This document shows, piece after piece, positions 1 through 64,000 of a stretch of DNA of 64,000 nucleotides. Position 1 is the stretch's first letter, and each line of letters opens with the position of its first letter. The notes under the pieces were generated by a model, which had not been told where the DNA came from, searched no databases, and saw nothing but the letters and a program-made list of their open reading frames with translations. This DNA is from an uncultured Bacteriovoracaceae bacterium (lineage in GTDB: Bacteria; Desulfobacterota; Desulfomonilia; UBA1062). The translations under genes were made by a program, and so were the position numbers. Where the stretch lies: the NCBI GenBank assembly GCA_964388905.1, contig CAYMDG010000001.1, forward strand, positions 7,686 through 71,685, written 5' to 3'.

Positions 1-684
1 ACCATCGATGTCGGGTATGATCCGAGTTATGTCACCTATAACGGCGCCACCTTTGTGCGGATCGGGCTCGGATCTCTCCAGGTCAGCCTGGACGCGCTGA
101 GCTTGAGGGTAGGCCTCGGCCCCGACACATCCCTTGCACAAGAGGTCGGAACGCTGAACCTCGGTCCCATGGCAGCGTACTTCAACCCTGCGAGCTATAT
201 TGATCTTTACAACCCGAGGATCGGGGTTACGAGCGCCGTGTATGTGACCATGAATGTCATTGTGGACCAGTTCGATCTGAGCTACCTGTCCTGGGGCGAC
301 AGCGACGGCCTGCCCGGCGGAAATACCGGGACCGGGGGCGTGGTGTGGATGGCCCCTGGCACCCTTTCGACAGCAGGCTACCTGGGTCTCCAGAACCTCA
401 CAATCGGCGGGCCCGTAACATTGACCGGGACCGTGAGCTTCGATGTCACCACAAGCAGAGGAGGCGTCTATGCCTCTGCAGGCGGAGGCCAGGTTACCGT
501 GTTCCACATTATTTTCCAGCGGCTGACCACCCTGAACTTCCATGGGCCCATCACGGCAAATGTACGGCTTGACAGCGTTGCGGCACTGAACAGCGCCAAC
601 GCCGGCACATTGGGGAATATCTACCTCTCGGGTGTCAACCTGGATGTGCGTGCCGGGAGCTGGATAGATATCTGGGCACATTAA
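1..684 (+). CDS. Secreted beta-rich repeat protein, 5'-truncated by the window edge. It is a paralog of 29414..30418.
   Basis: The reading frame is open from base 1 (TIDVGYDPSYVTYNGATFVRIGLG aligns to ITIDVGSSNAAGRTFVRFGLG of the 29414 gene). It shares WGD.DGLPGGNTGTGGVVWMA and the terminal GSWIDIWAH-stop with that paralog. The sequence is rich in G/T/N/S. Confidence 0.6.
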   Translation, partial: TIDVGYDPSYVTYNGATFVRIGLGSLQVSLDALSLRVGLGPDTSLAQEVGTLNLGPMAAYFNPASYIDLYNPRIGVTSAVYVTMNVIVDQFDLSYLSWGDSDGLPGGNTGTGGVVWMAPGTLSTAGYLGLQNLTIGGPVTLTGTVSFDVTTSRGGVYASAGGGQVTVFHIIFQRLTTLNFHGPITANVRLDSVAALNSANAGTLGNIYLSGVNLDVRAGSWIDIWAH

Positions 685-789
685 TTGCATTTGTATAATT
701 GATATAACAAATGGAAAAAGCTGGATATTGGGTGGCGGATGTTCTATATACAACTGAATAGGCAGTGAACTGAAAAGGTAGAGAACCGC

Positions 790-1677
790 ATGAAGAGATT
801 AGAGCAGATTCCTTTCATCGCGATAATCATATTGGCCGTCACAACACTTTCGCCCGGCATCCTTGCAGCCCAGATGAGCGTTGTCAGCGATGATGAGCTG
901 TCCTCTGTCTGCGCCCAGGCGGGCATCAATGCCAATTATGGTGATTTCGGGGTAAATATCACCACCGATTCCATTCGATTTTCCGACACCGACAACGGCA
1001 ACTGGATTGAAATGAATAACTTCTCCATCTCCGGCCCGGGGGGATATTTCAAGCTGGACTGCCCGGAAGATTCCCCCATGAGCATCGATGTGGGGACAAA
1101 GACCACCACCGACAACCTGACGAGGACCTTTATCGGTTACCAGCTGTCGGACCATATAAACACGCGAACCTGGTCAATCGGCAACTTTGTTTTCGCCAAC
1201 CAGGATCTTGGGAGTATCGTGTTTGATACCTCAACGGTGATCCCTGCCCATTTCGGCGTGTCAGCCCCCTTGGGGGCCGGTACCAGCGGAATAGAATTCG
1301 AATATCTCACCAGCTGGCTTACCCAGGATTTTACCTATGCCTACAACACAGCAGGAGGCGCCTTGAATTTACAGGGTATTCACCTTGCCCAGAGCGCTGC
1401 CGGTGCGCCTGAAAGCGACCCGTCCACGTGGGTGTTCAGCGGCCAGTTCCGGGTCGGCGATATACTCGGCGGGAATATCCATGCTGAACCGAGCCCTGCT
1501 ACCATGGATGTTGCCACAGAAATTTCAACTTCAACAACATCGTTATATGTCAACCTGCCCATGAAGGGCACGCTCAGGGTAGTGGATGTAGTACTCGGGG
1601 GAAATGATTTCGGCCCTGTTGCCATTGACGGCATCACGGTTCACCATCTCGGTTTGAGATTTAACCCGGGAAACTGA
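790..1677 (+). CDS. Secreted beta-rich protein, a distant member of the same family (signal peptide, then N-terminal D.ELS.V motif).
   Basis: ATG start with upstream AAGG. N-terminal hydrophobic signal (IPFIAIIILAVTTLSPGILAA). The mature N-terminus SVVSDDELSSVCAQAG resembles MTPVTDSDLSNVTGQSG of the paralogs. G/T/N-rich. It lies immediately upstream of the C39 peptidase gene. Confidence 0.5.
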   Translation: MKRLEQIPFIAIIILAVTTLSPGILAAQMSVVSDDELSSVCAQAGINANYGDFGVNITTDSIRFSDTDNGNWIEMNNFSISGPGGYFKLDCPEDSPMSIDVGTKTTTDNLTRTFIGYQLSDHINTRTWSIGNFVFANQDLGSIVFDTSTVIPAHFGVSAPLGAGTSGIEFEYLTSWLTQDFTYAYNTAGGALNLQGIHLAQSAAGAPESDPSTWVFSGQFRVGDILGGNIHAEPSPATMDVATEISTSTTSLYVNLPMKGTLRVVDVVLGGNDFGPVAIDGITVHHLGLRFNPGN

Positions 1678-1697
1678 GCCACTTCACTAATAACCCT

Positions 1698-2456
1698 ATG
1701 CCGATCATTGTCAGTTTCTTCATTCTCATGACATACATGGGGATCATGCACCCTCAGAGAGACATACCCAAGGGCGAGCTGAGAACAACACCTGGCATGG
1801 CAGGCATGCAGAATCTGACGCTCAGGAATAATGTCAAGCCGCTCAATGAAGGATTCACCTACAAGAATGTCGTAAAGCAGGAATTTGACTATAGTTGCGG
1901 ATCAGCGGCCCTGGCCACCCTCTTGAACTTTTACCTCGGTGAGAAATTAACCGAACAGCAGGTGATCCAGGGGCTCATGCAATACGGCGATGCGGACAAG
2001 ATACAGGAACGCAGGGCATTCTCCCTCCTGGACATGAAGCGTTTCGTTGAGGTGCTGGGGTATACGGGTGTCGGGTATAAGGCCGAACTTGATGACATCA
2101 GGTCTCTGAAAAAACCCGGGATTATCCCCATAGAATTGGCCGGTTACAAGCATTTTGTGGTATTCCGCGGAATTTACGGCAACCACATCTTTTTCGCAGA
2201 CCCGTTCAGGGGCAATACGAGCTTTACCCTTGAAACCTTCCGCGAAATCTGGAGCCAGAACATCGTATTCGTCATCTCAACGGAAAATGTTCACTTAAAG
2301 GCGCTCGCCTTGAAAGATGAAGACCTGCGCATCATTGACTTTGACATGACGCGGCATGCAATGACACAGACCCTCCCGCCCCAAATAGTGACGGATCAGC
2401 GTCAACTAACGGAATCCATAGGTGGAACGTATTATAAGACTGTAAATATAAAGTGA
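1698..2456 (+). CDS. Standalone papain-like C39-family cysteine peptidase (FapD-like architecture), probably periplasmic or membrane-anchored.
   Basis: Q-x5-C motif (VKQEFDYSCGSAALATLLNF) and a downstream catalytic His context (AGYKHFVVFRG). There is an N-terminal hydrophobic segment, and the size (~250 aa) is typical of Peptidase_C39-like domain proteins. Confidence 0.75.
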   Translation: MPIIVSFFILMTYMGIMHPQRDIPKGELRTTPGMAGMQNLTLRNNVKPLNEGFTYKNVVKQEFDYSCGSAALATLLNFYLGEKLTEQQVIQGLMQYGDADKIQERRAFSLLDMKRFVEVLGYTGVGYKAELDDIRSLKKPGIIPIELAGYKHFVVFRGIYGNHIFFADPFRGNTSFTLETFREIWSQNIVFVISTENVHLKALALKDEDLRIIDFDMTRHAMTQTLPPQIVTDQRQLTESIGGTYYKTVNIK

Positions 2457-2533
2457 CAATTGCACATGTTTTCATGTAAGGTTACATATATTGGCACTTA
2501 TTAACAATAGAGTATGCCGGGGGTAATTAAGCT

Positions 2534-3622
2534 GTGAAATTTTTTTGTATGGTTGGAATGGTTTTGTTGTTCTTGACCCTGTCGATCAGCACGCTGAATG
2601 CACAGGAGCAGGGAAATAAGGACAGTCAGGAATTGCTTGACAGGATAGAGACCCTGGAAAAGCAGCTGAAAAAACTTGAAGATGAAGGCAAGGCAAGGAA
2701 AAGCCTGGAGATAACGGAAGAAGAGAAAACTGACTCAGAGAAAGAAGTGCTCGAGGCCGTGGGCAGGGAATATTCCCTTTCACCGAAAGGCACTTTTTCC
2801 CTTGATTACAACCTGAGCTACGCCTATTCACCGGCCGAGACGTTCATCTCTCAATCACAAGCATCGCAATCGGCAACAACCCTGGAATTTCAGCGCCAGG
2901 CGGATCATACCATTACGCATTCCATATATACTTCGTACAGTATACTTGACAATCTCACCACAAGTGTGAACCTCCCCATCGTCTATCGGTACACAAAACA
3001 GGGCACCGACGATAGCCTTGACCAGTCGGATATCGGTGATATTTCCATAGGGCTTGCCGTGCAACCCCCGTCAGCCTGGTCCTGGCTTAAGCTTCCTCTC
3101 GGCATAAACGGCACGTACACTTTTGGTGGGGTGCTGCCAACGGGGCGCAGTCCGTTCAAGATCAACACCAAGACGGAGCTCTCCACAGGCAGCGGGTTAT
3201 ATCAGCTCTCGGCGGGTGGGAGTTTCAGCAAACAGATTGATCCGCTGGTATTCTTCTGGAGCCTTGGTTATTCCTATCCCTTCGACAAGAAAAATCTCAA
3301 CTACCGTGTACAGGATCAGATAACCCTGGATGAGGTGAAAACGGGTAGTTCGATTAACTTCGGTATGGGAATGGGGTATGCCATGTCCTATGCGAACTCC
3401 ATCAACATGTCTTTCAACTATTCATATCAGAAATCATCCAGCTACAAATATAATGAAGTAAAAAGCGTCCAGAAGAGTGGGGACCGCGTTTCAGCAACAT
3501 ATGGAATAGGCATGGGATTAATGGTGACACCGAAGACTGTTATCTCGGTATCGCTCGGATACAATCTCATAAGCGCCGGGTTCTCGCTGTCTGCACGGGT
3601 GCCATTTGATTTTGTTATGTGA
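2534..3622 (+). CDS. Outer-membrane beta-barrel protein with an N-terminal coiled coil (FapF-like organisation).
   Basis: Signal peptide (LFLTLSISTLNAQE), then a heptad-like charged segment (ELLDRIETLEKQLKKLEDEGKARKSLEITEEEK), then ~250 aa of alternating-hydrophobic beta strands rich in Y/S/G/N, and an aromatic C-terminus (VPFDFVM). Confidence 0.6.
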   Translation: MKFFCMVGMVLLFLTLSISTLNAQEQGNKDSQELLDRIETLEKQLKKLEDEGKARKSLEITEEEKTDSEKEVLEAVGREYSLSPKGTFSLDYNLSYAYSPAETFISQSQASQSATTLEFQRQADHTITHSIYTSYSILDNLTTSVNLPIVYRYTKQGTDDSLDQSDIGDISIGLAVQPPSAWSWLKLPLGINGTYTFGGVLPTGRSPFKINTKTELSTGSGLYQLSAGGSFSKQIDPLVFFWSLGYSYPFDKKNLNYRVQDQITLDEVKTGSSINFGMGMGYAMSYANSINMSFNYSYQKSSSYKYNEVKSVQKSGDRVSATYGIGMGLMVTPKTVISVSLGYNLISAGFSLSARVPFDFVM

Positions 3623-3634
3623 GGAGCTTATCGG

Positions 3635-5314
3635 ATGAAGAGGTTCAGTGTTATCTTCTTAATCTTAACGGTAGCGATTCCGGGGATCCCATCACTGCTA
3701 TCTGCTGCCCTGTATGAACAGCTTGTCACAAGCCCCCTTGCATCCTCCATGGGAAGTGCTGTTACGGCCTATCCGCCGGGGGCCATGGCCATACATTATA
3801 ACCCGGCAGGCCTTGCGACCATCCCTGGCACCCGTTTTGATAATGGCATCGGTTATGTTAACACCTTCAGGGAAGTTTCCTATCACCAGGCCATTGACCC
3901 AACAACGGGTAAACCCTGGGCACCCTTCGGCGGGTGGTTCAACCACGGGATAGACCCGCTTGACGGAATGAAAGGCAGGCAGTCGAGCGGGTTTACAATC
4001 ATCCCCTATATCGATTTAGAAATACCTTACCTCATTACCCCGGGAATGGGGATTTCATACAAACCACCCGACCCGAAATACTCCCGGTGGACCTTCGGTT
4101 TTGGTCAGTTCGCAACCTTTGGTGCGGGTCTGAAAAACTCAAAGGGCAATCCGATCAGTTATCTGGGTCAGAAGGCCTTTTTCATAAGGATGAGCTTTAT
4201 CACCCCTGCTATTGCCTATCAGCTCACCGACACCGTATCCATCGGGGCGGCAGTGGGGCTGGGGCCATCGGTATTCATGCTCGAGACGAACATGAGGACG
4301 CCCAATGATATGGGTGCGCTGACCGGGGCGCTCGGAGAGTCAACAAGGGGCCTCGAAATTCCTGTAGTCTCTGAGCTCACGTTACCCCCACCCTGGTTCA
4401 ATGGCGGGATGACAGCGTATGCAACCCATGGCCATGTCAAGATGATGATGGAAGACTACCTCACCACGTCCTATAACCTGGGCATGCTCTGGCAACCCTA
4501 TGACTGGTTTGCCTTCGGCGCCTGTTATCAGAGTGAGTCCGAGGCAAACATGGAAGGCAACTTCAAATTCACCTACGGATCTGAATTCCGCAGAACAGTT
4601 GACTGGTTCGGCAGATCACCCATGACCATTATTACCTCAGCGATCTTTGACCTGCCCAACAAATCAGTGCCTTTCCAGAAAGGGACAGCCACCATGGACT
4701 TGACATGGCCGGCCCGTGTCCAGCTTGGCGTCAAGCTGCGCCCTGTCAAGCAGCTGACAATGACCTGTGATGCGAACTGGACGGATTGGGCTGTGCAGAA
4801 GGCGTGGGTGTTTCAGTTCGACCAGAAGATCCAGCTCTTACGGTTTGCCCGTATGCTCGGATATAGGTATTCCCCTGATACGCAGGTTATTGTGCACAAT
4901 TTCAAGAACACCTGGCATATGACCTATGGGTTGGAGATCAGACCTGTTAACAAGTTTTATCTGCGCTTGGGGTATGATGCAAGGCCTACTTCTGTTCATA
5001 ACAATCTCTTCGGGCCGTTGCCTTTCCCGGACCTCAAGATTTACTCGGCTGGCATAGGGCTTGTGGTGGATGACAAGCCCAAGCCTTCACCAAAAAATTT
5101 CAAAGAGCTGCAAACGCAGATAGAGCACCCGAATGAAGTGAATATCGTTGTGTCCTATATAAAACTAAACGACAAGACAGTGAAGAGCAATTCAAGCGTA
5201 AACTACAATTCCACGGTATTCACCAATATCGTTTATAACCCTTACGCAGGGCTTGACGTGCACCAGGAGATGCACTTGTGGTGGTTTGCCATCAACCAGA
5301 TATTTAAATGGTAG
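3635..5314 (+). CDS. FadL/TodX-family outer-membrane channel (hydrophobic-compound transporter family).
   Basis: Signal peptide, and an N-terminal hatch-like motif with NPAGLA (GSAVTAYPPGAMAIHYNPAGLATIPG) characteristic of the FadL/Toluene_X family. Long beta-rich body ending in an aromatic residue (..IFKW). Confidence 0.7.
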   Translation: MKRFSVIFLILTVAIPGIPSLLSAALYEQLVTSPLASSMGSAVTAYPPGAMAIHYNPAGLATIPGTRFDNGIGYVNTFREVSYHQAIDPTTGKPWAPFGGWFNHGIDPLDGMKGRQSSGFTIIPYIDLEIPYLITPGMGISYKPPDPKYSRWTFGFGQFATFGAGLKNSKGNPISYLGQKAFFIRMSFITPAIAYQLTDTVSIGAAVGLGPSVFMLETNMRTPNDMGALTGALGESTRGLEIPVVSELTLPPPWFNGGMTAYATHGHVKMMMEDYLTTSYNLGMLWQPYDWFAFGACYQSESEANMEGNFKFTYGSEFRRTVDWFGRSPMTIITSAIFDLPNKSVPFQKGTATMDLTWPARVQLGVKLRPVKQLTMTCDANWTDWAVQKAWVFQFDQKIQLLRFARMLGYRYSPDTQVIVHNFKNTWHMTYGLEIRPVNKFYLRLGYDARPTSVHNNLFGPLPFPDLKIYSAGIGLVVDDKPKPSPKNFKELQTQIEHPNEVNIVVSYIKLNDKTVKSNSSVNYNSTVFTNIVYNPYAGLDVHQEMHLWWFAINQIFKW

Positions 5315-5510
5315 ATTCTTTCGATAGAACGAGGGTATGACAGGTCTTGTGGTATGATAAGAAGTGATTCATAAGCATATCCGTGCCGATATCAAAAGTG
5401 CAAAAGACATCAGTAAGCCGGGTTGTTGCATTCCTCAGTAAAAGTTTGTATATCTCACATCGGTTTCAATGAAGATCATTATAGAATCAATAAAAAGGAG
5501 AGAATCAGGA

Positions 5511-7019
5511 ATGAAAAGACATGTGTGTTATCTGACGTTGGTTCTCGTTGTTTGCACCCTTATGTCAAGCTCGGTTGTATGTGCAGAGAACAAGACACTC
5601 AAAGAAAAGATAGACATCATAGCCGAACCATCAAAGGACTGGGATATATACCTGGAGTCTGCCACACCAAGCCCTGACTCCAATCATGTGACTACCGTTG
5701 CGCGCAACAAGGCCGGTAAGTTTTGCGTTGTGTACGATGGAAAACCCCTTAAGGAATACAGTTCAATCGGCAAGGGCACCCCGGTCTTCAGCCCTGATTC
5801 GAAGCATTTTGTCTATAAGGCAAAAAAGGGCAATAAATGGCTGATGGTCTTGGACTCCAATGAGCAGAAGGCTTACGACAATGTGGGCAACCCGGTTTTC
5901 AGCCCTGACTCGAAAAGACTTGCCTATATAGCTGAAAAAGGCGGGAAATATACGGTTGTCCTGGACGGGAAAGAGATCGGTGAATATGATCTTGTCCCTT
6001 CGAAATACAACCTGATCTTCAGCGGCGACTCAAAACGCTTTGTTTTTCTCGCGCTGAAAGGCAAGAAAGGACTCATGGTTGTCGACGGTGTGGACGGGAA
6101 GATCTATGACCAGGTATCATATGCCGTCTTCAGCCCGGACTCGAAACACCTCATTTATCCGGCAACGAATAATAAGAAAATGTTTGTAGTATACGATGGA
6201 AAGGAATTGACTGCTTATGAAAAGGTCGGGGCATTTGCCTTCAGCCCCGACTCATCGCGGTTCGCCTATACCGCCAAACTCAACGACAAGGCGTTACTGG
6301 TCTCGGACGGGAAGGAAAGCCCGCGATACTCCGATATCGCCATGCCCATGTACAGCCCTGATTCAAAGACCATAGGCTATTTCGCCATAGATGGTAAGAA
6401 GACCTATATGGTCATGAACGGCAACAAGGGGAATTCCTATGACGAGGTCAGGGAGTTGCTTTTCAGCCCTGACTCTTCACGCTATACCATATCCTATCGT
6501 GATGGCAGCGACTGGTTCGCCCTCGATGAAAAGGGGAAGATAAGCGCCAAATATGACAATGTCTTCATGCCGGTCTACAGTCCGGACTCGAAGCATGTGG
6601 CCTACATGGCGCAGAAAGGGAAAAACTGGTTTATAGTACGTGATGGAAAAGAAGGTCCAAAATATGATTTTATCACCCTAGCCCAGTTCAGCAAGGACTC
6701 GAGCCGCATGGTCTATATGGCGAAGAAAGGGGAAAAGTGGCTGGTGGTCATGGATGGTAATGAATCGAAAATCTATGATGGCGTTGCCCTTCCCAAGTTC
6801 AGTGATGATTCGCGTCACTATTCATACATTGCATTAAAAGACAGTTTATGGTTCGCTGTGGTCGATGAGATTGAAAGCAAAAATAAGTTTCTCGGTTTTC
6901 TCAAGGGATCGGATGTATCATTTGATACAAATACCAGCACGCATGTCCTTGGGCTTCACGTGCCCACGGGATCAACATTACCAAACATCGTAAAATTGAA
7001 GATCGATATTGCAAACTGA
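5511..7019 (+). CDS. Secreted protein built from ~11 tandem ~40-aa WG/PD40-like beta-propeller-type repeats.
   Basis: AAGGAG RBS at 5495..5500, ATG at 5511. Signal peptide (LVLVVCTLMSSSVVCA). Recurring unit G.KW.VV.DGKE...YD.V....FSPDSK.LAY.A.K. The upstream in-frame extension in the ORF track lacks an RBS. Confidence 0.65.
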   Translation: MKRHVCYLTLVLVVCTLMSSSVVCAENKTLKEKIDIIAEPSKDWDIYLESATPSPDSNHVTTVARNKAGKFCVVYDGKPLKEYSSIGKGTPVFSPDSKHFVYKAKKGNKWLMVLDSNEQKAYDNVGNPVFSPDSKRLAYIAEKGGKYTVVLDGKEIGEYDLVPSKYNLIFSGDSKRFVFLALKGKKGLMVVDGVDGKIYDQVSYAVFSPDSKHLIYPATNNKKMFVVYDGKELTAYEKVGAFAFSPDSSRFAYTAKLNDKALLVSDGKESPRYSDIAMPMYSPDSKTIGYFAIDGKKTYMVMNGNKGNSYDEVRELLFSPDSSRYTISYRDGSDWFALDEKGKISAKYDNVFMPVYSPDSKHVAYMAQKGKNWFIVRDGKEGPKYDFITLAQFSKDSSRMVYMAKKGEKWLVVMDGNESKIYDGVALPKFSDDSRHYSYIALKDSLWFAVVDEIESKNKFLGFLKGSDVSFDTNTSTHVLGLHVPTGSTLPNIVKLKIDIAN

Positions 7020-7073
7020 ATACTTTACCCTATGAAAAAAGGCTGAGGGTGAGAAATGCCTTTGGCCATAAGC

Positions 7074-7117
7074 AAAAGGGGAAGCCCGCCGGCACGCCGG
7101 CGGGCTTCCCCTTTTCC
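7074..7117. terminator. Bidirectional rho-independent terminator between convergent genes.
   Basis: AAAA-GGGGAAGCCCGCCGGC-acg-CCGGCGGGCTTCCCC-TTTTCC. A perfect 15-16 bp GC-rich stem flanked by an A-tract and a T-tract. It lies between the stop of 5511..7019 (+) and the stop of 7125..9374 (-). Confidence 0.75.
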
Positions 7118-7124
7118 GTCTATC

Positions 7125-9374
7125 TTACGGGTGGTCCTGCATAAGCTTCTTGTAAAAGTCGGTCCCCCGTATGTTTTCAAGGTCCGGATCGTTTCTGAGC
7201 ACGGACCACTTGCTGAAACCCTTTCCGATAGCAGCCTGAAGGCTGCCCACCGCTTCATCCACCTTGTTCTGCCTGGCCTTTATGCAGGCTATGTTGTAAT
7301 ACGCATCAGGGTCATCAGGGTGTGCGGATGTCATCCTGTCGAGGTAGACCAGGGCCTTTTCATAGTCTCCTTTGCTCGAATTGAGGACTGCAAGGGCGTA
7401 CACGGCCTGCAGATCTTCCGGGTTTTTCCCCAGTGCAGCCTCTGCTGAGCGTATCTTTTTCTCGATGAGGTCCTTCTTTTGGGTTACAGCAATGAGGCCG
7501 GCAAGGGCTTCTCGAAAATCAGGCTGTACCTTGAGAATCTCGGAATATTCCCTGGCGGCAGCATCAAGCCTGTTGGACGCCGCATATGCGAATGCAAGCT
7601 TGTTCCTGACCTGAAAATTGCCGGGAATCAGAGCCAGGACATTGCGGTAATACCGGGCGGCCTGGTCGGCATCACCCATACTCATCAGGAGGTTCGCCAG
7701 GCTGTAATGGTAATCTGCCGAGCCGGGATTCAGGGCAAGGGCCGCCTTGTATTCATGCATCGAGTCTTTGAATTTCATCTGTGCCGCGAGGACAGAGGCA
7801 AGTCTTTCGTGGATCATGGGATCTTGTGGACTCAACTTCAGGGCTTCCCGGTAAAACGTTTCCGCTTCCTGGTTTCTGCCGAGCTTGTTGAGGGTATTGC
7901 CCATGCCGGTCTGTGAGGACACGTACTGCGGTCTAACCTGTATTGCCTTGGAGAAATACGACAGGGCCTTGTCATAATCGCCATTATAAAAGTAGGCGTT
8001 GCCCAGGGTGTCGTAAGAGATGAAGTTGGCCGGGTCAACATCGATCCCGTGCTCGAAGAAGGTGTAGTCATTCTTCCAGTAAGGCAGCTGAAGCGATATT
8101 TTCACCAGAAAGCCGCTGAGCACAATTGCGGTTGCGACAAGCACGCCAATCTTCAGAGCGGACCGGTTCGATACAAGATCGGCAAGGGACCAGGTGATGG
8201 CGATGAAGAGCCCGATATAGGGCACATAGGCCCAACGCTCGGCTATTGCCGGCCAGAGACCGCCTTGCATGAGTCCTGAAACAGGGACAAGGGTGCCCAG
8301 GAACCAGATCCAGCCCATGATGAGGTAAGGAGCTCTTGTCAGGAAGGCAAGGCAGACAATGGTGATGAGAAAGATGAGCAGCAGAGACCCGGTCACCTGC
8401 CATGCAGGCACAAAAACGGGGTAGGGGTAGAAAAAAGTTAAGTTTACGGGCCAGATCATTTTCCCGAGGTAGAGCGCATAGGAGACAATGGCCTGGGAAA
8501 TTCGCAGGCCCATGGGGACCTCGCCCGTAGAAATGACGAGCCCCACCGACTTGATGGATAATGACGAGAAATAGATGGCAGCAAGAGCGCCGGCGAGCAG
8601 GGGCAGCTTTTCAAGGATGACCATTGCATATGCGGATATGCCCGTTGCTCCCGGGAAATTTTTTTTATATTTCTCCGCCTGGTTCTCGCTCATGGGGAAT
8701 CCGATGCGTTTCAAAGGCCAGAAGTCCATGAGCAGGAGAACAAAGGGCAGGGTTACCAGCATGGGCTTTGCAAGGAGCCCGAGAACAAAGGTTGCTGCAA
8801 CCAGGATATATCTGCCGATGGTACTGCGTTCGGTGTAAAGGATATAGGTGTACATGGTCAGCATCCAGAAGGTGGTGCTGAGGATATTCTTTCTTTCTGC
8901 AACCCAGGCAACCGTATCTACATTTACCGGGTGGAATGCGAACAGTGCCGCAACGATGGCGCTTTTCCACACTGCGCCGGTTGCCTTTCTCAGGACAAGG
9001 AAGATCAGGAGGGCATTTATTGCATGGAAAAAGACGTTCATCAGGTGGTGCAGCCCTGCGTTCATATCGAAGAGCTGAGAGTCTATCATATGCGATATCA
9101 ATGACAGGGGGTGCCAGTAGATCTTTTCAACAGGCTTCGAGATCTGGAATGCCCAGGCGACGTTTTCAGCATTCAAACCGCTCTTCACGTGGGGATTGCC
9201 AAAGACATAGTGGTCATCGTCGAAGTGGAGAAACTCATGCCCGCCCACCGGCCAATAGACCGCAAAGGTGGTTATGAACAGGAAGAGGCATATAAGGAAG
9301 GCCTTATTTCCATCGATCATCTGTTTGAGTCCGTTCATATCAGTCATTTTTTTCATGATAACCCTATATATCAC
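7125..9374 (-). CDS. TMTC/PMT-like GT-C membrane glycosyltransferase with a C-terminal TPR array and the conserved terminal cap.
   Basis: Multi-TM N-terminal half with a first-loop acidic motif (LHFDDDHY) and the hallmark ALFAFHPVNVDTVAWVAERKN motif. C-terminal TPR repeats end in YYNIACIKARQ..EAV.SL..AIGKGF..W.VLRNDPDLENIR. Confidence 0.8.
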   Translation of the reverse strand: MIYRVIMKKMTDMNGLKQMIDGNKAFLICLFLFITTFAVYWPVGGHEFLHFDDDHYVFGNPHVKSGLNAENVAWAFQISKPVEKIYWHPLSLISHMIDSQLFDMNAGLHHLMNVFFHAINALLIFLVLRKATGAVWKSAIVAALFAFHPVNVDTVAWVAERKNILSTTFWMLTMYTYILYTERSTIGRYILVAATFVLGLLAKPMLVTLPFVLLLMDFWPLKRIGFPMSENQAEKYKKNFPGATGISAYAMVILEKLPLLAGALAAIYFSSLSIKSVGLVISTGEVPMGLRISQAIVSYALYLGKMIWPVNLTFFYPYPVFVPAWQVTGSLLLIFLITIVCLAFLTRAPYLIMGWIWFLGTLVPVSGLMQGGLWPAIAERWAYVPYIGLFIAITWSLADLVSNRSALKIGVLVATAIVLSGFLVKISLQLPYWKNDYTFFEHGIDVDPANFISYDTLGNAYFYNGDYDKALSYFSKAIQVRPQYVSSQTGMGNTLNKLGRNQEAETFYREALKLSPQDPMIHERLASVLAAQMKFKDSMHEYKAALALNPGSADYHYSLANLLMSMGDADQAARYYRNVLALIPGNFQVRNKLAFAYAASNRLDAAAREYSEILKVQPDFREALAGLIAVTQKKDLIEKKIRSAEAALGKNPEDLQAVYALAVLNSSKGDYEKALVYLDRMTSAHPDDPDAYYNIACIKARQNKVDEAVGSLQAAIGKGFSKWSVLRNDPDLENIRGTDFYKKLMQDHP

Positions 9375-9473
9375 ACTCCTGCCGGATTTGAAAAAGACTT
9401 GCCAAGGTTGTGCTTATGTATATATGCCAGAGACAGACTTACAAGACATCTCAAGAAAAACAGGAGCGGATGA

Positions 9474-10811
9474 ATGGGTAAAAAATGCCTGATTATCTCA
9501 GTAACAGCCTTTCTCTTATTTTATGCCGTGACAGTCCGGGCTCAGGACAGCCTCGCACAAAGAATAAGTACTGAAAAACCCCTCGCAGGCGTGGATACAA
9601 CCTTTTGGATTGAATCATCTTTTCAGGTGAGCCCTGATGTAAGACATACGGCATATATCGCAAAGGCAGGGGATATGCGTTACATGGTCGTGGACGGAGT
9701 AAAGGGGAAGCAGTACGATGGCGTCGCAACAGGCCGGCATGTGTTCAGCCCTGACAGCAAGCGGGTGGCATATATGGCAGTTACCGGTGAAAAGCAATGT
9801 GTAGTTGTAGATGGAAAAGAGGAGAAGCGCTACGATGGCATCTCTGTAACAGGCCCGGTATTCAGCCCTGACAATAAGCACGTGGCATACACTGCCCGGA
9901 CGGGCACAAACTGGTTTGTGGTTCACGACGGCAAGGAGGGCAAACCCTATAACGGCATCATGGATGGAACCCCCGTGTTCAGCCAGGACAGCTTGCATGT
10001 GGCATATGCAGCTGAAGTGGACTCTTTGTTTGGAGGAAAGAAATGGCTGGTGGTTGTGGATGGGAAAGAGGGAAAGCCCTACAAGGGCATTGCTGCAAGC
10101 GGCCCGGTCTTCAGCCCTGACAGCGGGAAAGTTGCATATGCAGCTCTTGCAGGGAAGAAATGGCTGATGGTGGAAGATGGTGTTGAAGGAAAGCTCTACG
10201 ATGACATCAAGGCCGGATCATACGTTTTCAGCGCAGACAGCCGGCACCTGGCATATGTGGTAAAGGTGAACGAAAGATATTCGGATAAATACCGGGTTGT
10301 GCTGGATGGGAAAGAACTGAAACTCTATGACAGCATCGGTAAGGGCACCCTGGTTTTCAGCCCTGACAGCGCTCGGTTGGCCTATGTTGCGAGCACGGGA
10401 GACAAATATTTTGTCGTTGCGGATGGGACAGAGGATGAGAAGAAGTTCCAGATCATCGGCGCTGGCAGCCTGACGATAAGTGATGACGGCAGGCACATGG
10501 CGTATGAAGTGCGGGTAGACAAAAAGTTCTCCGTAGTGCTCGATGGCAAAATGGGGAAGCTGTACGACGGTATCACCCTGAATTCACTGGTATTCAGTCC
10601 TGGCAGCGCACACCTGGCGTATGTAGCTCAAACAGAAAACAAAGAGGTTGTGGTGGTCGATGGGGTAGAGGGCAAGTCCTATGACGCGCTTGTCACTACG
10701 GGAGGGGGAAGGATTGTGTTTGATGGCCCGCATGCCTTTCATTACATTGTACGGAAAAATAAAACCCAGTTCTCTCTCATTGAAGAGAGTATCCAGGGCG
10801 GAAAGGATTAG
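9474..10811 (+). CDS. Secreted WG/PD40-like repeat protein, a paralog of 5511..7019.
   Basis: Signal peptide (LIISVTAFLLFYAVTVRAQD). ~10 tandem repeats of VFSPDSK.VAY.A..G.K...VVDGKEGK.YDGI. Confidence 0.65.
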   Translation: MGKKCLIISVTAFLLFYAVTVRAQDSLAQRISTEKPLAGVDTTFWIESSFQVSPDVRHTAYIAKAGDMRYMVVDGVKGKQYDGVATGRHVFSPDSKRVAYMAVTGEKQCVVVDGKEEKRYDGISVTGPVFSPDNKHVAYTARTGTNWFVVHDGKEGKPYNGIMDGTPVFSQDSLHVAYAAEVDSLFGGKKWLVVVDGKEGKPYKGIAASGPVFSPDSGKVAYAALAGKKWLMVEDGVEGKLYDDIKAGSYVFSADSRHLAYVVKVNERYSDKYRVVLDGKELKLYDSIGKGTLVFSPDSARLAYVASTGDKYFVVADGTEDEKKFQIIGAGSLTISDDGRHMAYEVRVDKKFSVVLDGKMGKLYDGITLNSLVFSPGSAHLAYVAQTENKEVVVVDGVEGKSYDALVTTGGGRIVFDGPHAFHYIVRKNKTQFSLIEESIQGGKD

Positions 10812-10886
10812 AACCTGTTCATTGCAATGTGGGCCAGACAGGTAGGGCTTGTGTAATAAGCTTGATCGTGATGAGCTCGAATGAAA

Positions 10887-10916
10887 AGTGCCTGTGCACA
10901 ATATCGCACAGGCACT
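10887..10916. terminator. Stem-loop (11-bp stem), a candidate terminator mainly for the minus-strand gene 10943..11608.
   Basis: AGTGCCTGTGC-acaatatc-GCACAGGCACT. On the minus strand it is followed by TTTCAT. It sits between the stops of convergent genes. Confidence 0.4.
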
Positions 10917-10942
10917 GAAATGGTAATTTCTGGCATTAAACG

Positions 10943-11608
10943 TTATTCGCTTCTCATTCTGCTTCTGAATCCTAGAAGTCCTAATATTCCTGATCCCAGC
11001 ATAATGATTGCTGGTGGGATGGGCACAGCAGGAGAGTTCGGTAGTGTGTTGGGAGGGACATATCCCAGGGTAAGCCTGAGCCGCTCAGACTGCCCGTATG
11101 TGTTCCCCAGTGTTGTCCATGTATGTAGATCTCCATCAATGGCATTTGCCACTGTGTTGGGGATTGCATTGTCGCCCAGGGCTGCAAAGCTCGCAACATA
11201 ATGGGAATAATCCTTAAGGCCGCCCAGGAAGTTCAGTTGCATTTCACAAATGTTCATTCCACCGCCATATGGGGCCTGCCCCAGGAACTGTGCCTCAATT
11301 GTAACATATTCGCCGGCCGGATTGAATGTTCCGTCTCCGTTCGAGTAGAAGACATCGTACAATTCAGAGCCGGGAACCCCCCAGAAGTCGAAGTAGCTGC
11401 TTGTAAGGGTGCCGTTCAATCTGGTCAGGAGTTGTTCACTCTGTATGTCGAAGGTATACGCCTTGGGGCCGCTTAGTAAGTTTGTGCTCTCCCAGAAGGT
11501 TATCGAGTATAAAGACGGCTTTTCATAGAACGGGGCCGCAAAAGAGATGCTTGAGACGAATATGCCTGCGAGGATTATGGTGATGACAGATAGTTTGTAC
11601 AGCCTCAT
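10943..11608 (-). CDS. Secreted protein with a PEP-CTERM-like C-terminal sorting signal (variant PIPP motif).
   Basis: N-terminal signal peptide (LSVITIILAGIFVSSISFAA). The C-terminus VPIPPAIIMLGSGILGLLGFRSRMRSE has Pro motif, hydrophobic helix and Arg-rich tail. Strong RBS (CCAAGGAGGG) upstream. Confidence 0.55.
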   Translation of the reverse strand: MRLYKLSVITIILAGIFVSSISFAAPFYEKPSLYSITFWESTNLLSGPKAYTFDIQSEQLLTRLNGTLTSSYFDFWGVPGSELYDVFYSNGDGTFNPAGEYVTIEAQFLGQAPYGGGMNICEMQLNFLGGLKDYSHYVASFAALGDNAIPNTVANAIDGDLHTWTTLGNTYGQSERLRLTLGYVPPNTLPNSPAVPIPPAIIMLGSGILGLLGFRSRMRSE

Positions 11609-11894
11609 ACTAGTTCCCTCCTTGGTACGTTAAACTTGATGTCCGTCTTGAAACTGTCTCCGTTGAAGATATCTATCGGAGAACGGAGAAGGGAACTATA
11701 AACTATTAATATATAATATTAACAATGATATGCGTGATAGCTAACTGAAAGCGACTTTTCAACTCATTGAATCCTTTGACAGAAAATAGTCGGGCTTTTA
11801 TCATGTGCGGATATTAAAAAAATTACGCATCCCTCACCTGCCCATATTTTTAAAAGAAGAGGGTTCAGGATCCCTCACGGTAGGAATATGTCCA

Positions 11895-12659
11895 TCAAGG
11901 ATTAAAGGCCATCTTGAGCTCCTCGCTGTCCGGGTAGCTGATCAGAACGGCTCGGTGAGGGCCATGAAAAACGAACATGCTGCCGGCCCCGGCTGCGGAT
12001 GCACCGCCTTCCTTTACCGATGCTTCCAAATCTTTTACACTTCCAGCCCCCCCGGAAGCTATAACGGGAATATTTACGATGCTCGTAATGCGTCTGATGA
12101 GATCGATGTCATAGCCTTTCATGGTTCCGTCGCGGTCGATTGAGTTGATGACCAGCTCACCTGCACCCATCTTTTCCATGTTTCTTGCAAAGACCGCGGG
12201 ATCGAATCCGGTTGATTTTCTGCCGCTGTGGGTGAACACCTCATACTTACCCCACAGATTTTTCTTCACATCTATTGAGACGACCACACTCTGGGAACCC
12301 ACAAGCTGTGATACCTCGGCGACGAAGGCGGGGTTCTCCACCGCAAGTGTGTTGATCACGACCTTTTCCACGCCAAGACCAAGGATAATCCTGACCTGGT
12401 CAAGATTCCTGATCCCACCGCCGTAGCCGAAGGGCATGAAGGCTTCGGTAGCAATCTTTTCGAGCAATATATATGGCGGCTCTTTGCCATCTATGGTTGC
12501 AGTAATGTCGAGGAAGACAATCTCGTCCACTTCCTTTTCATTGAAGATCTTGACAATATTGATAGGATCGCCGAGGTATTTCGGGTCTTTGAACTTAACG
12601 GTCTTGACAAGGCCCTGGTTTTTCAGAAGCAGGAAGGGTATGGCCCGGGGCATGAACAT
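11895..12659 (-). CDS. hisF: Imidazole glycerol phosphate synthase cyclase-subunit paralog (HisF/WbuZ-like) of glycan clusters.
   Basis: Clear HisF-family similarity (GGGIRNLDQVRIILGLGVEKVVINTLAVENPAFV...IPVIASGGAGS). It is paired with a HisH-like gene and lies near a WbuX-like amidotransferase. Confidence 0.85.
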   Translation of the reverse strand: MFMPRAIPFLLLKNQGLVKTVKFKDPKYLGDPINIVKIFNEKEVDEIVFLDITATIDGKEPPYILLEKIATEAFMPFGYGGGIRNLDQVRIILGLGVEKVVINTLAVENPAFVAEVSQLVGSQSVVVSIDVKKNLWGKYEVFTHSGRKSTGFDPAVFARNMEKMGAGELVINSIDRDGTMKGYDIDLIRRITSIVNIPVIASGGAGSVKDLEASVKEGGASAAGAGSMFVFHGPHRAVLISYPDSEELKMAFNP

Positions 12660-13283
12660 CTATGAGTTTTCCCATTGAGCAAAGTTATTAAGAAGAAGCA
12701 TCCCGAACTTGTGGCTCTTCTCAGGATGGAACTGAACGCCCAGAATATTCTGTTTCATGATCGCAGAAGAAAAAGAAAAGCCGTACTCTGTCCGGGCCAG
12801 TACATTCTGTTCGTGTACGCATTCCACATAGTATGAGTGGACGAAATAGAATCGGTTCTCCTTCTCAAGGCCGGCAAATACAGGATGCACTTGAGATACC
12901 TTAAGGGTGTTCCAACCCATATGGGGTATCTTGAGATTCGCGGAATCGCCTTCGAACTTGAAACGGATGCTCTCTGCATCCACCCAGCCAAGGCCGGGCA
13001 ACCCGCCTTCGGCGCTGCGGTTACCCATGAGCTGCATGCCCAAGCACACACCCAAGATGGGTGTTTTGTTTTCGAGTACCTTCTCGTTCAATACCGGGAT
13101 CAATCCCCTATCACGGATGTTTTTCATCCCGGTGTCAAAAGCGCCCACACCTGGCAGTATAAGTTTATCGGCTTTTTTAATCTCAGATACCTCTGATGTC
13201 ACCTTGGTTTTCACGCCTGCCTTCTTGAGCATGTTGGCCATGGAGCCGAGGTTGCCGAGACCGTAATCAATGATGGTAATCAT
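12660..13283 (-). CDS. hisH: Glutamine amidotransferase HisH/WbuY-like subunit.
   Basis: MITIIDYGLGNLGS...ILPGVGAF, class-I GATase motifs with a catalytic Cys context (GVCLGMQLM). Immediately adjacent to the HisF-like gene. Confidence 0.85.
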   Translation of the reverse strand: MITIIDYGLGNLGSMANMLKKAGVKTKVTSEVSEIKKADKLILPGVGAFDTGMKNIRDRGLIPVLNEKVLENKTPILGVCLGMQLMGNRSAEGGLPGLGWVDAESIRFKFEGDSANLKIPHMGWNTLKVSQVHPVFAGLEKENRFYFVHSYYVECVHEQNVLARTEYGFSFSSAIMKQNILGVQFHPEKSHKFGMLLLNNFAQWENS

Positions 13284-13370
13284 GAACGTGCCTTACCATA
13301 ACAAATGTACCAGAGCCATGCCATGTTGGAGAGGTGTGATGTTGAAAGACATCGCAGAATGCACCAGGGC

Positions 13371-14840
13371 TTATAGGAAACGCTGTCTGATCGTGGCGGC
13401 ATAGTGCTTCAGGAAAAGGACATCATCGGGTTCAAGGCAATAACGATATATAGCTGAAAGAAGGGACACAAGTATGAATGTGCCCGCAGCATACCTGTTC
13501 ATGAAAAATGAGCTTATGGCAAATATTGCAATGGCAAGGGCTGCGAGGACGGTGATATGCAGATACCATCTCAAATCTATCCGGAAATTTATGAAACGGG
13601 GCATCAAACTTGTGAACAAAAGAGTTCCGAACACCATAGAGAATGTGGTTGACAGTGCGGCCCCAGTAATCCCCATCAACGGGATCAGGATTAACATCAC
13701 GACGATGCTGGCAATCGACGCTAAGAGATCAAGGAGGAAAGCGATATTAGGCCTGCCTATGCCTGCGTAGAGACCTCCGATGGGTGCGTTGATACTGCCC
13801 CTAATTACCCTTCCTATGAGCAGAATGTACAGCGGAAGGATGGAGGGGATGAACTTATCGCCAAACAGGAGTGTAACCATGGGGATCGCGAAAAAACCGA
13901 TTGCCAGTCCCAAGGGAATATTAATCATGGTTGAGTACTTCATGCTCTTGTCCAGCATAATGTGGAACTGCTTGGCATCTGGTTTTGCGAAGAGCTCCGA
14001 GGTGGCGGGGTAGGTAATCCTCTGGATTGCAGCGGGGATAAGGTTGAGGATCAGGCTCAAGGTAATGGCCACACTGTAGAAGCCAACATCGGTTTTGGTG
14101 AGAAAAAAACCAATAAGGATAATATCGATATTCGTAGCAACGACATTCATGACATCACTGCCAAAGAGGAGGCTTCCATATCTCAGCAGGATGCAGCCCT
14201 TCTCCTTGATACCGGCGATGTCAAATCTGAATAACTGTTTTGCAGATGCGAGCGATATCAGGCTTGAACATACCATGCTGAAAACGAGCCCATAGATGGC
14301 TCCATTGAGGCCAAACCCCATACCTACGAGCACAATGGTGAACAGGATCATAGAGAGGCTCTGCAGCATGATCAGAGATGAGAAACGCCTCATCTTTCTC
14401 AATCCGTTCACAAGGGCGGCGGATGACTGGAAGATCGATGTAAAAGGGAAGATGATGGAAAGGATCTTGAGGAGACCTGCAAGCTCCGGCATATGGAAAA
14501 TCCTGGAAAATACTCCGGAGAGGATATACATTACAACACTTACAACAAGCCCAAAGAACATGGAACTCAGGATGCCGGTGGTTATATACTGGTTGAGATT
14601 TTTGTGATCGTCTAGATATTCGGCAGAAAACTTGATGATGGATGAGGGGATGCCGAAAGTAGCAGCCATAGCTGTCATGGAATAAATAGTAATGACCATC
14701 TGATAAAGGCCGAGATCCGATGCCCCGAGCCAGCGGGCGAGAAAGATCCTGAGGATGAAGCTTATGGGTATGGTGATAATTGAGCTGGCAAAGGCCCAGC
14801 TGACATCAATGGCGAATTTCCTAGCCTTAGGAGTAGTCAT
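13371..14840 (-). CDS. Wzx-like polysaccharide/oligosaccharide flippase (MOP superfamily).
   Basis: ~490 aa with 12-14 predicted TM helices. N-terminal pattern typical of the Polysacc_synt family (AIDVSWAFASSIITIPISFILRIFLARWLGASDLGLYQMV). Confidence 0.75.
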   Translation of the reverse strand: MTTPKARKFAIDVSWAFASSIITIPISFILRIFLARWLGASDLGLYQMVITIYSMTAMAATFGIPSSIIKFSAEYLDDHKNLNQYITTGILSSMFFGLVVSVVMYILSGVFSRIFHMPELAGLLKILSIIFPFTSIFQSSAALVNGLRKMRRFSSLIMLQSLSMILFTIVLVGMGFGLNGAIYGLVFSMVCSSLISLASAKQLFRFDIAGIKEKGCILLRYGSLLFGSDVMNVVATNIDIILIGFFLTKTDVGFYSVAITLSLILNLIPAAIQRITYPATSELFAKPDAKQFHIMLDKSMKYSTMINIPLGLAIGFFAIPMVTLLFGDKFIPSILPLYILLIGRVIRGSINAPIGGLYAGIGRPNIAFLLDLLASIASIVVMLILIPLMGITGAALSTTFSMVFGTLLFTSLMPRFINFRIDLRWYLHITVLAALAIAIFAISSFFMNRYAAGTFILVSLLSAIYRYCLEPDDVLFLKHYAATIRQRFL

Positions 14841-14903
14841 GGATGGCGGGATGTAAGTGTTTCAGATCTGAAGATTATCATTATGAAATTTGCTGAGTTC
14901 ACT

Positions 14904-15995
14904 TCAGGACTCAAAGATCTTTTTCCATAACTCTATGGATTTCTCTTCAGAGAACTCTCTTTTAATAATTTCCCTGTTTCTTTTACTGACTAAAGGATCG
15001 AATGCAAACAAGTCTTCCTGATTGTTGTTCAATAAGTCGACGGTGTCAAAGACCTTAACGCCCATTTTATCAAACAGATTGTAACTTACCGTACTTCTTC
15101 TGACATAGACCTTTTTCCCAAGATAGAGCAAAGCGATTATATTGCCCAATGCTTCTTGTCTAGGATGATTCATGATGGCAACGTCCACGGTCTTTAGTAA
15201 ATCAGCGTAGGCCTCAGGTTTCAGCAATTCAAATATCGGTATGAATCTCTCACCCAACACCATTTTCCCATACTCGGACACTTTAGCTGCATATTCCTGG
15301 TTGCCGTAAGACAATGGACATATTACCTTGAATGAATTATTTGACGTTTTTAACCAATCCAGAACTTCATGGTGTTGATTTGAAGATGAGGCAGCATGTC
15401 CCAGCAAGATAGTCTTTACGGGTGCATTGCCGCGTGATGCAGCTAGAGAATCCAGCATAGCGGTGTTCACGACGTTTGGATAGAATGCATAATGATATGT
15501 TGCTTTTGTGCGATACCATTTTTTTGCGAGTTCATAATCGTCTTTTACGAGACAAATTATATTGGGCATCATCCTTAGATGAAGTGATCGATATGCCTTG
15601 AAGAGATTGAATAACACATATGGCTTGATATTGAGATTGTGAAAATATAGGTCATGGCCCCAAATAACCCAGTATGTTCGCCTTTTAAAAAATGGAATGA
15701 GAGTCAGGATGGGATTGATGATGTTTATTACTTTTACGCCATGAATGAAAACCTTGTCAGCGATCCAGAGCGCTTGTATTAACCTGATATAATTTTGAAA
15801 TAAATTATGAGATCTTCCTAATACGAACAGATTTTCTTTGTTTCGGACTGCTGTGCTTAGATTCCTGCCGCTGCAAGTAAAACAATAAAGGTGCTTGAAA
15901 GTGTCTGAAAGCTCTTCATCCAACAGGGTTACATATTTTTCTGCAAAGAGCATATCATCACCAAGAATATGTAATAAAACCAATTTATTCTGCAT
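14904..15995 (-). CDS. wecF: WecF/RffT-like GT56 4-alpha-L-fucosyltransferase family (TDP-Fuc4NAc:lipid-linked acceptor transferase-like).
   Basis: Aligns to E. coli WecF landmarks: KLVLLHILGDD (MTVLIHVLGSD), YWVIWGHDLY (FWHIWGADLY), KTILLGHAASSSNQHHEVL (MTILVGNSGDRSNEHIAAL). Similar length (~360 aa). Confidence 0.7.
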   Translation of the reverse strand: MQNKLVLLHILGDDMLFAEKYVTLLDEELSDTFKHLYCFTCSGRNLSTAVRNKENLFVLGRSHNLFQNYIRLIQALWIADKVFIHGVKVINIINPILTLIPFFKRRTYWVIWGHDLYFHNLNIKPYVLFNLFKAYRSLHLRMMPNIICLVKDDYELAKKWYRTKATYHYAFYPNVVNTAMLDSLAASRGNAPVKTILLGHAASSSNQHHEVLDWLKTSNNSFKVICPLSYGNQEYAAKVSEYGKMVLGERFIPIFELLKPEAYADLLKTVDVAIMNHPRQEALGNIIALLYLGKKVYVRRSTVSYNLFDKMGVKVFDTVDLLNNNQEDLFAFDPLVSKRNREIIKREFSEEKSIELWKKIFES

Positions 15996-16077
15996 GAGAA
16001 GGGTTAAATCACTTGTATTGTCATCTTTCCGATGTGCAACAATGGCCTGGAGACGACCTGGATGATATCTTTAAGGC

Positions 16078-17283
16078 TCATATCTTTTTCCGGACATCCA
16101 TTTCATGGAGCATCGGAGGAGTCCATGGCAGAGCGAGTTTCAAAACAAGACGGACCAGGGGGAGCAGTTTCTGGAAAATGGGGTAATAAGAGGGGTAATC
16201 GTGAAATGTCTTGGGAGGAAGAGCCATTATATGTAAGAATTCTTCATGGGTCAGATTGAGTTTCTTGGTAACATATTCAAGGTCTTCATCAAGTTTATCT
16301 TTGGTATAGGGTTCTTCTTGAAGCTTTTTCAGTCCTTCTTCACGAGAGATTTCCCCGGAACGAACCAGGGCTGAGTGGGTTATGATCCTTTTATCGATGC
16401 CGAATTTCTTGGGCAGGATGTAGGAATAAGCAAACCTGGTATATATAGACTCATAATGGTGCCCCCCGTAGTATTGCCATTCGAGCTCCCTTTCCAGCAG
16501 TTCTCTTGCCCGGTCCTTATGATAATCGATGTAATTCAGTATCCTGAGCAGTTTGATGCCTCGTATGACGCTATAATATGCGAAGAGCGGCAGCGTGAGA
16601 TTGGGAAAAGTCTTTATGGGTTTTGTCCCGTACTTTTTCTGCACATGTTTGATGGTCCTCCCATCACTGTACGTCCACTCCGTGGGCATCTTGCCCTCTG
16701 TCCTGAAGTTGTTCCCGACGATTACAGACTTAATCCCGTGTTCCGCGGCAGTCCGGTAAAGTATGGAGGTGATAGCGATATCAGTGGGGGCATCAGGCCA
16801 GGGAAGGGATGCATAGAGAAAGGAGCGGAGGATATCACTGAACTCCTCCCAATCGACGATGTAAGTTATCAGATCAACATCAAGCTTTGACACAACCTTC
16901 TTGATGTTGTCATTTGCTATCAGAGAGGTCCATCCATTGTCGAAATTCACAGCAAGGGGCCTGAGACCCAGCTTCTTCACAAGATAGAGAAGGTAAGTGC
17001 TGTCGGTGCCTCCGCTTACCCCTACTACACAATCATATTGCTTGCCTTTCCCGGTTTTCTTTATCTGACCGACCAGTGCGTTCAGTGTCTTTTCCCCTTC
17101 TTTACCTATCTGCCAGGTGCCTTCGAGGATTTTATGGAGCTTGCAATAATTGCAGACCCCCTCCTCATCAAACAAAACTCCGGGGACAGTTGAATCTATG
17201 AGGCATTTCGTACATACTCTATGTTCAGTCAACTTGCTGCTCCTTGTACTCATAAATGATGATGGATGAAATCGATCATCCAT
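16078..17283 (-). CDS. N-acetyl sugar amidotransferase (WbuX/WbpG family), PP-loop ATPase.
   Basis: N-terminal Cys-rich region (CTKCLIDSTVPGV..CNYCK) and a PP-loop SGGTDS motif (VVGVSGGTDSTYLLYL). Family members act with HisH/HisF paralogs to form acetamidino sugars. Confidence 0.75.
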   Translation of the reverse strand: MDDRFHPSSFMSTRSSKLTEHRVCTKCLIDSTVPGVLFDEEGVCNYCKLHKILEGTWQIGKEGEKTLNALVGQIKKTGKGKQYDCVVGVSGGTDSTYLLYLVKKLGLRPLAVNFDNGWTSLIANDNIKKVVSKLDVDLITYIVDWEEFSDILRSFLYASLPWPDAPTDIAITSILYRTAAEHGIKSVIVGNNFRTEGKMPTEWTYSDGRTIKHVQKKYGTKPIKTFPNLTLPLFAYYSVIRGIKLLRILNYIDYHKDRARELLERELEWQYYGGHHYESIYTRFAYSYILPKKFGIDKRIITHSALVRSGEISREEGLKKLQEEPYTKDKLDEDLEYVTKKLNLTHEEFLHIMALPPKTFHDYPSYYPIFQKLLPLVRLVLKLALPWTPPMLHEMDVRKKI

Positions 17284-18263
17284 CGATTAAGGTCTTTTTT
17301 GTCAGACAGCAAACACGTTCTTCTCTCCTGCCAAATCCCTTCAGTTTCCGGATTCTCGAGTACGGACTTTACGGTCTGGATGACTACATGCTTCTGGATG
17401 GGCAGGATGCCGAAAGCCAGTTTGTATCTATTCTCCAATTCCGTGATTACCGTGCTCTTCCCCACAAAGGTGTTTACTCTTATGGCAGGGATGCCAAGTA
17501 CCGAGCCCTCGATGGTCATAGTCTGGGAATCCGATATGATCATTTTGGAGAATGCCAGGATATGATGCATATCCCATGGTTCTATAGCATGCGATTTCTG
17601 ATTTTCAATTGATTTAATTATCTGATATCCCTTCAGGAGGCCTTCCATATCACGCCACAGATCCTGAGTGATTCCTGCCGCACCGACATCGTGATGGGCC
17701 TTCAGTGCAGAGAACCGGGCAACGACATATTCTCTTTTTCTCAGGCCATATTTACGTAAAACAGTTTCATCATGCCTGAAATTGTCCGGGTGGAGATAGG
17801 CAAGCTCGTGATATGAGGGGTAGAGAACCCGCTTATTCCGCCAGCGTGAAAAAGAGATGCAGTCGGGATTAATGATCCTGTCTGCAAAAGGATATGAAAG
17901 ATATGAGAACAACGGTACCACGTCATCATCATCCTCATTGAAAACGAGCGATTTTTTGCCGATTAACCTCCCAACGTGGGTGATATTGACTGAAGTACCA
18001 ATGAGGAGATCCGGTTTTGTTGCGAGACAGATGTGATACATCCGGATATCACGGATGAGCAGCTCAAGGGCAAGCCCAGGGGTGTCATATCGGGGCTCTG
18101 TAAGCGGGTAGTAAGGCAGATGCTCATGATCCAGGAGATCAATCAAGACATCTTTTTTCCTCGTGGTAATGATAATCCTGTGCCCTTTTCCCTGCAGATC
18201 CTGCATGGCATTTTTAAAAAGGTGGAAATGCGCCGGGTGACTGATATCGAATAATATATTCAT
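17250..18263 (-). CDS. DUF354-family protein (GT-B-like, found in glycan clusters).
   Basis: N-terminal MNILFDISHPAHFHLFKNAM resembles the DUF354 start (MKIWIDIsnPpHvhfFk). ~340 aa. Overlaps the upstream gene by 34 bp. Confidence 0.5.
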   Translation of the reverse strand: MNILFDISHPAHFHLFKNAMQDLQGKGHRIIITTRKKDVLIDLLDHEHLPYYPLTEPRYDTPGLALELLIRDIRMYHICLATKPDLLIGTSVNITHVGRLIGKKSLVFNEDDDDVVPLFSYLSYPFADRIINPDCISFSRWRNKRVLYPSYHELAYLHPDNFRHDETVLRKYGLRKREYVVARFSALKAHHDVGAAGITQDLWRDMEGLLKGYQIIKSIENQKSHAIEPWDMHHILAFSKMIISDSQTMTIEGSVLGIPAIRVNTFVGKSTVITELENRYKLAFGILPIQKHVVIQTVKSVLENPETEGIWQERRTCLLSDKKDLNRWMIDFIHHHL

Positions 18264-18452
18264 ACCTGGTCCTCATGGGTAAATGAGGCCTTGCTACCGG
18301 TTCGAATACCCGTCATATATTCCTTCCATGCCTGGAGAGGGTTATCAGATAAGTCCCAGCGCCACTGTATTTTAGGGGTTCGGCTATTTTCATCAGCAGT
18401 TTCTCGTTGATATACCACAACGAGTATGCAATCTCTTCCACATGGGCTATCT

Positions 18453-20822
18453 TCAGGTCCAGTCTCTTCTTGATGATCTTAATAAAGGTTCCCGCTTCAA
18501 ACAGGTATTCATGACAATGTCCATACCCCTTAATGAGGTTAAAACAGGTTTCTCCTTGCCCTTAAAGTGGTCATGTTCAAGGGGCAAGGTATATTCGCCA
18601 CCATCTTGTGCAACTTTACCCTCATGGCTCCTCAACAGCTCGACTACATAGGCTGTGCTCCTGACATTCGCAAGATCAGGATCTTTTCTGATGAGGTCCC
18701 ACCGGTTGAAGCCTTTCTCGATTGCCTGTTTGAGCCAGGCCACGGATTCGTCCGCCCTGTTCTGTATTGCAGACAGGCATGCGAGGTTGTAGTAAATCTC
18801 TGGGTTGGCGGGCTGAAGCTGCTTCATCCTGATCAAGGTATCTGCTGCCCGGGAATATTCCTTCATATCAGAGTAAACGAGCACGAGTCCGTAAAAAGCT
18901 TTGATGGAGTCTTTCTGGAAAGAAATGGCCTTGTTGTACTGCGATATGGCATTCTCATAGTCTCCCTGCTCCCGGTAGATATCGCCCAGTCTCGTAAGCA
19001 TGATCGGGTTTCCGGGTTCTTTCTGGAGTGCGCTCTGAAGAGCGAGAATAAGTTGATCGAATTTCTGTTTTGTGATTTGAGCTTTTTCAAGGGCGCTTCT
19101 TGCTTCGCGAGAATCAGGCCTTTCATTTAAGGCCTGCCTGTAGGATTCAACTGCCCTGGCGACATTGCCTTTCTGGAGATATGCGTTACCGAGGTTGAAG
19201 TACATATTAGCCTGATGAGGATCAATCTGTAATCCTTCCAGGTAGGTTTTGATGGCTTCATTATAATATCCCATTTCCGCCATGATCATCCCAAGCCTGT
19301 TGTGGACGTTCTCTTTCCGGGGATTGACCTTTATACATTCACGATACTTCTCAGCCGCTTCGACTAGGTTGCCCTGTTCTGCCAGGACCCTGCCGAGACA
19401 GTAATAAGAGTTGTCGTAATAGGGGTTGATTCGGATCGCCTTGTGGTATTCTCTGATGGCCCCCTGGGTATCTCCATTGTAATAGAATGAATTTCCGAGA
19501 TTGCTGTGAGCAATTGCGAGCCCGATGTTGTTGAACGCCCCGTTCTTTCCGTCTATCACGGAAACGACGTGCGTAAAGAGGGTTGTACTGTCCTTCCAGT
19601 AACCGACCTGTGTCCACGCGAGGGCAGCAAAAAAAATCGTCACTCCCGTGCCAGCTATGGCAAGTGCCGGGGTTGAATGCCTCCATCGTCTCAAGATGTC
19701 AGGAATACCCCAGGCAAGGGCGATGAATATGCCAATAAAGGTGAGATAACCATACCGATCGGCCATCTCGGGCCATACACCTGACATGAAAATGCCTAGG
19801 AAAGGTGCGAGTCCGCTCAGGAACCACAGCCAGCCAACGATAAAATACGGATAACGGGCAGCAAGCCTCAGGGCAAGTACTGTAAGCACTGTCAATACCA
19901 GCAGCGCGCCTGATGTCTCCCACAAGGGGATCATTGCGGGGTATGGATAGAGTATAGACAGGTTATGAGGCCAGAACAGCATACCCAGGTATTTCACGCT
20001 TGAGACGATGGCGTTGGATATGCGCAGGCCCAGGGATATTGTCTCTGCGCCATAGAGACCCATGCGGCTTTGTGCCCCTACCATGTTGCTCAGAAAGGAC
20101 AGGAAAGCAAGGATCAGAAAGGGGGCCTTCTCAAGCATGACCCGGGAGAGTTGGGCGGTACCGGACGACTTAAGCATCTGCACGTAGCTTCCCTGCGTAT
20201 CCAAATGCATCCTTTTAAGCGGCCAGAGGTCGATGAGCAGCAGTAAGAAAGGCAGCGTCATGAGCGATGGCTTTGCGAGCAGGCCAAGCCAGAACAGAAG
20301 CAGCGCTGTCATGTACCTTTTCCATGTGGGCTGTTCTGTATAGAAGGTGTAAGCCAGAAGGGTGAGCATGAAGAAGAGGCCGCTCAGGACATTATTCAGC
20401 TCTGCAATCCAGGCGACCGACTCTACGTTGGCCGGGTGAAGGGCGAACAGGGCACTCACGAAGGCGCTCTTCCAGAATCCGCCTGTAATCCTGAAGAGCA
20501 GAATAAAGAGCAGAATGCTGTTTAATGCATGGAGTATGAGGTTCAGGACATGGAATGCACCAGGATTCAGCCCGAACAGGGCATGGCAGGCCGTATAACC
20601 GAACCAGGTGAGGGGGGAGCACCAGGACGCCGGACTGAAGGACCATATGAAGTTGCTCCAGGTGAGGCCTGTCAGGACATGTGTCTGCTCGGTCAGCTGC
20701 AGCGGGTCATCAATGTTGACAAAGTCGAAGCCTGCCGCACGGTAGTAGACGAGGATAATAAAGATGACGAGGGAAAGACAGAAAATACTATTTTTGTATT
20801 TCAATAAATGTTTGTTTAACAT
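18453..20822 (-). CDS. TMTC/PMT-like GT-C membrane glycosyltransferase with C-terminal TPR. It carries an unusual ~55-aa extension after the cap.
   Basis: FVNIDDPLQLTEQTHV loop motif, ALFALHPANVESVAWIAELNN, a TPR array, and the cap YYNLACLSAIQNRADESVAWLKQAIEKGF..W.LIRKDPDLANVR. ~70% identical to the 59200..61410 paralog in the N-terminal region. Confidence 0.8.
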   Translation of the reverse strand: MLNKHLLKYKNSIFCLSLVIFIILVYYRAAGFDFVNIDDPLQLTEQTHVLTGLTWSNFIWSFSPASWCSPLTWFGYTACHALFGLNPGAFHVLNLILHALNSILLFILLFRITGGFWKSAFVSALFALHPANVESVAWIAELNNVLSGLFFMLTLLAYTFYTEQPTWKRYMTALLLFWLGLLAKPSLMTLPFLLLLIDLWPLKRMHLDTQGSYVQMLKSSGTAQLSRVMLEKAPFLILAFLSFLSNMVGAQSRMGLYGAETISLGLRISNAIVSSVKYLGMLFWPHNLSILYPYPAMIPLWETSGALLVLTVLTVLALRLAARYPYFIVGWLWFLSGLAPFLGIFMSGVWPEMADRYGYLTFIGIFIALAWGIPDILRRWRHSTPALAIAGTGVTIFFAALAWTQVGYWKDSTTLFTHVVSVIDGKNGAFNNIGLAIAHSNLGNSFYYNGDTQGAIREYHKAIRINPYYDNSYYCLGRVLAEQGNLVEAAEKYRECIKVNPRKENVHNRLGMIMAEMGYYNEAIKTYLEGLQIDPHQANMYFNLGNAYLQKGNVARAVESYRQALNERPDSREARSALEKAQITKQKFDQLILALQSALQKEPGNPIMLTRLGDIYREQGDYENAISQYNKAISFQKDSIKAFYGLVLVYSDMKEYSRAADTLIRMKQLQPANPEIYYNLACLSAIQNRADESVAWLKQAIEKGFNRWDLIRKDPDLANVRSTAYVVELLRSHEGKVAQDGGEYTLPLEHDHFKGKEKPVLTSLRGMDIVMNTCLKREPLLRSSRRDWT

Positions 20823-20903
20823 AGCTAAAGCTCCTTAAAGGCTACGGTCTCCTCACACAGTTGATTTTGCCATTGTCGCGAATGCCCGATGAGCCCTGCA
20901 GCA

Positions 20904-21857
20904 TTACTTGCCCTTCAGGTCCTTATTCGTTTCCATGTCAAACCACATGGCAAACAAGATAAACAGACTTGCAGACATGAAGGAAAACATCGCAGCCAGG
21001 GCGTTGATGGGGGGGATATGACCATAGACGAACCAGAACCAAAACATCCTGATAAAGAGCACTATGGTGATGAGTTTGAACAGTGCCCCAAGGGCATAGA
21101 AGAAGATGAGCGGGTGGAAGTCGCGGATGACATACTTCTCTTTCATCCTCCACAAAAACATCTTCAGCAGCAGCCAGCTGATGGTGAAGATAACCTTGAA
21201 GATGTTGATCTTCGAACGCTCACCCACATTGTACACCGGCTCGATGGGGATATCGGCCACCCGGAAGTTGAAGACGTTCAGCCTCACCAGGAGGTCGTTG
21301 GGCTGCCCGAACCGTTTGTACATCTGGTCCCAGTCCACGAGCTGGAGGGCCTTTTTGTTGATGACCGTATAGCCGGACTGGAAATCGGCCACATGCCAGT
21401 AGCCCGATGCGATCTTGGTCAGCAGGGAAAGAAAGGCATTGCCGAAGTAGCGGACCTTGGGGATCTTCCGGTAGGCCTCGCCGGTGAAGAGCCGGTTGCC
21501 CTTGGAGTAGTCGGCCCTGTCTTCAACGATGGGGTCCAGCAGGGCAGGGAGGTCTGCGGGGTCCATCTGGCCGTCGCCCGCCATGACTGCCGTCGCATCA
21601 TATCCGTTGTCACGCGCCCACTTGTAGCCGGATGCAATGGCGCCGCCCACCCCCTGATTTTCAGCGTGTACGATCAGCTCGATCTTTGAATTGCTCTGCT
21701 TATATCCCCTGGCAATCTCCACGGTGCGGTCCTTGCTGCAGTCATCGATGATAACCATCCTGTCCACAAAGGCAGGCATGGTCTCGATCACATTGCCGAT
21801 CTGTGTTTCTTCATTGTAAGCAGGTATCACGACGCAGATTTTTTTGTCTTTATACAT
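20904..21857 (-). CDS. Dpm1-like GT2 polyprenyl-phosphate sugar synthase with a C-terminal multi-TM domain.
   Basis: KICVVIPAYNEE...VIIDDCSKDRT...AGDGQMDPADL GT-A DxD context, then ~4 TM helices. Adjacent to two GT-C genes. Confidence 0.8.
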   Translation of the reverse strand: MYKDKKICVVIPAYNEETQIGNVIETMPAFVDRMVIIDDCSKDRTVEIARGYKQSNSKIELIVHAENQGVGGAIASGYKWARDNGYDATAVMAGDGQMDPADLPALLDPIVEDRADYSKGNRLFTGEAYRKIPKVRYFGNAFLSLLTKIASGYWHVADFQSGYTVINKKALQLVDWDQMYKRFGQPNDLLVRLNVFNFRVADIPIEPVYNVGERSKINIFKVIFTISWLLLKMFLWRMKEKYVIRDFHPLIFFYALGALFKLITIVLFIRMFWFWFVYGHIPPINALAAMFSFMSASLFILFAMWFDMETNKDLKGK

Positions 21858-22249
21858 GATAACTCCAGAGAATAGGTATTAGGCTCATGGCATTAGGCTC
21901 TAGGTGAAGGGACATTTTTTAACCTGGTTCCTAGAGCCTGTTACCCGGAATCAGGACAGACTCCGTTCCCGGCGGGTGAAAACAGGCGTAATTTCTTAAA
22001 CTCTCCACATCTTGCCAATCGGAGTAATTATCGGGAATCATTAAAGGAGAGTCAAGGATATTGTCCTGACGCCTCCATGTTCAGGTATAGGTAAAAGCAA
22101 AGTGAAATTCTTGTCCCGGTTCCCGTCAGGGGCTATGGTCAATGGTTCGAGCATGCAGGATCAGGGGAAGACGGGAATCCCGAATAGGGCAAGTGAATAT
22201 TTTATCATTGAATATTATGCATCTATAAGGTTAAGCTTGCCCCATTGCC

Positions 22250-24823
22250 ATGGGTTTGAAGAAAGAAAAACACCAGCAGAAGAGCGAAGCCGGAAAGGGC
22301 AGTCTGGACCATCAACCTGCGGGCAAATCCCTTCTTCATTTGAATCCCAGGGGCTGGTTGTTTCTGCTGGGCCTGGCTGCAGCAATCCTGGTCATTGTCA
22401 TTTACATCCGTGTCCTGCATTCTCCGTTCCTGTTTGATGACATCCCGAATATCAGGGACAATGCCTTTATCCGGATTACTCACCTTTCGCCTGGGACACT
22501 CCTCGATGCAGGCCTGAAAAGCATTGCAGCCAACAGGCCTGTGGCAAATATCAGCTTCGCACTCAACTATTATTTCCATGGCTATAATGTTTTGGGTTAC
22601 CATATCGTGAATATCATCGTTCACCTCATGACCGGGCTGTTTCTTTTCCTGCTGCTGAAGGAGACACTTCTGTTGACGAAGAGGAATGACCTTGATCCGC
22701 CGGGATCAGCATCGATCAATGCGTCCGTGCCGGCCTTTGCAGCAGCGCTCATCTGGCTGGTGCACCCGCTGCACACGCAGTCGGTAAGCTATATTGTGCA
22801 GCGCATGACCGGCATGGCGGCCATGTTCTATGTCCTGTCCATGCTCTGCTATGTAAGGGCCCGCCTGGACACAGACAACGCACGCAAATGGATTCTGTTC
22901 GGCGCCGGCATCGTTTCAGGGGTACTTGCCATCGGCTCCAAGGAGATCTCGGTAACACTGCCCTTTTTCATCCTGCTCTATGAGTGGTATTTTTTCCAGG
23001 ATCTGGATACCGTCTGGCTCAAGCGCAGTATCCCTTATCTTGCAGGGATCATAGTCATTGGCGTTGTTCTCGGGCTGATCTTTCTGGGATCGAGCCCCTG
23101 GAGCGTCATAGAGGCCGGGTACAGGACCAGGGAGTTCACCCTTACTCAGAGGGTGCTCACGGAATTCAGGATCGTGATGATGTACCTGGGCCTCATTTTC
23201 CTTCCCTTTCCGGGAAGGCTCAGTCTCGATTATGACTTCCCGCTTTCCTCTTCGCTCATAAGCCCCCCCGCAACACTGATCTCCCTGCTGACGATAATCG
23301 CTCTCATCGGCCTTGCCGTTTTTATCGCGAAGAAAGACAGGGTCGTTTCCTTTGCCATCCTGTGGTTTTTCGGCAACCTCGTTCTGGAGTCTTCCGTCAT
23401 TTCCCTGGAGCTCGTGTATGAGCACCGCACGTACCTGCCGTCCATGTTTGTGATCTTCCTTGCGGTGGTGCTTCTTCACCGGTACCTCAAGGACAGATGG
23501 GTACAGACGGCCGTTTTCTTCAGTATAGTTGCCGTCTTTTCGCTGTGGACCTGGCAGAGGAATCTGGTCTGGCAGGACGAGCTGACGCTCTTCCAGGATT
23601 GCGTGGCCAAAGCGCCGGGCAAGGCCCGGACGCACAACAACTTTTGTCTGGCTTTGCTTGAGCGGGGAAGGGTGGATGAGGCGGTCCTGCAGTGCCGGCA
23701 GGCGGTTGATCTGGCGCCGGATACGCCCGGGGTGCATAACAGCCTGGGAACGGCACTCATGAAAAAGGGCGATCTGGGAGGCGCCATTGCCCAGTTTGAG
23801 AAGGCCATCAGCCTTGACCCGAAAAACCTGCAGTTCACCCTGAACCTGGCAAAGGCCATGGAGAAGAAAGGGCTGTCCGCCGATGCCCTGAAGCATTATG
23901 CCCAGGTGCTGGGCAAAGAACCAACGAATGTCCAGGCACTCAATGGCATGGGCGAAGCGCTGGCGGGCCAGGGGCGGTATGACGATGCAATGAGATACTT
24001 CACTGCCTCGCTGAAGGCTGCTCCGGACTCTGCCGAGACCTTCAACAACATGGGCAATGTCCTGCTCATGCAGGGCAGGATTGAAGATGCCCAGAAGCAC
24101 TACCTTGCCGCCATCCGCATGAACAGCGGCTATAAAGAGGCCTATTACAACCTTGGCATGGCGCTGCTAAATCAGGGAAGGGCCATGGAGGGGATAAAGT
24201 ACCTTGAGAAGGCAGTTGCAGCTTCCCCCTCGTACGAGCAGGCGCGTTCCAGCCTGGCAGCTGCGTATTACCGGTCATTCAACCTGAATGGCTCAATCAG
24301 GCAATTCCAGGAGGTGCTGCGCATCAATCCGGCCAATGCGGATGCTCAGAGGAATCTCAAGGCAAGCCTTGATCTCAGGGCACGCCTCGACCTTGCCATT
24401 GGAGACCTGCGCAGTCAGGTAGAGACGAACCCAGGCAATGCCGAGCTCCATTACAGGCTGGGCGATGTGCTCCAGCGCAGGGGTGACCTTGATTCCGCTG
24501 CCGTGGAACTTCAGAAAGCGCTGTCTATCCGCAGGCTTCCGCAAGCCCTTCACGGCATGGCTGTCATCCATTCACTGAAAGAGGACTACGGGAAGGCCCT
24601 TGATTATCTGGAAGAGATGCGCAGGGCCAGGCCCGATGACCCTGAGGTATACTACAACCTCGCCTGCATCTACTCCAAACAGGGTAACGATGATGATGCG
24701 CTGCGGAACCTTCAGGACGCAGTGAAAAAAGGCTTTAACAAATGGGATGTCCTCAAAACCGACCCGGACCTGTGGAACGTGCGCCGGTCCCAAGGGTATA
24801 ACGAGCTTATTAAAAGGAAATGA
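22250..24823 (+). CDS. TMTC-like (DUF1736-type) GT-C membrane glycosyltransferase with C-terminal TPR and cap.
   Basis: LFDDIPNIRDN..RPVANISFALNYYFHGYNVLGYHIVNIIVHL, which is the TMTC/DUF1736 signature. ~9 TPRs. Cap YYNLACIYSKQGNDDDALRNLQDAVKKGFNKWDVLKTDPDLWNVR. Confidence 0.8.
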   Translation: MGLKKEKHQQKSEAGKGSLDHQPAGKSLLHLNPRGWLFLLGLAAAILVIVIYIRVLHSPFLFDDIPNIRDNAFIRITHLSPGTLLDAGLKSIAANRPVANISFALNYYFHGYNVLGYHIVNIIVHLMTGLFLFLLLKETLLLTKRNDLDPPGSASINASVPAFAAALIWLVHPLHTQSVSYIVQRMTGMAAMFYVLSMLCYVRARLDTDNARKWILFGAGIVSGVLAIGSKEISVTLPFFILLYEWYFFQDLDTVWLKRSIPYLAGIIVIGVVLGLIFLGSSPWSVIEAGYRTREFTLTQRVLTEFRIVMMYLGLIFLPFPGRLSLDYDFPLSSSLISPPATLISLLTIIALIGLAVFIAKKDRVVSFAILWFFGNLVLESSVISLELVYEHRTYLPSMFVIFLAVVLLHRYLKDRWVQTAVFFSIVAVFSLWTWQRNLVWQDELTLFQDCVAKAPGKARTHNNFCLALLERGRVDEAVLQCRQAVDLAPDTPGVHNSLGTALMKKGDLGGAIAQFEKAISLDPKNLQFTLNLAKAMEKKGLSADALKHYAQVLGKEPTNVQALNGMGEALAGQGRYDDAMRYFTASLKAAPDSAETFNNMGNVLLMQGRIEDAQKHYLAAIRMNSGYKEAYYNLGMALLNQGRAMEGIKYLEKAVAASPSYEQARSSLAAAYYRSFNLNGSIRQFQEVLRINPANADAQRNLKASLDLRARLDLAIGDLRSQVETNPGNAELHYRLGDVLQRRGDLDSAAVELQKALSIRRLPQALHGMAVIHSLKEDYGKALDYLEEMRRARPDDPEVYYNLACIYSKQGNDDDALRNLQDAVKKGFNKWDVLKTDPDLWNVRRSQGYNELIKRK

Positions 24824-24923
24824 GAGTTCAGTTTTTCAGGTCTGTATTTGTGGCCACAGGTCTTAAGATTATTCTTGAGAGAAGGCAGTGCCGGGTGATG
24901 CGAGACTGAGACCATCTTAACTG

Positions 24924-27104
24924 ATGAAAATAAATCTATCTCATCGAAAATCGGTCGTCGGGTGGATGCTTCCGCTTGCATCCATACTCTTCCTTGCCGT
25001 TGTGTTCATCCGTTACGCAGAGCCCGTGAAGGACGGTGATATCTGGTTCCACATGGCCTATGGCCGGTACATGCTGGAGAACCACACCCTCGTTCCCGAT
25101 CATGCCATCTACAGCTGGACCCCGGCGGTGAACAGCCAGATCTATTGCGCCTGGTTGCCGGAGATCATTCTTTATCTTCTCTATACCGCAGGCGGGGTGA
25201 GTGCATTCTTTGTTCTCAGGTATGCGTGCATCCTCGTGTTCCTGGGGTTTGCCCTGCATTTCATGAAAAGAAACAATGCATCCCTCAATCCTCTGGCCTG
25301 GTTGACCACCCTGACCGGGGTGCTGATGTGTCAAGCTGCAATGGATATAAAGCCCGAGATCTTTTCCTTTATCTTCATGACAGGAACGGTATGGGCATGG
25401 CTCATGGTGAGGTCCTCGCGGGAAAGTGGATGGAGGTATTGCTACCTTATCCCGCTGATCATGCTTCTGTGGGTGAACAGCCACGGTGGTTTCATATTCG
25501 GCCTGGTCTTTCTTGCGCTGGTTTCAGCGGGAGAAATAGTGAACTGCTCCTTCTCCCCGGAGGAAAGGCTCGATGCAAGGACGCTGCGGCATTTTTTCTT
25601 CTCGATGCTGCTGAGTTTCATCGTGATATTCATCACACCCTACGGGTGGGAATACCCGGCGCAGCTCTTTCATGACCTCCTCCTCAACAGCCAGGCCCAG
25701 GTGAGAGAATTCAGGACCGTCGGTGCGTACCAGTCGATTTTCCACCCTGAGGCAAAGGGGCATCATTTCATTGATTATCTCGTAGTCTCAGGCTCGGCTC
25801 TGGTTTTTCTGTTCTGGTCAGCCATGAAGAAGAAAAGACTGAACTGGTCGCTGATTTTTGCGAATACGGGGATGATATGGCTATACACCCAGTTCATACG
25901 GACCACCTATTTCTGGGGAGTGCTCAGTGTTTTCAGCTCGCTGGCCATCATGGGCCAGGCCGGCATAAGCCTCAGGATGAAAGAGGGGAAGATTCAGAAA
26001 TACCTGGGAATATTTTTCATCATGCTGTGCATGTTCATTTCCGGAAGAGAAGTTTATCAGTCCTTGTGCAAACCGCTTTCCGGGTTCTGGATAAACTACT
26101 ACAGTCCCATTGAGGAAGCCGAGTATATCCGCACCAGGCTGCCGGGATACCGGCTGGGCAATGATTATAACTGCGGGACATATCTGCTCTGGAAGCTGTG
26201 GCCAGAACAGAAGGTCTTCATCGATGCGCGGTATTTTCCCTATAAGAAGTGGTATCATGAGTATGCAAACTTTGTGTACGGCAAGGACCGTCGATACAAA
26301 GATGACTTCCTCGCCAGGTATGGGTGTGATGTCTGGTGTGCCACCTATGATTTTCCCCAGCTTACCTATTTTGTCAAATCCCCGGACTGGCGCCTGGTGC
26401 ATTACGGGCCTTCGGCCTGCATCTTTGTAAGGAATGGGCTGGATGTTCCCCGGGACGGGAAAGGCCTCTTTAAGTCACCCGCCAAGGTAAGAACCCACCA
26501 GGCCCTGAAGATAATCGATTTTTCAATATCTGTGGGGGATCTTGACAATGCGGTATCCCTGGCAGGGGGTCTCAAGAAAAGCCTTATCTGCCCGGGGCTC
26601 AATAAGCAGATCGCCCTGTCATGCATCAAACTCGGTGATGCCCTGAGCAGGAAAAACCGGACCGATGAGTCGATTGCGTTTTTCGAACAGGCCTTAGAGG
26701 TTTTTCCCCTACGCGAAGCAGGTGTTCATAACACCCTTGGCAGCCTGTACCGCAATAAGGGCGAACTTGACAAGGCTTTACAGGAGTACGGGAATGCCTT
26801 GCAGATTCAGCCTGATTACGTGCCGGCTCTGCATAACATGGGGGTTGTTTACTCCCAGAAGGGAGACCTTGACCGTGCCCTGACATACCTGAAGAAGCTC
26901 TCTGAGATCCATCCGGAAAATCCGGACAACTACTATAACATCTCCTGTATATATGCCAGGCAGCGGAAAACAGGCGAATCAGTAGCCTGGCTCGATAGGG
27001 CGGTTAAGAAAGGCTTTCAAAACTGGAAGCTGCTCAAGACTGATCCTGATCTTGATAATATCCGGGGATCCGGGTACTACCAGGGGCTTGTTCAGGGGAA
27101 ATAA
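24924..27104 (+). CDS. Polytopic membrane protein (GT-C/ArnT-like or O-antigen-ligase-like) with C-terminal TPR and cap.
   Basis: ~12 TM helices. Acidic first-loop motif (VKDGDIWFHMAYGRYM) and a WVNSHGGFIFG element. C-terminal TPRs end in YYNISCIYARQRKTGESVAWLDRAVKKGFQNWKLLKTDPDLDNIR. Confidence 0.55.
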   Translation: MKINLSHRKSVVGWMLPLASILFLAVVFIRYAEPVKDGDIWFHMAYGRYMLENHTLVPDHAIYSWTPAVNSQIYCAWLPEIILYLLYTAGGVSAFFVLRYACILVFLGFALHFMKRNNASLNPLAWLTTLTGVLMCQAAMDIKPEIFSFIFMTGTVWAWLMVRSSRESGWRYCYLIPLIMLLWVNSHGGFIFGLVFLALVSAGEIVNCSFSPEERLDARTLRHFFFSMLLSFIVIFITPYGWEYPAQLFHDLLLNSQAQVREFRTVGAYQSIFHPEAKGHHFIDYLVVSGSALVFLFWSAMKKKRLNWSLIFANTGMIWLYTQFIRTTYFWGVLSVFSSLAIMGQAGISLRMKEGKIQKYLGIFFIMLCMFISGREVYQSLCKPLSGFWINYYSPIEEAEYIRTRLPGYRLGNDYNCGTYLLWKLWPEQKVFIDARYFPYKKWYHEYANFVYGKDRRYKDDFLARYGCDVWCATYDFPQLTYFVKSPDWRLVHYGPSACIFVRNGLDVPRDGKGLFKSPAKVRTHQALKIIDFSISVGDLDNAVSLAGGLKKSLICPGLNKQIALSCIKLGDALSRKNRTDESIAFFEQALEVFPLREAGVHNTLGSLYRNKGELDKALQEYGNALQIQPDYVPALHNMGVVYSQKGDLDRALTYLKKLSEIHPENPDNYYNISCIYARQRKTGESVAWLDRAVKKGFQNWKLLKTDPDLDNIRGSGYYQGLVQGK

Positions 27105-27123
27105 TCTTTTCTATGAGTGATCA

Positions 27124-29175
27124 ATGAAAAAGAAACCTGTCTCTCAAAAGACCATGCCCGCAACGGGTGTTGAAGAATATCCCCTCCTGGGCAGTGCACT
27201 TTTATTGGCGGGAATTTCTCTCCCCTACTTATATCTCATATATCATCTGCCGGTTTCCCAGATTGCAGGCTTTCTGACCGGACTTGTTCTGTTCCTGTAT
27301 CTCCCCGGATCATTCGTCCTGGAACTCTTGGAGTGGAAAGACAATCCTGTTTCCCTGGCGGTCCTATCTCTGCTTGCCGGTATGGCCATTTCTCCGATTC
27401 TTTATTACCTTGCGGCAGTAGCAGGCTTGCAGGGCGCCTTTATTCTGCCGATTGCATGCATTTCGCTGTATGTGCTCTATAAAAAGCTGCCTGCGTTGAA
27501 CTACAAAGAGAGCTTGAGGCTGCCCCGCGGATGGTGGAAGGCTGCAGCCGTACTCTTTGCTGTCCTTATGGTCCTTCACCTCAGTCATTTCACCGACCTG
27601 AATCTTGCCAGGGGCGGCGGATATCAGCTCAGGACGACAAACTATACCGAGACCATCTATCATCTCGGGATAATCAATGCGGCCGGGTATGCCGTACCAC
27701 CTTCCTTCCCCTATGCGAGCGGGTACTCATTCTCTGAATATCACATAGATATGCACCTCCTTGCCGTCATCTTCTGCAAGTACCTGGGAATAGATACGAC
27801 CATAATGACGTTCTATTTCCTTCCACTTCTCCTGATGGGCATGATCATAGCAGTGCCGGCGGTTTTCTTTTATGAACTTCATGGAGATATAAATCTTAGC
27901 CTCTTTTTTGGCCTGCTCATGCTTGGGGCGGATCTCTCCTTTGTCCCCGCCCTGTGGGAGGGATGGAATGAAACATACCCCTGGACCCTGACCTTCTGCA
28001 CAACGATATGGAGTCTGTTCACCCTCAACGGGATCATGGCGGCTATTCCTCTCTTCTTTGGCTCCGCATTGGCGTTCCAACGTTTTTTTACCTCTCGGAA
28101 CATAAGGCATCTTATTGTTTTCTCTTTGCTGACGATTGCCTCCTTCCGGGTGAAAAGTTCCATGGGCCTCCAGGTGATAGGGGTGGCGTTCCCGGCTCTG
28201 GCATTCATCGAATGGAAGTATCGTACCGGGATATGGAAGAAGGCCTTGCCGGTTCTGGTGCTTACGGCTGTGCTCATCTGTGCAGATATCTTTCTGAAGT
28301 CGTCCTCGTCCGGCAGCAGCTTTGTCGTGAAATGGGATTTGTTCAACGGACTGATCCAGTCCGCAGGCTACCTGGCTATGGAGCAGTGGCGTAACGCAGC
28401 CCTGGCCCCATTGGAGCACCCTCTCACCTTGCTGCTGGCAGTGGCTTTTTATTTCTTCGGCTTCATGGGTGTCCGTATTGTTTTCCTTAAGTATGGCTAC
28501 AAAGTGCTGAAGCCCGGGGACCGTTCAGCGCCGGTCGTTCCTTTTCTTATTTTATTTATCATCGGAGGAATAGTTCTCTCGGAGATGATCTACCTGGGCG
28601 GGAAGTATGACAGGATAAATAACGCCGTGTGGTTCAGGGTTCAATCCATTCTTGCAGCCACCTATTTTGTGGCGGCTTTCATTTCATCTTTGCATGTCAG
28701 AAGGCATAAGGTTGCAGCTGTGTTCGTTGTTGTATTGCTGACGTTTCCTACCACGATCGATTTCCTCAGATTGAGGTATGACGATACCTATACGGATATT
28801 ACGAAAAACCAGCTCCTTGCCGTTGATTATATTAACAAAACAGTGCCTGGGGATGCTACCATATTGGAATACCCGAACTGGAACGGACCGTCGCTGTCGT
28901 CCAATCTGGCAGGGAGGAGTACAGTTCTCGCCTATTTCAGGACTTTCGTCGGGGCAAGGGTGGAGCCGAAGACCATTGCAGAACGCAACAGTGACATCAA
29001 GGCCTTCTTTATGGTCGATCAGGAGGATAGCCGCAAGATGATTTTAAGGAAATACGGTGTAGGATATCTCGTGCTGCCGGCACAGAAGGCAGGAGTTATA
29101 TCCCATTATCCCTGGGCAGCATTATCATACAGTAATCCGGAAGTGGTGATCTACAAGGTCAGCCTACCCCGGTAA
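27124..29175 (+). CDS. Large polytopic membrane protein of unknown function (possibly a Wzy/GT-C-like glycan-processing enzyme) with a C-terminal soluble domain and no TPR cap.
   Basis: ~16 hydrophobic segments over 683 aa. Tightly linked (19 bp) downstream of 24924..27104. Confidence 0.45.
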   Translation: MKKKPVSQKTMPATGVEEYPLLGSALLLAGISLPYLYLIYHLPVSQIAGFLTGLVLFLYLPGSFVLELLEWKDNPVSLAVLSLLAGMAISPILYYLAAVAGLQGAFILPIACISLYVLYKKLPALNYKESLRLPRGWWKAAAVLFAVLMVLHLSHFTDLNLARGGGYQLRTTNYTETIYHLGIINAAGYAVPPSFPYASGYSFSEYHIDMHLLAVIFCKYLGIDTTIMTFYFLPLLLMGMIIAVPAVFFYELHGDINLSLFFGLLMLGADLSFVPALWEGWNETYPWTLTFCTTIWSLFTLNGIMAAIPLFFGSALAFQRFFTSRNIRHLIVFSLLTIASFRVKSSMGLQVIGVAFPALAFIEWKYRTGIWKKALPVLVLTAVLICADIFLKSSSSGSSFVVKWDLFNGLIQSAGYLAMEQWRNAALAPLEHPLTLLLAVAFYFFGFMGVRIVFLKYGYKVLKPGDRSAPVVPFLILFIIGGIVLSEMIYLGGKYDRINNAVWFRVQSILAATYFVAAFISSLHVRRHKVAAVFVVVLLTFPTTIDFLRLRYDDTYTDITKNQLLAVDYINKTVPGDATILEYPNWNGPSLSSNLAGRSTVLAYFRTFVGARVEPKTIAERNSDIKAFFMVDQEDSRKMILRKYGVGYLVLPAQKAGVISHYPWAALSYSNPEVVIYKVSLPR

Positions 29176-29331
29176 TCAACACAGTCAGGATCAGTGCGAA
29201 GAGAGCAGTAAGGACGACATGCACGGGGGCATTAACAGATGATCGCTGATCTTCCAGGGCCTGTCAGGGGCTGAAAGAGGTTCAGTGGGTAGCCACTCCG
29301 GAAGGTATGCCCAAAGGGGACCACCCGGATA

Positions 29332-29375
29332 AAAAAAGGAATGGGAGAGATCGTGTCCCTTCCATTCCTTTCATG
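29332..29375. terminator. Bidirectional rho-independent terminator between convergent genes.
   Basis: AAAAAAA-GGAATGGGA-gagatcgtg-TCCCttCCATTCC-TTTCAT. An imperfect ~10-bp stem with an A-tract and a T-tract, located between the stops of 27124..29175 (+) and 29414..30418 (-). Confidence 0.55.
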
Positions 29376-29413
29376 GTTAACGTCAATCAGAATTATTGAT
29401 GCATGTCACCTGC

Positions 29414-30418
29414 TTAGTGAGCCCAGATGTCTATCCAGCTTCCGCTGCCGATATCAAGGTTAAACCCTGAGATGAAGATATCCCCGAGCGTTCCGGCATT
29501 GGGACCGGCCAGAGTGTGAAGGTCGGAAAGCCTCACATTTGCCGTGATCGGACCCGCTACATTTACATTGAACAGGTTCGGGAAGGAGATGTGGCATATC
29601 GTCAGAGAGGGTGCCCCATGGTTGTAGACCCCTGCCAGCTGGTTGGCAACGTCGATTGCAACGGTGCCGGTGATGGAGATCGGGCCGCCGATTGAAAGGT
29701 TCTGGAGACCGATGTAACCCCGCGTGCTGTTCGTCCCGCCTGCCATCCAGACAACCCCGCCGGTTCCCGTGTTTCCACCGGGCAGGCCGTCAACGTCACC
29801 CCATGCGATGTAGCTCAAATTGAACTGGTCAATGATGATGTTCAAGTCCATCGACACGCCGCTGCCGCCATGGGAGTAGATATCAACATAGCTGTCGGGA
29901 TTAAAGTATATACCCATTGCGCCGATGACAACTGTCCCGAGTAGCTGGTTGATGGTATAGGTCGGTCCCATGGCAACCCCGATAGCTATTTGATTCATGG
30001 TGATCTGAAGGGCGCCGAGCCCGAAGCGCACGAAGGTGCGGCCGGCTGCATTGGAGCTGCCAACATCGATGGTGATGGGCTTCAGGTAAGCAGTTCCGTA
30101 AGAGCCTGAATAGACCGTGCCGTAACCGACGCCGTAATGATCGGTTTCACGGGCCTTGATCCTGAGGTTGGTGATGTCGAACCATCTGACTCCGACATAT
30201 CCTCTGCCGTTGATGCCGGCGGTGGGCCAATATGCATTTACGCCGTCTGCGTCACCCCAGGCCAAGGTTCCGATGCCGATGTTCATCGTCAGGTCGGCAT
30301 TGATGCTCACGCCGGACTGGCCGGTGACATTCGACAGGTCGGAATCAGTGACCGGGGTCATGGCCCAGACGGAAAGGGGTAATAATAGTATTACCAGAAT
30401 AGTAACAACTCTCTTCAT
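29414..30418 (-). CDS. Secreted beta-rich repeat protein, full-length paralog of the window-start gene.
   Basis: Start re-set to the MKRVVTILVILLLPLSVWA signal peptide (RBS AAGGAG upstream). Mature N-terminus MTPVTDSDLSNVTGQSG. Internal duplicated AWGD.DG segments. C-terminus GSWIDIWAH identical to gene 1. Confidence 0.6.
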   Translation of the reverse strand: MKRVVTILVILLLPLSVWAMTPVTDSDLSNVTGQSGVSINADLTMNIGIGTLAWGDADGVNAYWPTAGINGRGYVGVRWFDITNLRIKARETDHYGVGYGTVYSGSYGTAYLKPITIDVGSSNAAGRTFVRFGLGALQITMNQIAIGVAMGPTYTINQLLGTVVIGAMGIYFNPDSYVDIYSHGGSGVSMDLNIIIDQFNLSYIAWGDVDGLPGGNTGTGGVVWMAGGTNSTRGYIGLQNLSIGGPISITGTVAIDVANQLAGVYNHGAPSLTICHISFPNLFNVNVAGPITANVRLSDLHTLAGPNAGTLGDIFISGFNLDIGSGSWIDIWAH

Positions 30419-30616
30419 AATGGTGCTCCTTTTGCCTAGATGCTCGTTAACGTATTGTTTATTTTGTTTAAATGTTGGTGAGTTCACCCGGTGGTACACT
30501 GCCTTCGGAAAGATAATCCTTTGAACAACCGGGAATCTCGCCCAGTCCAACGATAACAAGGATATAATATTAATGCAATATAAGTACCAAAAATACAAAA
30601 AAAAGAAAAACAGCAA

Positions 30617-30879
30617 AATAAGTAACTTATGATAATTTAATTAAATTAAAAATACAGAGTGATGAAAACAAGTAATGATTAATGGAAAATAAATTCCGCT
30701 CATGTGAGAAAACGATTGGAGCCTGACTCATTCGGAAGGCCAGAGGTATTTGGACGGTTAAAGCAGATGTTAAGGAAAAAAACGACCACATTCCTTAAGA
30801 CCTGATCAGTGATGACACCTGGGAGGATACAATTTCTCCAGTTGTGAAGAAGCGAATTTTCATTTAAAGCTGTACTATT
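30617..30879. promoter_or_regulatory. AT-rich divergent intergenic region, likely carrying promoters for 29414..30418 (-) and 30880..32301 (+).
   Basis: A 260-bp non-coding stretch with long A/T runs (aaaaaagaaaaacagcaaaataagtaacttatgataatttaattaaattaaaaataca) between divergently oriented genes. Confidence 0.35.
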
Positions 30880-32301
30880 ATGCTTTTTAATTACTGGTTC
30901 ATCTTTGTTGTGATTCTGGCCCTTCCGGTCTACTACTCCCTTTCGCGGATATGGCAGAACGCATTTCTGATTGCTGCGAGCTATGCCTTCTACAGCTACT
31001 GGGACTACCGGTTCCTCTCCCTCATCGTCATATCGACGGTGTTCAATTTCTATTTCGGCTCGAAGATCCATGCATCCCGGAACCCGGCGACGAAAAGGAC
31101 ATGGTTACTCATCAGCCTGGTTCTCAACCTGGGCATCCTGGGATTCTTCAAATACTACAACTTCTTCATAACCTCATTTACTGCCGCGTTCCAGCCCTTT
31201 GGATTCGTGCCCCAGGCAAGCATATTGAAAATCATATTACCCCTGGGGATCAGTTTCTTTACGTTCAAGATCATGGGCTACCTCATCGATGTTTACCGGG
31301 ACAGGCAGACGCCCGCTGACATTGTTTCCTTCGCTTTGTTCGTGGGCTATTTCCCCGAGATATCGGCAGGGCCCATAGGAAGGGCCGGCACCTTTCTGCC
31401 CCAGATAGACAAGAAACGGACCTTTGCACAGGAACGGATATTTGCCGGCCTGCAGCTCATCCTGCTCGGCTATTTCAAGAAGAAGGTGATAGCGGACGCG
31501 GTGGCGCCCTATGTGGACCAGTTGTTCACGGAGACAGGGCAATTCATGAGCCTCGATCTCCTGTGCGGGATGTACCTTTACACCATCCAGATCTATGCGG
31601 ACTTTTCGGGCTACACGGACTTAGTAAGGGGCATCAGCAAGCTGCTGGGCATAGAGATCATGGAGAATTTCAAGCAGCCATACCTCTCGCGGAACATCGC
31701 CGAATTCTGGAGGAGATGGCACATCTCCCTGTCCACCTGGCTCAGGGACTACCTCTACATACCCCTGGGAGGCAGCCGCAGGGGCAATGCCCGGACATAC
31801 GCGAACATCATGGTCACCATGCTCCTGTGCGGCCTCTGGCACGGGGCCTCATGGGTGTTCGTGGCCTGGGGAGGCTTGCACGGGGTTTACATCGTGGTCA
31901 ACCGGTTTTTCAGGGACGGCGTGAAGAAGACTGCCTCAGCCAGGGAAGAAGGGCAGGGCATTATAAGGTCCGCAGTGTCGGTTTTCATAACGTTCCATGT
32001 GGTCGCCCTGGCCTGGATATTTTTCCGGGCACCTGATTTCAGCACGGCATGGACATACATCTCTTCCCTGGCGGATATGTCGCGTTTCGGGTATGTGTCG
32101 TCCTCGCTCATACTGATTACGCTCTTTTATGTGGTCCTGACCCTGGTAATTGATCTCCCCATGTACAGATCGAACAGGGAACTGCTCGTAACACATGAAA
32201 CCCCATGGCCCTGGCGGGCAGTGGTGTATGCCCTGCTCATCCTGTGCATCTCATTCCTGGGCGAAGCGTATGTCCAGCCGTTCATCTACTTCCAGTTCTG
32301 A
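30880..32301 (+). CDS. MBOAT-family membrane O-acyltransferase (AlgI/DltB-like).
   Basis: Canonical MBOAT core WHISLSTWLRDYLYIPLGGSRRG...LLCGLWHGASWVFVAWGGLHG, ~470 aa, multi-TM. Confidence 0.85.
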   Translation: MLFNYWFIFVVILALPVYYSLSRIWQNAFLIAASYAFYSYWDYRFLSLIVISTVFNFYFGSKIHASRNPATKRTWLLISLVLNLGILGFFKYYNFFITSFTAAFQPFGFVPQASILKIILPLGISFFTFKIMGYLIDVYRDRQTPADIVSFALFVGYFPEISAGPIGRAGTFLPQIDKKRTFAQERIFAGLQLILLGYFKKKVIADAVAPYVDQLFTETGQFMSLDLLCGMYLYTIQIYADFSGYTDLVRGISKLLGIEIMENFKQPYLSRNIAEFWRRWHISLSTWLRDYLYIPLGGSRRGNARTYANIMVTMLLCGLWHGASWVFVAWGGLHGVYIVVNRFFRDGVKKTASAREEGQGIIRSAVSVFITFHVVALAWIFFRAPDFSTAWTYISSLADMSRFGYVSSSLILITLFYVVLTLVIDLPMYRSNRELLVTHETPWPWRAVVYALLILCISFLGEAYVQPFIYFQF

Positions 32302-32314
32302 TACGGGCAAACAC

Positions 32315-33814
32315 ATGAGCCAATCCTTCAAAGTCATGATCTTAACTCTTTTCATCCTGGCCTGTGCCGGTGGCGCCCTTTCCTTGAGCCGGGATGTATT
32401 GGAGAAGATATCTCCAAGATCTTTTATGACACCTGTCTTCTCATATCTTGAAACAAAGAAACCGAATGATTTACAGGCTGTTTTCCTGGGGAGTTCTCGT
32501 ATTCAATCCTGTATCAAAAGGGATCTCTTTGCCACGTTGACAGGTATTGAGCAGTCGAAGATCCTTCTCCTCGAAGTTGATGGTTCCGGCACCTGGGAAG
32601 AATTCTCTATCTGCAGGAGATTTCCAGGTTTGCTTGACTCTGCACCTCTGGTCATTATCGAGGTAGAACCTTGGATGTTCAACAATAATTATTTCTCCCA
32701 GGGAGGCACTCTCTTCATTCAACCGGGCTTTTACCAATGGGCTACTATTCAGGATAGACTTGAGTTCCCGGACCTGAAGATCAGGGCTCTCTCAACCGTA
32801 GATTATATCTGGCCCATTTCCGAGCGACGTTCTCTTCAGGGATGGAGCAGCGTCATTGATGGATTCATTCATAAAAGATATCCAGAACCGATGAACCCGG
32901 ACGATATCCCCAAATACCACTACGATGCAGCTGCATACAGGAAGGTTGCGGAAGAACCGAAAGGCACGGCCCAGTTTCAAGCACACGCCGCTCTGAATAA
33001 TTTCGAATTTTCCAGTTATAAAGCGGAATATCTTGAGCGCCTTGTGCGTCTGGCAGAAAAAAAATCAAAGAAGATAGTACTCCTGCAGCCTCCATTGCAA
33101 AATGAGTATATCGACATAATGTTTGATAACCCGAAGTATCTCGAAGGGCACATACGGGTAATTAAGTTTTTGCACAGCCTTGAGAACAAGAATGTCAGCA
33201 CCATAATATGGGAGAGGCCTGAAGACTGCGGCCTGAACGACGCCGTGTTCATTGATTATGGGCATTTCAACAGGGAAGGGGCGTATATGTTTACGCAAAG
33301 GCTGTACAATGAGCTGAACAGCCGGGGCCTTACCGAAACCCATGACCCTGTTGGAACGTCATCCGATACCGAACTTAAGGGGAATATCCTGAAGCTTGAG
33401 AAATTTGTACAGGTGCATCCTGGGGATTACGATGCGCTCCACCAACTGGGGAACCTGTATTACCGGATAAACATTGACAAGGCCCTTGATTACTATCAGG
33501 CGGCATTGCTGATACGTCCGGAATCGATGAAGACCATGGAAAAAATAGTCATGTTGTACTCAAAAAAAGGTGATTATGAAATATCGCTTGCTGTTCTTAA
33601 CCGTATGCAAGCATTGCACCCGGAAAACGCGAACACCTACTACAATATCGCATGTATAAAGGCAAAGCAGAACAGGCACAGTGAGTCTGTCGAATGGTTG
33701 AAGAAGGCAGTATCGAAAGGATTTCATGACCGAAGTCTTTTAGTGACTGATAAAGATCTGGATAATATTAAAGGGGATCCGGGGTATATTGGCCTGTTGA
33801 AGAGCTCCAATTGA
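32315..33814 (+). CDS. Membrane-anchored SGNH-like (AlgJ/AlgX/DltD-type) partner protein fused to the C-terminal TPR cap.
   Basis: Start re-set to the ATG 11 nt after the MBOAT stop (MSQSFKVMILTLFILACAG); the track's longer N-extension is an out-of-frame read of the MBOAT tail. Motifs AVFLGSSR (GDS-like) and FIDYGHFN (DxxH). Cap YYNIACIKAKQNRHSESVEWLKKAVSKGF. Confidence 0.55.
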   Translation: MSQSFKVMILTLFILACAGGALSLSRDVLEKISPRSFMTPVFSYLETKKPNDLQAVFLGSSRIQSCIKRDLFATLTGIEQSKILLLEVDGSGTWEEFSICRRFPGLLDSAPLVIIEVEPWMFNNNYFSQGGTLFIQPGFYQWATIQDRLEFPDLKIRALSTVDYIWPISERRSLQGWSSVIDGFIHKRYPEPMNPDDIPKYHYDAAAYRKVAEEPKGTAQFQAHAALNNFEFSSYKAEYLERLVRLAEKKSKKIVLLQPPLQNEYIDIMFDNPKYLEGHIRVIKFLHSLENKNVSTIIWERPEDCGLNDAVFIDYGHFNREGAYMFTQRLYNELNSRGLTETHDPVGTSSDTELKGNILKLEKFVQVHPGDYDALHQLGNLYYRINIDKALDYYQAALLIRPESMKTMEKIVMLYSKKGDYEISLAVLNRMQALHPENANTYYNIACIKAKQNRHSESVEWLKKAVSKGFHDRSLLVTDKDLDNIKGDPGYIGLLKSSN

Positions 33815-33880
33815 ATCTTCGGATGGATCACGCTTTATGTGTCAAACAATACATTCCCAGTAAGGATATCAAGCGAGATC

Positions 33881-33970
33881 ATGAAAAATATCAAGTATGC
33901 CGTGCTCTTCCTGTGCATCTCGTTCCTGGGTGAAACGTATGTCAAGCCATTCATCTACTTACAGTTCTGA
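33881..33970 (+). pseudogene. Duplicated remnant of the MBOAT gene 3' end, marking a tandem-duplication junction.
   Basis: tatgccgtgctcttcctgtgcatctcgttcctgggtgaaacgtatgtcaagccattcatctacttacagttctga differs at only ~9 positions from the last 75 nt of 30880..32301. Encodes ..YAVLFLCISFLGETYVKPFIYLQF*. Confidence 0.65.
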
Positions 33971-33974
33971 CGCC

Positions 33975-35384
33975 ATGAAGAATATGCCCGAGTCTTTAAA
34001 AGTTGCTCTGGTCACCTGTGCGATACTAATTATTATATGTATTCCGCTGTCCATCAATCGGGAGCCGTTGGAGAAGGTCACACAGCGGTCGAACCTGACA
34101 ATGATCTTTTCCTTTCTCGACCGTTATAAACCTCATGATCTGAAAGCGATATTCTTTGGAAGTTCCCGTTTTGTTTACTGCATTAAAAGCGATATTTTTG
34201 CTAGGCAGATGGGGATAGATCAGTCGAAAGTGATCAATCTCGCCACCGAGGGCGGAGGAGCCTGGGAAGAGTTGCTTGTCTGCAGAAAATACCCCGGATT
34301 GATCAACTCGTCTTCCCTGGTCGTCATCGAGGTGGAGCCATGGATGTTCAACATGAATCCGATTCACCCTATCTATAAAAGACCTCATCCTTTCGAGTCT
34401 CATTTTTATATGTGGGCAACTCTTCAGGAACGGTGGGAGTACCCGGACTTGAAAACAAGGGTTCTCCTTCTGGCAGATTACGTATGGCCCTTTTCCGAGC
34501 GCCGTTCTCTCATGGACTGGGGTTCTGCTCTTCGTTTAATCATCAAAGCGCCCTATGCAGATCCGCACCTAAGTCTCCCGGTATATCAGTTCGATCCCCA
34601 AGCTTATCAGGCAATGGCGAACGACCCTAACTTTACAGCAGGTCAGATTACCCGCTATCAACTGAATGATTTCAAATTTGCCCCATACAAGGCCGAGTAT
34701 TTCAAGCGCCTGATCAAACTTGCTGAGAAGAACGCAAAGAAGATAGTCCTCCTGCAGCCACCGGTTCGCAAGGAATATATCGAAGCAATCTATAATAACC
34801 CCAAGTATTTCAATACCTATATACAGTATGTGCAGTTCATCCACGGCCTGGAAAATGAAAAGATCAGTTCTATAATCTGGCAGACACCTGAAGACTGCGG
34901 ATTGAACGAGTCCATATTCATTGATTATGGCCACTTCAACGCACAGGGAGCACATGTCTTTACGCAAAGATTATCTCAGGAACTGAAAGCTTCAGGGTTT
35001 GCAGGAACAGATACAGCCGGCGGTACAGGGCCGGCAAGTAATGGACAAGATGATATACGCAGGTTCGTAGAGGCACTGAAAACCAACCCGGACTCAATAA
35101 CTGTCATGCAGTCGTTGGCGATAGCCTACTCGAATAATGGAGATTATGAAAACGCACTCAGGGTGCTTAATAAAATGAGAGAAATCCACCCGAATAAAGC
35201 GGACATTTACTATAATATCTCGTGCATAAAGGCAAAGCAGGGCAGTTTGAAAGAGTCTGTTGAATGGTTGAGGCTGGCTCTTTCAAAAGGTTTCAAAAAC
35301 CGCAGCCTCCTGGTGACGGATAAAGACCTGGACGCCATTAAAGGTACTCAGGGGTTCAGGGAGATAGTGCAGAAAATGAATTAG
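33975..35384 (+). CDS. Second SGNH-like partner paralog with TPR cap (tandem duplicate of 32315..33814).
   Basis: Start set at MKNMPESLKVALVTCAILIIICIP, downstream of the MBOAT-tail remnant. It has the same FFGSSR, FIDYGHFN and cap motifs (YYNISCIKAKQGSLKESVEWLRLALSKGF). Confidence 0.55.
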   Translation: MKNMPESLKVALVTCAILIIICIPLSINREPLEKVTQRSNLTMIFSFLDRYKPHDLKAIFFGSSRFVYCIKSDIFARQMGIDQSKVINLATEGGGAWEELLVCRKYPGLINSSSLVVIEVEPWMFNMNPIHPIYKRPHPFESHFYMWATLQERWEYPDLKTRVLLLADYVWPFSERRSLMDWGSALRLIIKAPYADPHLSLPVYQFDPQAYQAMANDPNFTAGQITRYQLNDFKFAPYKAEYFKRLIKLAEKNAKKIVLLQPPVRKEYIEAIYNNPKYFNTYIQYVQFIHGLENEKISSIIWQTPEDCGLNESIFIDYGHFNAQGAHVFTQRLSQELKASGFAGTDTAGGTGPASNGQDDIRRFVEALKTNPDSITVMQSLAIAYSNNGDYENALRVLNKMREIHPNKADIYYNISCIKAKQGSLKESVEWLRLALSKGFKNRSLLVTDKDLDAIKGTQGFREIVQKMN

Positions 35385-36049
35385 CGGGTCTTTATGTCCA
35401 CCCAGCTGTTCGGACGGATGGTAGAGTTCGTATCATTGGTGTAATAAGTGCGAAGCAGGGTGTTCCCGTCAGGTTTGACATGGACGATGACAGGGGAATT
35501 TGAACTGGTCGAGAGGCCGGTCGGATAGACAAAGCTGCGCGTCGGTTTATCACTGATAGTGTATTGGTTGTGATCGTCAGCAGAGGAGCCAATTGTATAG
35601 GCGTCTTTCAGGGTGATCGGATCGATCAGGAAGTTTTTGATGCTTTTATCATCATTTCTATTACCTGAAGACACATAGAAGAATGAGAACCGGTTAAAGG
35701 CTTCGGATTCTTCCGCTGCCTCAACGGCACTATCAGGGAGCTGAAGGCGGGCTTTGCTCCAACGTTTGATGGCGAACAGCAGGAACCTGCTCATGTCGCC
35801 ATCATCCCAATCCATGGTTTCATTGTTGATATCTGTTACCTGCACGGGATTGATGCTCAGGCTGAGAGGGTTGTTGACATTGCCAAGGTCTAAATCCGTC
35901 AGGGGCGTCATGGCCCACACTGACAGAGGGAACAGCAGCCAGATCCAGAAAATAATAATCTTCTTCAACAACACGTCTGTCCTCATCATGGGATATTGCA
36001 TACAATACACACTTTTATGTGTTGAAAATATAAGCAATATAAATGCCAT
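35381..36049 (-). CDS. Short secreted protein of the same family (shares the N-terminal LSVWAMTPLTDLDLGNV motif).
   Basis: Signal peptide IIIFWIWLLFPLSVWA followed by MTPLTDLDLGNVNNP. C-terminus ..SWVDIKTR resembles SWIDIWAH. The exact start Met is ambiguous (MQYPMM). Confidence 0.5.
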   Translation of the reverse strand: MAFILLIFSTHKSVYCMQYPMMRTDVLLKKIIIFWIWLLFPLSVWAMTPLTDLDLGNVNNPLSLSINPVQVTDINNETMDWDDGDMSRFLLFAIKRWSKARLQLPDSAVEAAEESEAFNRFSFFYVSSGNRNDDKSIKNFLIDPITLKDAYTIGSSADDHNQYTISDKPTRSFVYPTGLSTSSNSPVIVHVKPDGNTLLRTYYTNDTNSTIRPNSWVDIKTR

Positions 36050-36216
36050 GATACATCATGCATAAATTCAGCTGGTTGAATTCCCGGGAGATGCATCAGT
36101 TCAATAAAAGGGTAAATAATATTACTCTTAAATGGAAATATATTGCTCCAGCAGTCAATGTTTGCCCTGCACAACGTCGTAACAGGGAACAGGGTCATGA
36201 CCTATGAAACGGAACC

Positions 36217-37314
36217 TTATTCGTCCTTTTCCGAGACGATTTCCCGGGAATGCAAGCCTGCCTGCATGAGGTTCACACCTGTCACCCATGCAGAAAAGAT
36301 CCCGATCACGATGAGCGGTGCGATGGCCAGGAAATGGTTCGTGAGCGTCAGCCCTGCGGCCTCTGTCTTGGGAACCCCGAAGATCATCAGGCCATAGATG
36401 CCGCCAACCTCCCAGATGCCCCAGTAGCCGGGCACCGAGGGCAGCATGATGAAAAAGCACATGATGATGATGGATGCCGAAGCCTGGAGAAAGGTGATTT
36501 TTACGCCCTGGCAGCCGAAGGTGAATATATAAAATGCATAAAAGGTCATCAACCACACCACCACGGAAAGACCGAGGCAGGCGAGAATCTTGGATGGTTT
36601 TTTCAGCACCTCAAAACCCAGGGCAATATTGTCCAGGACAGCCTGCGAACGCGAGTGCAGCCTCTCGGACATGCGCTGCCGGAAATGGGACGACGTGAAA
36701 AAGAGCAGTTTCGGCAGCCAGGAGATGAAGCGGCCTAATGCACGCCTGGTAACGGGCAGCATGAACATGAAGATAAGGGTCAACAGCACCATGCCGGCAA
36801 CCATGGTCTTTGACCGTATGCCCAGAAGCGTTGCCTGGTTTATCTGGTGGCCATTGAAGCTGAGGCTCAAGGATGGATCGATCTCGATGCTGCCCATGAT
36901 GAGGACAAAGAGGCAGAGCAGGGTTGCGATATCGAAGATCCTCTCTACGGCGACGGTTGCAAGCACTTTTGAAAAATCCACCTTGTCCCTCTTGTAGAGG
37001 ATAGCCGGCCTTGCAAGCTCGCCCAGCCGGCCAGGAAGAATGCAATTGATGGTGAACCCTATGACAAGGGGATGGAAGGCATGCCAGAAACCGATCTTCT
37101 TGATTGGTTTCAAGATGATCTTCCATCTCAGCGCCCTGACCAGGTAGGTGGATTGTGCGATAAGCGCAGAGGGTATGATCCACCAGAAGTTGATGGTTTT
37201 TATATAATCCAGGAGCTCTGCAATGGGGACATTCCTGAAGGAGATATACACAGCCGCACCGGAGAAGACGATGCCGATCATGAGTGAGAGGAGGATCTTT
37301 CTATTCTGCTGCAT
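36217..37314 (-). CDS. UPF0104 / lysylphosphatidylglycerol-synthase-TM-like 'flippase-like' membrane protein.
   Basis: 8 TM helices and the family motif ILPGRLGELARP, ~365 aa. It is commonly co-encoded with lipid-linked glycosyltransferases. Confidence 0.65.
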   Translation of the reverse strand: MQQNRKILLSLMIGIVFSGAAVYISFRNVPIAELLDYIKTINFWWIIPSALIAQSTYLVRALRWKIILKPIKKIGFWHAFHPLVIGFTINCILPGRLGELARPAILYKRDKVDFSKVLATVAVERIFDIATLLCLFVLIMGSIEIDPSLSLSFNGHQINQATLLGIRSKTMVAGMVLLTLIFMFMLPVTRRALGRFISWLPKLLFFTSSHFRQRMSERLHSRSQAVLDNIALGFEVLKKPSKILACLGLSVVVWLMTFYAFYIFTFGCQGVKITFLQASASIIIMCFFIMLPSVPGYWGIWEVGGIYGLMIFGVPKTEAAGLTLTNHFLAIAPLIVIGIFSAWVTGVNLMQAGLHSREIVSEKDE

Positions 37315-37542
37315 GTTTCTTTCACCAGTGATTGAGTCTGCGCGATCTTAATACAGGGAAGTATGGATTTGCAAATAAATTGGGTTAAGGGAATCAGGAC
37401 GAAGGTATAAGATTTCTTTCATCAAGGCCTGTGATCTTTAACCTGCCTTGCAGAAAACTTTTCCAGAGAGTGACAAAAAAACAGTTAAGTGATAATAGCT
37501 GTAGTTCCGAAGAGATAGTGTAAGTAACAGGGAGGGTGTGAA

Positions 37543-38661
37543 ATGAAGAAGGCCTTGATCACCGGCGTTACCGGCCAGGATGGTGCATATCTTTCTGAGT
37601 TTCTCCTGGGCAAGGGTTACATGGTGCACGGCATCAAGAGGAGGTCATCGAGTTTCAATACCTACCGCGTTGACCACCTCTATCAGGACCCGCACGACAA
37701 GGATGTGCGGTTTCTCATGCACTATGGCGACCTGACGGATTCCACGAATATAATCCGTATTATCCAGGATGTTGAACCCGATGAGATCTACAACCTGGGG
37801 GCCCAGAGCCATGTCCAGGTATCTTTCGAGACCCCGGAATACACTGCCCAGACGGATGCCTTGGGGACCTTGCGGGTGCTGGAGGCATTACGTATCCTGG
37901 GAATGGAGAAGAAGGTGCGGTTCTATCAGGCCTCAACCAGCGAGCTGTTCGGAAAAGTCCAAAAGATACCTCAGGATGAAGAGACGCCGTTTTACCCCAG
38001 GAGCCCTTATGCAGTGGCAAAGCTGTACGCCTTCTGGATAGCCGTGAATTACCGAGAGGCCTATGGCATGTATGCCTGCAACGGAATCCTCTTCAACCAC
38101 GAATCTCCCATCCGGGGCGAGACCTTTGTCACCAGAAAGGTGACCCGGGCGGCCAGCAGGATTGCACTGGGTTTGCAGACAAAGCTCTATGTGGGTAACC
38201 TGGGAGCGTTACGCGACTGGGGGCATGCAAAGGACTTTGTAAAGGCCCAGTGGCTCATGCTCCAGCAGGACACACCGCAGGACTTTGTCATAGCTACCGG
38301 CAGGCAGTATTCGGTGCGGCAGCTCTGTGATGAGGCCTTCTCAAGCGTTGGCATCGAGATCGACTGGCAGGGCACAGGTGTGGATGAAAAGGGTGTGGCC
38401 AGGTCGGTAAAGCCTCTTGAAGGGGAGACGAATGTCCGGCCGGGTGATGTGATCGTGCAGGTCGATCCGCATTATTTCAGGCCTACCGAGGTGGAGACAC
38501 TTCTGGGAGACCCAACCAAAGCGAAGAAGATCCTTGGTTGGGAACCGCAGATTACCTTCCAGGAGATGATCGCCGAGATGGTGGAGCACGACATACAGGA
38601 GACCAGGATGGATGTGCTCTGCAAGAACAGCGGCTTCACCGTCATGAACCGCCATGAATAG
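37543..38661 (+). CDS. gmd: GDP-mannose 4,6-dehydratase.
   Basis: Near-colinear identity to E. coli Gmd motifs ([55 protein letters not shown]). GGGAGGG RBS. Confidence 0.9.
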
Positions 38662-39604
38662 GGACTCGAAGATTTTCATCGCCGGCCACACCGGCCTTGT
38701 GGGCTCTGCCATGAAAAGGAGGCTCGAGAATGAGGGCTATGGGAACCTCATCACCCGTTCCTGGCCTGACATGGACCTTACCAGCCAAAAGGATGTGGAT
38801 GAATTCTTTTCCCGGGAAAGGCCCGAATGCGTTTTTCTCTGTGCTGCCAGGGTGGGCGGGATCCTTGCCAACAGCACCTATCCGGCCGAGTTCATCTATC
38901 AGAATATCATGATTGCTACCAATGTCATCCATGCCAGCTATAAGCACGGGGTGAAAAAGCTCCTGAACCTCGGATCGTCCTGCATCTATCCAAAGCTTGC
39001 ACCGCAGCCTCTCAAAGAAGAATACCTTCTCACCGGCGAACTGGAACCCACCAATGAGCCCTATGCCATAGCCAAGATAACGGCCATCAAGATGTGCCGG
39101 TATTACAATCAGCAGTATGGGACGAATTATATCTCGGTTATGCCCACGAACCTCTTCGGACCCAATGACAATTTCAACCTTGAGACATCACATGTGCTGC
39201 CTGCTCTCATCAGGCGGTTTCACGAGGCAAAGGAGCAGGGGAAGGCCGCTGTAACCCTCTGGGGCACCGGCAGTCCCAGGCGTGAATTCCTCTATGTGGA
39301 CGACCTTGCGGGCGCCTGCGTGTATCTCATGAGCAGCTGTGATGCAGTAGCCATAGGCGAGTTCGTGAATATCGGGTCAGGCAGGGACATGACCATCAGC
39401 GAGCTCGCTGAACTCGTCAGCGGAATAATCGGATACCGCGGAGACATCCGATGGGATTCCACCAAGCCCGACGGCACACCCCAGAAGCTTCTGGATGTCA
39501 GCCGGATCGGCTCCCTTGGATGGAATGCAGGCACCAGCCTGAAAGAGGGCATTCAGAAGACTTATGCCTGGTATTTACATACAATCAACCGCACACAGGG
39601 ATGA
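38654..39604 (+). CDS. fcl: GDP-L-fucose synthase (GDP-4-keto-6-deoxymannose 3,5-epimerase/4-reductase).
   Basis: [13 protein letters not shown]..., [55 protein letters not shown]. 8-bp overlap with gmd. Confidence 0.9.
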
Positions 39605-41061
39605 AGAGCATGAAACCAACTGACTCTGCCTCAGCAAAACAGACTCCCGCCCTCAAATACCGTACCGCACGGCGGAACCACTGGGACGCCATTGCCCGCA
39701 GGAAAGACACGTGGCAGTCAATGGGAAGCTATTACCACAAGAGATTGGGTGAAATTTATACCCATGTTGTCTCGCCGGGACAGAAGGTTCTGGAGCTCGG
39801 GTGCGGAACAGGCGACCTTCTGGCGTCTCTGAATCCCTCATGCGGGGTAGGCGTGGATCTCTCGGGTGAGATGCTGAAACGTGCGGCACAGCGACACCCG
39901 GGCCTCAGGTTCATCGAGGCCGATGCGCACGAACTCAACCTTGATGAGACCTTCGATGTCATCATCCTTTCAGACCTTGTGAACGACATCTGGGACGTGC
40001 AGGCCCTGCTCAAGGGACTTCGTAAGTATTCGACCCCTGAAACACGCATCGTCATAAACATGTACAGCCGGCTCTGGGAGCTCCCGCTCCTGCTCGGCAA
40101 GACGTTCGGCCTCTCGACACCATTCCTGCCCCAGAACTGGCTCACGGTTGAGGATGTCACGAACATGCTCAACCTGGCTGGATTCGAGGTCATCAGGAAC
40201 TGGCGTGAAATACTCTGGCCCATGGAAACACCGGCCGTCTCGACCCTGCTCAATACCTATGCCGTAAGGCTGTGGCCGTTCTCGTACCTTTCACTGACGA
40301 ATTTCATGGTGGCGCGGATGAAGCCTGCGCAGGCAAAAGAAGATGTCCTGGTATCGGTCGTCGTACCTGCCCGAAACGAGGCGGGCAACATTGAAGAGAT
40401 CTTCAGGCGCACACCCGAGATGGGCATCGGCACCGAGCTGATCTTTGTGGAGGGGAACTCCAAGGACAACACCTATGAGGCCATCGAGAAGGCCATTGCC
40501 GCCCACCCGCAGAGAAGGTGCAAACTGTTCAAGCAGGCCGGCAAGGGCAAGGGAGATGCCGTGCGCCTGGGATACCGGAATGCTTCGGGCGATATCTTCA
40601 TGATTCTCGATGCCGATATGACGGTGCCCCCTGAGGACCTCCCGCGGTTCTACGAGGCCATAATCTCAGGCAGCGGGGAATTCATCAACGGAGTGAGGCT
40701 GATCTACCCCATGGAAAAACAGGCCATGCGCTACCTGAACCTGCTGGGCAACAAATTTTTCTCGCTGGCTTTCTCCTGGCTGCTGGGGCAGCCTATCAAG
40801 GACACCCTGTGCGGGACAAAGGTGCTGAGCAGGAAAGACTATGACAAGATCGCCAGGAACCGCTCCTACTTCGGTGATTTCGACCCGTTCGGTGATTTCG
40901 ACCTCCTGTTCGGGGCTGCCAGGCAGAACATGAAGATCGTTGAGATGCCCATCCGCTACGCAGAAAGGAAATACGGCGAGACCAACATCGACCGGTGGAG
41001 ACACGGGTGGCTGCTTCTGAAGATGACGGTGTTCGCCATGAAGAAGATCAAGTTCAGATAA
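39601..41061 (+). CDS. Fusion protein: N-terminal class-I SAM methyltransferase joined to a C-terminal Dpm1-like GT2 glycosyltransferase.
   Basis: Start ATG overlaps the fcl stop (ATGA). Methyltransferase motif I VLELGCGTGDLLASL. GT2 core VSVVVPARNEAGNIEE...MILDADMTVPPEDL. The ORF-track start at 39451 lies inside fcl. Confidence 0.75.
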   Translation: MKSMKPTDSASAKQTPALKYRTARRNHWDAIARRKDTWQSMGSYYHKRLGEIYTHVVSPGQKVLELGCGTGDLLASLNPSCGVGVDLSGEMLKRAAQRHPGLRFIEADAHELNLDETFDVIILSDLVNDIWDVQALLKGLRKYSTPETRIVINMYSRLWELPLLLGKTFGLSTPFLPQNWLTVEDVTNMLNLAGFEVIRNWREILWPMETPAVSTLLNTYAVRLWPFSYLSLTNFMVARMKPAQAKEDVLVSVVVPARNEAGNIEEIFRRTPEMGIGTELIFVEGNSKDNTYEAIEKAIAAHPQRRCKLFKQAGKGKGDAVRLGYRNASGDIFMILDADMTVPPEDLPRFYEAIISGSGEFINGVRLIYPMEKQAMRYLNLLGNKFFSLAFSWLLGQPIKDTLCGTKVLSRKDYDKIARNRSYFGDFDPFGDFDLLFGAARQNMKIVEMPIRYAERKYGETNIDRWRHGWLLLKMTVFAMKKIKFR

Positions 41062-41062
41062 G

Positions 41063-41656
41063 GTGAGGATGGATCATTGCATGGGTCCCATAGAACGATT
41101 CATAAAAAAATACCGGGGCAACCTGTTCCATCTGGTGCTCGAGGAGTATGCCGGATTTTTTACCAGGAATCTTCCGAGTATCGAAGGGATCATGATAAGG
41201 AAGGTGCTTTATAGAGCACTGTGCAAGGGCCTTGGCAAAGATGCCCTCATCTACCCGGGGGTATACCTTACTCACACCTACGGCTTGGAGATCGGTGAGC
41301 GGTTCTCCGTGAACTCCGGGGCAGTCCTTGATGGGAGAGGCGGGATAAGGATAGGAGATTCGGTCATGGTGGGACCCCATGCGGTGCTGGTGTCCTCGGC
41401 TCATCAGCACAGGAATATCGACACCCCCATGAGTTCGCGGGACCACACCATGCAGCCGCTTGTGATCGGCGATGATGTCTGGATAGGTGCGAATGCCTTC
41501 ATCAAGGGGGGCATCACCATCAGCCGGGGAGTAGTGGTAGCGGCAGGCTCCAGTGTCTTGAATGACATTGAGGAGTACAAAATAGCAGGAGGAACACCTG
41601 CACGGGTCATCGGCGACAGAAGGGATATCAGGAAAGAGCAGAACCACATCTCATGA
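41063..41656 (+). CDS. Left-handed beta-helix (hexapeptide-repeat) acetyltransferase, WbbJ/WcaF-like sugar O-acetyltransferase.
   Basis: Hexapeptide repeats (IGERFSVNSGAVLDGRGGIRIGDSVMVGPHAVL...IGDDVWIGANAFIKGGITISRGVVVAAGSSV). Confidence 0.75.
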   Translation: MRMDHCMGPIERFIKKYRGNLFHLVLEEYAGFFTRNLPSIEGIMIRKVLYRALCKGLGKDALIYPGVYLTHTYGLEIGERFSVNSGAVLDGRGGIRIGDSVMVGPHAVLVSSAHQHRNIDTPMSSRDHTMQPLVIGDDVWIGANAFIKGGITISRGVVVAAGSSVLNDIEEYKIAGGTPARVIGDRRDIRKEQNHIS

Positions 41657-41680
41657 AATGAAAATCTTCGTTCACGACAG

Positions 41681-43897
41681 ATGATTATGGATTATCTCAA
41701 GAAGACAGCAACGGAACCCTATAAATCACTCCTGATCATTGGGTTCATCATAGCCATGACCGCAGGGGTCTACTGGCAGGTCGGCAGCCATCAGTTCATA
41801 ACCTTCGATGATGACATGTATATTACCTTAAACGAAAAGGTAAAAACAGGACTGTCCTGGCAGGGGCTGAAATATGCCTTCGGTTTCTCAAAGGTAACCT
41901 ACTGGCATCCCGTAACATGGCTGTCCCATCAGCTCGACTGTGAACTATTCGGTTTGAATGCGGGCATACATCACCTGATAAACGCCCTGTTCCATATACT
42001 GAACAGCATCCTGCTGTTTATTGTCCTGAAGAAGATGACAGGCTCTCACTGGAGAAGCGCCTTTGCAGCAGCCCTGTTTGCGCTGCACCCGGTGAACGTG
42101 GATACCGTGGCATGGGTTGCAGAGCGGAAGAATGTCCTGAGCACCTTTTTCTGGATGCTCACCATGCTGACATATTTTTATTATCTCGAGAATCCGCGTT
42201 TGACTAAATATTTCCTCATGCTCTTTCTGTTCATTCTCGGCCTTCTATCAAAGCCCATGCTCGTGACCCTGCCGTTTGTTCTTCTGCTGATGGATTACTG
42301 GCCTCTGAAAAGGATCAGATTCGATTTTATCCAGCAGGACAAGAAGAAGGGTGCAAACCCCCAATTCAGCTATCAGGGCGTTGCTGTCTCCCGCTTGATA
42401 GCCGAGAAGATACCCCTGTTGGTTTTCTCTTTAGGCGCAATAATCGTTGCCTCACTGTCTATCCGGTGGGGCGGCTTTAATGTTGGTGTTGCGTATGTGC
42501 CAATGGGGCTCCGCATTGAAAATGCCGTTGTGTCGTATGTGTTGTATCTGTGGAAGATGATCTGTCCGATGAATCTCTCCTTCTATTATCCTTACCCTAA
42601 ATCAATTCCTTTCTGGGAGGTTGCCGGAGCCGGCGCACTGCTTATAGGAATTTCAGCAGTGGTCCTGAGATTGATTTTCCGCGCTCCCTATCTCTTTGTC
42701 GGGTGGCTGTGGTTTCTTGGCACCCTCGTTCCGGTGTCAGGCATCATGCAGGGCGGTTTATGGCCTGAGATAGCCGAGAGATGGGCATATGTCCCATACA
42801 TCGGTTTATTTATAACCGTCTCATGGGGCATGCATGATATTGTCCATGGCCGGCGTTATGAAAGGGAAACCCTTTCGGTTGCTGCATCTGCTGTTCTGCT
42901 GCTCCTCATGATGCTTACCTGGAGGCAGGCAGGATACTGGATCAATGACATGACCTTATACTCGCACGCCCTCAAGGCAAACCCGGATAACTTCGTTGCC
43001 CACGCAAATATTGGAAACGTTTACGTGTCAAAGAAGAAATATGATCTGGCTGCCGATCATTTCAAAGCGGCGCTGAGATTGAACTATAATGATGTGCTGC
43101 TGTTGAATAACCTGGGCAATCTCTATTATGAAACCGGGGACAAAACGAAATCGATTTATTATTACTCCGAAGCACTCCGGTATGTCCCCGATGATTTAAA
43201 GGCAAACTTCAGGCTGGGGATAATCTATTCGGAACTGGGGGAGACAGACAAGGCAATAAACCAGTTCTACCACCTGATCAAGATTGATCCGGAATATCCG
43301 GATGGTTATTACAACCTGGGAGTGGTTCTCGCCAAGAAGGGAGACAAAGAGAAGGCAAAAACATATCTGCTCACTGCCATCAGGATTAATCCCCAAGATG
43401 CAGAGAGCCATTATTCCCTTGGCATAATACTCATGAACCAGGGCAAGGTGAACGACGCCGTTAAGCATTTCGAACAGGCGGTAAAGATTGATCCGAAGCA
43501 CAAAGACGCCCGCAACGCTTTAAGCATGGCCCTGGCTATCAAGAATAAGATAGGTGAGGATATTGTTTCAAAACTGGAGCAGATAAGCTTGAAGGATCCC
43601 GATAATCCGGAATTGCTGCAAAAACTGGCCGTTGCTTATTCCATGAGAGGCAATAATACAAAGGCCCTTGAAATCCTTAATAGATTCGTGAAGCTTAAAC
43701 CTGATGATCCCAACGGATATTACAATATTGCATGCTTATATTCCAAGCAGGGAAAGGTTGATGATGCAGCCAGATGGCTGACAAAATCAATGGATAAGGG
43801 TTTCAAGGACTGGAAGCTTCTGAAGCAGGATGAGGACCTCAATAATCTTCGGACTACGACATTCTATAAGGATTTGATCAAGAGAATCCACGGTTGA
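41681..43897 (+). CDS. TMTC/PMT-like GT-C membrane glycosyltransferase with TPR and cap.
   Basis: ITFDDDMYI, ALFALHPVNVDTVAWVAERKN, TPRs, cap YYNIACLYSKQGKVDDAARWLTKSMDKGFKDWKLLKQDEDLNNLR. Confidence 0.8.
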   Translation: MIMDYLKKTATEPYKSLLIIGFIIAMTAGVYWQVGSHQFITFDDDMYITLNEKVKTGLSWQGLKYAFGFSKVTYWHPVTWLSHQLDCELFGLNAGIHHLINALFHILNSILLFIVLKKMTGSHWRSAFAAALFALHPVNVDTVAWVAERKNVLSTFFWMLTMLTYFYYLENPRLTKYFLMLFLFILGLLSKPMLVTLPFVLLLMDYWPLKRIRFDFIQQDKKKGANPQFSYQGVAVSRLIAEKIPLLVFSLGAIIVASLSIRWGGFNVGVAYVPMGLRIENAVVSYVLYLWKMICPMNLSFYYPYPKSIPFWEVAGAGALLIGISAVVLRLIFRAPYLFVGWLWFLGTLVPVSGIMQGGLWPEIAERWAYVPYIGLFITVSWGMHDIVHGRRYERETLSVAASAVLLLLMMLTWRQAGYWINDMTLYSHALKANPDNFVAHANIGNVYVSKKKYDLAADHFKAALRLNYNDVLLLNNLGNLYYETGDKTKSIYYYSEALRYVPDDLKANFRLGIIYSELGETDKAINQFYHLIKIDPEYPDGYYNLGVVLAKKGDKEKAKTYLLTAIRINPQDAESHYSLGIILMNQGKVNDAVKHFEQAVKIDPKHKDARNALSMALAIKNKIGEDIVSKLEQISLKDPDNPELLQKLAVAYSMRGNNTKALEILNRFVKLKPDDPNGYYNIACLYSKQGKVDDAARWLTKSMDKGFKDWKLLKQDEDLNNLRTTTFYKDLIKRIHG

Positions 43898-43999
43898 AGG
43901 CCGGAGGGCATCGGGATGATCTCATCCGGGCTCTGTCCTGCCCGGAAATGATACTGCGCAGAATAAAATTCCGCAGGTGATGACGCATAAGGGCTGATC

Positions 44000-46228
44000 A
44001 TGAATCCATCAACCGATGAAACCAGGAATTTGCCACCCATATATAAAGACGGCATCACCTGTGCCTTCATCATAATAACGACCGTGCTGGTTTACTGGCA
44101 GATCGGAAGCCACGAGTTCATCAATTTCGACGATCAGCTGTATGTGTCGGACAATCCCATGGTCAAGGCAGGGATTTCCTGGGAAGGGATCAAGTGGGCA
44201 TTCAGCTTCACCGGAAGATCCTACTGGCATCCGGTAACGTGGCTGTCTCACATGCTGGACTGTGAGCTTTTCGGGACAGACCCCGGTATGCACCACCTCA
44301 TGAACATGGCGCTTCACCTGGTAAACAGTCTCCTGTTGTATGCCGCCTTGAGAATTATGACCGGCTCCCATGGAAGCAGTTCTTTCGCAGCACTGCTTTT
44401 TGCATTGCACCCCGTGAACGTGGATTCCGTTGCATGGCTGGCGGAGCGTAAGAATCTGCTGAGTGCTACATTCTCGATACTCACCATCCTGTCCCATATC
44501 TACTATTCGCGAAAACCCGGCATAACCCGTTATCTCATGACCCTGTGCGTATATCTCCTCGGGATCCTGGCAAAGCCCCCGACGCTTGTTGCCTTGCCTT
44601 TTGTTCTGCTCCTGCTCGATTACTGGCCTTTGAGAAGAATCACTCTTGATTTCAGATTGAAAGATATCTTCAGCCAGCTGAAGGCTAAGGAATATCAGAA
44701 ACTGATTTTCAGGCTGATACTTGAAAAGATCCCGCTCCTGATCATGAGCGTGGCCATTGTTTTCATTTCCCTGAAATCCTCCCGCCAAAATGTGGATGTC
44801 ATTACCCCGGAGATGGTCGGCTACTCGTTACGCATAGAAAATGCCCTGATATCCTATGTGCTTTATATCGGGAAAATGTTCTGGCCTGCGAACCTGACCA
44901 TCTATTACCCTTACCCTCAGAGTCTGCCACCGGCGAATGCTGTTCTTGCAGGTATAGTGCTCCTGGGCATTACAGCCGCATCATTGCTCTTCATAAGGAA
45001 TAAACCCTACCTCTTTACGGGCTGGTTCTGGTACCTCGGCACGCTGGTCCCGGTAAGCGGCCTGTTGCAGGTAGGGCTCTGGCCGGCAATGGCTGAGCGA
45101 TGGGTCTATGTCCCTGCAATAGGATTGTTCATCATCATCGGCTGGCTCATTCCGGATCTGTTATCCGGACTGAAGCAGGCAAAGGCCGTACTGTACAGCC
45201 TGGCAGTGCCGGTCCTCGTCATATGTGCGATACTTTCTTGGAAGCAGGCGGCCTACTGGAAGAATGATCTCACTCTTTTCACCCATGCAGTCAAGGTCAA
45301 CGACCGAAACAGTGTAGCATACTGCTGTCTGGGCGATTATTTTACCGGCAAAGGGGATCTCGTCAGTGCCATAGCAAACTATAATGCCGCCATGGAGATC
45401 AATCCGGGTGATCCCACTTCAAACTATAATCTGGGAATAGTGCTCATACAGACAGGAAGGTTTGACGAGGCGGTCGGTCACCTCATGAAGGCGGTACAGA
45501 AATTTTCCGGTGATGAACAACTGTATATCGGACTGGGTATTGCCTTTACCCATCAGCAGAAGTTCAATGAGGCTCGCATCAACTTTGCAAAAGCCGTTGA
45601 GATAAATCCTGCCAACGCTGATACGCATTTCCAGCTCGCCATGATCCTGGAAAAGACCGGCAGGGCGGGTGAGGCCATAAAGCAATATCAGGAAGTACTC
45701 AGGCTGAACCCCGGGGATGTCAAGGCAAGAGAAAATATCCAGATCCTGCGGCATCAGGGTCAGGGCATGGATGACGCAGTTTCCCTGCTGGAAAAGAAAA
45801 TTGAAGAAAGTCCCCAGGATCCGATACCGTATTACAGGCTGGGGAGAAAATATCTGGAACAGAACAAGGTGGATGACGCAATTTCCCAGATGAAAAGGGC
45901 GCTGGCAATCAGGCCGCACTTTGCGGCAGCCCTGAATGACATTGCTGTGGCATACGGTCGCAAGGGAGAGTACGACTCATCGTTGTCGTACCTCAAGAAA
46001 CACCTTGAAATACAACCGGACAATCCGGACAATTATTATAATATTGCCTGTGTATATGCCAGAAAGAACATGCCTGATGAATCCGTAGCTTGGCTGAAGA
46101 AGGCAATGCAAAAGGGATTTAAAAAGGTTGAACTGATAAAAACAGATCCTGATCTGGAGAGTATCAGGAATACTGAATTTGTAAAAAAATTAATGATTTC
46201 TGCCGATCCAAGTGGTACAACAAATTGA
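44000..46228 (+). CDS. TMTC/PMT-like GT-C membrane glycosyltransferase with TPR and cap.
   Basis: INFDDQLYV, LLFALHPVNVDSVAWLAERKN, TPRs, cap YYNIACVYARKNMPDESVAWLKKAMQKGFKKVELIKTDPDLESIR. Confidence 0.8.
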   Translation: MNPSTDETRNLPPIYKDGITCAFIIITTVLVYWQIGSHEFINFDDQLYVSDNPMVKAGISWEGIKWAFSFTGRSYWHPVTWLSHMLDCELFGTDPGMHHLMNMALHLVNSLLLYAALRIMTGSHGSSSFAALLFALHPVNVDSVAWLAERKNLLSATFSILTILSHIYYSRKPGITRYLMTLCVYLLGILAKPPTLVALPFVLLLLDYWPLRRITLDFRLKDIFSQLKAKEYQKLIFRLILEKIPLLIMSVAIVFISLKSSRQNVDVITPEMVGYSLRIENALISYVLYIGKMFWPANLTIYYPYPQSLPPANAVLAGIVLLGITAASLLFIRNKPYLFTGWFWYLGTLVPVSGLLQVGLWPAMAERWVYVPAIGLFIIIGWLIPDLLSGLKQAKAVLYSLAVPVLVICAILSWKQAAYWKNDLTLFTHAVKVNDRNSVAYCCLGDYFTGKGDLVSAIANYNAAMEINPGDPTSNYNLGIVLIQTGRFDEAVGHLMKAVQKFSGDEQLYIGLGIAFTHQQKFNEARINFAKAVEINPANADTHFQLAMILEKTGRAGEAIKQYQEVLRLNPGDVKARENIQILRHQGQGMDDAVSLLEKKIEESPQDPIPYYRLGRKYLEQNKVDDAISQMKRALAIRPHFAAALNDIAVAYGRKGEYDSSLSYLKKHLEIQPDNPDNYYNIACVYARKNMPDESVAWLKKAMQKGFKKVELIKTDPDLESIRNTEFVKKLMISADPSGTTN

Positions 46229-46327
46229 AAGGTGGAGGTTTTTCATTGTTGTTATGGAATTTGGGATGTTTAAGAAATCAAGGCAGGCCTCCCGGAATAA
46301 GGTACAAAAAGAGGGACTAGTGCACGC

Positions 46328-47275
46328 ATGAATGTCTCGGTGGTCATACCTGTCTATAACAGCAGCCCTGTTCTTGCAGACCTTGTAAACCGCCTCAAGC
46401 CAGTGCTCGAAGCGCATTTTAAAGCATATGAGCTGATCCTGGTAAACGATGGGAGCCGGGATTCAAGCTGGGACGTAATCTGCTCCCTGGTAAGGAACGA
46501 CAATTGGATATGCGGCGTGAATCTGATGCGGAACTACGGGCAGCACAATGCGCTGCTCTGCGGCATCAGGAAGGCGCGTTACGAGGTGATCGTCACCATG
46601 GACGATGACCTGGAGCATCCGCCCGAAGAGATCCCTAAACTGACAGAGAAACTTGATCAGGGATTTGATGTAGTGTATGGCCCACCCCTTCAACAACAGC
46701 ACGGCCTGTGGAGAGACATGGCTTCGATCATTACGAAAAGCGCACTGGAGGCCACCGTCGGGGCCCAGACCGCCCGGATGGTGAGCGCATTCAGAGCCTT
46801 ACGCACCCAGGTGCGTGATGCCTTTGCCGATTACCGGGGATCATACGTTTCTCTCGATGTGCTGCTCACCTGGGGCACGACGCGTTTCACTGCTGTTCCT
46901 GTACGGCATGATCCGCGCAAGGCCGGTGTCTCAAACTATACCATTTGGAAACTCGCTACACATGCCTTCAACATGATTACCGGGTTCAGCCCGCTGCCGC
47001 TGCAGCTTGCAAGCATCCTCGGATTCATATTTACCATATTCGGGTTTATGATAATGATCTATGTAGTCGGCAACTATGTTATTCACGGGGGCAGTGTACC
47101 GGGATTCTCCTTCCTTGCATGCATCATAGCCATTTTCTCAGGGGTGCAGCTTCTGATGCTTGGCATTTTCGGAGAATACCTGGGTCGTATTCACTTCAGG
47201 ACAATTGATCGGCCCAGTAGTATCATTCGCGAGATAGTGAAGCCATTGATTGACAAAAACCCGGACAAGCCATGA
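46328..47275 (+). CDS. GtrB/ArnC-like GT2 polyprenyl-phosphate sugar synthase (two C-terminal TM helices).
   Basis: VSVVIPVYNS...LILVNDGSRDSS...TMDDDLEHPPEEI, and a C-terminal GxxGEYLGR motif within TM helices. Confidence 0.8.
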   Translation: MNVSVVIPVYNSSPVLADLVNRLKPVLEAHFKAYELILVNDGSRDSSWDVICSLVRNDNWICGVNLMRNYGQHNALLCGIRKARYEVIVTMDDDLEHPPEEIPKLTEKLDQGFDVVYGPPLQQQHGLWRDMASIITKSALEATVGAQTARMVSAFRALRTQVRDAFADYRGSYVSLDVLLTWGTTRFTAVPVRHDPRKAGVSNYTIWKLATHAFNMITGFSPLPLQLASILGFIFTIFGFMIMIYVVGNYVIHGGSVPGFSFLACIIAIFSGVQLLMLGIFGEYLGRIHFRTIDRPSSIIREIVKPLIDKNPDKP

Positions 47276-48015
47276 CCAAAGCTGCACAGTATGTCTCCCT
47301 GTCTGCCATGGATGAAGAACGCTTCGGCATAAAGACTGCCAAAACAACCGACTTCAACAGTGATCGCATACCCCTGATTCTGGAGTATTGTGAAGAAAAC
47401 ATGGTGGAGCTTCTCATTGCACGATGTGATACATCTGACTTTAAAGTAGTCCATGAGTTGGAGCGGCTGGGTTTCTTACTCATGGATACACTTATCTACT
47501 TTTCCTGCGACCTGACAAGGAAGGAAATACCGGTTGATGATCGTGAATTTCAGGTCAGAGCATTCAGGCCCGGTGAAGAACAAACTGTAAAGTCTATAGC
47601 AGGAAGATCTTTTCATGGTTACCTCAGTCACTATCATGCGGACAGCAGGCTTGATAAAAGAATGTCTGATGAGGTTTATGCCGATTGGGCCTATAAGTCC
47701 TGCCTCTCCCGTAAGGTGACAGAGCAGGTACTCGTTGCAGAATCAGGAAATGAGATCATCGGATTCGGAACCATGCGCATCAATGATCACAGGGAAGGAG
47801 AGGGTCTTCTTTTCGGGGTGGCACCCCCATATCAAGGAAGAGGTGCCTATCGATCGATCATGGTAAACTGCATGCGGTGGTGTGTGACAAGAGACCTCGG
47901 AAAGATGACCATTTCTACCCAGATCACAAATCTGGTAAGCCAGCATACTTGGATACGCCTCGGATTCGTGCCCTTTTATTCATGCTATACATTTCACAAG
48001 TGGTTTGATCGATGA
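47272..48015 (+). CDS. WecD-like GNAT N-acetyltransferase (dTDP-4-amino-4,6-dideoxy sugar acetyltransferase-like).
   Basis: Two-domain layout like E. coli WecD, with matching blocks (ELERLGF, YADWAYKSC vs YAQWIENAV, GKMTISTQITN vs GKTTLRVATQMGN). 4-bp overlap with the upstream GT2. Confidence 0.6.
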   Translation: MTKAAQYVSLSAMDEERFGIKTAKTTDFNSDRIPLILEYCEENMVELLIARCDTSDFKVVHELERLGFLLMDTLIYFSCDLTRKEIPVDDREFQVRAFRPGEEQTVKSIAGRSFHGYLSHYHADSRLDKRMSDEVYADWAYKSCLSRKVTEQVLVAESGNEIIGFGTMRINDHREGEGLLFGVAPPYQGRGAYRSIMVNCMRWCVTRDLGKMTISTQITNLVSQHTWIRLGFVPFYSCYTFHKWFDR

Positions 48016-48036
48016 AGAATAGAAGGTCGTGAAGGC

Positions 48037-48918
48037 ATGAAGATATGTATTGTATGCCACCAGCGATTTGAATCTGTTGAGTGGGGCTGTCCCAACTGTG
48101 GACATACTCCTCCTGTTAGGTCGGGGTTCTTTTCCTTCCTTGAAGACAATCTTTACCGGCATGAATCCTTTGACAGGAATTATTTTCCAGGACTGTACCA
48201 ACTTGAAAAGGATAATTTCTGGTTCATATACCGCAACAGGCTAATCTTAAGGGCCATTGGAAACAACTTTCCCGAGGTGCGACTTGTGATGGAAATAGGG
48301 TGCGGGACTGGATTTGTCCTCTCTGAAATCCGCAGAAGACATCAGCAGTTCAAGCTTTGTGGGAGTGATTTATACCTAGAAGGCCTGCAGTTTGCCAGCG
48401 CAAGAGTGCCGGATGCGGACTTCTATCAGATCGATGCATGCAAGATGCCTTTTATTGAGGAGTTCGACCTTATCCTGGCATTGGACATTCTTGAACACAT
48501 AGAAGATGATGATAAGGCACTTGAAGAGATATACAAATCGCTCGTGCCCGGAGGGGGACTGATTATTACGGTACCCCAGCATCAGTGGCTATGGTCCAAG
48601 CAGGATGAGAAAGCCTTTCACAGGCGAAGGTATGGGAAAAAGGAATTAATGCAGAAGCTAATGGATAGTGGTTTCCGGATTGTCCATATGACCTCATTCA
48701 TTACCCTTCTGCTCCCTCTCATGATATTTTCAAGGCTGTATGCACAACTTGCTGTGAGTAAGCAGAAGGAATATGATCCTCTGCGTGAGTTAAGGATTGC
48801 ATCTTCAATCAACCGTATCCTGAGTCAGGTATGTGGTGTTGAAGGGCGTATGTTAGAAAGAGGTAAATCTCTCCCAATCGGAGGGTCGTTGATCTGTATA
48901 GCAAGAAAAGGATCATGA
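48037..48918 (+). CDS. Class-I SAM-dependent methyltransferase with an N-terminal CxxC..CxxC zinc ribbon.
   Basis: CIVCHQRF..WGCPNCGH, then motif I VMEIGCGTGFVLS, and LDILEHIEDD. Confidence 0.7.
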   Translation: MKICIVCHQRFESVEWGCPNCGHTPPVRSGFFSFLEDNLYRHESFDRNYFPGLYQLEKDNFWFIYRNRLILRAIGNNFPEVRLVMEIGCGTGFVLSEIRRRHQQFKLCGSDLYLEGLQFASARVPDADFYQIDACKMPFIEEFDLILALDILEHIEDDDKALEEIYKSLVPGGGLIITVPQHQWLWSKQDEKAFHRRRYGKKELMQKLMDSGFRIVHMTSFITLLLPLMIFSRLYAQLAVSKQKEYDPLRELRIASSINRILSQVCGVEGRMLERGKSLPIGGSLICIARKGS

Positions 48919-48919
48919 T

Positions 48920-50071
48920 ATGGACCAAAAAGATATAAGGATACCGTTCAATAAACCTTTCATTGTGGGCAAGGAGCTCTACTATATCGCACAGGCAGTC
49001 ATAAAAGGACAGCTTGCCGGTGATGGGTATTATACTAAATTATGTCATGAATGGCTCGAGTGGAAGCTCGGCTGCAGGAAAGCCCTGCTGACACATTCAT
49101 GCACTGCTGCGCTTGAAATGTGCGCGATTCTCCTTGACATTCAACCTGGAGATGAGGTGATCTTGCCCTCTTTCACTTTTGTCTCGACAGCAAATGCCTT
49201 TGTGCTTCGAGGCGGGGTACCTGTGTTTGTGGATATCAGGCCCGATACCCTCAACATGGATGAAAACAGGATTGGAGAGGCAATTACGGACAAAACAAAA
49301 GCCATTGTTCCAGTTCACTATGCAGGGGTGCCTTGTTCGATGGATGAGATCATGTGCATAGCAGAGAAAAGCCATCTGTTTGTAGTGGAGGATGCTGCCC
49401 AAGCCCTTCTTTCCTCCTACCAAGGCAGACATCTCGGAACAATTGGCCACTTGGGCACCTTGAGCTTTCATGAGACAAAGAACATCATAAGCGGTGAGGG
49501 TGGAGCGCTCCTGATAAACGATGAGCAGTTCGTAAATAGGGCCGAAATCATCAGGGAGAAGGGTACTGATCGAGCTCGGTTCTTCAGGGGTGAGATCGAC
49601 AAGTATACATGGATGGACATCGGGTCGTCTTATCTTCCCAGTGAGCTTGTCAGTGCCTTTCTCTATGCCCAGATGGAGCAGGCGGAGCAGACCATTGAAA
49701 AACGGTGCAGGCTGTTCAACCTTTACTACAAGCAGCTCAGGACACTCGAGGATCAGGGTATTATCAGGCTTCCCTACATAGATGAGAATTGTTCAGGGAA
49801 TGCCCACATATTCTATATTATAACCGGTTCGCTTGATGAACGGACCCGGTTGATTCAATCTTTGAGAGAAGCCGGAATATTAACGGTATTTCACTATGTG
49901 CCCCTCCATTCGTCCCCTGCCGGCATGCACTATGGGAGGTCTGCCGGGGATATGAGGTATACGAACGACCTGAGCAACAGACTGCTCAGGCTGCCCTTGT
50001 ACTATGAGATGAATGATGAAGATGGAGAGTATATCGTGGGTCAGATCATGAGATTCTACGGTCAGGGCTGA
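48920..50071 (+). CDS. wecE: dTDP-4-keto-6-deoxy-D-glucose 4-aminotransferase (WecE, DegT family).
   Basis: Block-by-block match to E. coli WecE (IPFNKPFIVGKEL, LLTHSCTAALEMCAILLDIQPGDEVILPSFTFVSTANAFVLRG, FHETKNI, IREKGTDRARFFRGEIDKYTWMDIGSSYL, VFHYVPLHSSPAG). Confidence 0.85.
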   Translation: MDQKDIRIPFNKPFIVGKELYYIAQAVIKGQLAGDGYYTKLCHEWLEWKLGCRKALLTHSCTAALEMCAILLDIQPGDEVILPSFTFVSTANAFVLRGGVPVFVDIRPDTLNMDENRIGEAITDKTKAIVPVHYAGVPCSMDEIMCIAEKSHLFVVEDAAQALLSSYQGRHLGTIGHLGTLSFHETKNIISGEGGALLINDEQFVNRAEIIREKGTDRARFFRGEIDKYTWMDIGSSYLPSELVSAFLYAQMEQAEQTIEKRCRLFNLYYKQLRTLEDQGIIRLPYIDENCSGNAHIFYIITGSLDERTRLIQSLREAGILTVFHYVPLHSSPAGMHYGRSAGDMRYTNDLSNRLLRLPLYYEMNDEDGEYIVGQIMRFYGQG

Positions 50072-50110
50072 TCCCTCGATTTGTTTTGTTATGCACAGTG
50101 AAAAAGTAAG

Positions 50111-52387
50111 ATGAAAAAAGAAACCACCCCTTCAAAAAACATTCTCACGCAGCAGCATGGGCTGTTTATCCTCTCTCTGATCGTATTCTTGGCAGCAGCC
50201 ATTGGCGGCTGGATAAGACTCCGGTATGGTTTCAATTTCACGGATGAAGGGTACCATATGACCGAAAGCTGGAGGCTTGCGGCAGGAGACCATTTTCTCC
50301 ATGACAAGATCACAGGGGCCTTACTTCACTATACCCTGATCAATAAGATTGTATTTGATATCATTCCGGATATTACCCTGCTGGGTTTCAGAAGACTGCA
50401 GTTTTTACTGACTATCACGGCGGTGGCAATTTTTGCCGGTGCACTTTCGCGTACTCAGAAGGAATCTTGGCATCTTCCCTTTGTTTTTTCGATCATCGCC
50501 TTCACAGGGTTGAATGCTATCGGCGGCATACCCAACTTATATTATCAGACCTATCCTCACTTGTTCTTGACCTTGTACATCGGTTTTTTCATCTTCGGAT
50601 TGTATCAGCAGTCCCGCAAAGCAAGGTTTGCTTTTTTTCTTTTCTCCGGCCTATCACTGTGGGCGATGAGTCTGAGTGCACTCTATACGAGCACCATCAT
50701 TGCAGCGCCCATGGTTTTTTATTTCATGAACAAGAAACTGCTCCATGAAAGATTCAAGTTCAGTATTATGGATGTGTCCCTGGTCCTTATCCCCTTTGTC
50801 CTGTGCTGGGGTGTGTTCCTGGGAGTTTATGGCCGGGAATATATTCTCAATCTTATTAATTCCGCAAAGATGATGCAATCGATAGGGATCTTTTCCACCC
50901 ATACCCTGCTTCATATCAACTGGGGTCTTCTCACGCTCATTGGCATTGCCTCAGTTCTTCTTCTCGGTGCCGCCGCCATTATCCGGCAACCGAACAGGTA
51001 TCTGTTCTATTGCGGAGTCCTGATCTTCCCGGTCCTGATTTATGCGCTGGTCGGCTTCCCCTTCTGGAGTTACCTGTCAGGGAATATCACCACGGGTAAT
51101 GTTTATAATACCCCATGGGCGTGTTCAGCATTTCTCGCCTCGTTCCTTGTCCTGTTCTGGTCATCTGTCGCTTTCAAAACATTCAGAAAGCACGACCTCA
51201 GCCCATGTGAAGAAACCGGTATCATACTCATGGTGCCTGCAACGATTCTTGCCCTGTCAACCAGTCTGTTCTCCAGCCTCGGAATGCTTACCGTACTTCT
51301 GTCCTCCATACCCATCCTTGCCGTTATAGGATCATGGATACTGGGGACTCGAAAGATCACAGGGCTCTCGCCCGCCTATCAGTTTATTCTTCTCTTGCTT
51401 TTACTGGGACCCTTTTATCTCCGTCTCGCCTGGTTCGACTGGCAGTATCTGTTTACTGATGTCATCCCGTCACAGGCAACTTCCATAATCGAAGAAGGAT
51501 TCGGAAGGGGAATACGGACAAATTCCATGTACCTTGAGGTTTATGACTGGATAGAAGATACATCAGGCACGTATTCGAAAAAGGGGGATTTCATCATAGC
51601 CTACCCCATGTCGCCCATGGCACATATGATTGCAAAACGAAGGCCATCAATGGATGATACCTTCATCCACTTCGGTCTCAAAGGCCGGGGATACTATGAT
51701 GAGTCCATTGAATTCATGATGAAGCACAAACGCAAGCCCAGACTGGCCTTTGTTTTTGACCGGCCCATGACCCTTGTTCCCATATCCCCGCAACAGGGAA
51801 AGTATGGCTGGCCGCCTTCACAACTCGACCCTAAGCTTCAGGACCCCATCTCCGTTTATGTAAGAAGCACGATGTACGTACTTGACCGGTTCAAGGTCGA
51901 TGATGATTTCAGCATCACCTGCTATGTCGATAATCAGATAGATCCAGCCATTGCGCAGATACAAAAACTTACGGGAGTTGATCCTGAAAACCCTCAATTA
52001 TTTATTCAACTCGGCAACCTGTATAGGAAGAAGTCGGATTATCAGTCGGCCATCGACTCTTACCAGAGGTCGCTATCGCTGGATCCGCATTCGGCGGTTG
52101 TGCTTAACCAGCTTGCCAGGCTTTATACGCAACAGAAAAAAATGGATGACGCCGTTGCCATAATGAATAAACTGATTGCACTGAAGCCCGATGCACCTGA
52201 AACGTACTACAATCTTGCCTGTATGCATGCCATGTCAGGCAACCGCGAGGAGTCACTCAGGGCTTTGAAACGCGCGATAGACCTAGGTTTTAGTGACTGC
52301 AATCTGTTGAAGACGGACCATGACCTTGTGAATATCCGCAAGACCTCTCAATTCATGCAGATAATCACAGGCCGCTGCAGGCAATGA
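50111..52387 (+). CDS. Polytopic membrane protein (putative GT-C/ArnT-like) with C-terminal TPR and cap. Paralog of 56322..58568.
   Basis: ~13 TM helices. Post-TM1 acidic motif GFNFTDEGYHMTESWRLAAGD. Cap YYNLACMHAMSGNREESLRALKRAIDLGFSDCNLLKTDHDLVNIR. Confidence 0.6.
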   Translation: MKKETTPSKNILTQQHGLFILSLIVFLAAAIGGWIRLRYGFNFTDEGYHMTESWRLAAGDHFLHDKITGALLHYTLINKIVFDIIPDITLLGFRRLQFLLTITAVAIFAGALSRTQKESWHLPFVFSIIAFTGLNAIGGIPNLYYQTYPHLFLTLYIGFFIFGLYQQSRKARFAFFLFSGLSLWAMSLSALYTSTIIAAPMVFYFMNKKLLHERFKFSIMDVSLVLIPFVLCWGVFLGVYGREYILNLINSAKMMQSIGIFSTHTLLHINWGLLTLIGIASVLLLGAAAIIRQPNRYLFYCGVLIFPVLIYALVGFPFWSYLSGNITTGNVYNTPWACSAFLASFLVLFWSSVAFKTFRKHDLSPCEETGIILMVPATILALSTSLFSSLGMLTVLLSSIPILAVIGSWILGTRKITGLSPAYQFILLLLLLGPFYLRLAWFDWQYLFTDVIPSQATSIIEEGFGRGIRTNSMYLEVYDWIEDTSGTYSKKGDFIIAYPMSPMAHMIAKRRPSMDDTFIHFGLKGRGYYDESIEFMMKHKRKPRLAFVFDRPMTLVPISPQQGKYGWPPSQLDPKLQDPISVYVRSTMYVLDRFKVDDDFSITCYVDNQIDPAIAQIQKLTGVDPENPQLFIQLGNLYRKKSDYQSAIDSYQRSLSLDPHSAVVLNQLARLYTQQKKMDDAVAIMNKLIALKPDAPETYYNLACMHAMSGNREESLRALKRAIDLGFSDCNLLKTDHDLVNIRKTSQFMQIITGRCRQ

Positions 52388-52430
52388 ATTTTGCGGGCCG
52401 GCAAGAGAGCTCACCCAAGGTTATCTGTGC

Positions 52431-53111
52431 TTATGCAAGACTATCCCTGGTGTTTTCCTGGCGCGGAGCATTCTTATAGCACCTCATGAAACACCCGGTT
52501 TGCGGCCGGTTGCTCACATTGTGAATGACATGGGCTTCTACATGAGGGAATATATCTTGTGCAATTCTCTTGTAGTCATCAGGAGACCTGACATGTTTTC
52601 CCCTATCCGTCAGGCTGATCCATCGTGAAATAAATCCCTGATTTTCGATTAAGGTGGGGTCTGCCGTAAACATGAACCCTGTGTCGCACAGGACCTTGGA
52701 CCCTAAGGCAAAGAGTTCCGCGGCCTCGAAGTCGTTAAGATGATGGAGAAGACCGTCAGCTATCACAATGTCGAACAGAGCGCTGCCGGAGATGGTGATG
52801 TCATTCACCCGCTGATTATAAAATACTGCCCGGCTACCGAATTTATTCCGGGCATATGCAATATATTCGGCGCTCAGATCATATCCCACATAGTGGACAT
52901 CAGGGGGCAGGAGGGTGAGGATATCGGCACAACCGCAACCGATATCCAGTATCCTTTTCCCGTGAACGGGTTTCAGAAATCGCTCCAGGCACATCCGGTA
53001 CTTCCCATGGCTGTTCATGAGGTATTGGAAAAAAAGGTAAACGGCCGGGAGTCTGAGTAATGAACGGAGCCCGCTTGTTACCTGGTCATTATTGTCAGGC
53101 ATCGATCCCAT
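52431..53111 (-). CDS. Class-I SAM-dependent methyltransferase.
   Basis: Motif I ILDIGCGCADIL and motif II/III context (DIVIADGLLHHL). Confidence 0.7.
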   Translation of the reverse strand: MGSMPDNNDQVTSGLRSLLRLPAVYLFFQYLMNSHGKYRMCLERFLKPVHGKRILDIGCGCADILTLLPPDVHYVGYDLSAEYIAYARNKFGSRAVFYNQRVNDITISGSALFDIVIADGLLHHLNDFEAAELFALGSKVLCDTGFMFTADPTLIENQGFISRWISLTDRGKHVRSPDDYKRIAQDIFPHVEAHVIHNVSNRPQTGCFMRCYKNAPRQENTRDSLA

Positions 53112-53147
53112 TGACTCGCTTTTAGCTATCTCCTGTTCTTGGCGGCA

Positions 53148-54122
53148 TCAGTCGAATATCTTCTCGATGATGTATGCTTGCCTGTTCCGGACCTGATCAA
53201 GGGTCCTCCATAAATACTCTCCGATAATCCCGAGCATGAGCATCTGAATCCCGGATAACACCAGAACGATGATCATGAGAGGCGCCCATCCTTGAATGGG
53301 CACTGAGCCGAAAATCCTTCCGAAAAATATAACGAAGGCATAGAGAAAACCGAACAGGGCTACAATCAAACCGGTTACTGACATGGCCCTCAGGGGGAAG
53401 TAGGAATAGCTCATCACGCCGTCAATGAGATATTTAAGCTTTTTGCTGAATGTCCACCTGGATATGCCGATAGAGCGTTTTTCCCTTTTATAGGGGATGA
53501 ATTTGATATCATACCCTGTCCACAATATCTGGCCCTGAAAGAAGGCATTGGTTTCCTGGTTTTCCAGGATGATGTTTTTTACCTTCTCACTCAGGAGAAC
53601 GTAATCAAATCCCTTTGCAGGCATGTTTGAAAAACTTAACCGTTTCATGATGTAGTAAAACACCTCAGAGGTGCCCCGCCTGAAGAGGGATTCGTCACGG
53701 GATTCTCGAGAGCATACAACGATGTGATAACCGTCCCTGAAGTGATGATCGAGCATGTCATTGATCAATTCGGGGGGGTCCTGCAGGTCGGCTGAGATCG
53801 AGATGACACACTTCCCCTTGGCAAGCTTATACCCCGCCATGATCGCCTGAAGTTGCCCGAAGTTTCGCACGAATTTGATTACCTTTACCACGCCGGGGTG
53901 TTCATTGCGAATTTCCATCAGCTCAGTAAAAGAATTGTCACCTGAACCGTCGTCTACAAAGATGACCTCTCCGGTTCTTCCAGGGTTTTTTCTGATGACC
54001 TTTTCTTCTATGGCCCGATAGATTGGTTTCAGGCTTCCCTCGTTGAAGTAAACCGGTATGACAATTGAGAAATCCACGTGCTCTTCACTCACCTGGCATC
54101 TTCTCCTTGATCTCTTTGCCAT
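53148..54122 (-). CDS. ArnC/GtrB-like GT2 polyprenyl-phosphate sugar synthase (two C-terminal TM helices).
   Basis: FSIVIPVYFNEGSL...VIFVDDGSGDNS...SADLQDPPELI and a C-terminal GIIGEYLWR. ATG chosen at 54122 because the track's first codon is TTG. Overlaps the upstream aminotransferase stop. Confidence 0.75.
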   Translation of the reverse strand: MAKRSRRRCQVSEEHVDFSIVIPVYFNEGSLKPIYRAIEEKVIRKNPGRTGEVIFVDDGSGDNSFTELMEIRNEHPGVVKVIKFVRNFGQLQAIMAGYKLAKGKCVISISADLQDPPELINDMLDHHFRDGYHIVVCSRESRDESLFRRGTSEVFYYIMKRLSFSNMPAKGFDYVLLSEKVKNIILENQETNAFFQGQILWTGYDIKFIPYKREKRSIGISRWTFSKKLKYLIDGVMSYSYFPLRAMSVTGLIVALFGFLYAFVIFFGRIFGSVPIQGWAPLMIIVLVLSGIQMLMLGIIGEYLWRTLDQVRNRQAYIIEKIFD

Positions 54123-55329
54123 GAAGAACAATAAAGCGCATCAGCGAGCATATTGAATCGATATCGTCATGGCTCACCGATGACCCTGTCGGGAGACTTA
54201 TTACGCGTGAGAGGACCTTGTCCGTGCTTGGCAACAAAAGACCTGCATGGGGGAAATATGATCGGTAAGGTTCCATTTTATGGCAGCCGGGATAGAAATA
54301 GCGTCTGACCAGGATATTCTCACCCTGGAGTATCCTGACGATCTGATCGCGTGAAAGGTGCATCTGATTCTCGTCAACCTCGATTATAACATACTGATAG
54401 TTAGGCAGATTATCCGGTATGTACGCCAGGCATGTCAACCCGGGGACGGTTTCCAGGTTGTCCCGGTACCGGAAGTAATTCACACGATTGATCGCCACTA
54501 CCTCATCAAGGCTGTCGATGGATGCCAAACCCATTGCAGCCGACACCTCGTTCATCTTTCCGTTCGTGCCTATGTATATGACATTGTCATAGCCCATGAA
54601 CCCGAAGTTTTTCATCAGGCGTACCTTCAAGGCCAGATCATCATTGTTGGTGACCACGGCACCGCCTTCCAAGGTATTGATGAATTTCGTGGCATGGAAA
54701 CTGAAGACCTCGGCTTCCCCGAAATTACCCACCATCTTTCCGTTATGCCTGCATGAAAAGGCATGGGCGGCATCGTAGAGTACCTTCAGGTGATGCCTGC
54801 GCGCGATCTCATCGATGGCTTGTGTATCGCAGGGACGTCCCCAGAGGTGGACCCCGATTATCCCGGTCGTCCGGGGAGTTATCATGCGCTCAATCTGAGC
54901 GGGGTCGATGGTATGGGTCCTTTCATCTATGTCGCAAAAGACAGGGGTGATGGCCTGCCACTGCAAGGCGTGCGCTGTAGCAATAAAGGTGGCTGAAGGG
55001 ATGATCACTTCACCGGTCAGCCCAAGTGCACGGATCACAATTTCCAGAGCCACAGTACCGTTGCACATGGCGATGCAGTGTTTTACGCCGATCAATTCCG
55101 CGACCCTCTTTTCAAACTCCTGAACAAAGGGACCGTTGTTGGTAAGCCACTGGTTGTCTATGATGGTATTGATGCGATCGAGAAATCCTTTACGGTTGAT
55201 AATGTTCGGACGGCCGACATGAATCTTCTCTGAAAAGGCCGCCGGGCCGCCGAATATCTCCAGGTCTGCTATATTCTTTTTGACAGCGTTTTCGCGGGGC
55301 AAGGCATTCTCCCTTTCAAATAAAGTCAA
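54085..55329 (-). CDS. DegT/DnrJ/EryC1/StrS-family sugar aminotransferase (ArnB/PglE-like).
   Basis: PLP-enzyme motifs (HCIAMCNGTVALEIV, IPSATFIATAHAL, SFHATKFINTLEGGAVV). Confidence 0.85.
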   Translation of the reverse strand: MTLFERENALPRENAVKKNIADLEIFGGPAAFSEKIHVGRPNIINRKGFLDRINTIIDNQWLTNNGPFVQEFEKRVAELIGVKHCIAMCNGTVALEIVIRALGLTGEVIIPSATFIATAHALQWQAITPVFCDIDERTHTIDPAQIERMITPRTTGIIGVHLWGRPCDTQAIDEIARRHHLKVLYDAAHAFSCRHNGKMVGNFGEAEVFSFHATKFINTLEGGAVVTNNDDLALKVRLMKNFGFMGYDNVIYIGTNGKMNEVSAAMGLASIDSLDEVVAINRVNYFRYRDNLETVPGLTCLAYIPDNLPNYQYVIIEVDENQMHLSRDQIVRILQGENILVRRYFYPGCHKMEPYRSYFPHAGLLLPSTDKVLSRVISLPTGSSVSHDDIDSICSLMRFIVLHGKEIKEKMPGE

Positions 55330-55427
55330 ATTTCACACAAACCAGTGAAAGGACAGTCCTTTCTTACTCTAACGGATCGGTTAAACTGAAAAAAATATCA
55401 AATAATAATCTGTGAATCCTGATAACC

Positions 55428-56027
55428 TCAAAGTTTCCTGCGCAGACCTCTGGGGATGTAATCCCCCTGATCGTCGAATAATTCTCTCATCAGACGATCC
55501 TCCAGTTGAAGGATCTCATCCTTTGGTCTTGGCTTGATCTCTTTGCATGGGGAGCCCGCATAGACTGTCCAGGCCCTGCAATCTTTTGTTACCAGTGAAT
55601 TAGCGCCGATTGCGGCACCTTCACCGATAGTGATTCCAGGCAGTACTACGGAATTCGCCCCGATTATTGCATGCTTCCCTATGTGCACAAAGGACCGGAC
55701 AGGTACCCGGTATGGATGCGGAACAGACGGGTTTGTGAGGTATTTCCCTGAATAATCCTCATTGCCGGTATAGATCCTTACCCCGCTTGAAAGTCCGGCA
55801 AAGTCATGCATCGTGAATTCGCCGCCGCCGGTTATGGAGGTGAAGGATCCGATATGAATGAAATTGCCCAGAATGCTTTTTTTGCCTCCCATGAAAAATA
55901 CAAAATCATCTATGATGACAGAGTTCCCAATGAAAATTACCTCGGGATAAATGATTTTTGCCTGGGGCCAGATGAGAACATCCTGGCCTCTGGCTGCAAG
56001 AGGTAGTGACTCGGCTTGATTTGTCAT
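55428..56027 (-). CDS. Hexapeptide-repeat (LbH) acetyltransferase, PglD/WbpD-like amino-sugar N-acetyltransferase candidate.
   Basis: IGNSVIIDDFVFF..IGKHAIIGANSVVLPGITIGEGAAIGANSLV repeats, ~200 aa. First gene of a minus-strand operon with the aminotransferase and GT2. Confidence 0.7.
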   Translation of the reverse strand: MTNQAESLPLAARGQDVLIWPQAKIIYPEVIFIGNSVIIDDFVFFMGGKKSILGNFIHIGSFTSITGGGEFTMHDFAGLSSGVRIYTGNEDYSGKYLTNPSVPHPYRVPVRSFVHIGKHAIIGANSVVLPGITIGEGAAIGANSLVTKDCRAWTVYAGSPCKEIKPRPKDEILQLEDRLMRELFDDQGDYIPRGLRRKL

Positions 56028-56321
56028 GAACCTCCAAAGTTCTCTATCAAATACAGGTTATTTGCCAGGTAATTATGCATAACTATCTTTTCAGCATCAA
56101 GATAATAATCGTGCTGGTGTGTTTCTTGACAAGGGGATTTGCCCGATGATAAGCAGGCATAGGTGTTCGAATCTATGTCAGGGTATTTTTTTATTGGCAG
56201 CTGTGATCATCGATCATTGCAGGGAGGCTTTCAAGAAATGGACTGTGGCAGTGAAAATCATCATGTCATTATTCAATTTAATCGCATTTTGAACCAGAAC
56301 AAATCGATAGCCGGGTAGCAT

Positions 56322-58568
56322 ATGGATAATATCGAAATGTCAACCGACAAGCAGCAGCGTCTCGTTTTTGGCTTATCGCTCATCATCTTTTGTATTGCCG
56401 CTGTTACCGGGTGGGTGAAACTTCGCTATGGTTTCAATTTCATTGATGAGGGCTATCACATGACCGAGGCCTGGCGGCTTACCGCAGGCGATGATTTCTT
56501 CAAGGACAAATTCACCGGGGCATTGAGGGCTTCAACATTGTTGAATTACCTCGTTTTCAAGGTTTACCCGGCAATTACCTTGCTTGGGTTTCGTGAGCTT
56601 CAGCATGTTCTTACCCTTGCGTCATTGTTGCTCCTGAGTTACGCGCTTTTCCTTGTCAACAGGCAATACTGGTATCAGCCGCTCATTTTTTCCGTTTTTG
56701 CCTTTGTCGGACTTGACCCTGTCGGCATGATATCCAACATCTATTATCAGACATATCCGCACCTGTTTATCACCGTGCATCTGGCTTTTTTCATCATGGG
56801 ATTGCACCAGGAATCTCAGACGGCCAAAAGGGTGTTATATGTCATGTCGGGCATTTCCCTGTGGCTTATCAGTTTCAGCCTGCTGCATATGAGTCTTGTT
56901 GTCCTCTCTCCGGTAGCGGTGTTTCTCCTATTCAAAGCCCTGAAGATAAAATCTCCGGACTTCTCTTTTTCAGATCTCTGTTTTGTCCTGGCCCCGGTTC
57001 TCCTTTTTTGGGCATTTTTCATCGGGCTCTTCAATAAACCGTTTATTGATAATGTACTCTCATCGATTCAGTTGATCCTCTCTACATCGACCCATGCCGC
57101 CGGAACACTTGTCTCGATTAACAAGGAGGCGATGAAACATATAGGCATTACCGTACCTTTTATTATTGCCGGCATTTTTATCTTGAAGATAAACAAAATA
57201 GCCGTTCTCTGCGGTGCAATGAGCATTCTTGCACTCTTAATGTATTTCGTCATCGATACGGCATTCTTCGGATTGATTAACCCTTACTATAACGGCTGGT
57301 TTGACCGGCCCATGTGGCTGGTAGCACTGCTGGTATCATCGTACTTCATTTCATTGTGTTATTTCATGTGGAAGGTTCTGAACAGGAAGCAACTGGACAA
57401 CCTTGAGATATATTCCATGATCCTGTTTATTCCCGGCATCATCATGGCGATAAGCAGCAGCATTTTTTCCGCTCTGGGCATCCTGACCGTGCTGCATGCA
57501 TCCATACCTGCTGTTGCAGCCATAACGCTTTTATTCCTGTCCATGAAGACCATAACAAAGCGATCATATATGGAGAAGTTCATTGTCCTTCTCTTGTTTT
57601 TTGCACCTTTTTATTACACAAGCGCATGGTCCGACTGGAGATTCACCTTTTTCGATGTAACCCCTGAACAAGCCACGGTTGAGATAGATAAAGGGTTCGG
57701 CAGAGGAATAAAGACGAATCAGGTTTACAAGGATCTCTACGAGTGGATCGGTAACATCTCGGAAAAGTACTCGAAGAAAGATGATTTTATTATTTCCTAT
57801 GTCGTCTCTCCCATGGTGCACATGATTTCCCGGCGAAGACCTTCACTGGATGATCCATTTATAAATTTCATAGAGGTTCCCCCGGATTACTATGTAAAGG
57901 CAATTGCCTTCATGAGAGAAAGAAGGCGCGAACCACGGCTGGCATTCGTGTTTGAGGGAATGCCCGGACTTTTGCCCATTTCTCTGGAAGATGGCACCTT
58001 CAAGTGGATCGACAAACAGTTCTCTTTCCCTTCCAGAGAGCCGGTGTCGGACTATGTAGCGAAGAATATGATCCCTCTCGATATGTTTCACCTCACCGAT
58101 GGCCTGAACGTGAAATGCTTTATCGACAGATCGTACGCATTGGAAGAAGGCTTAAAATCCAATCCTGCCAATCCGGAGCTTAATGTACGGTTGGGAATCC
58201 TGTATCAGAAACGAGGGGATATCGATAATGCTCTCCGGTTCTACAAGACAGCCCTGGAGTCCAATCCCGGCTTTATTCAGGCGCTCCAGAACCTGGCAGC
58301 AGCGTATTCCCTCAAAGGGAATAATGAAGCGGCACTGCAGGCCTTGAAACGGATCATCACTATCGACCCGGACCGCAATGACACGTATTATAATATTGCG
58401 TGCCTCTATGCGAAGCAGCGGCAAACCGATGTTTCGGTTGCCTGGCTCCGGAAGGCTGTGGAGAAAGGCTTCAAGGATTGGCACCTCCTCAAGACTGACC
58501 ATGATGTGGATAACATCAGAACCACTGAATATTACAAGGAAATCATGATCAAAAATGCTGCTGAATAA
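56322..58568 (+). CDS. Polytopic membrane protein (putative GT-C/ArnT-like) with TPR and cap. Paralog of 50111..52387.
   Basis: GFNFIDEGYHMTEAWRLTAGDD. Cap YYNIACLYAKQRQTDVSVAWLRKAVEKGFKDWHLLKTDHDVDNIR. Confidence 0.6.
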   Translation: MDNIEMSTDKQQRLVFGLSLIIFCIAAVTGWVKLRYGFNFIDEGYHMTEAWRLTAGDDFFKDKFTGALRASTLLNYLVFKVYPAITLLGFRELQHVLTLASLLLLSYALFLVNRQYWYQPLIFSVFAFVGLDPVGMISNIYYQTYPHLFITVHLAFFIMGLHQESQTAKRVLYVMSGISLWLISFSLLHMSLVVLSPVAVFLLFKALKIKSPDFSFSDLCFVLAPVLLFWAFFIGLFNKPFIDNVLSSIQLILSTSTHAAGTLVSINKEAMKHIGITVPFIIAGIFILKINKIAVLCGAMSILALLMYFVIDTAFFGLINPYYNGWFDRPMWLVALLVSSYFISLCYFMWKVLNRKQLDNLEIYSMILFIPGIIMAISSSIFSALGILTVLHASIPAVAAITLLFLSMKTITKRSYMEKFIVLLLFFAPFYYTSAWSDWRFTFFDVTPEQATVEIDKGFGRGIKTNQVYKDLYEWIGNISEKYSKKDDFIISYVVSPMVHMISRRRPSLDDPFINFIEVPPDYYVKAIAFMRERRREPRLAFVFEGMPGLLPISLEDGTFKWIDKQFSFPSREPVSDYVAKNMIPLDMFHLTDGLNVKCFIDRSYALEEGLKSNPANPELNVRLGILYQKRGDIDNALRFYKTALESNPGFIQALQNLAAAYSLKGNNEAALQALKRIITIDPDRNDTYYNIACLYAKQRQTDVSVAWLRKAVEKGFKDWHLLKTDHDVDNIRTTEYYKEIMIKNAAE

Positions 58569-58595
58569 TCAATCCAACCTAGTGGGGGACAGGGT

Positions 58596-59195
58596 ATGAA
58601 GCGAAGACTTCCTTACATGATTACATTGATGTTGTTGGTCCTGTCGGCATGCTCCAAACAACAGACCCAGGAGGGTGAGGCCTATTTCCCCAGGGTCACC
58701 AAGGGGGCGCAATGGGAATATTTATTGAAGTATGTAACCCCAAAAGGTGACGTGGTCGACGGAAGGTTGTTGGTCCGGGTTGAAGGGGAGGAAACCATAG
58801 GGGGGAAAAAGTATCAGAAAAATATCAGCACCATCACCGGGTTACCCGGCGCTAAACCTCAATCCACCTACACAAGAAGGACTGAAAAGGGCATCTACAG
58901 GTTAGAAGGAGACAAGCAGGACTATCTAGTTACACCCTTTCCGGTTTCAGTCGGAAACACATGGAAAACGCAGTCACCCGATGGAGAGATCCAATTTATG
59001 GCAGAGAAAATTGAGACGGTGAAAATATTGAACAAGGAATATAAAGATGCCCTCAAAGTATCTTTTCACGGTGAAAAAAAATCGAGCCATATAGAAGGCT
59101 ACTCATACTTTTCAGCAGGTGTGGGTGAACTCATGACCAATATGAAAGTAGGAGATGCCATTATAGAGTATGTCCTGGATAAGTATAAATTATAA
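58596..59195 (+). CDS. Predicted lipoprotein of unknown function.
   Basis: Signal peptide with lipobox (LLVLSAC-S), ~200 aa, soluble. Confidence 0.5.
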   Translation: MKRRLPYMITLMLLVLSACSKQQTQEGEAYFPRVTKGAQWEYLLKYVTPKGDVVDGRLLVRVEGEETIGGKKYQKNISTITGLPGAKPQSTYTRRTEKGIYRLEGDKQDYLVTPFPVSVGNTWKTQSPDGEIQFMAEKIETVKILNKEYKDALKVSFHGEKKSSHIEGYSYFSAGVGELMTNMKVGDAIIEYVLDKYKL

Positions 59196-59199
59196 TAAA

Positions 59200-61410
59200 C
59201 TAATGGGTAGAAGCGGGAATCTGTTCATTCATCAGATCCCTGACAAAGGCAGTCTTTCTGATATTCTCAAGGTCAGGGTCTTTCTTGATCAGATCCCAGT
59301 TATTAAAGCCTTTTTCAATTGACTGTTTCAACCACCTGATGGATTCATCGGGCATGTCCTGTTTCGCATAGAGGCAGGCAAGATTATAATAGACTTCGGG
59401 GTTGTCAGGCTGTGAGAGTTTCATTTCAAGCAATACATCAAGAGCCTTAGCGTATTCCTGCCTTTGCGAATAGACGAGAACAAGTCCATAGGAGGCCTTG
59501 ACAGAGTCGGATTGAACCGAGATAGCCGCGTGATAACGGGCAATTGCCTGATCGTCTTCACCCAGCTGGCGATAAACATCTCCAAGCCTGGTGAGAAGAA
59601 CAGGATTACGGGGTTGAATCTTCAGCTCTTCCAGTATTCTTGTGATCAGTCCTTCAAGGTTTCTCTGTGCTGCCCTGGCTTTTTCCAAGTCGTTCATTGC
59701 TTCAACATACCCCGGCTTCTCGTGAATCGCTTTCTCATAATATTCTATGGCCTTTTTTAAGTTGCCTTTCCTGAAAAATGCTATCCCAATATTATAATAT
59801 ATACCAGGCTGATGCGGATCCATCCTCGCTTGTTCCAGATAGCTCTTGATCGCTTCATCATAATTCCCTTTTGCAATCAGAACATTCCCGAGGTTGTTAC
59901 GGATATAGCCACTTTGTTGTGGGTTGATCCTTAAACAAGTGCGGTATTCAGCAGCGGCCTCATCGTAGTGGCCGCCGCTGTAGAGGGCGTTCCCGAGATT
60001 ATAATGTGCGTCAAGATAATAAGGTTTGATCTTTACAGATTGACGGTACTCGTGAATGGCACCCTCTATATCTCCTTTCTGAGAAAGGGCAAGCCCAAGG
60101 CCATTATGTGCCATAAAGTTGTCCCTGGTTACCGCAAGGGTGTGGGTGAAGAGCATTTCGGAATTTTTCCAATACCCCACCTGAATCCAGGTCAGTACCA
60201 TCAGAACAAGGAGGATTCCAGGCATTGCTATTACGGCGGCAGTCTTAAAATATCTCCATCTTCCCAACAGTTCGGGTACCCCCCAGCAGACAGCAATGAA
60301 TACGCCGATATACGTGAGGTATGCATAACGGTCTGCAAGTTCAGGCCACAAGCCTGCCTGGAAAAGGCCGAGGAAGGGGACAAGGCCGCCGAGAAACCAA
60401 AGCCAGCCCACAAGAAGATACGGATGACTCAGTACAGTCCGCAGGGCAAGTATTGTCACCAGCACCAGGACAAGAACCGCACCGGTAATCTGCCAGAAGG
60501 GGATCATGTCGGGGTAGGGATAGAAAACCGCCAGATTAGCGGGCCAGAAGAGATTGCCCAGGTATTTTATAGTGGAGACCAGTGCATTTGAAATGCGAAG
60601 ACCCATGGGCGCAAACTCGGCGCCATATAAACCCATACGCTGGTTGGCACCGAGCAGGTTGCTTGCCAGGGAGGCAAATGAGAGAGCCAGGAAAGGGATC
60701 TTTTCAATTATCAGGTTCAAAATGGGCGTGCCTGAGGTTCTCAGCGCCCAAGACTTATCATTTTCATCTTTCCTTTCGATTTGAAGCCTCTTGAGAGGCC
60801 AGAGATCAAGCAGCAGCATGATAAAAGGGAGAGTCATGATAGCGGGCTTGGCCAGCAGACCGAGTTCGAATATCAGCAGAACCAGGAGGTACCTTTTCCA
60901 GCCGGATTTCCTGACATAAAAGAGGTATGCCAGCAATGTCAGCATAAAGAAGAGGCCGCTCAGGACATTGTTCAGTTCCGCTATCCATGCGACCGACTCC
61001 ACATTAATGGGGTGGAGGGCGAACAAGGCACCTACAAAAGCACTCTTCCAGAATTCTCCGGTCGTGTTTTTCAGCAGGGAAAATAGCAGAGCACTGCTGG
61101 CGACATGAAGGGCAAGCATCAGAACATGGAATGCTCCCGGATTTAATCCGAAGACCGCATGGAACGCGGTGTAGGCAAACCAGGTGAGCGGCGCACACCA
61201 GGATTCTGGGCTGAAAGACCAAACAAGATTCTTCCAGCTGAGCCCTGAAAGGACATGGACCTGTTCGGTAAGCTGCAAAGGGTCGTCTATGTGAACAAAG
61301 CCATTGCCGGCCATTCGGGAATATACGAGAGTCGTAGATAGGGTCAAGAAGAGATAGAACAGGAGATTTTGATAACTGACTACGAGCCGGCGGATGGTTC
61401 CCATCTTCAT
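59200..61410 (-). CDS. TMTC/PMT-like GT-C membrane glycosyltransferase with TPR and cap. Closest paralog of 18453..20822.
   Basis: FVHIDDPLQLTEQVHV, ALFALHPINVESVAWIAELNN, cap YYNLACLYAKQDMPDESIRWLKQSIEKGFNNWDLIKKDPDLENIR. Confidence 0.8.
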   Translation of the reverse strand: MKMGTIRRLVVSYQNLLFYLFLTLSTTLVYSRMAGNGFVHIDDPLQLTEQVHVLSGLSWKNLVWSFSPESWCAPLTWFAYTAFHAVFGLNPGAFHVLMLALHVASSALLFSLLKNTTGEFWKSAFVGALFALHPINVESVAWIAELNNVLSGLFFMLTLLAYLFYVRKSGWKRYLLVLLIFELGLLAKPAIMTLPFIMLLLDLWPLKRLQIERKDENDKSWALRTSGTPILNLIIEKIPFLALSFASLASNLLGANQRMGLYGAEFAPMGLRISNALVSTIKYLGNLFWPANLAVFYPYPDMIPFWQITGAVLVLVLVTILALRTVLSHPYLLVGWLWFLGGLVPFLGLFQAGLWPELADRYAYLTYIGVFIAVCWGVPELLGRWRYFKTAAVIAMPGILLVLMVLTWIQVGYWKNSEMLFTHTLAVTRDNFMAHNGLGLALSQKGDIEGAIHEYRQSVKIKPYYLDAHYNLGNALYSGGHYDEAAAEYRTCLRINPQQSGYIRNNLGNVLIAKGNYDEAIKSYLEQARMDPHQPGIYYNIGIAFFRKGNLKKAIEYYEKAIHEKPGYVEAMNDLEKARAAQRNLEGLITRILEELKIQPRNPVLLTRLGDVYRQLGEDDQAIARYHAAISVQSDSVKASYGLVLVYSQRQEYAKALDVLLEMKLSQPDNPEVYYNLACLYAKQDMPDESIRWLKQSIEKGFNNWDLIKKDPDLENIRKTAFVRDLMNEQIPASTH

Positions 61411-61711
61411 AGTGTTTTCATTCCATTTTATTCATTTTTAAAGGCATAACTCTTTTAATGACTTGAGTATAGCTGACTATTGAATGCTGTAACAATAAAA
61501 ATATATGGAGGGAATCGGAAATTATCCAGCTCCTTTTAAAAGTCGGAATACAGTTCCATGTACATATGGAGTGATTTATTTTCCTACAATTAAGGACAAA
61601 GGAGACTAAAGGTGTTTATGCCAAGCATTATTCAAGGCTGTGCCTTCTCGGCCCCTTTGTGAGACAAGTTTCTCTGTGAAAACTATACGGTAAGGAGGTT
61701 ATCAGTATGAA

Positions 61712-61987
61712 GTGAGCACATATTCCAACAATCCAGTTTCCATCAATTATATCGACGAAAACGGTAAAATTATTGATCTTCCAAGTGTAAATGTCATCAT
61801 CAAGTCCTGGGCGTGTACCTTTACTGTAAAGAGCGGTACACGGTTGTATTATTCTGCAGCACTTCAGGGTGGAAGCGATGATATATTTTATGCGACGATT
61901 ACTGTCGATACTTTACAAGTAGATACCTTATCTCAAAAAGGATCAATTGGGCCGGATGTTCTTGAGTTTACGATCCCTCCTGAATGA
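61712..61987 (+). CDS. Small hypothetical protein (91 aa) in an AT-rich region.
   Basis: GTG start 14 nt after a strong TAAGGAGG RBS. An alternative ATG at 61707 gives only MK-stop. No recognisable motifs. Confidence 0.3.
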   Translation: MSTYSNNPVSINYIDENGKIIDLPSVNVIIKSWACTFTVKSGTRLYYSAALQGGSDDIFYATITVDTLQVDTLSQKGSIGPDVLEFTIPPE

Positions 61988-62374
61988 AATACCCCAAATC
62001 AAACCGCAGGGGAATGCATTTAGAAGGGAACTACAGATAACGTGTAGATAACGCGAAACCGGCTTACGCAAGTTCAGAGAGAAAGCGCAGCAGAAATCGG
62101 CGCTTCTGTCAATGCAGTAAAGTCCTGTAATGTGTGAAATAGGATTGCTGTCAATGTGTCGGAAAATTACGTCATGAGAACCTGCGATGCAGTTCCATTT
62201 TTGTGAGTTAACACATATTCCCGGATAAAGAGCAATTCATATCCTTATAGATGAATTCCAAATAACTTCTCATTATTATTGACTCTGGGTTAGATACCTC
62301 ACATTATATCTATAGCGTGTCTTGCAGGTATTATTCTAATCTTAAATTATCTGACTGCGGGGAGGATTGCTGTT

Positions 62375-63367
62375 ATGAAGAAGGCTTTGGTTACCGGCGC
62401 TGCGGGATTTATTGGTTCTCATGTCGTCAGAGAGCTGCTTGATGAAGGTGTGCAGGTGAGGTGCCTGATACGTCCAGGCGAGGCTACAAGTAATCTGGTC
62501 GGGCTTGATATAGAAATGATAACAGGTGACATCCTTGATTCTTCGGCAGTTGAGAAAGCACTTGAAGGGGTGGACACGGTCTTTCACCTTGCCGCCATAT
62601 ACTCCATCTGGATGAAAGACTGGAGCAGGATATACGAGGTCAACATCCAGGGTTCCCGGAATATTTTATGGGCCTGCCTTAAGAAAAACGTTGAAAAGGT
62701 AGTCTATACTAGCTCTATTGCAGCTATCGGTACAGCACAGGGAAAGTCGCTCAGCACAGAGGAGACACCGTTTAATCAGTATACCCTGGGCAATCACTAT
62801 GTTCTCACCAAATACCTATCACAGCAGGAGGCGTTGGGATTTGCGCATAACGGGCTTGATCTTGTAGTGGTGAATCCCTGCTTCCCCTTCGGGCCCATGG
62901 ACTTACCCCCCACACCTACCGGGCAGATTATTGTGGATGTGCTCAAGGGCATAAACCGGTTTTCCTTCAATGGCGGGATCAATATCGCTGATGTCCGTGA
63001 TGTGGCAAAGGGGCATGTCCTTGCTGCCAGGAAGGGCAGGGCAGGGAACCTGTATATTCTGGGCAACAGGAATATCCCCATGGAGGATTTCATGAGGCTG
63101 GTCTGCAAGACAGCAGGGTTTGACGGCAGAATGATCTTGAAACTACCCATCCCTTTGATGAAGGTGAGCACTGCATTTCTCAAGTGGCTGTCTGACCAGG
63201 TGATTCACAAGCCCCCCATGTCTACACCGGCTGAGATCGCCTATGCCTCGCAATACCTCTACTTTAACAACTTGAAAACGGTCAAAGAGCTTGGCCTCAG
63301 TTTCAGGCCGGTGGAGGACTCTCTGCGTGAGTCCATTCAATGGTTCAGAGAGAATGGGTATGCGTAA
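62375..63367 (+). CDS. NAD(P)-dependent epimerase/dehydratase-family protein (extended SDR).
   Basis: ALVTGAAGFIGSHVV Rossmann motif and YxxxK context (YVLTKYL), ~330 aa. Confidence 0.8.
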   Translation: MKKALVTGAAGFIGSHVVRELLDEGVQVRCLIRPGEATSNLVGLDIEMITGDILDSSAVEKALEGVDTVFHLAAIYSIWMKDWSRIYEVNIQGSRNILWACLKKNVEKVVYTSSIAAIGTAQGKSLSTEETPFNQYTLGNHYVLTKYLSQQEALGFAHNGLDLVVVNPCFPFGPMDLPPTPTGQIIVDVLKGINRFSFNGGINIADVRDVAKGHVLAARKGRAGNLYILGNRNIPMEDFMRLVCKTAGFDGRMILKLPIPLMKVSTAFLKWLSDQVIHKPPMSTPAEIAYASQYLYFNNLKTVKELGLSFRPVEDSLRESIQWFRENGYA

Positions 63368-63477
63368 TTGGAGAATATTGAATTAGTTGAAAGACTGGAT
63401 TCCCGCCTTCGCGGGAATGACGCGCAGGTGGGATCTTGCTTTTACAGGAAGGGTTAACATGGGAGGACAGGTAATCA

Positions 63478-64000
63478 TGAACAGGACCGGTCTGAACGAC
63501 AAGCTCCAGAAGATGTTCCATCCTTCCTCGGTTGCAGTAGTAGGCGCATCCGAGGTACCAGTGAAATGGGGAAACCTTATCCTCACATCCATCCTTGGGT
63601 GGGAATACAAGGGGAAGGTGTTCCCGGTGAATCCCAAGAAAGAGCAGATCCTGGGGATCAAGTGCTACCCGAGCATCACTGCCATTCCGGATGCGGTCGA
63701 CCTGGCCGTGCTCGTCATCCCGGCCCAGCATATACCCGCTGCCATGAGGGAATGCGTTGCCAAGGGCATCCCTGCTGTTGTGGTTGTTTCGGCCGGGTTT
63801 AAGGAGATGGGCGAAGAAGGCGCGCTAATTGAAAAAGAGATCGTAGATATTGCCGTCAAGGGCGGCCTTGTATTCATAGGGCCCAACACCATGGGGATAG
63901 CATCGGCCCACAGTCATCTCGAGGCCTTGCCTACTCCGACAGCTCCGAAGCCGGGGGGGCTCGCCATCATCTCACAGAGCGGTAACCTGGGCCTTCAGAT
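63478..64000 (+). CDS. Acyl-CoA synthetase (NDP-forming)/CoA-binding-domain protein, 3'-truncated by the window edge.
   Basis: MFHPSSVAVVGASEVPVKWGN...VFPVNPK...VDLAVLVIPAQ...IGPNTMG matches the succinyl-CoA-synthetase-like CoA-binding fold. Not in the ORF track because no stop is reached. Confidence 0.6.

Follow-up and report, generated by a model that had tools for sequence, protein, structure and literature searches.

A paralog family of candidate extracellular fibre subunits and a distantly Fil/Fap-related export operon in a Desulfomonilia-lineage bacterium

What are proteins for whose two ends are held nearly invariant on bodies that diverge, and do such proteins assemble outside the cell? 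These questions were raised by four genes on a contig of an uncultured bacterium, of which a stretch of 64,000 nucleotides (the window) was analyzed. The initial annotation had described the four genes as a dispersed family of secreted proteins with shared termini, reminiscent of donor-strand, pilin-like or amyloid subunits. The four open reading frames exist as described, with 29414..30418 and 35381..36049 on the minus strand (Table 1).

Table 1. Coordinates of the subunit genes, the parts of the orphan A-type gene and the export operon in the window.
Feature	Position	Strand	Remarks
A-type subunit gene, orphan copy	29414..30418	-	334 aa; stop codon 29414-29416
Signal peptide codons, aa 1-19, MKRVVTILVILLLPLSVWA	30362..30418	-	Predicted signal peptidase I site after VWA
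Leader / DUF6160 core motif, aa 20-34, MTPVTDSDLSNVTGQ	30317..30361	-	Proposed FilB-like C39 peptidase recognition or cleavage site
Module 1, aa 35-183	29870..30316	-	SGVSINADL..AWGDADG at start, ..FNPDSYVDIYSH at end
Module 2, aa 184-334	29417..29869	-	GGSGVSMDL..AWGDVDG at start, ..GSGSWIDIWAH at end
C-terminal motif SWIDIWAH (module-end strand), aa 327-334	29417..29440	-	
Second A-type gene, 3' part (aa 124-350)	1..684	+	First subunit gene of the operon in the window
C-type subunit gene	790..1677	+	295 aa; divergent leader, two modules, without SW(V/I)DI C-terminus
FilB/FapD-like C39 cysteine peptidase, N-terminal hydrophobic anchor	1698..2456	+	Pfam Peptidase_C39 1.2e-15
FilC/FapF-like outer-membrane beta-barrel, N-terminal coiled-coil-like segment	2534..3622	+	
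FilD-like FadL/OmpP1-family outer-membrane protein	3635..5314	+	Pfam Toluene_X 4e-34; NCBIfam pilus_FilD 9e-77
PD40 (TolB-like) repeat protein	5469..7019	+	Conserved last operon gene; Pfam PD40
D-type gene	35381..36001	-	206 aa from MQYPMM; ORF could start at 36049

By sequence comparison, the four genes are a real paralog family, but one made up of three protein classes and not of four alike copies. Two genes are A-type. The product of 29414..30418 has more than 318 full-length homologues, and it is 62% identical over 341 aa (BLASTP, E 6e-142) to the protein of the 1..684 gene, whose translation is contained in the full-length form P0004 (350 aa). The C-type protein matches the A-type at 24% identity over 147 aa by BLASTP (E 2e-6) and over residues 18-191 by hhalign (Prob 98.7, E 1.7e-16); its gene has 50 homologues and always lies between the A-type gene and the FilB gene. 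The D-type protein (16 homologues, termini kept) has an A-type-like signal peptide, leader and first strand and a C-terminal strand NSWVDIKTR, around a smaller and unrelated body. Its BLASTP match to the A-type is confined to the first 58 aa (E 2.6e-13), and hhalign aligns the N-terminal 63 aa (Prob 98.8, E 8.8e-17) and the C-terminal 24 aa (E 7.9e-5). The C-type and D-type proteins do not match each other by BLASTP.

The shared features claimed for all four genes are distributed by class. The A-type protein of 29414..30418 starts at an ATG at 30418, 7 nt downstream of an AAGGAG ribosome-binding site, and is composed of a signal peptide for Sec, a leader of 15 aa and two beta modules of about 150 aa. 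A basic n-region, a hydrophobic core and V-x-A, kept in homologues, are the pattern from which the signal peptide is predicted. The N-terminal sequence LSVWA followed by MTP(V/L)TD.DL.NV is found in this protein (LLLPLSVWA, then MTPVTDSDLSNVTGQ) and in the D-type (LLFPLSVWA, then MTPLTDLDLGNVNNP, without TGQ). The start of 1..684 falls outside the window, and P0004 reads PLSLWA, then MTPVSDTDLSTVTGQ; in the C-type the region is divergent (ILAAQMSVVSDDELSSVCAQAG). The C-terminal GSWIDIWAH/SWVDIKTR motif was confirmed in three of the four genes, the exception being 790..1677, which ends in ..LRFNPGN (conserved end ..GPVAIDGITVHHL..NPGN). The duplicated (A/S)WGD.DG segment belongs to the two A-type copies, as AWGDADG at residues 53-59 and AWGDVDG at 205-211 of the 29414..30418 product, and is absent from the C-type and D-type copies; the LPGGNTGTGGVVW loop occurs once per A-type protein and is not duplicated. 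Both A-type termini are almost invariant across more than 120 A-type homologues. The mean frequency of the top residue is 0.86 in the leader and 0.99 in the last eight residues (the latter over 71 homologues), against 0.67 for the whole protein. Judged from these alignments, the shared termini and the duplication are not due to chance. The annotation had named two outcomes that would speak against it, a characterized family with monomeric function and termini that vary among orthologues. The termini are conserved in the A-type and D-type orthologues alike, and neither outcome was found.

The A-type body is a serial repeat. Its N-terminal and C-terminal halves align with each other by profile-profile comparison (hhalign, Prob 95.9, E 5.7e-9), and the motif that ends module 1 matches the C-terminus of the protein (SYVDIYSH versus SWIDIWAH, E 2e-5). 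At the internal junction, SYVDIYSH is followed by GGSGVS.., and module 1 starts with GQSGVS.. directly behind the leader. A-type relatives carry two, three or four modules in tandem with the same junction motif; thus, the protein can grow by serial addition of modules. The leader was also considered as a degenerate module-end strand, which is not supported, since the half-versus-half alignment begins only at GVS... The idea that the C-type ends right where the module-end strand would begin ('..RFNPGN' against '..YFNPDS' followed by 'YVDIYSH') was dropped for lack of hhalign support.

Structure prediction agrees with this anatomy. The AlphaFold2 model of the 29414..30418 product is all-beta (pLDDT 88), with a short helix of low confidence at residues 25-30 and a predicted C-terminal strand at residues 327-332. 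The A-type models are confident, all-beta and ordered across the module junction, with strands of up to 27 residues. The A-type protein has no sequence match in the PDB. Foldseek searches of the PDB gave best E-values of 0.26 for a two-module and 0.33 for a four-module model (TM at most 0.15), so that no fold was assigned, and no pilin-like or amyloid-like structure was among the matches. The top non-significant matches were long lipid-binding beta-sheets, with porins also present (TM to barrels at most 0.25). Covariation was computed by MI-APC from 177 sequences (Neff 89). The pair H276-D330 ranks fifth, which suggests packing of the end strand within its own module. Pairs cyclically equivalent to the internal cross-module ones, as would be formed between subunits, are at background (mean 0.005 versus -0.002, SD 0.05). 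A few pairs between the N- and C-termini are strong, such as N40-D330 at rank 33, and may come from clade effects or from contacts inside a single chain; the fold may also be closed, with its first and last strands paired in the same molecule. An apparent size-compensation pattern between A41 and W332 was discarded, since its rank is 1387 and phylogeny confounds it.

Which machinery would export such proteins? The 1..1677 subunit genes belong to an operon with the order small leader protein, one or two A-type genes, C-type, FilB, FilC, FilD and PD40, which is conserved in about 15 loci of metagenome-assembled genomes (MAGs). The peptidase matches the NCBIfam models pilus_FilB (3e-63) and FapD (6e-33). 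In an alignment with the double-glycine proteases LahT150 and PCAT1, all four catalytic residues (Gln, Cys, His and Asp) are kept; against 6MPZ and PCAT1, its QEFDYSCG corresponds to Q..eCG, KHFVV to nHFVV and ADP to nDP. The FilC-like barrel matches the FapF structure 5O67 (E 1e-8 over residues 82-359) and likewise 5O65, along with pilus_FilC (1e-48) and FapF (3e-16). The initial annotation had suggested that the N-terminal motif is a site for an adjacent C39 peptidase. The spacing of the leader and the intact catalytic residues speak for this, but adjacency holds only for the 1..1677 copies and not for 29414..30418. Among the ORFs of the operon and its neighbourhood there is no match to chaperone or usher families, and donor-strand pilins of the chaperone-usher kind are therefore excluded as the family, while the more general likeness to pilin or amyloid subunits is upheld by Fil/Fap homology and context.

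The Fil pilus is abundant on the surfaces of Acinetobacter. FilA has been identified as the subunit of this surface filament (PMC10980823, PMC11539960, PMC11784438), and the filaments are thin and curved (PMC10980823, PMC11539960). The N-terminal part of the A-type protein (residues 11-149) weakly matches the pilus_FilA model NF050077 (model positions 12-133 of 279, E 3.7e-10). Subunit, C39 peptidase, FapF-like barrel and FadL-like barrel are co-located in the order of the Fil locus (NF050077-NF050080), and pilus_FilB, pilus_FilC and pilus_FilD are the best NCBIfam hits of the last three, each with a score below its curated cut-off: 39.7 of 220 bits for FilA, 213.7 of 475 for FilB, 166.6 of 630 for FilC and 258.6 of 970 for FilD. 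The matches to Fap models are weaker still (FapF 59 bits, equivalog cut-off 700; FapD 114 bits, cut-off 330). Since these scores are far below the cut-offs, the system is not an orthologue of either. On these homologies it is a distant relative of Acinetobacter filABCD and Pseudomonas fap, and not a new kind of system. Fil and the system described here share the four components, their gene order and a DUF6160 motif right after the subunit signal peptide; a filament has been seen for Acinetobacter FilA, whereas the present family is known from MAG genes. The system differs from Fil in a subunit made of 150-aa modules in tandem and always ended by SW(V/I)DIWAH, in three to four leader-bearing cargo classes, in the PD40 protein and in the lack of any FilE or FilF match. 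No study of a Fil assembly mechanism or of DUF6160 was found in the literature searched, where Fil is 'a pilus of unknown functions', without a structure or assembly model.

The leader is the part that ties cargo to machinery. The Pfam family DUF6160 (PF19657, gathering threshold 27 bits) matches 29414..30418 with 44.6 bits and 790..1677 with 39.1 bits and is also carried by P0004 and by FilA; a 29-aa peptide from aa 20 onward passes the threshold by itself (34.6 bits). The D-type protein (35381..36001) has no Pfam match at E <= 0.1, and its motif peptide gives none either. A related N-terminal motif nevertheless heads the C-type, D-type and small-protein classes, making four leader-bearing cargo classes.

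Double-glycine leaders follow the consensus spacing LSxxELxxIxGG. The leader, fifteen residues after the signal peptide with the A-type pattern MTPVSDxDLSxVTGQ, was found by inspection to be hydrophobic at -15, -12, -7 and -4, with Ser/Thr at -11, an acid at -8 and Gly/Ala at -2. By inspection against that consensus, the spacing of hydrophobic -4, -7 and -12 with acid -8 recurs in the A-, C- and D-type leaders, and the small-protein leader lacks the acid. The Gly-Gly or Gly-Ala/Ser of such leaders is replaced at -2/-1 by GQ in the A-type, AQ in the C-type, GE in the small protein and NP in the D-type. In searches of Pfam and NCBIfam at E <= 10, the leader peptides matched only DUF6160 and FilA and no bacteriocin or GG-leader family, so that the resemblance to GG leaders rests on inspection. 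Systems such as PCAT1, LahT150, ComA and NapP/NapF share with the present one the catalytic residues of the peptidase and, as judged by eye, a similar leader spacing. They differ in having Gly, Ala or Ser at -1 (here Gln, Glu, Arg or Pro), a leader at the extreme N-terminus (here behind a Sec signal peptide), a peptidase fused to an ABC exporter (here free-standing and predicted to be periplasmic) and peptides as cargo (here beta proteins of 30-70 kDa). We infer that the leader is the recognition site of the C39 peptidase, which may cleave near GQ.

Taken as a whole, the genes probably encode subunits that are secreted and built into an extracellular fibre by a Fil/Fap-type pathway, a distant Desulfomonilia-lineage relative of the filABCD locus and the fap operon. 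Judging from the sequence pattern, a subunit would cross the inner membrane by Sec and lose its signal peptide after ..VWA. The MTPVSDxDLSxVTGQ leader would then act as a system-specific tag recognized by the periplasmic FilB-like peptidase, which may cleave near GQ or hold the subunit for export; leader spacing, intact catalytic residues and a tag common to four cargo classes are the grounds for this step. Exit would take place through the FapF-like FilC channel, as homology and conserved gene order suggest, with the FadL-like FilD and the PD40 protein as accessory components. Outside the cell, subunits would join end to end. Because the module-end motif recurs as the C-terminus and the start of module 1 stands behind the leader, the joint between subunits may copy the joint between modules. 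More speculatively, the C-type protein, which has a leader and lacks the end strand, and the D-type protein, with both termini on a different body, could be minor, cap or adaptor subunits. The initial reading is thus supported in part: there are three classes, one of them without the C-terminal motif, the peptidase lies beside 1..1677 only, and head-to-tail polymerization and cleavage are inferred.

Might the fibre be an amyloid? In Pseudomonas, secretion of FapC needs the catalytic Cys of FapD, and fapD-fapF pairs are present in further phyla (PMC6173800). The likeness to Fap extends to a periplasmic C39 peptidase (FapD), an outer-membrane barrel with an N-terminal coiled coil (FapF), Sec-dependent cargo, major and minor subunit paralogues and the stacking of beta subunits built from repeats (PMC6173800, PMC12392863). 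In a Fap-like functional amyloid, the subunits would pass the FapF-like pore unfolded and then, by templated stacking of their imperfect repeats, give rise to an insoluble matrix fibre of cross-beta type, like CsgA or FapC, and not to a pilus of pre-folded subunits. The FapD- and FapF-like machinery, the imperfect tandem repeats of all-beta proteins and a C-type comparable to FapB or CsgB as a nucleator-like second subunit class agree with this, as does the finding that FapC fibrils are made by stacking imperfect repeats (PMC12392863). However, the repeats are of about 150 aa, with predicted hairpins of 15-27 residues, and not strand-turn-strand units of about 20-40 aa; they are some five times longer than those of Fap. 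No Fap subunit family was among the Pfam and NCBIfam matches of the four proteins, with no similarity to FapB, FapC or FapE, and FapA is lacking; an extra FadL-like barrel is present, and the FapF PTG motif is STG here. Each of the four machinery genes is matched better by the Fil models than by those of Fap, and the best subunit match is FilA, of a thin, curved pilus (PMC11539960). An amyloid is on balance improbable.

It is similarly doubtful that the proteins do not polymerize at all and that their termini are export, sorting or folding signals for the FilB/FilC/FilD route, carried by monomeric adhesins, sheath or matrix components or binders of hydrophobic ligands. A leader common to four cargo classes with unrelated bodies would suit a secretion tag, but at the C-terminus stands the module-end motif of a serial repeat and not a separate tag. 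In Neisseria, a C39 and FapF-like pair (NapP/NapF) adjoins peptides with a GG motif, a channel pairing like the present one whose cargo is peptides and not fibres (PMC11798529), and relatives of FapF and FadL handle hydrophobic substrates (PMC6173800); against this stand the homology to FilA, a filament subunit, and several major-type paralogues per genome, which is typical of structural fibres. Background covariation at the inter-subunit pairs and the lipid-binding sheets at the top of the non-significant Foldseek matches fit a monomer as well, whereas a module count that varies from two to four does not.

Very improbable is the view that A-type proteins are outer-membrane beta-barrels, closed by their first and last strands and with the aromatic-rich C-terminus as a BAM beta-signal: the all-beta prediction, the W-x-D-I-W alternation of the C-terminal strand, the porins among the Foldseek matches and the covarying terminal pairs (N40-D330 and others), which fit a closing seam, are outweighed by a last residue that is neither Phe nor Trp but His (Arg in the D-type), strands that reach 27 residues and are too long for a membrane barrel, an end motif that is also internal, a closure hard to square with two, three or four modules, TM-scores to barrels of 0.1-0.2 and an operon that already has two dedicated barrels.

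If the proteins are fibre subunits of the Fil/Fap type, do they represent an assembly class of their own? This is proposed tentatively, as possible but on the unlikely side. DUF6160/Fil-type fibres would be distinguished by a second, double-glycine-like propeptide of 15 residues, by C39-licensed export through a FapF pore and by docking of C-terminal strands. The free periplasmic C39 protease would read or remove the propeptide and so license export through the FapF-type pore. The conserved C-terminal module-end strand would dock on the first hairpin of the following subunit, once this is unmasked, copying the intramolecular junction; the C-type might set polarity or cap the fibre, and the D-type might be spliced in as an adaptor. 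The family is informative because of its near-invariant termini, its countable modules (two to four) and at least four cargo classes on one leader, and it yields testable predictions: a peptidase site after ..VTGQ, eight residues that drive assembly and a paralogue that caps the fibre. If confirmed, these would define how fibre systems of the C39/FapF type are assembled across Proteobacteria and Desulfobacterota. If not, the system would be an ordinary distant member of one already named.

Two other kinds of pili offer comparisons. In type V pili of Bacteroidia (FimA/Mfa1), a protease removes an N-terminal segment, and the gap in the fold is filled by the conserved C-terminal strand of the following subunit; these pilins are lipoproteins processed by gingipain-type proteases. 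The analogy is one of working principle, with no relationship in sequence or fold, and strand exchange is a proposal for the present family. Chaperone-usher pilins likewise carry conserved terminal strands on variable bodies and have a possible counterpart to the present subunit without one terminus, which would be terminator-like; they differ by their chaperone and usher genes and Ig-like pilin domain, in place of which export through a FapF-like pore is predicted here.

The related operons are distributed among uncultured "Deltaproteobacteria"/Desulfomonilia MAGs, and every relative found is a MAG; unlike Acinetobacter, the hosts are uncultured anaerobic bacteria of the Desulfomonilia type. 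In 13 of the related loci (L001 and 12 from a genome scan), the PD40 gene follows FilD.

The four ORFs that the initial annotation treated as alike copies are all present in the window, and A opens with an ATG at 30418, preceded by an AAGGAG ribosome-binding site. They are not equivalent and fall into an A-type (A and B), a C-type and a D-type class. A and B share 62% identity across their full length. C could be linked to A by BLAST (E 2e-6) and by profile alignment (Prob 98.7, E 1.7e-16 over C residues 18-191). The similarity of D to A is limited to the first 58 residues of D (E 2.6e-13) and its last ~24 (hhalign E 7.9e-5), and the two bodies are unrelated. The motifs attributed to all four are distributed by class. 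The N-terminal LSVWA followed by MTP(V/L)TD is found in A and D and in a divergent version in C, the N-terminus of B lying outside the window; the (A/S)WGD.DG duplication holds for the A-type copies; the C-terminal SW(V/I)DI is carried by A, B and D and is absent from C. Among 71 aligned A-type homologues, the mean top-residue frequency is 0.86 in the leader (residues 20-34 of A, after the predicted signal peptide), 0.99 in the last eight residues and 0.67 overall, and the D-type termini are fixed in 16 homologues. Because the termini are conserved among homologues, the shared motifs are not due to chance. Among 1.84 billion cluster representatives searched, 492 clusters matched at E <= 1e-3.

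Table. Features of the window, with best profile matches where available.
Feature	Positions	Strand	Description
A	29414..30418	(-)	A-type, 334 aa
B	1..684	(+)	A-type; 3' portion of 350-aa protein (recovered as P0004)
C	790..1677	(+)	C-type, 295 aa, distant relative of A
D	35381..36001 (ORF to 36049)	(-)	D-type, 206 aa
FilB-like C39 peptidase	1698..2456	(+)	FilB 3e-63; also FapD 6e-33
FilC-like protein	2534..3622	(+)	FilC 1e-48; also FapF 3e-16
FilD-like FadL/OmpP1-family barrel	3635..5314	(+)	FilD 9e-77
PD40-repeat paralogues	5469-7019, 9474-10811	(+)	
LPG_synthase_TM-family membrane protein	36217-37314	(-)	
TPR membrane paralogues	7125-9374, 18453-20822, 59200-61410	(-)	
TPR membrane paralogues	22250-24823, 24924-27104, 41681-43897, 44000-46228, 50111-52387, 56322-58568	(+)	
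PEP-CTERM-like secreted protein	10943-11608	(-)	221 aa
109-nt direct repeat	32226-32334, 33895-34003		79% identity
Tandem paralogous TPR-protein genes	32195-33814, 33897-35384		

The A-type subunit is composed of repeated beta modules. When the halves of A are aligned with each other, residues 36-82 match residues 187-243 (Prob 95.9, E 5.7e-9). The C-terminal I..GSW(V/I)DIWAH aligns to an internal (Y)FNPDSYVDIYSH (E 2e-5) at residues 172-183, the end of module 1. Directly after it, GGSGVSMDLN.. starts module 2 as the counterpart of the N-terminal GQSGVSINADL... The module number in relatives is two (median length 347 aa), three (~612 aa) or four (~727 aa); every module repeats the start and end motifs, and the proteins finish in ..GWVDIAAH. 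AlphaFold2 models of A (pLDDT 88, pTM 0.79) and of the four-module relative P0214 (pLDDT 76, pTM 0.71) are all-beta, with hairpins of 15-27 residues and a well-ordered module junction; the leader is modeled as a short helix of low confidence outside the core. No solved relative of the A-type was found by sequence search or Foldseek. Three or four modules are present in P0214, P0220, P0228, P0230 and P0243, all encoded outside the window, and some such relatives carry an Ala-rich insertion of ~115 residues inside module 1, predicted to be helical with low confidence.

The Pfam DUF6160 threshold is passed by A and C, and also by a 29-residue peptide alone, taken from the predicted signal-peptidase site onward; DUF6160 is therefore essentially the N-terminal motif. 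The sole NCBIfam match of the subunit is 'putative pilus system protein FilA' (3.7e-10), over the N-terminal ~130 positions and far under the cut-off. In Acinetobacter, FilA has been described as the subunit of a surface filament that is thin, curved, abundant and 'of unknown functions' (PMC10980823, PMC11539960), and for strain Tol 5 it is given as the subunit of the Fil pilus (PMC11784438). Immediately after B and C come genes whose best matches are, in order, FilB, FilC and FilD. Residues 82-359 of the FilC-like protein align with FapF crystal structures (E 1e-8), and a charged heptad-like segment at its N-terminus takes the place of the trimeric coiled coil of FapF (PMC6173800). Secretion of FapC has been shown to need the catalytic cysteine of FapD, and five further phyla also have fapD-fapF pairs (PMC6173800). 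In Neisseria, a C39 peptidase and a FapF-like channel share an island with double-glycine peptides (PMC11798529). The window operon carries the four Fil core components in Fil order and adds further cargo classes and the PD40 protein. Its subunit has only the N-terminal part in common with FilA. The system would work like both Fil and Fap; it falls below every curated Fil and Fap cut-off. By its gene content it is not a chaperone-usher system, since neither chaperone nor usher is encoded.

The operon is conserved. In L001, a locus from a Desulfomonilia MAG, the order is a 213-aa protein bearing a related leader, two A-type genes, C-type, C39 peptidase, the FapF-like and FadL-like barrels and a PD40-repeat protein of ~500 aa, followed by an LPG_synthase_TM gene and a GDP-mannose dehydratase gene. 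A synteny scan (one genome per species, ORFs classed by profiles built in this analysis) found this order in about 15 loci, every one of them in a MAG of uncultured 'Deltaproteobacteria'/Thermodesulfobacteriota type. Extra orphan A-type copies lie elsewhere in the same genomes, often near an LPG_synthase_TM gene, with a D-type copy beside them in one locus. The window fits this pattern, with the operon at 1..7019, orphan A at 29414 and D at 35381 beside LPG_synthase_TM at 36217.

The LPG_synthase_TM gene, also present in L001, L012, L014, L019 and L025, recurs next to the end of the operon and beside orphan A-type and D-type copies. In L001 (17139-21056) the LPG_synthase_TM and GDP-mannose dehydratase genes sit directly against the fil-like operon; in the window (7100-36200) the two are ~29 kb apart, with glycan genes, the orphan A-type copy and the D-type copy in between. 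Another conserved cargo class, ~213 aa long, is encoded at L001 9083-9724 and by the equivalent genes of 14 further loci (L004-L026). Its members combine a signal peptide with a related leader (..WMWEVGDEALAEITGEG..) and end in the fixed sequence ..GWWFxWxNATITP; the gene always comes first in the operon and would fall upstream of the window start. Both PD40-repeat paralogues score ~1e-40 against NCBIfam TmcD_fam, far under its cut-off, and only the first belongs to the conserved operon.

Double-glycine leaders have the consensus LSxxELxxIxGG, and the A-type leader matches its spacing. With the Q of ..VTGQ as position -1, the A-type has M(-15), V(-12), S/T(-11), D/E(-8), L(-7), V(-4) and G(-2), and the leader start coincides exactly with the predicted signal-peptidase site. 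This spacing also occurs in the leaders of the C-type (..ELSxVxAQ) and the D-type (..DLSNVSNP); that of the upstream small protein (..ALAEITGE) retains the hydrophobic positions and the Gly at -2 and lacks the acid at -8. Position -1 is Gly in no class, the D-type having Asn-Pro, and no double-glycine-leader HMM matched. The strongest argument that the leader would be read by shared machinery is that four cargo classes with different bodies carry the same tag. The FilB-like protein aligns to the double-glycine proteases LahT150 (6MPZ) and PCAT1 and keeps their oxyanion Gln and catalytic Cys, His and Asp. With these residues and its N-terminal hydrophobic anchor, it is expected from sequence to be an active periplasmic protease.

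Beyond the repeat anatomy, homologies and synteny, which the analysis demonstrates, we infer the following assembly route. The subunit would be exported by Sec and lose its signal peptide, after which FilB would recognize the leader, with or without cleavage. The FapF-like FilC would then serve as the channel for the subunit, and FilD and the PD40 protein would be accessory components. In end-to-end assembly, the C-terminal module-end strand would meet the first hairpin of the next subunit, as at the internal junction. Covariation was ranked over 54,285 pairs from 177 two-module sequences (Neff 89). H276-D330 ranked 5, and therefore the end strand probably packs inside its own module. N40-D330 ranked 33. 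Internal cross-module contacts were also mapped to the termini, and the pairs predicted in this way had background scores in the 177 sequences. The first and last strands may instead pair within a single chain and form a closed fold. The idea that the C-type stops exactly before the end strand received no support from hhalign. The finding reveals no new type of system. The Fil/Fap kind is known but mechanistically obscure, and the family yields sharp, testable predictions on how C39/FapF-type fibers assemble.

The window also encodes nine paralogous proteins of 730-860 aa that join a polytopic membrane domain at the N-terminus to a TPR array at the C-terminus; two of them have weak PMT_2/GT-C matches in the N-terminal domain. 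Among their genes lie those for GT2 transferases, a Wzx-like flippase, an MBOAT O-acyltransferase, sugar-nucleotide enzymes and a DegT aminotransferase. This region may represent an island for glycans or protein glycosylation, possibly one that acts on the fiber. The 221-aa secreted protein, which has a weak floc_PepA match (E 0.045), ends in a PEP-CTERM-like sorting signal (..VPIPPAIIMLGSGILGLLGFRSRMRSE) and suggests an exosortase system in the genome. The 109-nt direct repeat sits at the 5' ends of the tandem TPR-protein genes, its first copy overlapping the 3' end of the MBOAT gene. Spurious translation of this duplicated segment probably accounts for the long ORF N-termini (MPCSSCAS..).

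What the first reader, a model, noticed from the sequence alone, without database searches (positions are those of the whole stretch)
30880..35384. MBOAT + two tandem TPR-capped SGNH-like partners, with a duplication scar carrying the MBOAT 3' end
The AlgI/DltB-type MBOAT is followed by two paralogous membrane-anchored proteins with GSSR and DYGH (SGNH-like DxxH) motifs, comparable to AlgJ/AlgX/DltD/PatB partners, each ending in the TPR cap. A 75-nt near-identical copy of the MBOAT gene's last codons plus its stop (33881..33970) precedes the second partner gene. This shows that the duplication unit spanned the MBOAT/partner junction. It also explains the spurious out-of-frame N-terminal extensions (MPCSSCAS..) on both ORF-track entries. 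Two O-acyltransferase partners may target two different glycans or proteins.
Basis: seen in the sequence. Interest (0 to 1): 0.6.

Follow-up and report, generated by a model that had tools for sequence, protein, structure and literature searches.

The report
Relic of a lost second acyltransferase gene
A sugar-acylating membrane enzyme is followed by two helper-enzyme genes, and the short "copy" before the second helper is what remains of a deleted second copy of that enzyme, probably kept because it carries the helper gene's translation start signals.

Summary
Window 33896..33970 copies the last 24 codons plus stop of the MBOAT gene (32227..32301) at 67/75 nt. The MBOAT is followed by two paralogous proteins (about 50% identical) with a DltD/DUF1574-like domain and a C-terminal TPR cap.

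The copy is not the edge of a small duplication. It is the relic of a whole second MBOAT gene. Just upstream (33859..33895) lies a decayed piece of MBOAT codons ~249-265. A syntenic metagenome contig has an intact 473-aa MBOAT in that position, with the same 4-nt gap to partner 2.

In 11 intact related MBOAT genes, one fragment and both window copies, an out-of-frame ATG sits inside the MBOAT tail (32 nt before the stop, 26 nt in one gene). A GGNGNA Shine-Dalgarno-like motif precedes it. So the MBOAT 3' end holds the partner's ribosome site, start codon and first ten codons. That explains why this piece survived.

The relic is still an intact 29-codon ORF (MKNIKYAVLFLCISFLGETYVKPFIYLQF*). It keeps the FXYXXF "acyl-shuttle" motif known from DltX and PatA. 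It could be a DltX-like microprotein, but it has six replacements at otherwise conserved positions. It is seen in no other organism, and simulation shows chance survival is plausible (12-23%).

Partner 2 most likely now uses the remaining MBOAT.

The parts
30880..32301 (+). MBOAT-A: a 473-aa AlgI/PatA-type membrane-bound O-acyltransferase with a fused C-terminal acyl-shuttle tail
   Evidence: Pfam MBOAT E=2.9e-23. TIGR04091 DltB scores 191.6 bits, below the 375 cutoff. H281, H321 and F468/Y470/F471/F473 are invariant in 47 homologues. AlphaFold pLDDT is 87.8; the last TM helix is 443-460 and a short helix spans 469-472.
32281..32298 (+). Codons for FIYFQF, the FXYXXF acyl-shuttle hexapeptide at the extreme C-terminus of MBOAT-A (Tyr470)
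   Evidence: Sequence. The motif is defined in PMC12148441. F468, Y470, F471 and F473 are invariant in 47 homologues; I469 and Q472 are nearly invariant.
32259..32272 (+). Translation-initiation region of partner 1 inside the MBOAT-A tail: SD-like GGGCGA, then an out-of-frame ATG at 32270
   Evidence: The NAT-GTN codon pair and the upstream GGNGNA are conserved in all relatives.
32270..33814 (+). Partner 1 (P1): N-terminal TM anchor, DltD/DUF1574-like SGNH-type domain (GSSR at 32489..32500, DYGH at 33254..33265) and TPR cap (about 33392..33811). It is 514 aa from the conserved overlapping ATG. The protein collection holds it as P0008, 499 aa, starting at 32315.
33859..33895 (+). Decayed fragment of the lost MBOAT-B, corresponding to codons ~249-265 (VRGISKLLGIEIMENFK), with small deletions. 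It supplies the ATG at 33881, which is the former Met261 codon.
   Evidence: Local alignments against MBOAT-A: 18/21 nt with 0/500 shuffles reaching the score; the gapped extension scores 34 against 18.3 +/- 3.2, with 1/500 shuffles reaching it.
33896..33970 (+). 3' end of the lost MBOAT-B: codons 450-473 plus stop, 67/75 nt identical to 32227..32301, with no indels
   Evidence: An intact MBOAT (P0037) sits at this position in a syntenic JGI contig.
33881..33970 (+). Intact 29-codon relic ORF, MKNIKYAVLFLCISFLGETYVKPFIYLQF*: part of the last TM helix plus the FIYLQF shuttle motif. Translation and function are unproven.
   Evidence: The peptide is not in the protein collection. A neutral simulation keeps ORF and motif in 12-23% of trials.
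33928..33941 (+). Translation-initiation region of partner 2 inside the relic: SD-like GGGTGA, a 5-nt spacer, then ATG at 33939
33939..35384 (+). Partner 2 (P2): TM anchor, DltD/DUF1574-like domain (GSSR at 34158..34169, DYGH at 34923..34934) and TPR cap (about 35043..35381). It is 481 aa from the conserved overlapping ATG. The protein collection holds it as P0001, 469 aa, starting at 33975.
   Evidence: Its rate of change is not accelerated.

Best explanation
The locus began as two tandem MBOAT-plus-transferase modules: MBOAT-A/P1 and MBOAT-B/P2. It lies inside a glycan-biosynthesis island.

In this lineage MBOAT-B was deleted. All that remains is about 112 nt (33859..33970): a decayed piece of codons ~249-265 joined in frame to the last 24 codons and the stop.

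The 3' piece survived because, in this family, the partner gene starts inside the MBOAT tail. A Shine-Dalgarno-like GGNGNA (the Gly-Glu/Ala/Val codons) and an out-of-frame ATG 32 nt before the MBOAT stop form the partner's initiation region. The last 32 nt of the MBOAT are also the partner's first codons. A deletion that removed them would silence P2.

Inferred mechanism, by analogy with PatA/PatB and DltB/DltX/DltD:
1. MBOAT-A uses a cytoplasmic acyl donor and His321 to acylate Tyr470 of its periplasmic C-terminal FIYFQF motif.
2. The acyl-Tyr is handed to the Ser of GSSR in the periplasmic DltD-like domain of P1.
3. P2 now also draws on MBOAT-A, because the tails of MBOAT-A and MBOAT-B in the closest relatives are identical.
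4. Each partner esterifies its own acceptor. The TPR caps probably dock the enzymes to an acceptor or to export or glycosylation machinery.

Shown here: the homology and architecture of the relic, the intact MBOAT in the syntenic relative, the conserved overlapping start, the fold and motifs of the partners, and the shuttle motif.

Inferred: the acyl flow, that P2 is served by MBOAT-A, and the acceptors.
For: Evidence that the relic derives from a full MBOAT:
- The tail copy is 67/75 nt identical.
- An adjacent in-frame internal MBOAT fragment is present (0/500 shuffles reach the score; 1/500).
- JGI contig 5890 reads P1-like (P0006), then an intact 473-aa MBOAT (P0037), then P2-like (P0002), then LPG_synthase_TM. 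Its 13-nt and 4-nt gene gaps match the window's.
- On contig 3944, the closest relative (MBOAT 89%, P1 83% identical), another gene of at least 109 aa starts after P1.
- Two complete modules also occur within one locus in L011.

Evidence for the overlapping start:
- In 11 intact MBOAT genes, the L005 fragment and the relic, the codon before the Val or Ala is always NAT, although the residue varies (Tyr, Asn, His).
- NAY codons in these genes end in T only 57% of the time.
- GGAG/GGGGA/GGTGA-type motifs lie 5-10 nt upstream.
- Several relatives have no other start.

Evidence that P2 is still functional:
- It keeps all 14 family-invariant residues.
- Its mean identity to outgroups is 51.6%, against 52.1-54.0% for orthologues.

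Evidence on the tail and the relic:
- The tails of P0036 and P0037 are identical and differ from the window MBOAT-A tail at one residue.
- The relic has 6 replacements in 31 codons, at positions that vary little or not at all in intact genes, including the invariant F264 and F471. This indicates relaxed constraint.

Evidence on the partner fold:
- pLDDT 89.5.
- DltD 6pfx at E=2.9e-4.
- DUF1574 is hit by 9 of 32 homologues, best E=1.5e-9. DUF1574 belongs to the SGNH clan (PMC9487903).

The mechanistic precedent comes from PMC12148441.
Against: - No DNA was available for the two closest relatives (JGI sample 3300075153). The relic could therefore not be aligned to an intact MBOAT-B, and the deletion could not be dated.
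- The 109-aa ORF after P1 on contig 3944 was not seen as sequence.
- The retained tail (75 nt) is longer than the roughly 50 nt needed for an SD plus overlap. The relic also keeps a start codon and reading frame, which the initiation-region argument alone does not require.
- Both window partners have a second in-frame ATG downstream (32315, 33975). That is the start of the called proteins P0008 and P0001, so the start used in vivo is unproven.
- Nothing here shows that MBOAT-A actually serves P2.
- MBOAT-B of the relative is closer to the MBOAT-A copies (84-87%) than to the MBOAT of the P2-clade single module (72%). This is unexplained.
Confidence: 0.7

Rival explanations
1. The relic ORF is expressed as a 29-aa DltX-like microprotein: a short TM helix plus a periplasmic C-terminal FIYLQF. 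MBOAT-A charges its Tyr in trans, and it delivers the acyl group specifically to P2. This would be a free-standing acyl shuttle made by fission of an MBOAT.
For: - The ORF is intact and has its own ATG (the former Met261 codon). The frame is kept across a 184-codon deletion.
- F, Y and F of FXYXXF are retained at the extreme C-terminus. All four tail replacements are conservative (L>V, I>F, Q>K, F>L).
- The new N-terminus MKNIK adds Lys residues on the presumed cytoplasmic side.
- An AAGGA lies 14 nt upstream, and many genes here lack a strong SD.
- The ORF sits directly in front of a DltD-like gene, as dltX does within dlt operons.
- The motif and mechanism are documented for DltX and PatA.
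Against: - Apart from an identical copy (L009), it occurs in none of the 12 related loci, and the peptide is not in the protein collection.
- It has 6 replacements at otherwise strongly conserved positions, including F471, which is invariant in 47 MBOATs.
- The N:S pattern (6 replacements against at most 4 silent changes) cannot be told from neutrality.
- A neutral simulation keeps ORF plus motif in 12-23% of trials.
- Only 11 residues of the 18-residue parental helix (443-460) remain, so the hydrophobic span is marginal.
- MBOAT-A keeps its own fused tail. That tail presumably occupies the site where DltX docks on DltB.
Confidence: 0.2
2. The relic ORF is translated, but its peptide is irrelevant. 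It survives as a short leader ORF whose translation keeps the P2 initiation region accessible, preserving the translational coupling that MBOAT-B translation used to provide.
For: - The P2 SD and ATG lie inside the ORF, which ends 32 nt after the P2 start, exactly as in intact modules.
- The start codon and frame are kept while the peptide sequence drifts.
- No terminator-like site lies between P1 and P2.
Against: - No stable RNA structure sequesters the P2 start. The MFE z-scores are +1.19 and +0.96, so these regions fold no better than shuffled sequence. The need for coupling is therefore not evident.
- An intact ORF is also plausible by chance, in 34-46% of simulated trials.
Confidence: 0.25
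3. One reading: a tandem duplication whose unit ran from the last ~25 MBOAT codons through the partner gene. Under this model there never was a second MBOAT.
For: - The tail copy ends exactly with the stop and is followed by the paralogous partner.
- The homology offset of 1669 nt is constant from the tail into the partner genes.
Against: - An internal MBOAT fragment (codons ~249-265) lies next to the tail copy.
- A syntenic relative has a full MBOAT there.
- P1 and P2 lie in separate clades that each contain single-module loci.
- The tail is 89% identical, while the partners are about 70% identical at the nucleotide level and 50% at the protein level. A single duplication event fits this poorly.
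Confidence: 0.08
4. Assembly artefact: the assembler collapsed or chimerised two similar MBOAT copies.
For: The two MBOAT copies of relatives are 84-87% identical. Similarity of that kind can confuse assemblers.
Against: - An independent Logan assembly is 100% identical across 32339..36089.
- The relic has its own substitutions and small deletions rather than a clean chimeric joint.
Confidence: 0.02

Closest known systems
PatA/PatB peptidoglycan O-acetyltransferase (Gram-negative MBOAT-SGNH pair)
   Same: The MBOAT has a fused extreme C-terminal FXYXXF motif (here FIYFQF; FIYANF in N. gonorrhoeae PatA) carried on extra C-terminal TM helices. An adjacent gene encodes a periplasmic Ser/His transferase. 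The mechanism shown for PatA is auto-acetylation of the motif Tyr followed by transfer to the partner (PMC12148441).
   Different: - The partner here is not PatB-like. It is DltD/DUF1574-like and carries a TPR cap.
- There are two partners for one MBOAT.
- The acceptor is unknown, and the genomic context is a glycan-biosynthesis island rather than a peptidoglycan locus.
DltB/DltX/DltD (teichoic acid D-alanylation)
   Same: - DltD is the best non-TPR match of the partner model among solved structures (6pfx).
- DltX is a TM microprotein ending in FXYXXF (FLYFGF). The relic ORF resembles it in outline.
   Different: - The MBOAT scores below the DltB equivalog cutoff (191.6 against 375) and has its own fused shuttle tail.
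- No Pfam DltD hit was found.
- The relic is 29 aa with a truncated helix and is not conserved.
- Published work states that non-Dlt MBOAT/SGNH pathways lack a DltX-like microprotein.
AlgI/AlgJ/AlgF/AlgX alginate O-acetylation (from my own knowledge of the system, not tested here)
   Same: One MBOAT (AlgI) works with two paralogous SGNH-like periplasmic proteins (AlgJ and AlgX). This is the closest precedent for one MBOAT serving two partners.
   Different: - The partners here are not AlgX/AlgJ-family (no ALGX hit).
- No AlgF equivalent was recognised.
- Here the one-MBOAT state arose secondarily, by loss of a second MBOAT.
DUF1574 (PF07611), an uncharacterised family of the SGNH clan
   Same: It gives weak to moderate matches to the partner catalytic domain: P2 E=0.0013, and 9 of 32 homologues with best E=1.5e-9. 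The family has no known function or structure (PMC9487903).
   Different: The window proteins score below the gathering cutoff (18.6 and 12.8 bits against 29.1) and carry a TPR cap.

Membership tests
Bacterial MBOAT with fused acyl-shuttle tail (PatA/AlgI type) | Pfam MBOAT domain above the gathering score | tested here: met
   PF03062 scores 83.1 bits against a cutoff of 27.
Bacterial MBOAT with fused acyl-shuttle tail (PatA/AlgI type) | Invariant catalytic His | tested here: met
   H321 (WHG) and H281 are invariant in 47 homologues. Assigning H321 as the catalytic His is by analogy.
Bacterial MBOAT with fused acyl-shuttle tail (PatA/AlgI type) | FXYXXF hexapeptide at the extreme C-terminus, on extra TM helices absent from DltB | tested here: met
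   The protein ends in FIYFQF*. F468, Y470, F471 and F473 are invariant. The DltB model aligns only to residues 27-382, and predicted helices 408-431 and 443-460 lie beyond it.
Bacterial MBOAT with fused acyl-shuttle tail (PatA/AlgI type) | Auto-acylation of the motif Tyr from acyl-CoA | not testable with these tools
   This needs biochemistry, as was done for C. jejuni PatA.
DltB (TIGR04091 equivalog) | Score at or above the curated cutoff | tested here: not met
   191.6 bits against a cutoff of 375.
DltD family | Sequence match to Pfam or PDB DltD | tested here: not met
   No DltD family appears among the Pfam hits at E<=0.1. The profile search against PDB sequences finds no DltD.
DltD family | DltD-like fold with an N-terminal TM anchor | tested here: met
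   The AlphaFold model has pLDDT 89.5 with an N-terminal helix at 6-27. Foldseek finds 6pfx DltD at E=2.9e-4 over 369 columns, with a modest TM-score of 0.35-0.41.
SGNH clan / DUF1574 | Block I nucleophile Ser and block V DxxH | tested here: met
   G62-S63-S64-R65 and D317-Y318-G319-H320 are invariant in 32 homologues.
SGNH clan / DUF1574 | PF07611 at or above the gathering score | tested here: not met
   P2 scores 18.6 bits and P1 12.8 bits against a cutoff of 29.1. Nine of 32 relatives match at E<=0.01. These are distant relatives, not members by Pfam's rule.
DltX-type acyl-shuttle microprotein (relic ORF 33881..33970) | FXYXXF at the extreme C-terminus | tested here: met
   The ORF ends in FIYLQF*.
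DltX-type acyl-shuttle microprotein (relic ORF 33881..33970) | A full transmembrane helix | tested here: inconclusive
   Only residues 450-460 of the parental helix 443-460 are retained. The hydrophobic run is about 11 residues after MKNIK.
DltX-type acyl-shuttle microprotein (relic ORF 33881..33970) | Conservation as a separate gene in related operons | tested here: not met
   It is absent from the 12 related loci. Its only other occurrence is an identical copy of the same sequence. The peptide is not in the protein collection.
DltX-type acyl-shuttle microprotein (relic ORF 33881..33970) | A partner MBOAT that lacks its own shuttle tail | tested here: not met
   MBOAT-A carries FIYFQF itself.
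DltX-type acyl-shuttle microprotein (relic ORF 33881..33970) | Expression and acyl-Tyr formation | not testable with these tools
   This needs Ribo-seq, mass spectrometry or genetics.
TPR-domain proteins | TPR repeats above the curated cutoffs | tested here: met
   TPR_12, TPR_1, TPR_17, TPR_8, TPR_19 and NF047558 TPR_END_plus (60.6 and 59 bits against a cutoff of 32).

The most novel reading that the evidence does not exclude
The 29-codon relic is a working free-standing acyl-shuttle microprotein. It would be the first DltX-like shuttle outside the Dlt pathway, caught at the moment of its birth by decay of an MBOAT gene. It would dedicate acyl transfer from the surviving MBOAT to the second TPR-capped transferase. 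If so, DltX-type microproteins can arise by fission of MBOAT C-termini, and one MBOAT core can charge both a fused and a detached shuttle.
Probability: 0.2. Interest if true: 0.75.

Novelty: new variant of a known kind. Interest (0 to 1): 0.42.

Why it matters
MBOAT-SGNH pairs acylate bacterial envelope polymers, and this affects antibiotic resistance, immune evasion and biofilm properties. The acyl-Tyr shuttle mechanism was worked out only recently. This locus adds three points.

1. A conserved gene overlap places the partner's ribosome site and start codon inside the codons just upstream of the shuttle hexapeptide, and the partner's first codons overlap that hexapeptide. This constrains the evolution of both genes. 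It also means many database start sites for these partners are likely wrong.

2. The locus is a natural experiment in which one of two MBOATs was lost while both transferases were kept. This implies that one MBOAT tail can feed two DltD-like enzymes.

3. The intact relic ORF is a candidate route to DltX-like microproteins.

The locus also gives the uncharacterised DUF1574-like, TPR-capped transferases a concrete working model.

Tried and rejected
- **RNA element at the junctions.** No Rfam hit in 30000..36500. Folding of both junctions is no better than shuffles (z = +1.19 and +0.96). Rejected.
- **Promoter or terminator between P1 and P2.** No terminator-like site between P1 and P2, and overall counts match shuffles.
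- **Search for other loci with the micro-ORF.**
  - The genome and metagenome scans gave six loci. Five are single modules with cap-less partners; L003 holds a partner-like ORF with no adjacent MBOAT tail.
  - Contig look-ups gave single modules (L007, L008, L010, L012) or two full modules (L011).
  - The two most relevant JGI contigs have no DNA available.
- **Searching the 29-aa peptide.** I ran no further search on the 51-aa open frame, because MBOAT tails would swamp the list.
- **Truncated MBOAT entries as possible further relics.** P0058 lies near a contig end. P0090 is a split gene on a contig with other split genes, probably through frameshift errors. Not informative.
- **Gene conversion as the reason for 89% tail identity.** Not needed. 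The tail is nearly invariant across the family, and the adjacent non-tail fragment shows similar identity in its aligned positions.
- **Stop-codon read-through of P1 into the relic (same frame).** Considered and dropped. It would place the shuttle motif on the wrong side of the membrane.

Full report
**1. What is in the sequence**

The region holds three large co-oriented ORFs.

- The first, 30880..32301, is a 473-aa MBOAT. Pfam MBOAT gives E=2.9e-23. The NCBIfam DltB equivalog scores 191.6 bits, well below its 375 cutoff.
- It ends ...VQPFIYFQF*.
- The next two ORFs encode paralogues that are 50% identical.
- Each paralogue has an N-terminal hydrophobic anchor, a domain of about 300 aa with GSSR and DYGH, and a C-terminal TPR block ending in the NCBIfam TPR_END_plus domain.

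33896..33970 equals 32227..32301 at 67 of 75 positions with no gaps. This covers exactly the last 24 MBOAT codons plus TGA. Identity falls to background immediately upstream.

An independent Logan assembly of run SRR13723397 is 100% identical over 32339..36089. The arrangement is therefore not a quirk of one assembly.

**2. The copy is the relic of a whole second MBOAT**

Three results point the same way.

First, the 21 nt just upstream of the copy match MBOAT codons 259-265 (GAGATCATGGAGAATTTCAAG, EIMENFK).
- The window sequence is 33875..33895, GAGATCATGAAAAATATCAAG. The match is 18/21, in frame, and 0 of 500 shuffles reach the score.
- With gaps, the homology extends to 33859, against codons ~249-265. 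It scores 34 against 18.3 +/- 3.2, and 1 of 500 shuffles reaches it.
- A duplication that only clipped the MBOAT 3' end would not carry an internal MBOAT fragment.

Second, a 5890-nt JGI metagenome contig carries the orthologues in a two-MBOAT layout.
- Its order is: a cut 31-aa gene end; a 13-nt gap; a P1-like gene (P0006, 499 aa); an intact 473-aa MBOAT (P0037); a 4-nt gap; a P2-like gene (P0002, 63% identical to P2); and LPG_synthase_TM on the opposite strand.
- The 13-nt and 4-nt gaps are the ones seen in the window after MBOAT-A and after the relic.
- A second contig from the same sample (3944 nt) holds the closest relatives: MBOAT P0036 at 89% and P1-like P0007 at 83%. After P1 it has another gene of at least 109 aa running off the contig.
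- DNA for these two contigs could not be retrieved.

Third, a neighbour-joining tree of 32 partner homologues puts P1 and P2 in different clades. Each clade also contains loci with a single MBOAT-partner module: L007 for the P2 clade, L008 and L010 beside the P1 clade. The two modules are old.

Two complete modules in one locus also occur in L011.

The relic therefore consists of a short decayed middle piece and the tail of MBOAT-B. They are joined in frame after loss of codons 266-449 and of everything before about codon 249.

**3. Why the tail piece was kept**

I aligned the MBOAT 3' ends of 11 intact related genes, one fragment and both window copies.
- The codon pair ten codons before the stop is always NAT-GTN (NAT-GCA in the second module of L011).
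- The first residue varies among Tyr, Asn and His, yet its third base is always T. NAY codons in these same genes end in T only 57% of the time.
- The result is an out-of-frame ATG 32 nt (26 nt in L011b) before the MBOAT stop. It lies in the frame of the partner gene.
- Five to ten nucleotides upstream, the Gly-Glu/Ala/Val codons spell GGAG, GGGGA, GGGAG or GGTGA, which are Shine-Dalgarno-like.
- Several relatives (L004, L005, L006, L007) have no other plausible start before the partner's TM segment.

So in this family the partner's ribosome site, start codon and first ten codons lie inside the MBOAT tail.

In the window the conserved starts are 32270 for P1 and 33939 for P2. The called proteins P0008 and P0001 in the collection start at the later ATGs 32315 and 33975, which are not conserved. 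The far extensions (MPCSSCAS...) are open frame only.

This gives a simple reason for the relic. Any deletion of MBOAT-B that reached into the last ~50 nt would have destroyed P2 expression.

P2 itself looks functional. It keeps all 14 residues that are invariant in the family. It is no more diverged from outgroups than its orthologues: mean identity 51.6% against 52.1-54.0%.

**4. What the proteins are and how the system most likely works**

MBOAT-A carries the features of the PatA/AlgI type.
- His281 and His321 are invariant, as are F468, Y470, F471 and F473 (47 homologues).
- The AlphaFold model (pLDDT 87.8) has two TM helices beyond the DltB-like core, with the last at 443-460. A loop and the short terminal motif follow.
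- FIYFQF fits the FXYXXF "acyl shuttle". Published work shows that PatA auto-acetylates the motif Tyr and that PatB uses the acetylated hexapeptide as donor. In the Dlt pathway the same motif sits on the microprotein DltX (PMC12148441; DltX motif FLYFGF, PMC11035591).

The partners are DltD-like.
- The P2 model is confident (pLDDT 89.5).
- Apart from TPR proteins, its best solved match is DltD of E. faecium (6pfx, E=2.9e-4, 369 columns, TM-score 0.35-0.41). An SGNH-type acylhydrolase (4ppy) ranks lower.
- By sequence the partners only approach DUF1574. They score below Pfam's cutoff, but 9 of 32 relatives match, with best E=1.5e-9.
- DUF1574 is an SGNH-clan family with no known function or structure (PMC9487903).

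The inferred path is as follows.
1. A cytoplasmic acyl donor enters MBOAT-A.
2. The acyl group is transferred to Tyr470 on the periplasmic tail.
3. It passes to the Ser of GSSR in P1 or P2.
4. It ends on an acceptor.

The tails of the MBOAT-A and MBOAT-B copies of relatives are identical over the last 24 residues. P2 could therefore accept from MBOAT-A without any change, which would have made MBOAT-B dispensable.

The acceptors are unknown. The surroundings are a glycan-biosynthesis island:
- a Wzx-type flippase;
- a GT56-type fucosyltransferase;
- GDP-mannose dehydratase and an epimerase;
- GT2 enzymes, methyltransferases, a GNAT and a DegT aminotransferase;
- an LPG_synthase_TM protein;
- nine large TPR-bearing proteins, one of which matches the PMT_2 (GT-C) family;
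- two DUF6160-type secreted proteins.

**5. Is the relic more than a relic?**

The relic is still a clean 29-codon ORF, MKNIKYAVLFLCISFLGETYVKPFIYLQF*. Its ATG is the old Met261 codon. Two Lys residues precede the hydrophobic run, and FXYXXF sits at the very end.

This is what a minimal DltX-like microprotein would look like. The evidence is weak.
- The ORF occurs in no other organism sampled, and the peptide is not in the protein collection.
- It carries six amino-acid replacements in 31 codons at positions that vary little or not at all in intact MBOATs. These include F264 and F471, invariant in 47 sequences.
- The ratio of replacement to silent changes cannot be told from neutrality.
- Only 11 of the 18 residues of the parental helix remain.
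- In a simulation with 7-10 random substitutions, the ORF stays intact in 34-46% of trials. ORF plus F/Y/F are kept in 12-23%.
- Part of any apparent constraint is already explained by the overlapping P2 start.

I therefore give about 0.2 to a functional shuttle peptide. I give about 0.25 to the milder idea that translation of the ORF matters only for coupling to P2. No RNA structure supports that need.

**6. Open point**

MBOAT-B of the relative (P0037) is 84-87% identical to the MBOAT-A copies. It is only 72% identical to the MBOAT that accompanies the P2-clade partner in L007. Meanwhile P1 and P2 are only about 50% identical.

Two explanations are possible. The two MBOAT copies may have been homogenised by gene conversion. 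Alternatively, module B's MBOAT was replaced by a copy of A. I could not decide between these without the DNA.

**7. Verdict**

The system is an MBOAT/DltD-like O-acyltransferase of a known mechanistic kind, in a new variant with three features:
- TPR-capped DUF1574-like partners;
- a conserved overlap that hides the partner's start in the MBOAT tail, just upstream of the shuttle codons;
- a lineage in which one of two MBOATs has been reduced to a 112-nt relic while both transferases persist.

Interest is moderate. It would be high only if the relic peptide proves functional.

Noticed in passing
window 29414..30424 (-) and 35381..36004 (-): Two secreted paralogues flank the MBOAT module. Only the first matches DUF6160 (PF19657, E=9e-12). 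They share a near-identical signal peptide and N-terminus (LLxPLSVWAMTPxTDxDLxNV; 44% identity over 59 aa). The second lies between P2 and LPG_synthase_TM, where the related loci L007 and JGI contig 5890 have no gene.
   Followed up: partly
window 7125..9374(-), 18453..20822(-), 22250..24823, 24924..27104, 41681..43897, 44000..46228, 50111..52387, 56322..58568, 59200..61410(-): Nine large proteins (about 730-860 aa) have C-terminal TPR arrays. One of them, 41681..43897, has an N-terminal PMT_2 (GT-C glycosyltransferase) match. This is an unusual expansion of TPR-bearing putative glycosyltransferases within 64 kb. It may relate to the TPR caps on the acyltransferase partners.
   Followed up: partly
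window 27124..29175 (+): A 683-aa polytopic membrane protein lies just upstream of the module. It has no Pfam hit even at E<=0.1.
   Followed up: no
window 13371..17283 (-), 37543..41061 (+), 46328..50071 (+): These are glycan-island genes: a Wzx-type flippase, a GT56 fucosyltransferase-like protein, GDP-mannose 4,6-dehydratase, an epimerase/reductase, a methyltransferase-GT2 fusion, a GT2, a GNAT, a methyltransferase and a DegT aminotransferase. L007 shares the order partner, LPG_synthase_TM, GMD, epimerase, methyltransferase-GT2.
   Followed up: partly
Proteins P0037, P0036 and P0041 (JGI contigs 5890 and 3944; L007): The MBOAT in front of the P2-like gene of the relative is closer to the MBOAT-A copies (84-87%) than to the MBOAT of the P2-clade single module (72%). 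Yet the partners are only about 50% identical across clades. This suggests gene conversion or replacement between the tandem MBOAT copies.
   Followed up: partly
L011 5605..8551 and 12954..15435: A large ENA contig (2.2 Mb) carries two complete MBOAT-partner modules about 6 kb apart in one glycan locus. One has a TPR-capped partner of 516 aa and the other a cap-less partner of 361 aa. The second module uses a 26-nt rather than a 32-nt overlapping start.
   Followed up: partly
L014 6459..7879: An MBOAT is split into ORFs of 192 and 292 aa, on a contig where an aspartyl-tRNA synthetase gene is also split. These are probably frameshift errors of the assembly rather than real pseudogenes.
   Followed up: no
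window 30566..30700: An A-rich stretch with short degenerate direct repeats (families D5 and D6) lies in the divergent intergenic region between the DUF6160 gene and the MBOAT. It may be a promoter region.
   Followed up: no

Follow-up and report, generated by a model that had tools for sequence, protein, structure and literature searches.

The paralogous membrane proteins designated here as B1 and B2, encoded in DNA from an uncultured Bacteriovoracaceae bacterium, are likely to be rare, sequence-orphan integral membrane glycosyltransferases of the GT-C(A) fold that act within a three-component scheme, for which we infer the activity, donor, module pairing and acceptor. The stretch of DNA analyzed (the window) is 64,000 nucleotides long, and the bracket formed by B1 and B2 belongs to an envelope-glycosylation island that spans the window. 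A first-pass annotation, whose gene coordinates all proved accurate, had described two 13-TM proteins on either side of a minus-strand operon. The features that define the pair are as follows.

50111-52387, plus strand: B1, 758 aa, predicted orphan GT-C-fold membrane protein and final gene of the plus-strand module
50231-50266, plus strand: EL1 motif of B1, FNFTDEGYHMTE (aa 41-52), with D45-E46 as the candidate catalytic acid pair on the model
56322-58568, plus strand: B2, 748 aa, B1 paralog with identical architecture
56433-56468, plus strand: EL1 motif of B2, FNFIDEGYHMTE (aa 38-49), counterpart of the B1 motif

BLASTP aligns B1 and B2 end to end over 746 aa with 40% identity and 61% positives (E=0), which places their paralogy far beyond chance. 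In the AlphaFold (AF2) model of B1 (pLDDT 90.5, pTM 0.91), the membrane part is composed of the anticipated 13 TM helices, the loop after TM1 contains two short helices, and a periplasmic alpha/beta domain follows at aa ~446-610. The TPR caps that had been noticed earlier were recovered as profile matches at both C-termini (B1 aa ~610-758, B2 aa ~600-748), and both arrays terminate in the generic NCBIfam 'TPR end-of-group' domain.

When the B1 model was compared with the PDB using Foldseek, ranks 1-22 were all occupied by GT-C proteins (probability 0.99-1.00, E 2e-6 to 7e-3). STT3, AglB and PglB are the best matches (ranks 1-13 and 19), and ArnT (5f15 and 5ezm), AftA, ALG9 and Pmt4 are also present, while the transporters in the match list all have E>0.04 and probability <0.3. 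The same comparison gives low TM-scores (0.38-0.45) and a large rmsd against solved GT-C structures, and thus the GT-C assignment rests on the Foldseek probability and on the exclusive match list. On this model, the fold of B1 and B2 is predicted with high confidence to be that of glycosyltransferases that use lipid-linked sugars. Given the modelled helices and an N-terminus inside, the cytoplasmic loops of B1 carry 19 K+R and the short periplasmic loops 5, so by the positive-inside rule the DEGYH loop, the C-terminal domain and the TPRs are predicted to be periplasmic rather than cytoplasmic.

The motif FNF(T/I)DEGYHMTE was correctly reported after TM1 of both proteins, and DE occurs only once in the membrane domain of each. 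D45 and E46 are kept in 52/52 family sequences, and T51, W54, R55, G59 and D60 in 53/53. Even in a wider superfamily alignment that takes in relatives at 15-23% identity, D45, R55, D60 and Y145 are invariant, and E46 and R94 are at least 90% conserved. All six of these residues (D45, E46, R55, D60, R94 and Y145) are on the periplasmic side by the modelled topology. The EL2 motif is the canonical TGLDP in B2 and TGLNA in B1. Position 135 of B1 is N, and 51 of 53 family members have D or E there, which suggests that B1 and B2 may differ in activity. The fold of the B1 model, the loop topology, the conservation of DE and the gene neighborhoods described below together support the earlier proposal that these proteins are GT-C transferase candidates.

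Sequence comparison alone does not yield this assignment. Pfam and NCBIfam return zero matches on B1 aa 1-610, the membrane domains of B1 and B2 go undetected by Pfam, NCBIfam or PDB sequence profiles, and the models for PMT_2, ArnT, STT3 and DUF1736 match neither protein. A profile alignment of the B family with the PMT_2-like family (hhalign) gives a probability of 0.3%, and no sequence or profile method ties the B family to any known GT-C. The family is also rare, with 311 members among 1.84 billion cluster representatives, and its named sources are all uncultured-genome (MAG) records, mostly Desulfobacterales and Syntrophales. Only 14/91 B homologs carry TPRs, and 77/91 lack them.

The operon between B1 and B2 (52431-56027) had been described as encoding an LbH acetyltransferase, a DegT protein, a GT2 and a methyltransferase, and domain matches agree on all four.

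55428-56027, minus strand: hexapeptide (left-handed beta-helix) N-acyltransferase, AntD-like (Pfam Hexapep)
54085-55329, minus strand: DegT-family PLP aminotransferase, DesI/AntC-like (Pfam DegT, 1.5e-107)
53148-54131, minus strand: GtrB-type GT2 with two C-terminal TM helices (full-length alignment to GtrB, then ArnC)
52431-53111, minus strand: class I SAM methyltransferase (Pfam Methyltransf_25/12/31)

The closest solved relatives of the acyltransferase are 3vbi and 3vbn (E 8e-36), the latter being AntD, the N-acyltransferase of D-anthrose biosynthesis (PMC6031040). The aminotransferase, whose closest PDB relative is 2po3 (E 7e-127), scores 528 bits against NCBIfam DesI (cut-off 650) and 203 bits against ArnB (cut-off 631), and is predicted to make an NDP-4-amino-4,6-dideoxyhexose. 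The GT2, a predicted polyprenyl-phosphate sugar synthase, best matches GtrB sll0501 (5ekp, E 8e-59) among solved structures, with ArnC second; its NCBIfam scores for PgfS (192 bits) and ArnC (150 bits, cut-off 529) are both under cut-off. The first 47 nt of this GT2 gene overlap the 3' end of the aminotransferase gene. No informative solved relative was found for the methyltransferase. The operon had been likened to the Ara4N pathway, and the order of the proposed steps matches, but its enzymes score well below the ArnB and ArnC equivalog cut-offs (203 versus 631 and 150 versus 529 bits). Judged by sequence, the module enzymes are closer to DesI/AntC, AntD and GtrB than to ArnB and ArnC, and the Arn analogy is one of logic only. 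The methyltransferase gene converges on B1, and B2 diverges from the operon.

A second module, absent from the first-pass annotation, lies on the plus strand (46328-52387) and consists of a GT2, a WecD-like GNAT, a methyltransferase, WecE and B1, which starts 39 nt past the end of the WecE gene.

46328-47275, plus strand: ArnC/GtrB-like GT2 with two C-terminal TM helices, which opens the module
47272-48015, plus strand: GNAT acyltransferase, distantly WecD-like (Pfam Acetyltransf_1)
48037-48918, plus strand: class I SAM methyltransferase (Pfam) with an N-terminal Cys4 zinc-ribbon-like segment
48920-50071, plus strand: WecE, dTDP-4-amino-4,6-dideoxygalactose (or -glucose) transaminase (NCBIfam)

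WecE is well above cut-off for NF008687 (609 versus 375 bits) and TIGR02379 (593 versus 435 bits). The GT2 matches NCBIfam ArnC over its full length at 191 bits (cut-off 529), the GNAT reaches 53 bits for WecD (cut-off 219), and the solved relatives of the methyltransferase are all generic.

The remaining features bear on lipid-linked donors or on other candidate transferases in the window.

36217-37314, minus strand: flippase-like multi-TM protein, LPG_synthase_TM (PF03706, 2.8e-45)
41681-43897, plus strand: A-family paralog with PMT_2 (35.5 bits, cut-off 26.1) and TPRs, 42% identical to A1
44000-46228, plus strand: A1, TMTC/PMT_2-like GT-C, upstream in the same plus-strand gene run
58596-59195, plus strand: predicted lipoprotein with a signal peptide ending LSAC, 27 nt past B2
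59200-61410, minus strand: A2, A-family paralog with PMT_2 (26.5 bits, cut-off 26.1) and TPRs, 35% identical to A1

The protein at 36217-37314, which also matches the TIGR00374 'flippase-like domain' in NCBIfam (89.7 bits, cut-off 43.2), is the sole candidate flippase seen for lipid-linked donors and is 9-16 kb from the modules. Its homologs are found within 10 kb of a B gene in 4/39 fetched loci, directly adjoining it in L008 and ~8 kb away in L009. The operons contain no GtrA/SMR-type flippase. A WecF-like GT56 (14904) and a Wzx flippase are present in the window. Neither RmlA nor RmlB, which are needed for dTDP-4-keto-6-deoxyglucose, was seen within the window, nor were ArnA, ArnD, ArnT or ArnE/F homologs. 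The lipoprotein has no match in Pfam or NCBIfam and, with zero tblastn matches in 39 related loci, is not conserved beside B genes.

Gene neighborhoods elsewhere were informative. B genes are present in 36 of the 39 loci fetched, and in 24 of these a GtrB/ArnC-like GT2 is no more than 10 kb away; DegT is equally near in 14, and genes for methyltransferases and hexapeptide acyltransferases are frequent. These four gene types co-travel with B genes in several unrelated MAGs. Local gene order is also kept: WecE then B1 in L008 (closest genome), the divergent GT2/B2 pair in L010, and B with a converging GT2-methyltransferase pair in L007. A gene for one 689-aa protein in which GT2 and DegT are fused adjoins two B genes in L002, and GtrA is present in L003.

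These observations are consistent with a mechanism of four steps. First, cytoplasmic enzymes would generate N-acylated, possibly methylated, NDP-4-amino-4,6-dideoxyhexoses, through WecE and the WecD-like GNAT in the plus-strand module and through the DesI/AntC-like aminotransferase and AntD-like acyltransferase in the minus-strand module. Second, the membrane-anchored GtrB/ArnC-type GT2 of each module would load the sugar on undecaprenyl phosphate, although we know of no characterized GtrB-type enzyme that uses a dTDP-amino-dideoxyhexose. Third, the lipid-linked sugar would be flipped across the membrane by a protein that has no identified gene in the operons. Finally, B1 or B2 would move the sugar to an envelope acceptor in the periplasm, with catalysis by the EL1 acid pair D45-E46 and with R55, D60, R94 and Y145 close by. 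The acceptor or a partner protein would bind to the C-terminal alpha/beta domain and TPR array. Systems that combine a GtrB-type GT2 with a GT-C glycosylate O antigens, teichoic acids and proteins (PMC11127046, PMC12041528).

The donor might instead be a common sugar. If so, B1 and B2 would still be GT-Cs, but the GT2s would load Glc, GlcNAc or GalNAc from UDP-sugars on Und-P, and the products of WecE, the DesI-like enzyme and the acyltransferases would feed cytoplasmic Leloir transferases such as the GT56 at 14904. This arrangement seems rather unlikely, even though the characterized relatives of the GT2s (GtrB, PgfS and ArnC) use UDP-sugars (PMC12041528, PMC11127046) and the window holds both that WecF-like GT56 and a Wzx flippase. 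DegT is also less frequent than GT2 near B genes (14/36 versus 24/36 loci), and in L012 (closest genome) a B2-like gene adjoins Gmd/epimerase genes instead, which suggests that sugar modules are interchangeable. Against this, the overlap of the DegT and GT2 genes here and their fusion into one polypeptide in L002 argue for a single pathway, and amino-sugar genes accompany B genes together with GT2 in several unrelated MAGs.

It is improbable that B1 and B2 act as oligosaccharyltransferase-like enzymes (PglB/AglB/STT3 type), which would transfer a preassembled Und-PP-oligosaccharide to proteins as one unit instead of using Und-P as the donor of a single sugar. The leading fold matches belong to that group and share with the model a layout of 13 TM helices plus a C-terminal periplasmic domain, the TPR arrays suggest protein binding, and a Wzx flippase is within the window. 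However, neither a WWDxG nor a DxD motif is present in B1 or B2, Pfam STT3 has no match, and ArnT, AftA, ALG9 and Pmt4 fit the B1 fold nearly as well. Moreover, the gene that recurs next to B genes encodes a GtrB-type Und-P-monosaccharide synthase (accompanied by GtrA in L003) and not an initiating phosphoglycosyltransferase, and TPRs are confined to the minority of homologs noted above.

The window also encodes PMT_2-like membrane proteins of another TPR-capped family (41681, 44000, 59200, 7125, 18453 and the distant 22250), which the first-pass annotation did not mention. A1 carries a DD motif behind TM1 and ends in a long TPR array. It has 35-42% identity to paralogs scoring above the Pfam PMT_2 cut-off, and its D44-D45 are invariant across five A-family paralogs; its low-confidence structure model has PglB and Pmt4 as top matches. 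A2 converges on the B2-lipoprotein pair. These neighboring proteins are equally valid GT-C candidates and might be the true partners of the GT2s. That those at 41681, 44000 and 59200 are the modules' transferases, leaving B1 and B2 as flippases, scaffolds or agents of a non-glycosyl lipid-dependent transfer, is likewise improbable despite their sequence-level GT-C link (PMT_2 above cut-off in two paralogs, DD after TM1), their position on both sides of the modules and the lack of a dedicated flippase in the operons, since 21/36 B loci have no A gene within 10 kb, many of them retaining GT2 (e.g., L001, L002 and L005), B proteins keep, on the periplasmic side, invariant acidic and basic residues of the kind expected in an active site, and the B fold matches only GT-Cs, with transporters at probability <0.3.

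With B1 and B2 taken as GT-C glycosyltransferases, their nearest parallels are the three-component systems (GtrA/GtrB/Gtr-type GT-C; CsbB/YfhO; PgfS/PgfM1; Citrobacter GT136), in which a GT2 with C-terminal TM helices likewise adjoins a multi-TM GT-C-fold protein that carries an acidic motif in the extracytoplasmic loop after TM1; the GtrA in homologous locus L003 fits this pattern. Unlike those systems, B1 and B2 show no match in sequence to the models for Gtr-type proteins, YfhO, ArnT or GT136, the small flippase is not in the operons, and the B copies in the window are fused to TPR arrays. The modules also add genes for an aminotransferase, an N-acyltransferase and a methyltransferase, and the donor implied by these is an N-acyl-4-amino-4,6-dideoxyhexose and not Glc, Gal, GlcNAc or a pentofuranose.

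The ArnB/ArnC/ArnT pathway for lipid A Ara4N has a similar progression from an aminotransferase, to a GT2 for loading Und-P with an N-acylated amino sugar, to a 13-TM GT-C that makes the transfer in the periplasm. ArnT is among the significant B1 fold matches, and ArnC is the second-best solved relative of the GT2 at 53148. In contrast, the scores here are far lower than the Arn equivalog cut-offs (ArnB 203 versus 631 bits, ArnC 150-191 versus 529), and the aminotransferases are of WecE and DesI types, whose substrates are dTDP-6-deoxyhexoses and not a UDP-pentose.

TMTC1-4 and the PMT-clan O-mannosyltransferases share an N-terminal GT-C domain, an acidic pair in EL1 and then TPRs on the lumenal or periplasmic side. 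In the PMT family, loop 1 contains a DE motif. For TMTCs, the motif is DD (PMC7801869). The A family of the window fits the TMTC architecture at the sequence level, whereas B1 and B2 have 13 TM helices rather than 11, an extra alpha/beta periplasmic domain preceding the TPRs, no match to PMT_2 or DUF1736, and mostly TPR-free homologs (77/91).

The minus-strand module also parallels Bacillus anthrose biosynthesis (AntC, AntD and O-methylation), with enzyme types corresponding to those needed for N-acyl, O-methyl 4-amino-4,6-dideoxyglucose. In Bacillus, Leloir enzymes attach anthrose to the glycan of a spore protein in the cytoplasm, whereas the module here is coupled to a GtrB-type GT2 and GT-C proteins.

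New GT-C families in the three-component scheme are still being founded, such as GT136 in 2024 (PMC11127046). The predicted GT-C fold, together with adjoining genes for making and lipid-loading unusual amino sugars, indicates that B1 and B2 probably represent a rare, previously undescribed family of enzymes acting from the periplasm to decorate the cell envelope. This would be a sequence-orphan GT-C family that follows a known three-component glycosylation logic, with a putative amino-sugar donor and a putative envelope acceptor.

The two paralogous 13-TM membrane proteins, called B1 and B2, are encoded as follows (other genes are named by their lower coordinate).

50111-52387, plus strand: B1, 758 aa
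56322-58568, plus strand: B2, 748 aa

Every gene claimed by the first-pass annotation was found on the ORF map, and the proposed paralogy is borne out by a full-length alignment (40% identity, E=0). As described there, FNF(T/I)DEGYHMTE lies directly behind the first hydrophobic helix (B1 aa 41-52, B2 aa 38-49), with DE occurring a single time in each membrane domain, and TPR caps are present in the form of Pfam TPR repeats from ~aa 610 of B1 and ~aa 600 of B2. Searches with the membrane part were uniformly negative. Pfam yielded zero matches to aa 1-610 of B1 and B2 even at E<=10, NCBIfam yielded zero matches to the membrane domains at E<=1, and a PDB sequence search with B1 aa 1-610, either as a single sequence or as a 53-sequence profile, returned nothing meaningful. 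The PMT_2/ArnT family models (PF13231; GT83/GT39 clan) gave no sequence match to either protein, and ten distant full-length members of the B family (the homologs of B1 and B2; 15-23% identity) had no Pfam match either.

Structure prediction was more informative. An AlphaFold2 model of B1 built from a 53-sequence alignment (pLDDT 90.5, pTM 0.91) contains 13 TM helices, a pair of short helices in the post-TM1 loop, and a C-terminal alpha/beta domain (aa ~446-610). In a Foldseek comparison with the PDB, ranks 1-22 are held exclusively by GT-C glycosyltransferases (E 2e-6 to 7e-3, probability 0.99-1.00), including STT3, AglB, PglB, ArnT, AftA, ALG9 and Pmt4, and transporters and GPCRs come next at E>0.04 and probability <0.3. 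Because TM-scores to solved GT-Cs are modest (0.38-0.45), the claim is limited to a shared fold class and does not extend to close similarity. The GT-C structural class is defined by a multi-pass membrane domain of 7-13 TM with 3D resemblance to solved GT-C enzymes, and B1 and B2 are predicted by the model to belong to it (GT-C_A type). Topology was read from the modelled helices with the N-terminus taken as cytoplasmic. There are 19 K+R in 96 cytoplasmic-loop residues versus 5 in 144 short-periplasmic-loop residues, a bias that puts four parts of the protein on the periplasmic side: the DEGYH loop, the loop between TM3 and TM4, the C-terminal domain and the TPR array. Acidic residues of the first extracytoplasmic loop would face the periplasm in this model, as is characteristic of GT-C enzymes. 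Neither a non-GT-C fold nor a cytoplasmic DEGYH motif, the two outcomes named at the outset as speaking against a GT-C transferase, was found.

A word-indexed search with B1 aa 1-610 recovered 91 homologs, all unnamed or 'hypothetical'; only 14 carry TPRs, and the membrane part is free of Pfam domains in all 91. Both D45 and E46 are present in 52/52 B-family sequences; T51, W54, R55, G59 and D60 occur in 53/53, R94, N142 and Y145 show no variation either, and H150 is found in 52/53. When B1 and B2 are aligned with distant members (15-23% identity), the residues that stay invariant besides the start methionine are G40, D45, R55, G59, D60, Y145 and P543, and conservation is at least 90% for E46, G47 and R94. 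The DE motif, whose conservation the earlier annotation wished to see checked, is thus maintained even in remote relatives. By the modelled topology, the conserved polar residues should all lie on the periplasmic side, as would suit an active site of GT-C type with a polyprenyl-phosphate sugar as its ligand, and G40, D45-E46, R55, G59-D60, R94 and Y145 constitute a candidate active-site signature.

A departure from the family pattern is seen in the TM3-TM4 loop, where B1 (aa 133-141, nt ~50507-50533) and its closest ortholog, P0001, read TGLN(A/T)xGGIP and the rest of the family reads TGL(D/E)PxGMIS. N135 is present in B1 and its 52% ortholog, D or E occupies this position in 51/53 sequences, and B2 keeps the canonical TGLDP. 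N135 is a trait of this subclade only, with Asn in place of an acidic residue that is otherwise almost invariant in the periplasmic TM3-TM4 loop, and the chemistry of B1 and B2 may differ, given N135 versus D.

Members of the B family are rare. When 1.84 billion cluster representatives were searched exhaustively with a profile, only 311 were recovered at E<=1e-3 (174 at E<=1e-10). The named sources of B-family loci are all MAGs, from Desulfobacterales families and Syntrophales/Smithella, plus one Nitrospirae and one 'Betaproteobacteria' record with homologs of 29% identity.

B1 and B2 had been described as bracketing a single minus-strand operon. That operon exists, but the description omitted a plus-strand module as well as a family of PMT_2/TMTC-like TPR membrane proteins, the A family. 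With gaps of <=102 nt, a plus-strand run comprises 41681, 44000, the GT2 46328, the GNAT 47272, the methyltransferase 48037, the aminotransferase 48920 and, last, B1. Since B1 closes this run, there are two sugar modules, not one.

Plus-strand module
46328, plus strand: GT2 with two C-terminal TM helices; full-length match to NCBIfam ArnC, 2.8e-56
47272, plus strand: GNAT acyltransferase, distantly WecD-like
48037, plus strand: methyltransferase, class I
48920, plus strand: putative WecE aminotransferase; NF008687 609 bits versus cut-off 375, TIGR02379 593 versus 435
Minus-strand module
52431-53111, minus strand: SAM methyltransferase, class I
53148-54131, minus strand: GT2 with two C-terminal TM helices; full-length match to GtrB (5ekp, 8e-59), then ArnC
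54085-55329, minus strand: DegT aminotransferase; nearest DesI (2po3, E 7e-127), NCBIfam DesI 528 bits, cut-off 650
55428-56027, minus strand: hexapeptide acyltransferase; nearest 3vbi/3vbn, E 8e-36

The equivalog cut-off passed by 48920 predicts a WecE, the dTDP-4-amino-4,6-dideoxyhexose transaminase, and 3vbn is AntD, the N-acyltransferase of D-anthrose biosynthesis (PMC6031040). Searches of solved structures with both methyltransferases gave generic class I matches only. Of the parallel to Ara4N synthesis, the logic holds and the membership does not: the ArnB model scores 203 bits versus a cut-off of 631 and the ArnC model 150-191 versus 529, and with both equivalog cut-offs missed so widely the Arn pathway serves as an analogy. 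The window ORFs that were scanned include no formyltransferase/decarboxylase and no deformylase. The most economical product would be a 4-amino-4,6-dideoxyhexose with an N-acyl and possibly a methyl group (of Fuc4NAc or viosamine type, like anthrose), which would presumably be loaded onto Und-P. RmlA and RmlB were not seen in the window, and no characterised GtrB-type enzyme is known to use an N-acyl-4-amino-4,6-dideoxyhexose donor. A promoter/terminator scan of 43800-62400 gave results not usefully above shuffled expectation. The lipoprotein 58596 is not conserved beside B genes in other genomes and is not counted in the system.

Gene neighborhoods elsewhere were compared in 39 loci, seven from homolog-bearing contigs and 32 from a GTDB scan, of which 36 contain a B gene, often in twos or threes. 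By tblastn, a GtrB/ArnC-like GT2 lies within 10 kb of the B gene in 24/36 loci, a DegT gene in 14/36, and an A-family gene in 15/36; the neighbors include GT2s of 310-345 aa, hexapeptide acyltransferases, DegT proteins and methyltransferases. The order WecE then B1 recurs in the closest genome (locus L008), the divergent GT2/B2 pair recurs in L010, and a B gene converging on a methyltransferase and GT2 recurs in L007. In L002 (ENA ERZ21869602 ctg94890l, 5452-7521), a single 689-aa GT2-DegT fusion is divergent from two tandem B genes, a Rosetta-stone indication that aminotransferase and GT2 serve the same pathway. A different cassette is present in L012, where a B2-like gene is followed by Gmd, an epimerase, an MTase-GT2 fusion, a hexapeptide gene and a GT2, and the sugar cassettes are thus modular.

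The best-supported reading is that B1 and B2 work in the known three-component scheme of GtrB-type synthase, flippase and GT-C transferase (PMC11127046), of which protein-targeting examples have been described (PMC12041528). GT2s of predicted GtrB type with C-terminal TM anchors are encoded beside the putative GT-C, as in this scheme, and the GT-C component would be the sequence-orphan B family, with its DE acid pair, C-terminal alpha/beta domain and optional TPRs. No dedicated flippase (GtrA/SMR, MATE or similar) was found within 44000-61410, and GtrA is present in one locus, L003. The sole candidate flippase is a TIGR00374 flippase-like protein at 36217, homologs of which are found close to B genes in L008 and L009. 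The presence of TPRs points tentatively to a protein as acceptor or partner, but most family members are without them.

A rival reading makes the A family the true transferase. Its six proteins, TMTC/PMT_2-like and each with a long C-terminal TPR array, represent an unusual local expansion within 64 kb.

7125-9374, minus strand: A-family protein
18453-20822, minus strand: A-family protein
22250-24823, plus strand: A-family protein
41681-43897, plus strand: A-family protein
44000-46228, plus strand: A-family protein
59200-61410, minus strand: A-family protein

Close members are 34-55% identical (22250 is distant, ~23%). The Pfam PMT_2 cut-off is passed by 41681 (35.5) and 59200 (26.5), not by 44000, and a DD directly behind TM1 is invariant. 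The architecture resembles that of TMTC-type proteins, namely a PMT-clan membrane domain, an EL1 DD motif after TM1 and C-terminal TPRs (PMC7801869); the DUF1736 loop of TMTC was not detected in the A family. An AF2 model from five paralogs is poor (pLDDT 54.8), and its top fold matches, PglB and Pmt4, lend weak support only. In all-against-all BLAST, the TPRs are the sole region common to the A and B families. An hhalign comparison is not significant (probability 0.3%), and its placement of DEGYH opposite the A-family DD was given no weight. The last ~55 residues are common to B1, B2, the A family, 24924 and 32195; the idea that this cap is a special docking module was dropped because NCBIfam identifies the cap as its generic 'TPR end-of-group' domain.

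A second rival concerns the donor of B1 and B2, which could be a common UDP-sugar; we infer a polyprenyl-phosphate-linked sugar only from the recurrent adjacency to GtrB/ArnC-like GT2 genes. A third rival is OST-like en bloc transfer by B1 and B2. Their resemblance to STT3/PglB/AglB would in the model be one of fold only, and WWDxG and DxD motifs are absent from both proteins, neither of which matches the STT3 Pfam model (GT66). Overall, the proposal that B1 and B2 are lipid-donor GT-C transferases is supported by predicted fold, topology, motif and context.

The surrounding DNA is rich in related functions. Further polyprenyl-phosphate-sugar-synthase-like GT2s are encoded at 20904-21857 (minus) and 39451-41061 (plus), with AglJ, DolP-hexose and PpgS-like matches, which brings the window's count to four (20904, 39451, 46328, 53148). 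The protein 39451 carries an N-terminal methyltransferase fusion and lies downstream of Gmd (37543) and an epimerase/reductase (38654); MTase-GT2 fusions occur close to B genes in 8 loci. Large multi-TM proteins are encoded by the neighboring genes 24924-27104 (plus) and 27124-29175 (plus); both have zero Pfam/NCBIfam matches and may be further orphan GT-C-like families. The protein 24924 combines 'VKDGDIWFH' right behind TM1 with a TPR end cap, 27124, with ~12 TM helices, lacks TPRs, and two 24924-like genes adjoin the B1 ortholog in L008. An MBOAT acyltransferase, 30880-32301 (plus), precedes two single-TM proteins that are 47% identical, 32195-33814 (plus) and 33897-35384 (plus), each with a weak DUF1574 match and the same TPR end cap. 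These three look like a TPR-fused periplasmic O-acylation set of AlgI/AlgJ or PatA/PatB type, and the same MBOAT and partner pair lies near a B gene in L009.

Secreted DUF6160-type proteins are encoded at 55-684 (plus), 790-1677 (plus), 29414-30616 (minus) and 35381-36049 (minus). They have 'MTPxTDxDLxxVTGQ' behind a signal peptide and are Gly/Ser/Thr-rich, two of them end in SWIDIWAH, and 55-684 matches the C-terminal half of 29414 at 54% identity. These proteins could serve as surface-protein acceptors, and a DUF6160-type homolog is found near the B1 ortholog in L008. A small secreted protein, 10943-11608 (minus), has a C-terminal PEP-CTERM-like sorting signal (VPIPPAIIMLGSGILGLLGFRSRMRSE), and proteins of this class are generally assumed to be glycosylated. 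A separate Wzx-type glycan locus at 11895-18263 (minus) contains HisF/HisH-like genes (11895, 12660), a Wzx flippase (13371), a GT56 WecF-like gene of Fuc4NAc-transferase type (14904), a PP-loop amidotransferase-like ORF (16078) and a further ORF (17250); it may compete with the two modules for the same dTDP-amino sugars. At the island edge, 62375-63367 (plus) encodes an HpnA-like NAD-dependent sugar epimerase (TIGR03466 321 bits versus cut-off 368).

A far broader reading can be put forward, although we consider it rather unlikely. The B family would found a new CAZy-level GT-C family, mainly of Desulfobacterales and Syntrophales. Its substrates would be N-acyl (and methylated) 4-amino-4,6-dideoxyhexoses resembling anthrose or Fuc4NAc, taken from Und-P-linked donors of a kind not described before and passed to proteins of the periplasm or cell surface that the TPR array captures. 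It would form one arm of a combinatorial envelope 'glyco-code' island with ~ten GT-C-like paralogs and four polyprenyl-P-sugar synthases per 64 kb.

On the strength of the model, B1 and B2 are best described as probable GT-C-fold enzymes of a three-component system, without a match in the Pfam, NCBIfam and PDB sequence libraries searched. The three-component logic is already established, and current understanding is not overturned. GT-C enzymes are difficult to detect by sequence. The B family is confidently modelled and invisible to the libraries searched; it now has a defined candidate active-site signature and a recurring genomic context from which its donor pathway is predicted. GT-C families are still being founded singly, as with GT136 in 2024 (PMC11127046). 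With the motif and alignment, ~300 'hypothetical' protein clusters can be annotated, and B1 and B2 are a well-defined candidate, open to direct test, for a new GT family and for novel amino-sugar donors linked to lipid, from anaerobes that have received little study. If confirmed, this would add one more GT family, document Und-P-linked N-acyl-aminodideoxyhexoses as periplasmic donors, and open up the barely studied envelope glycobiology of sulfate-reducing and syntrophic Deltaproteobacteria-type lineages.
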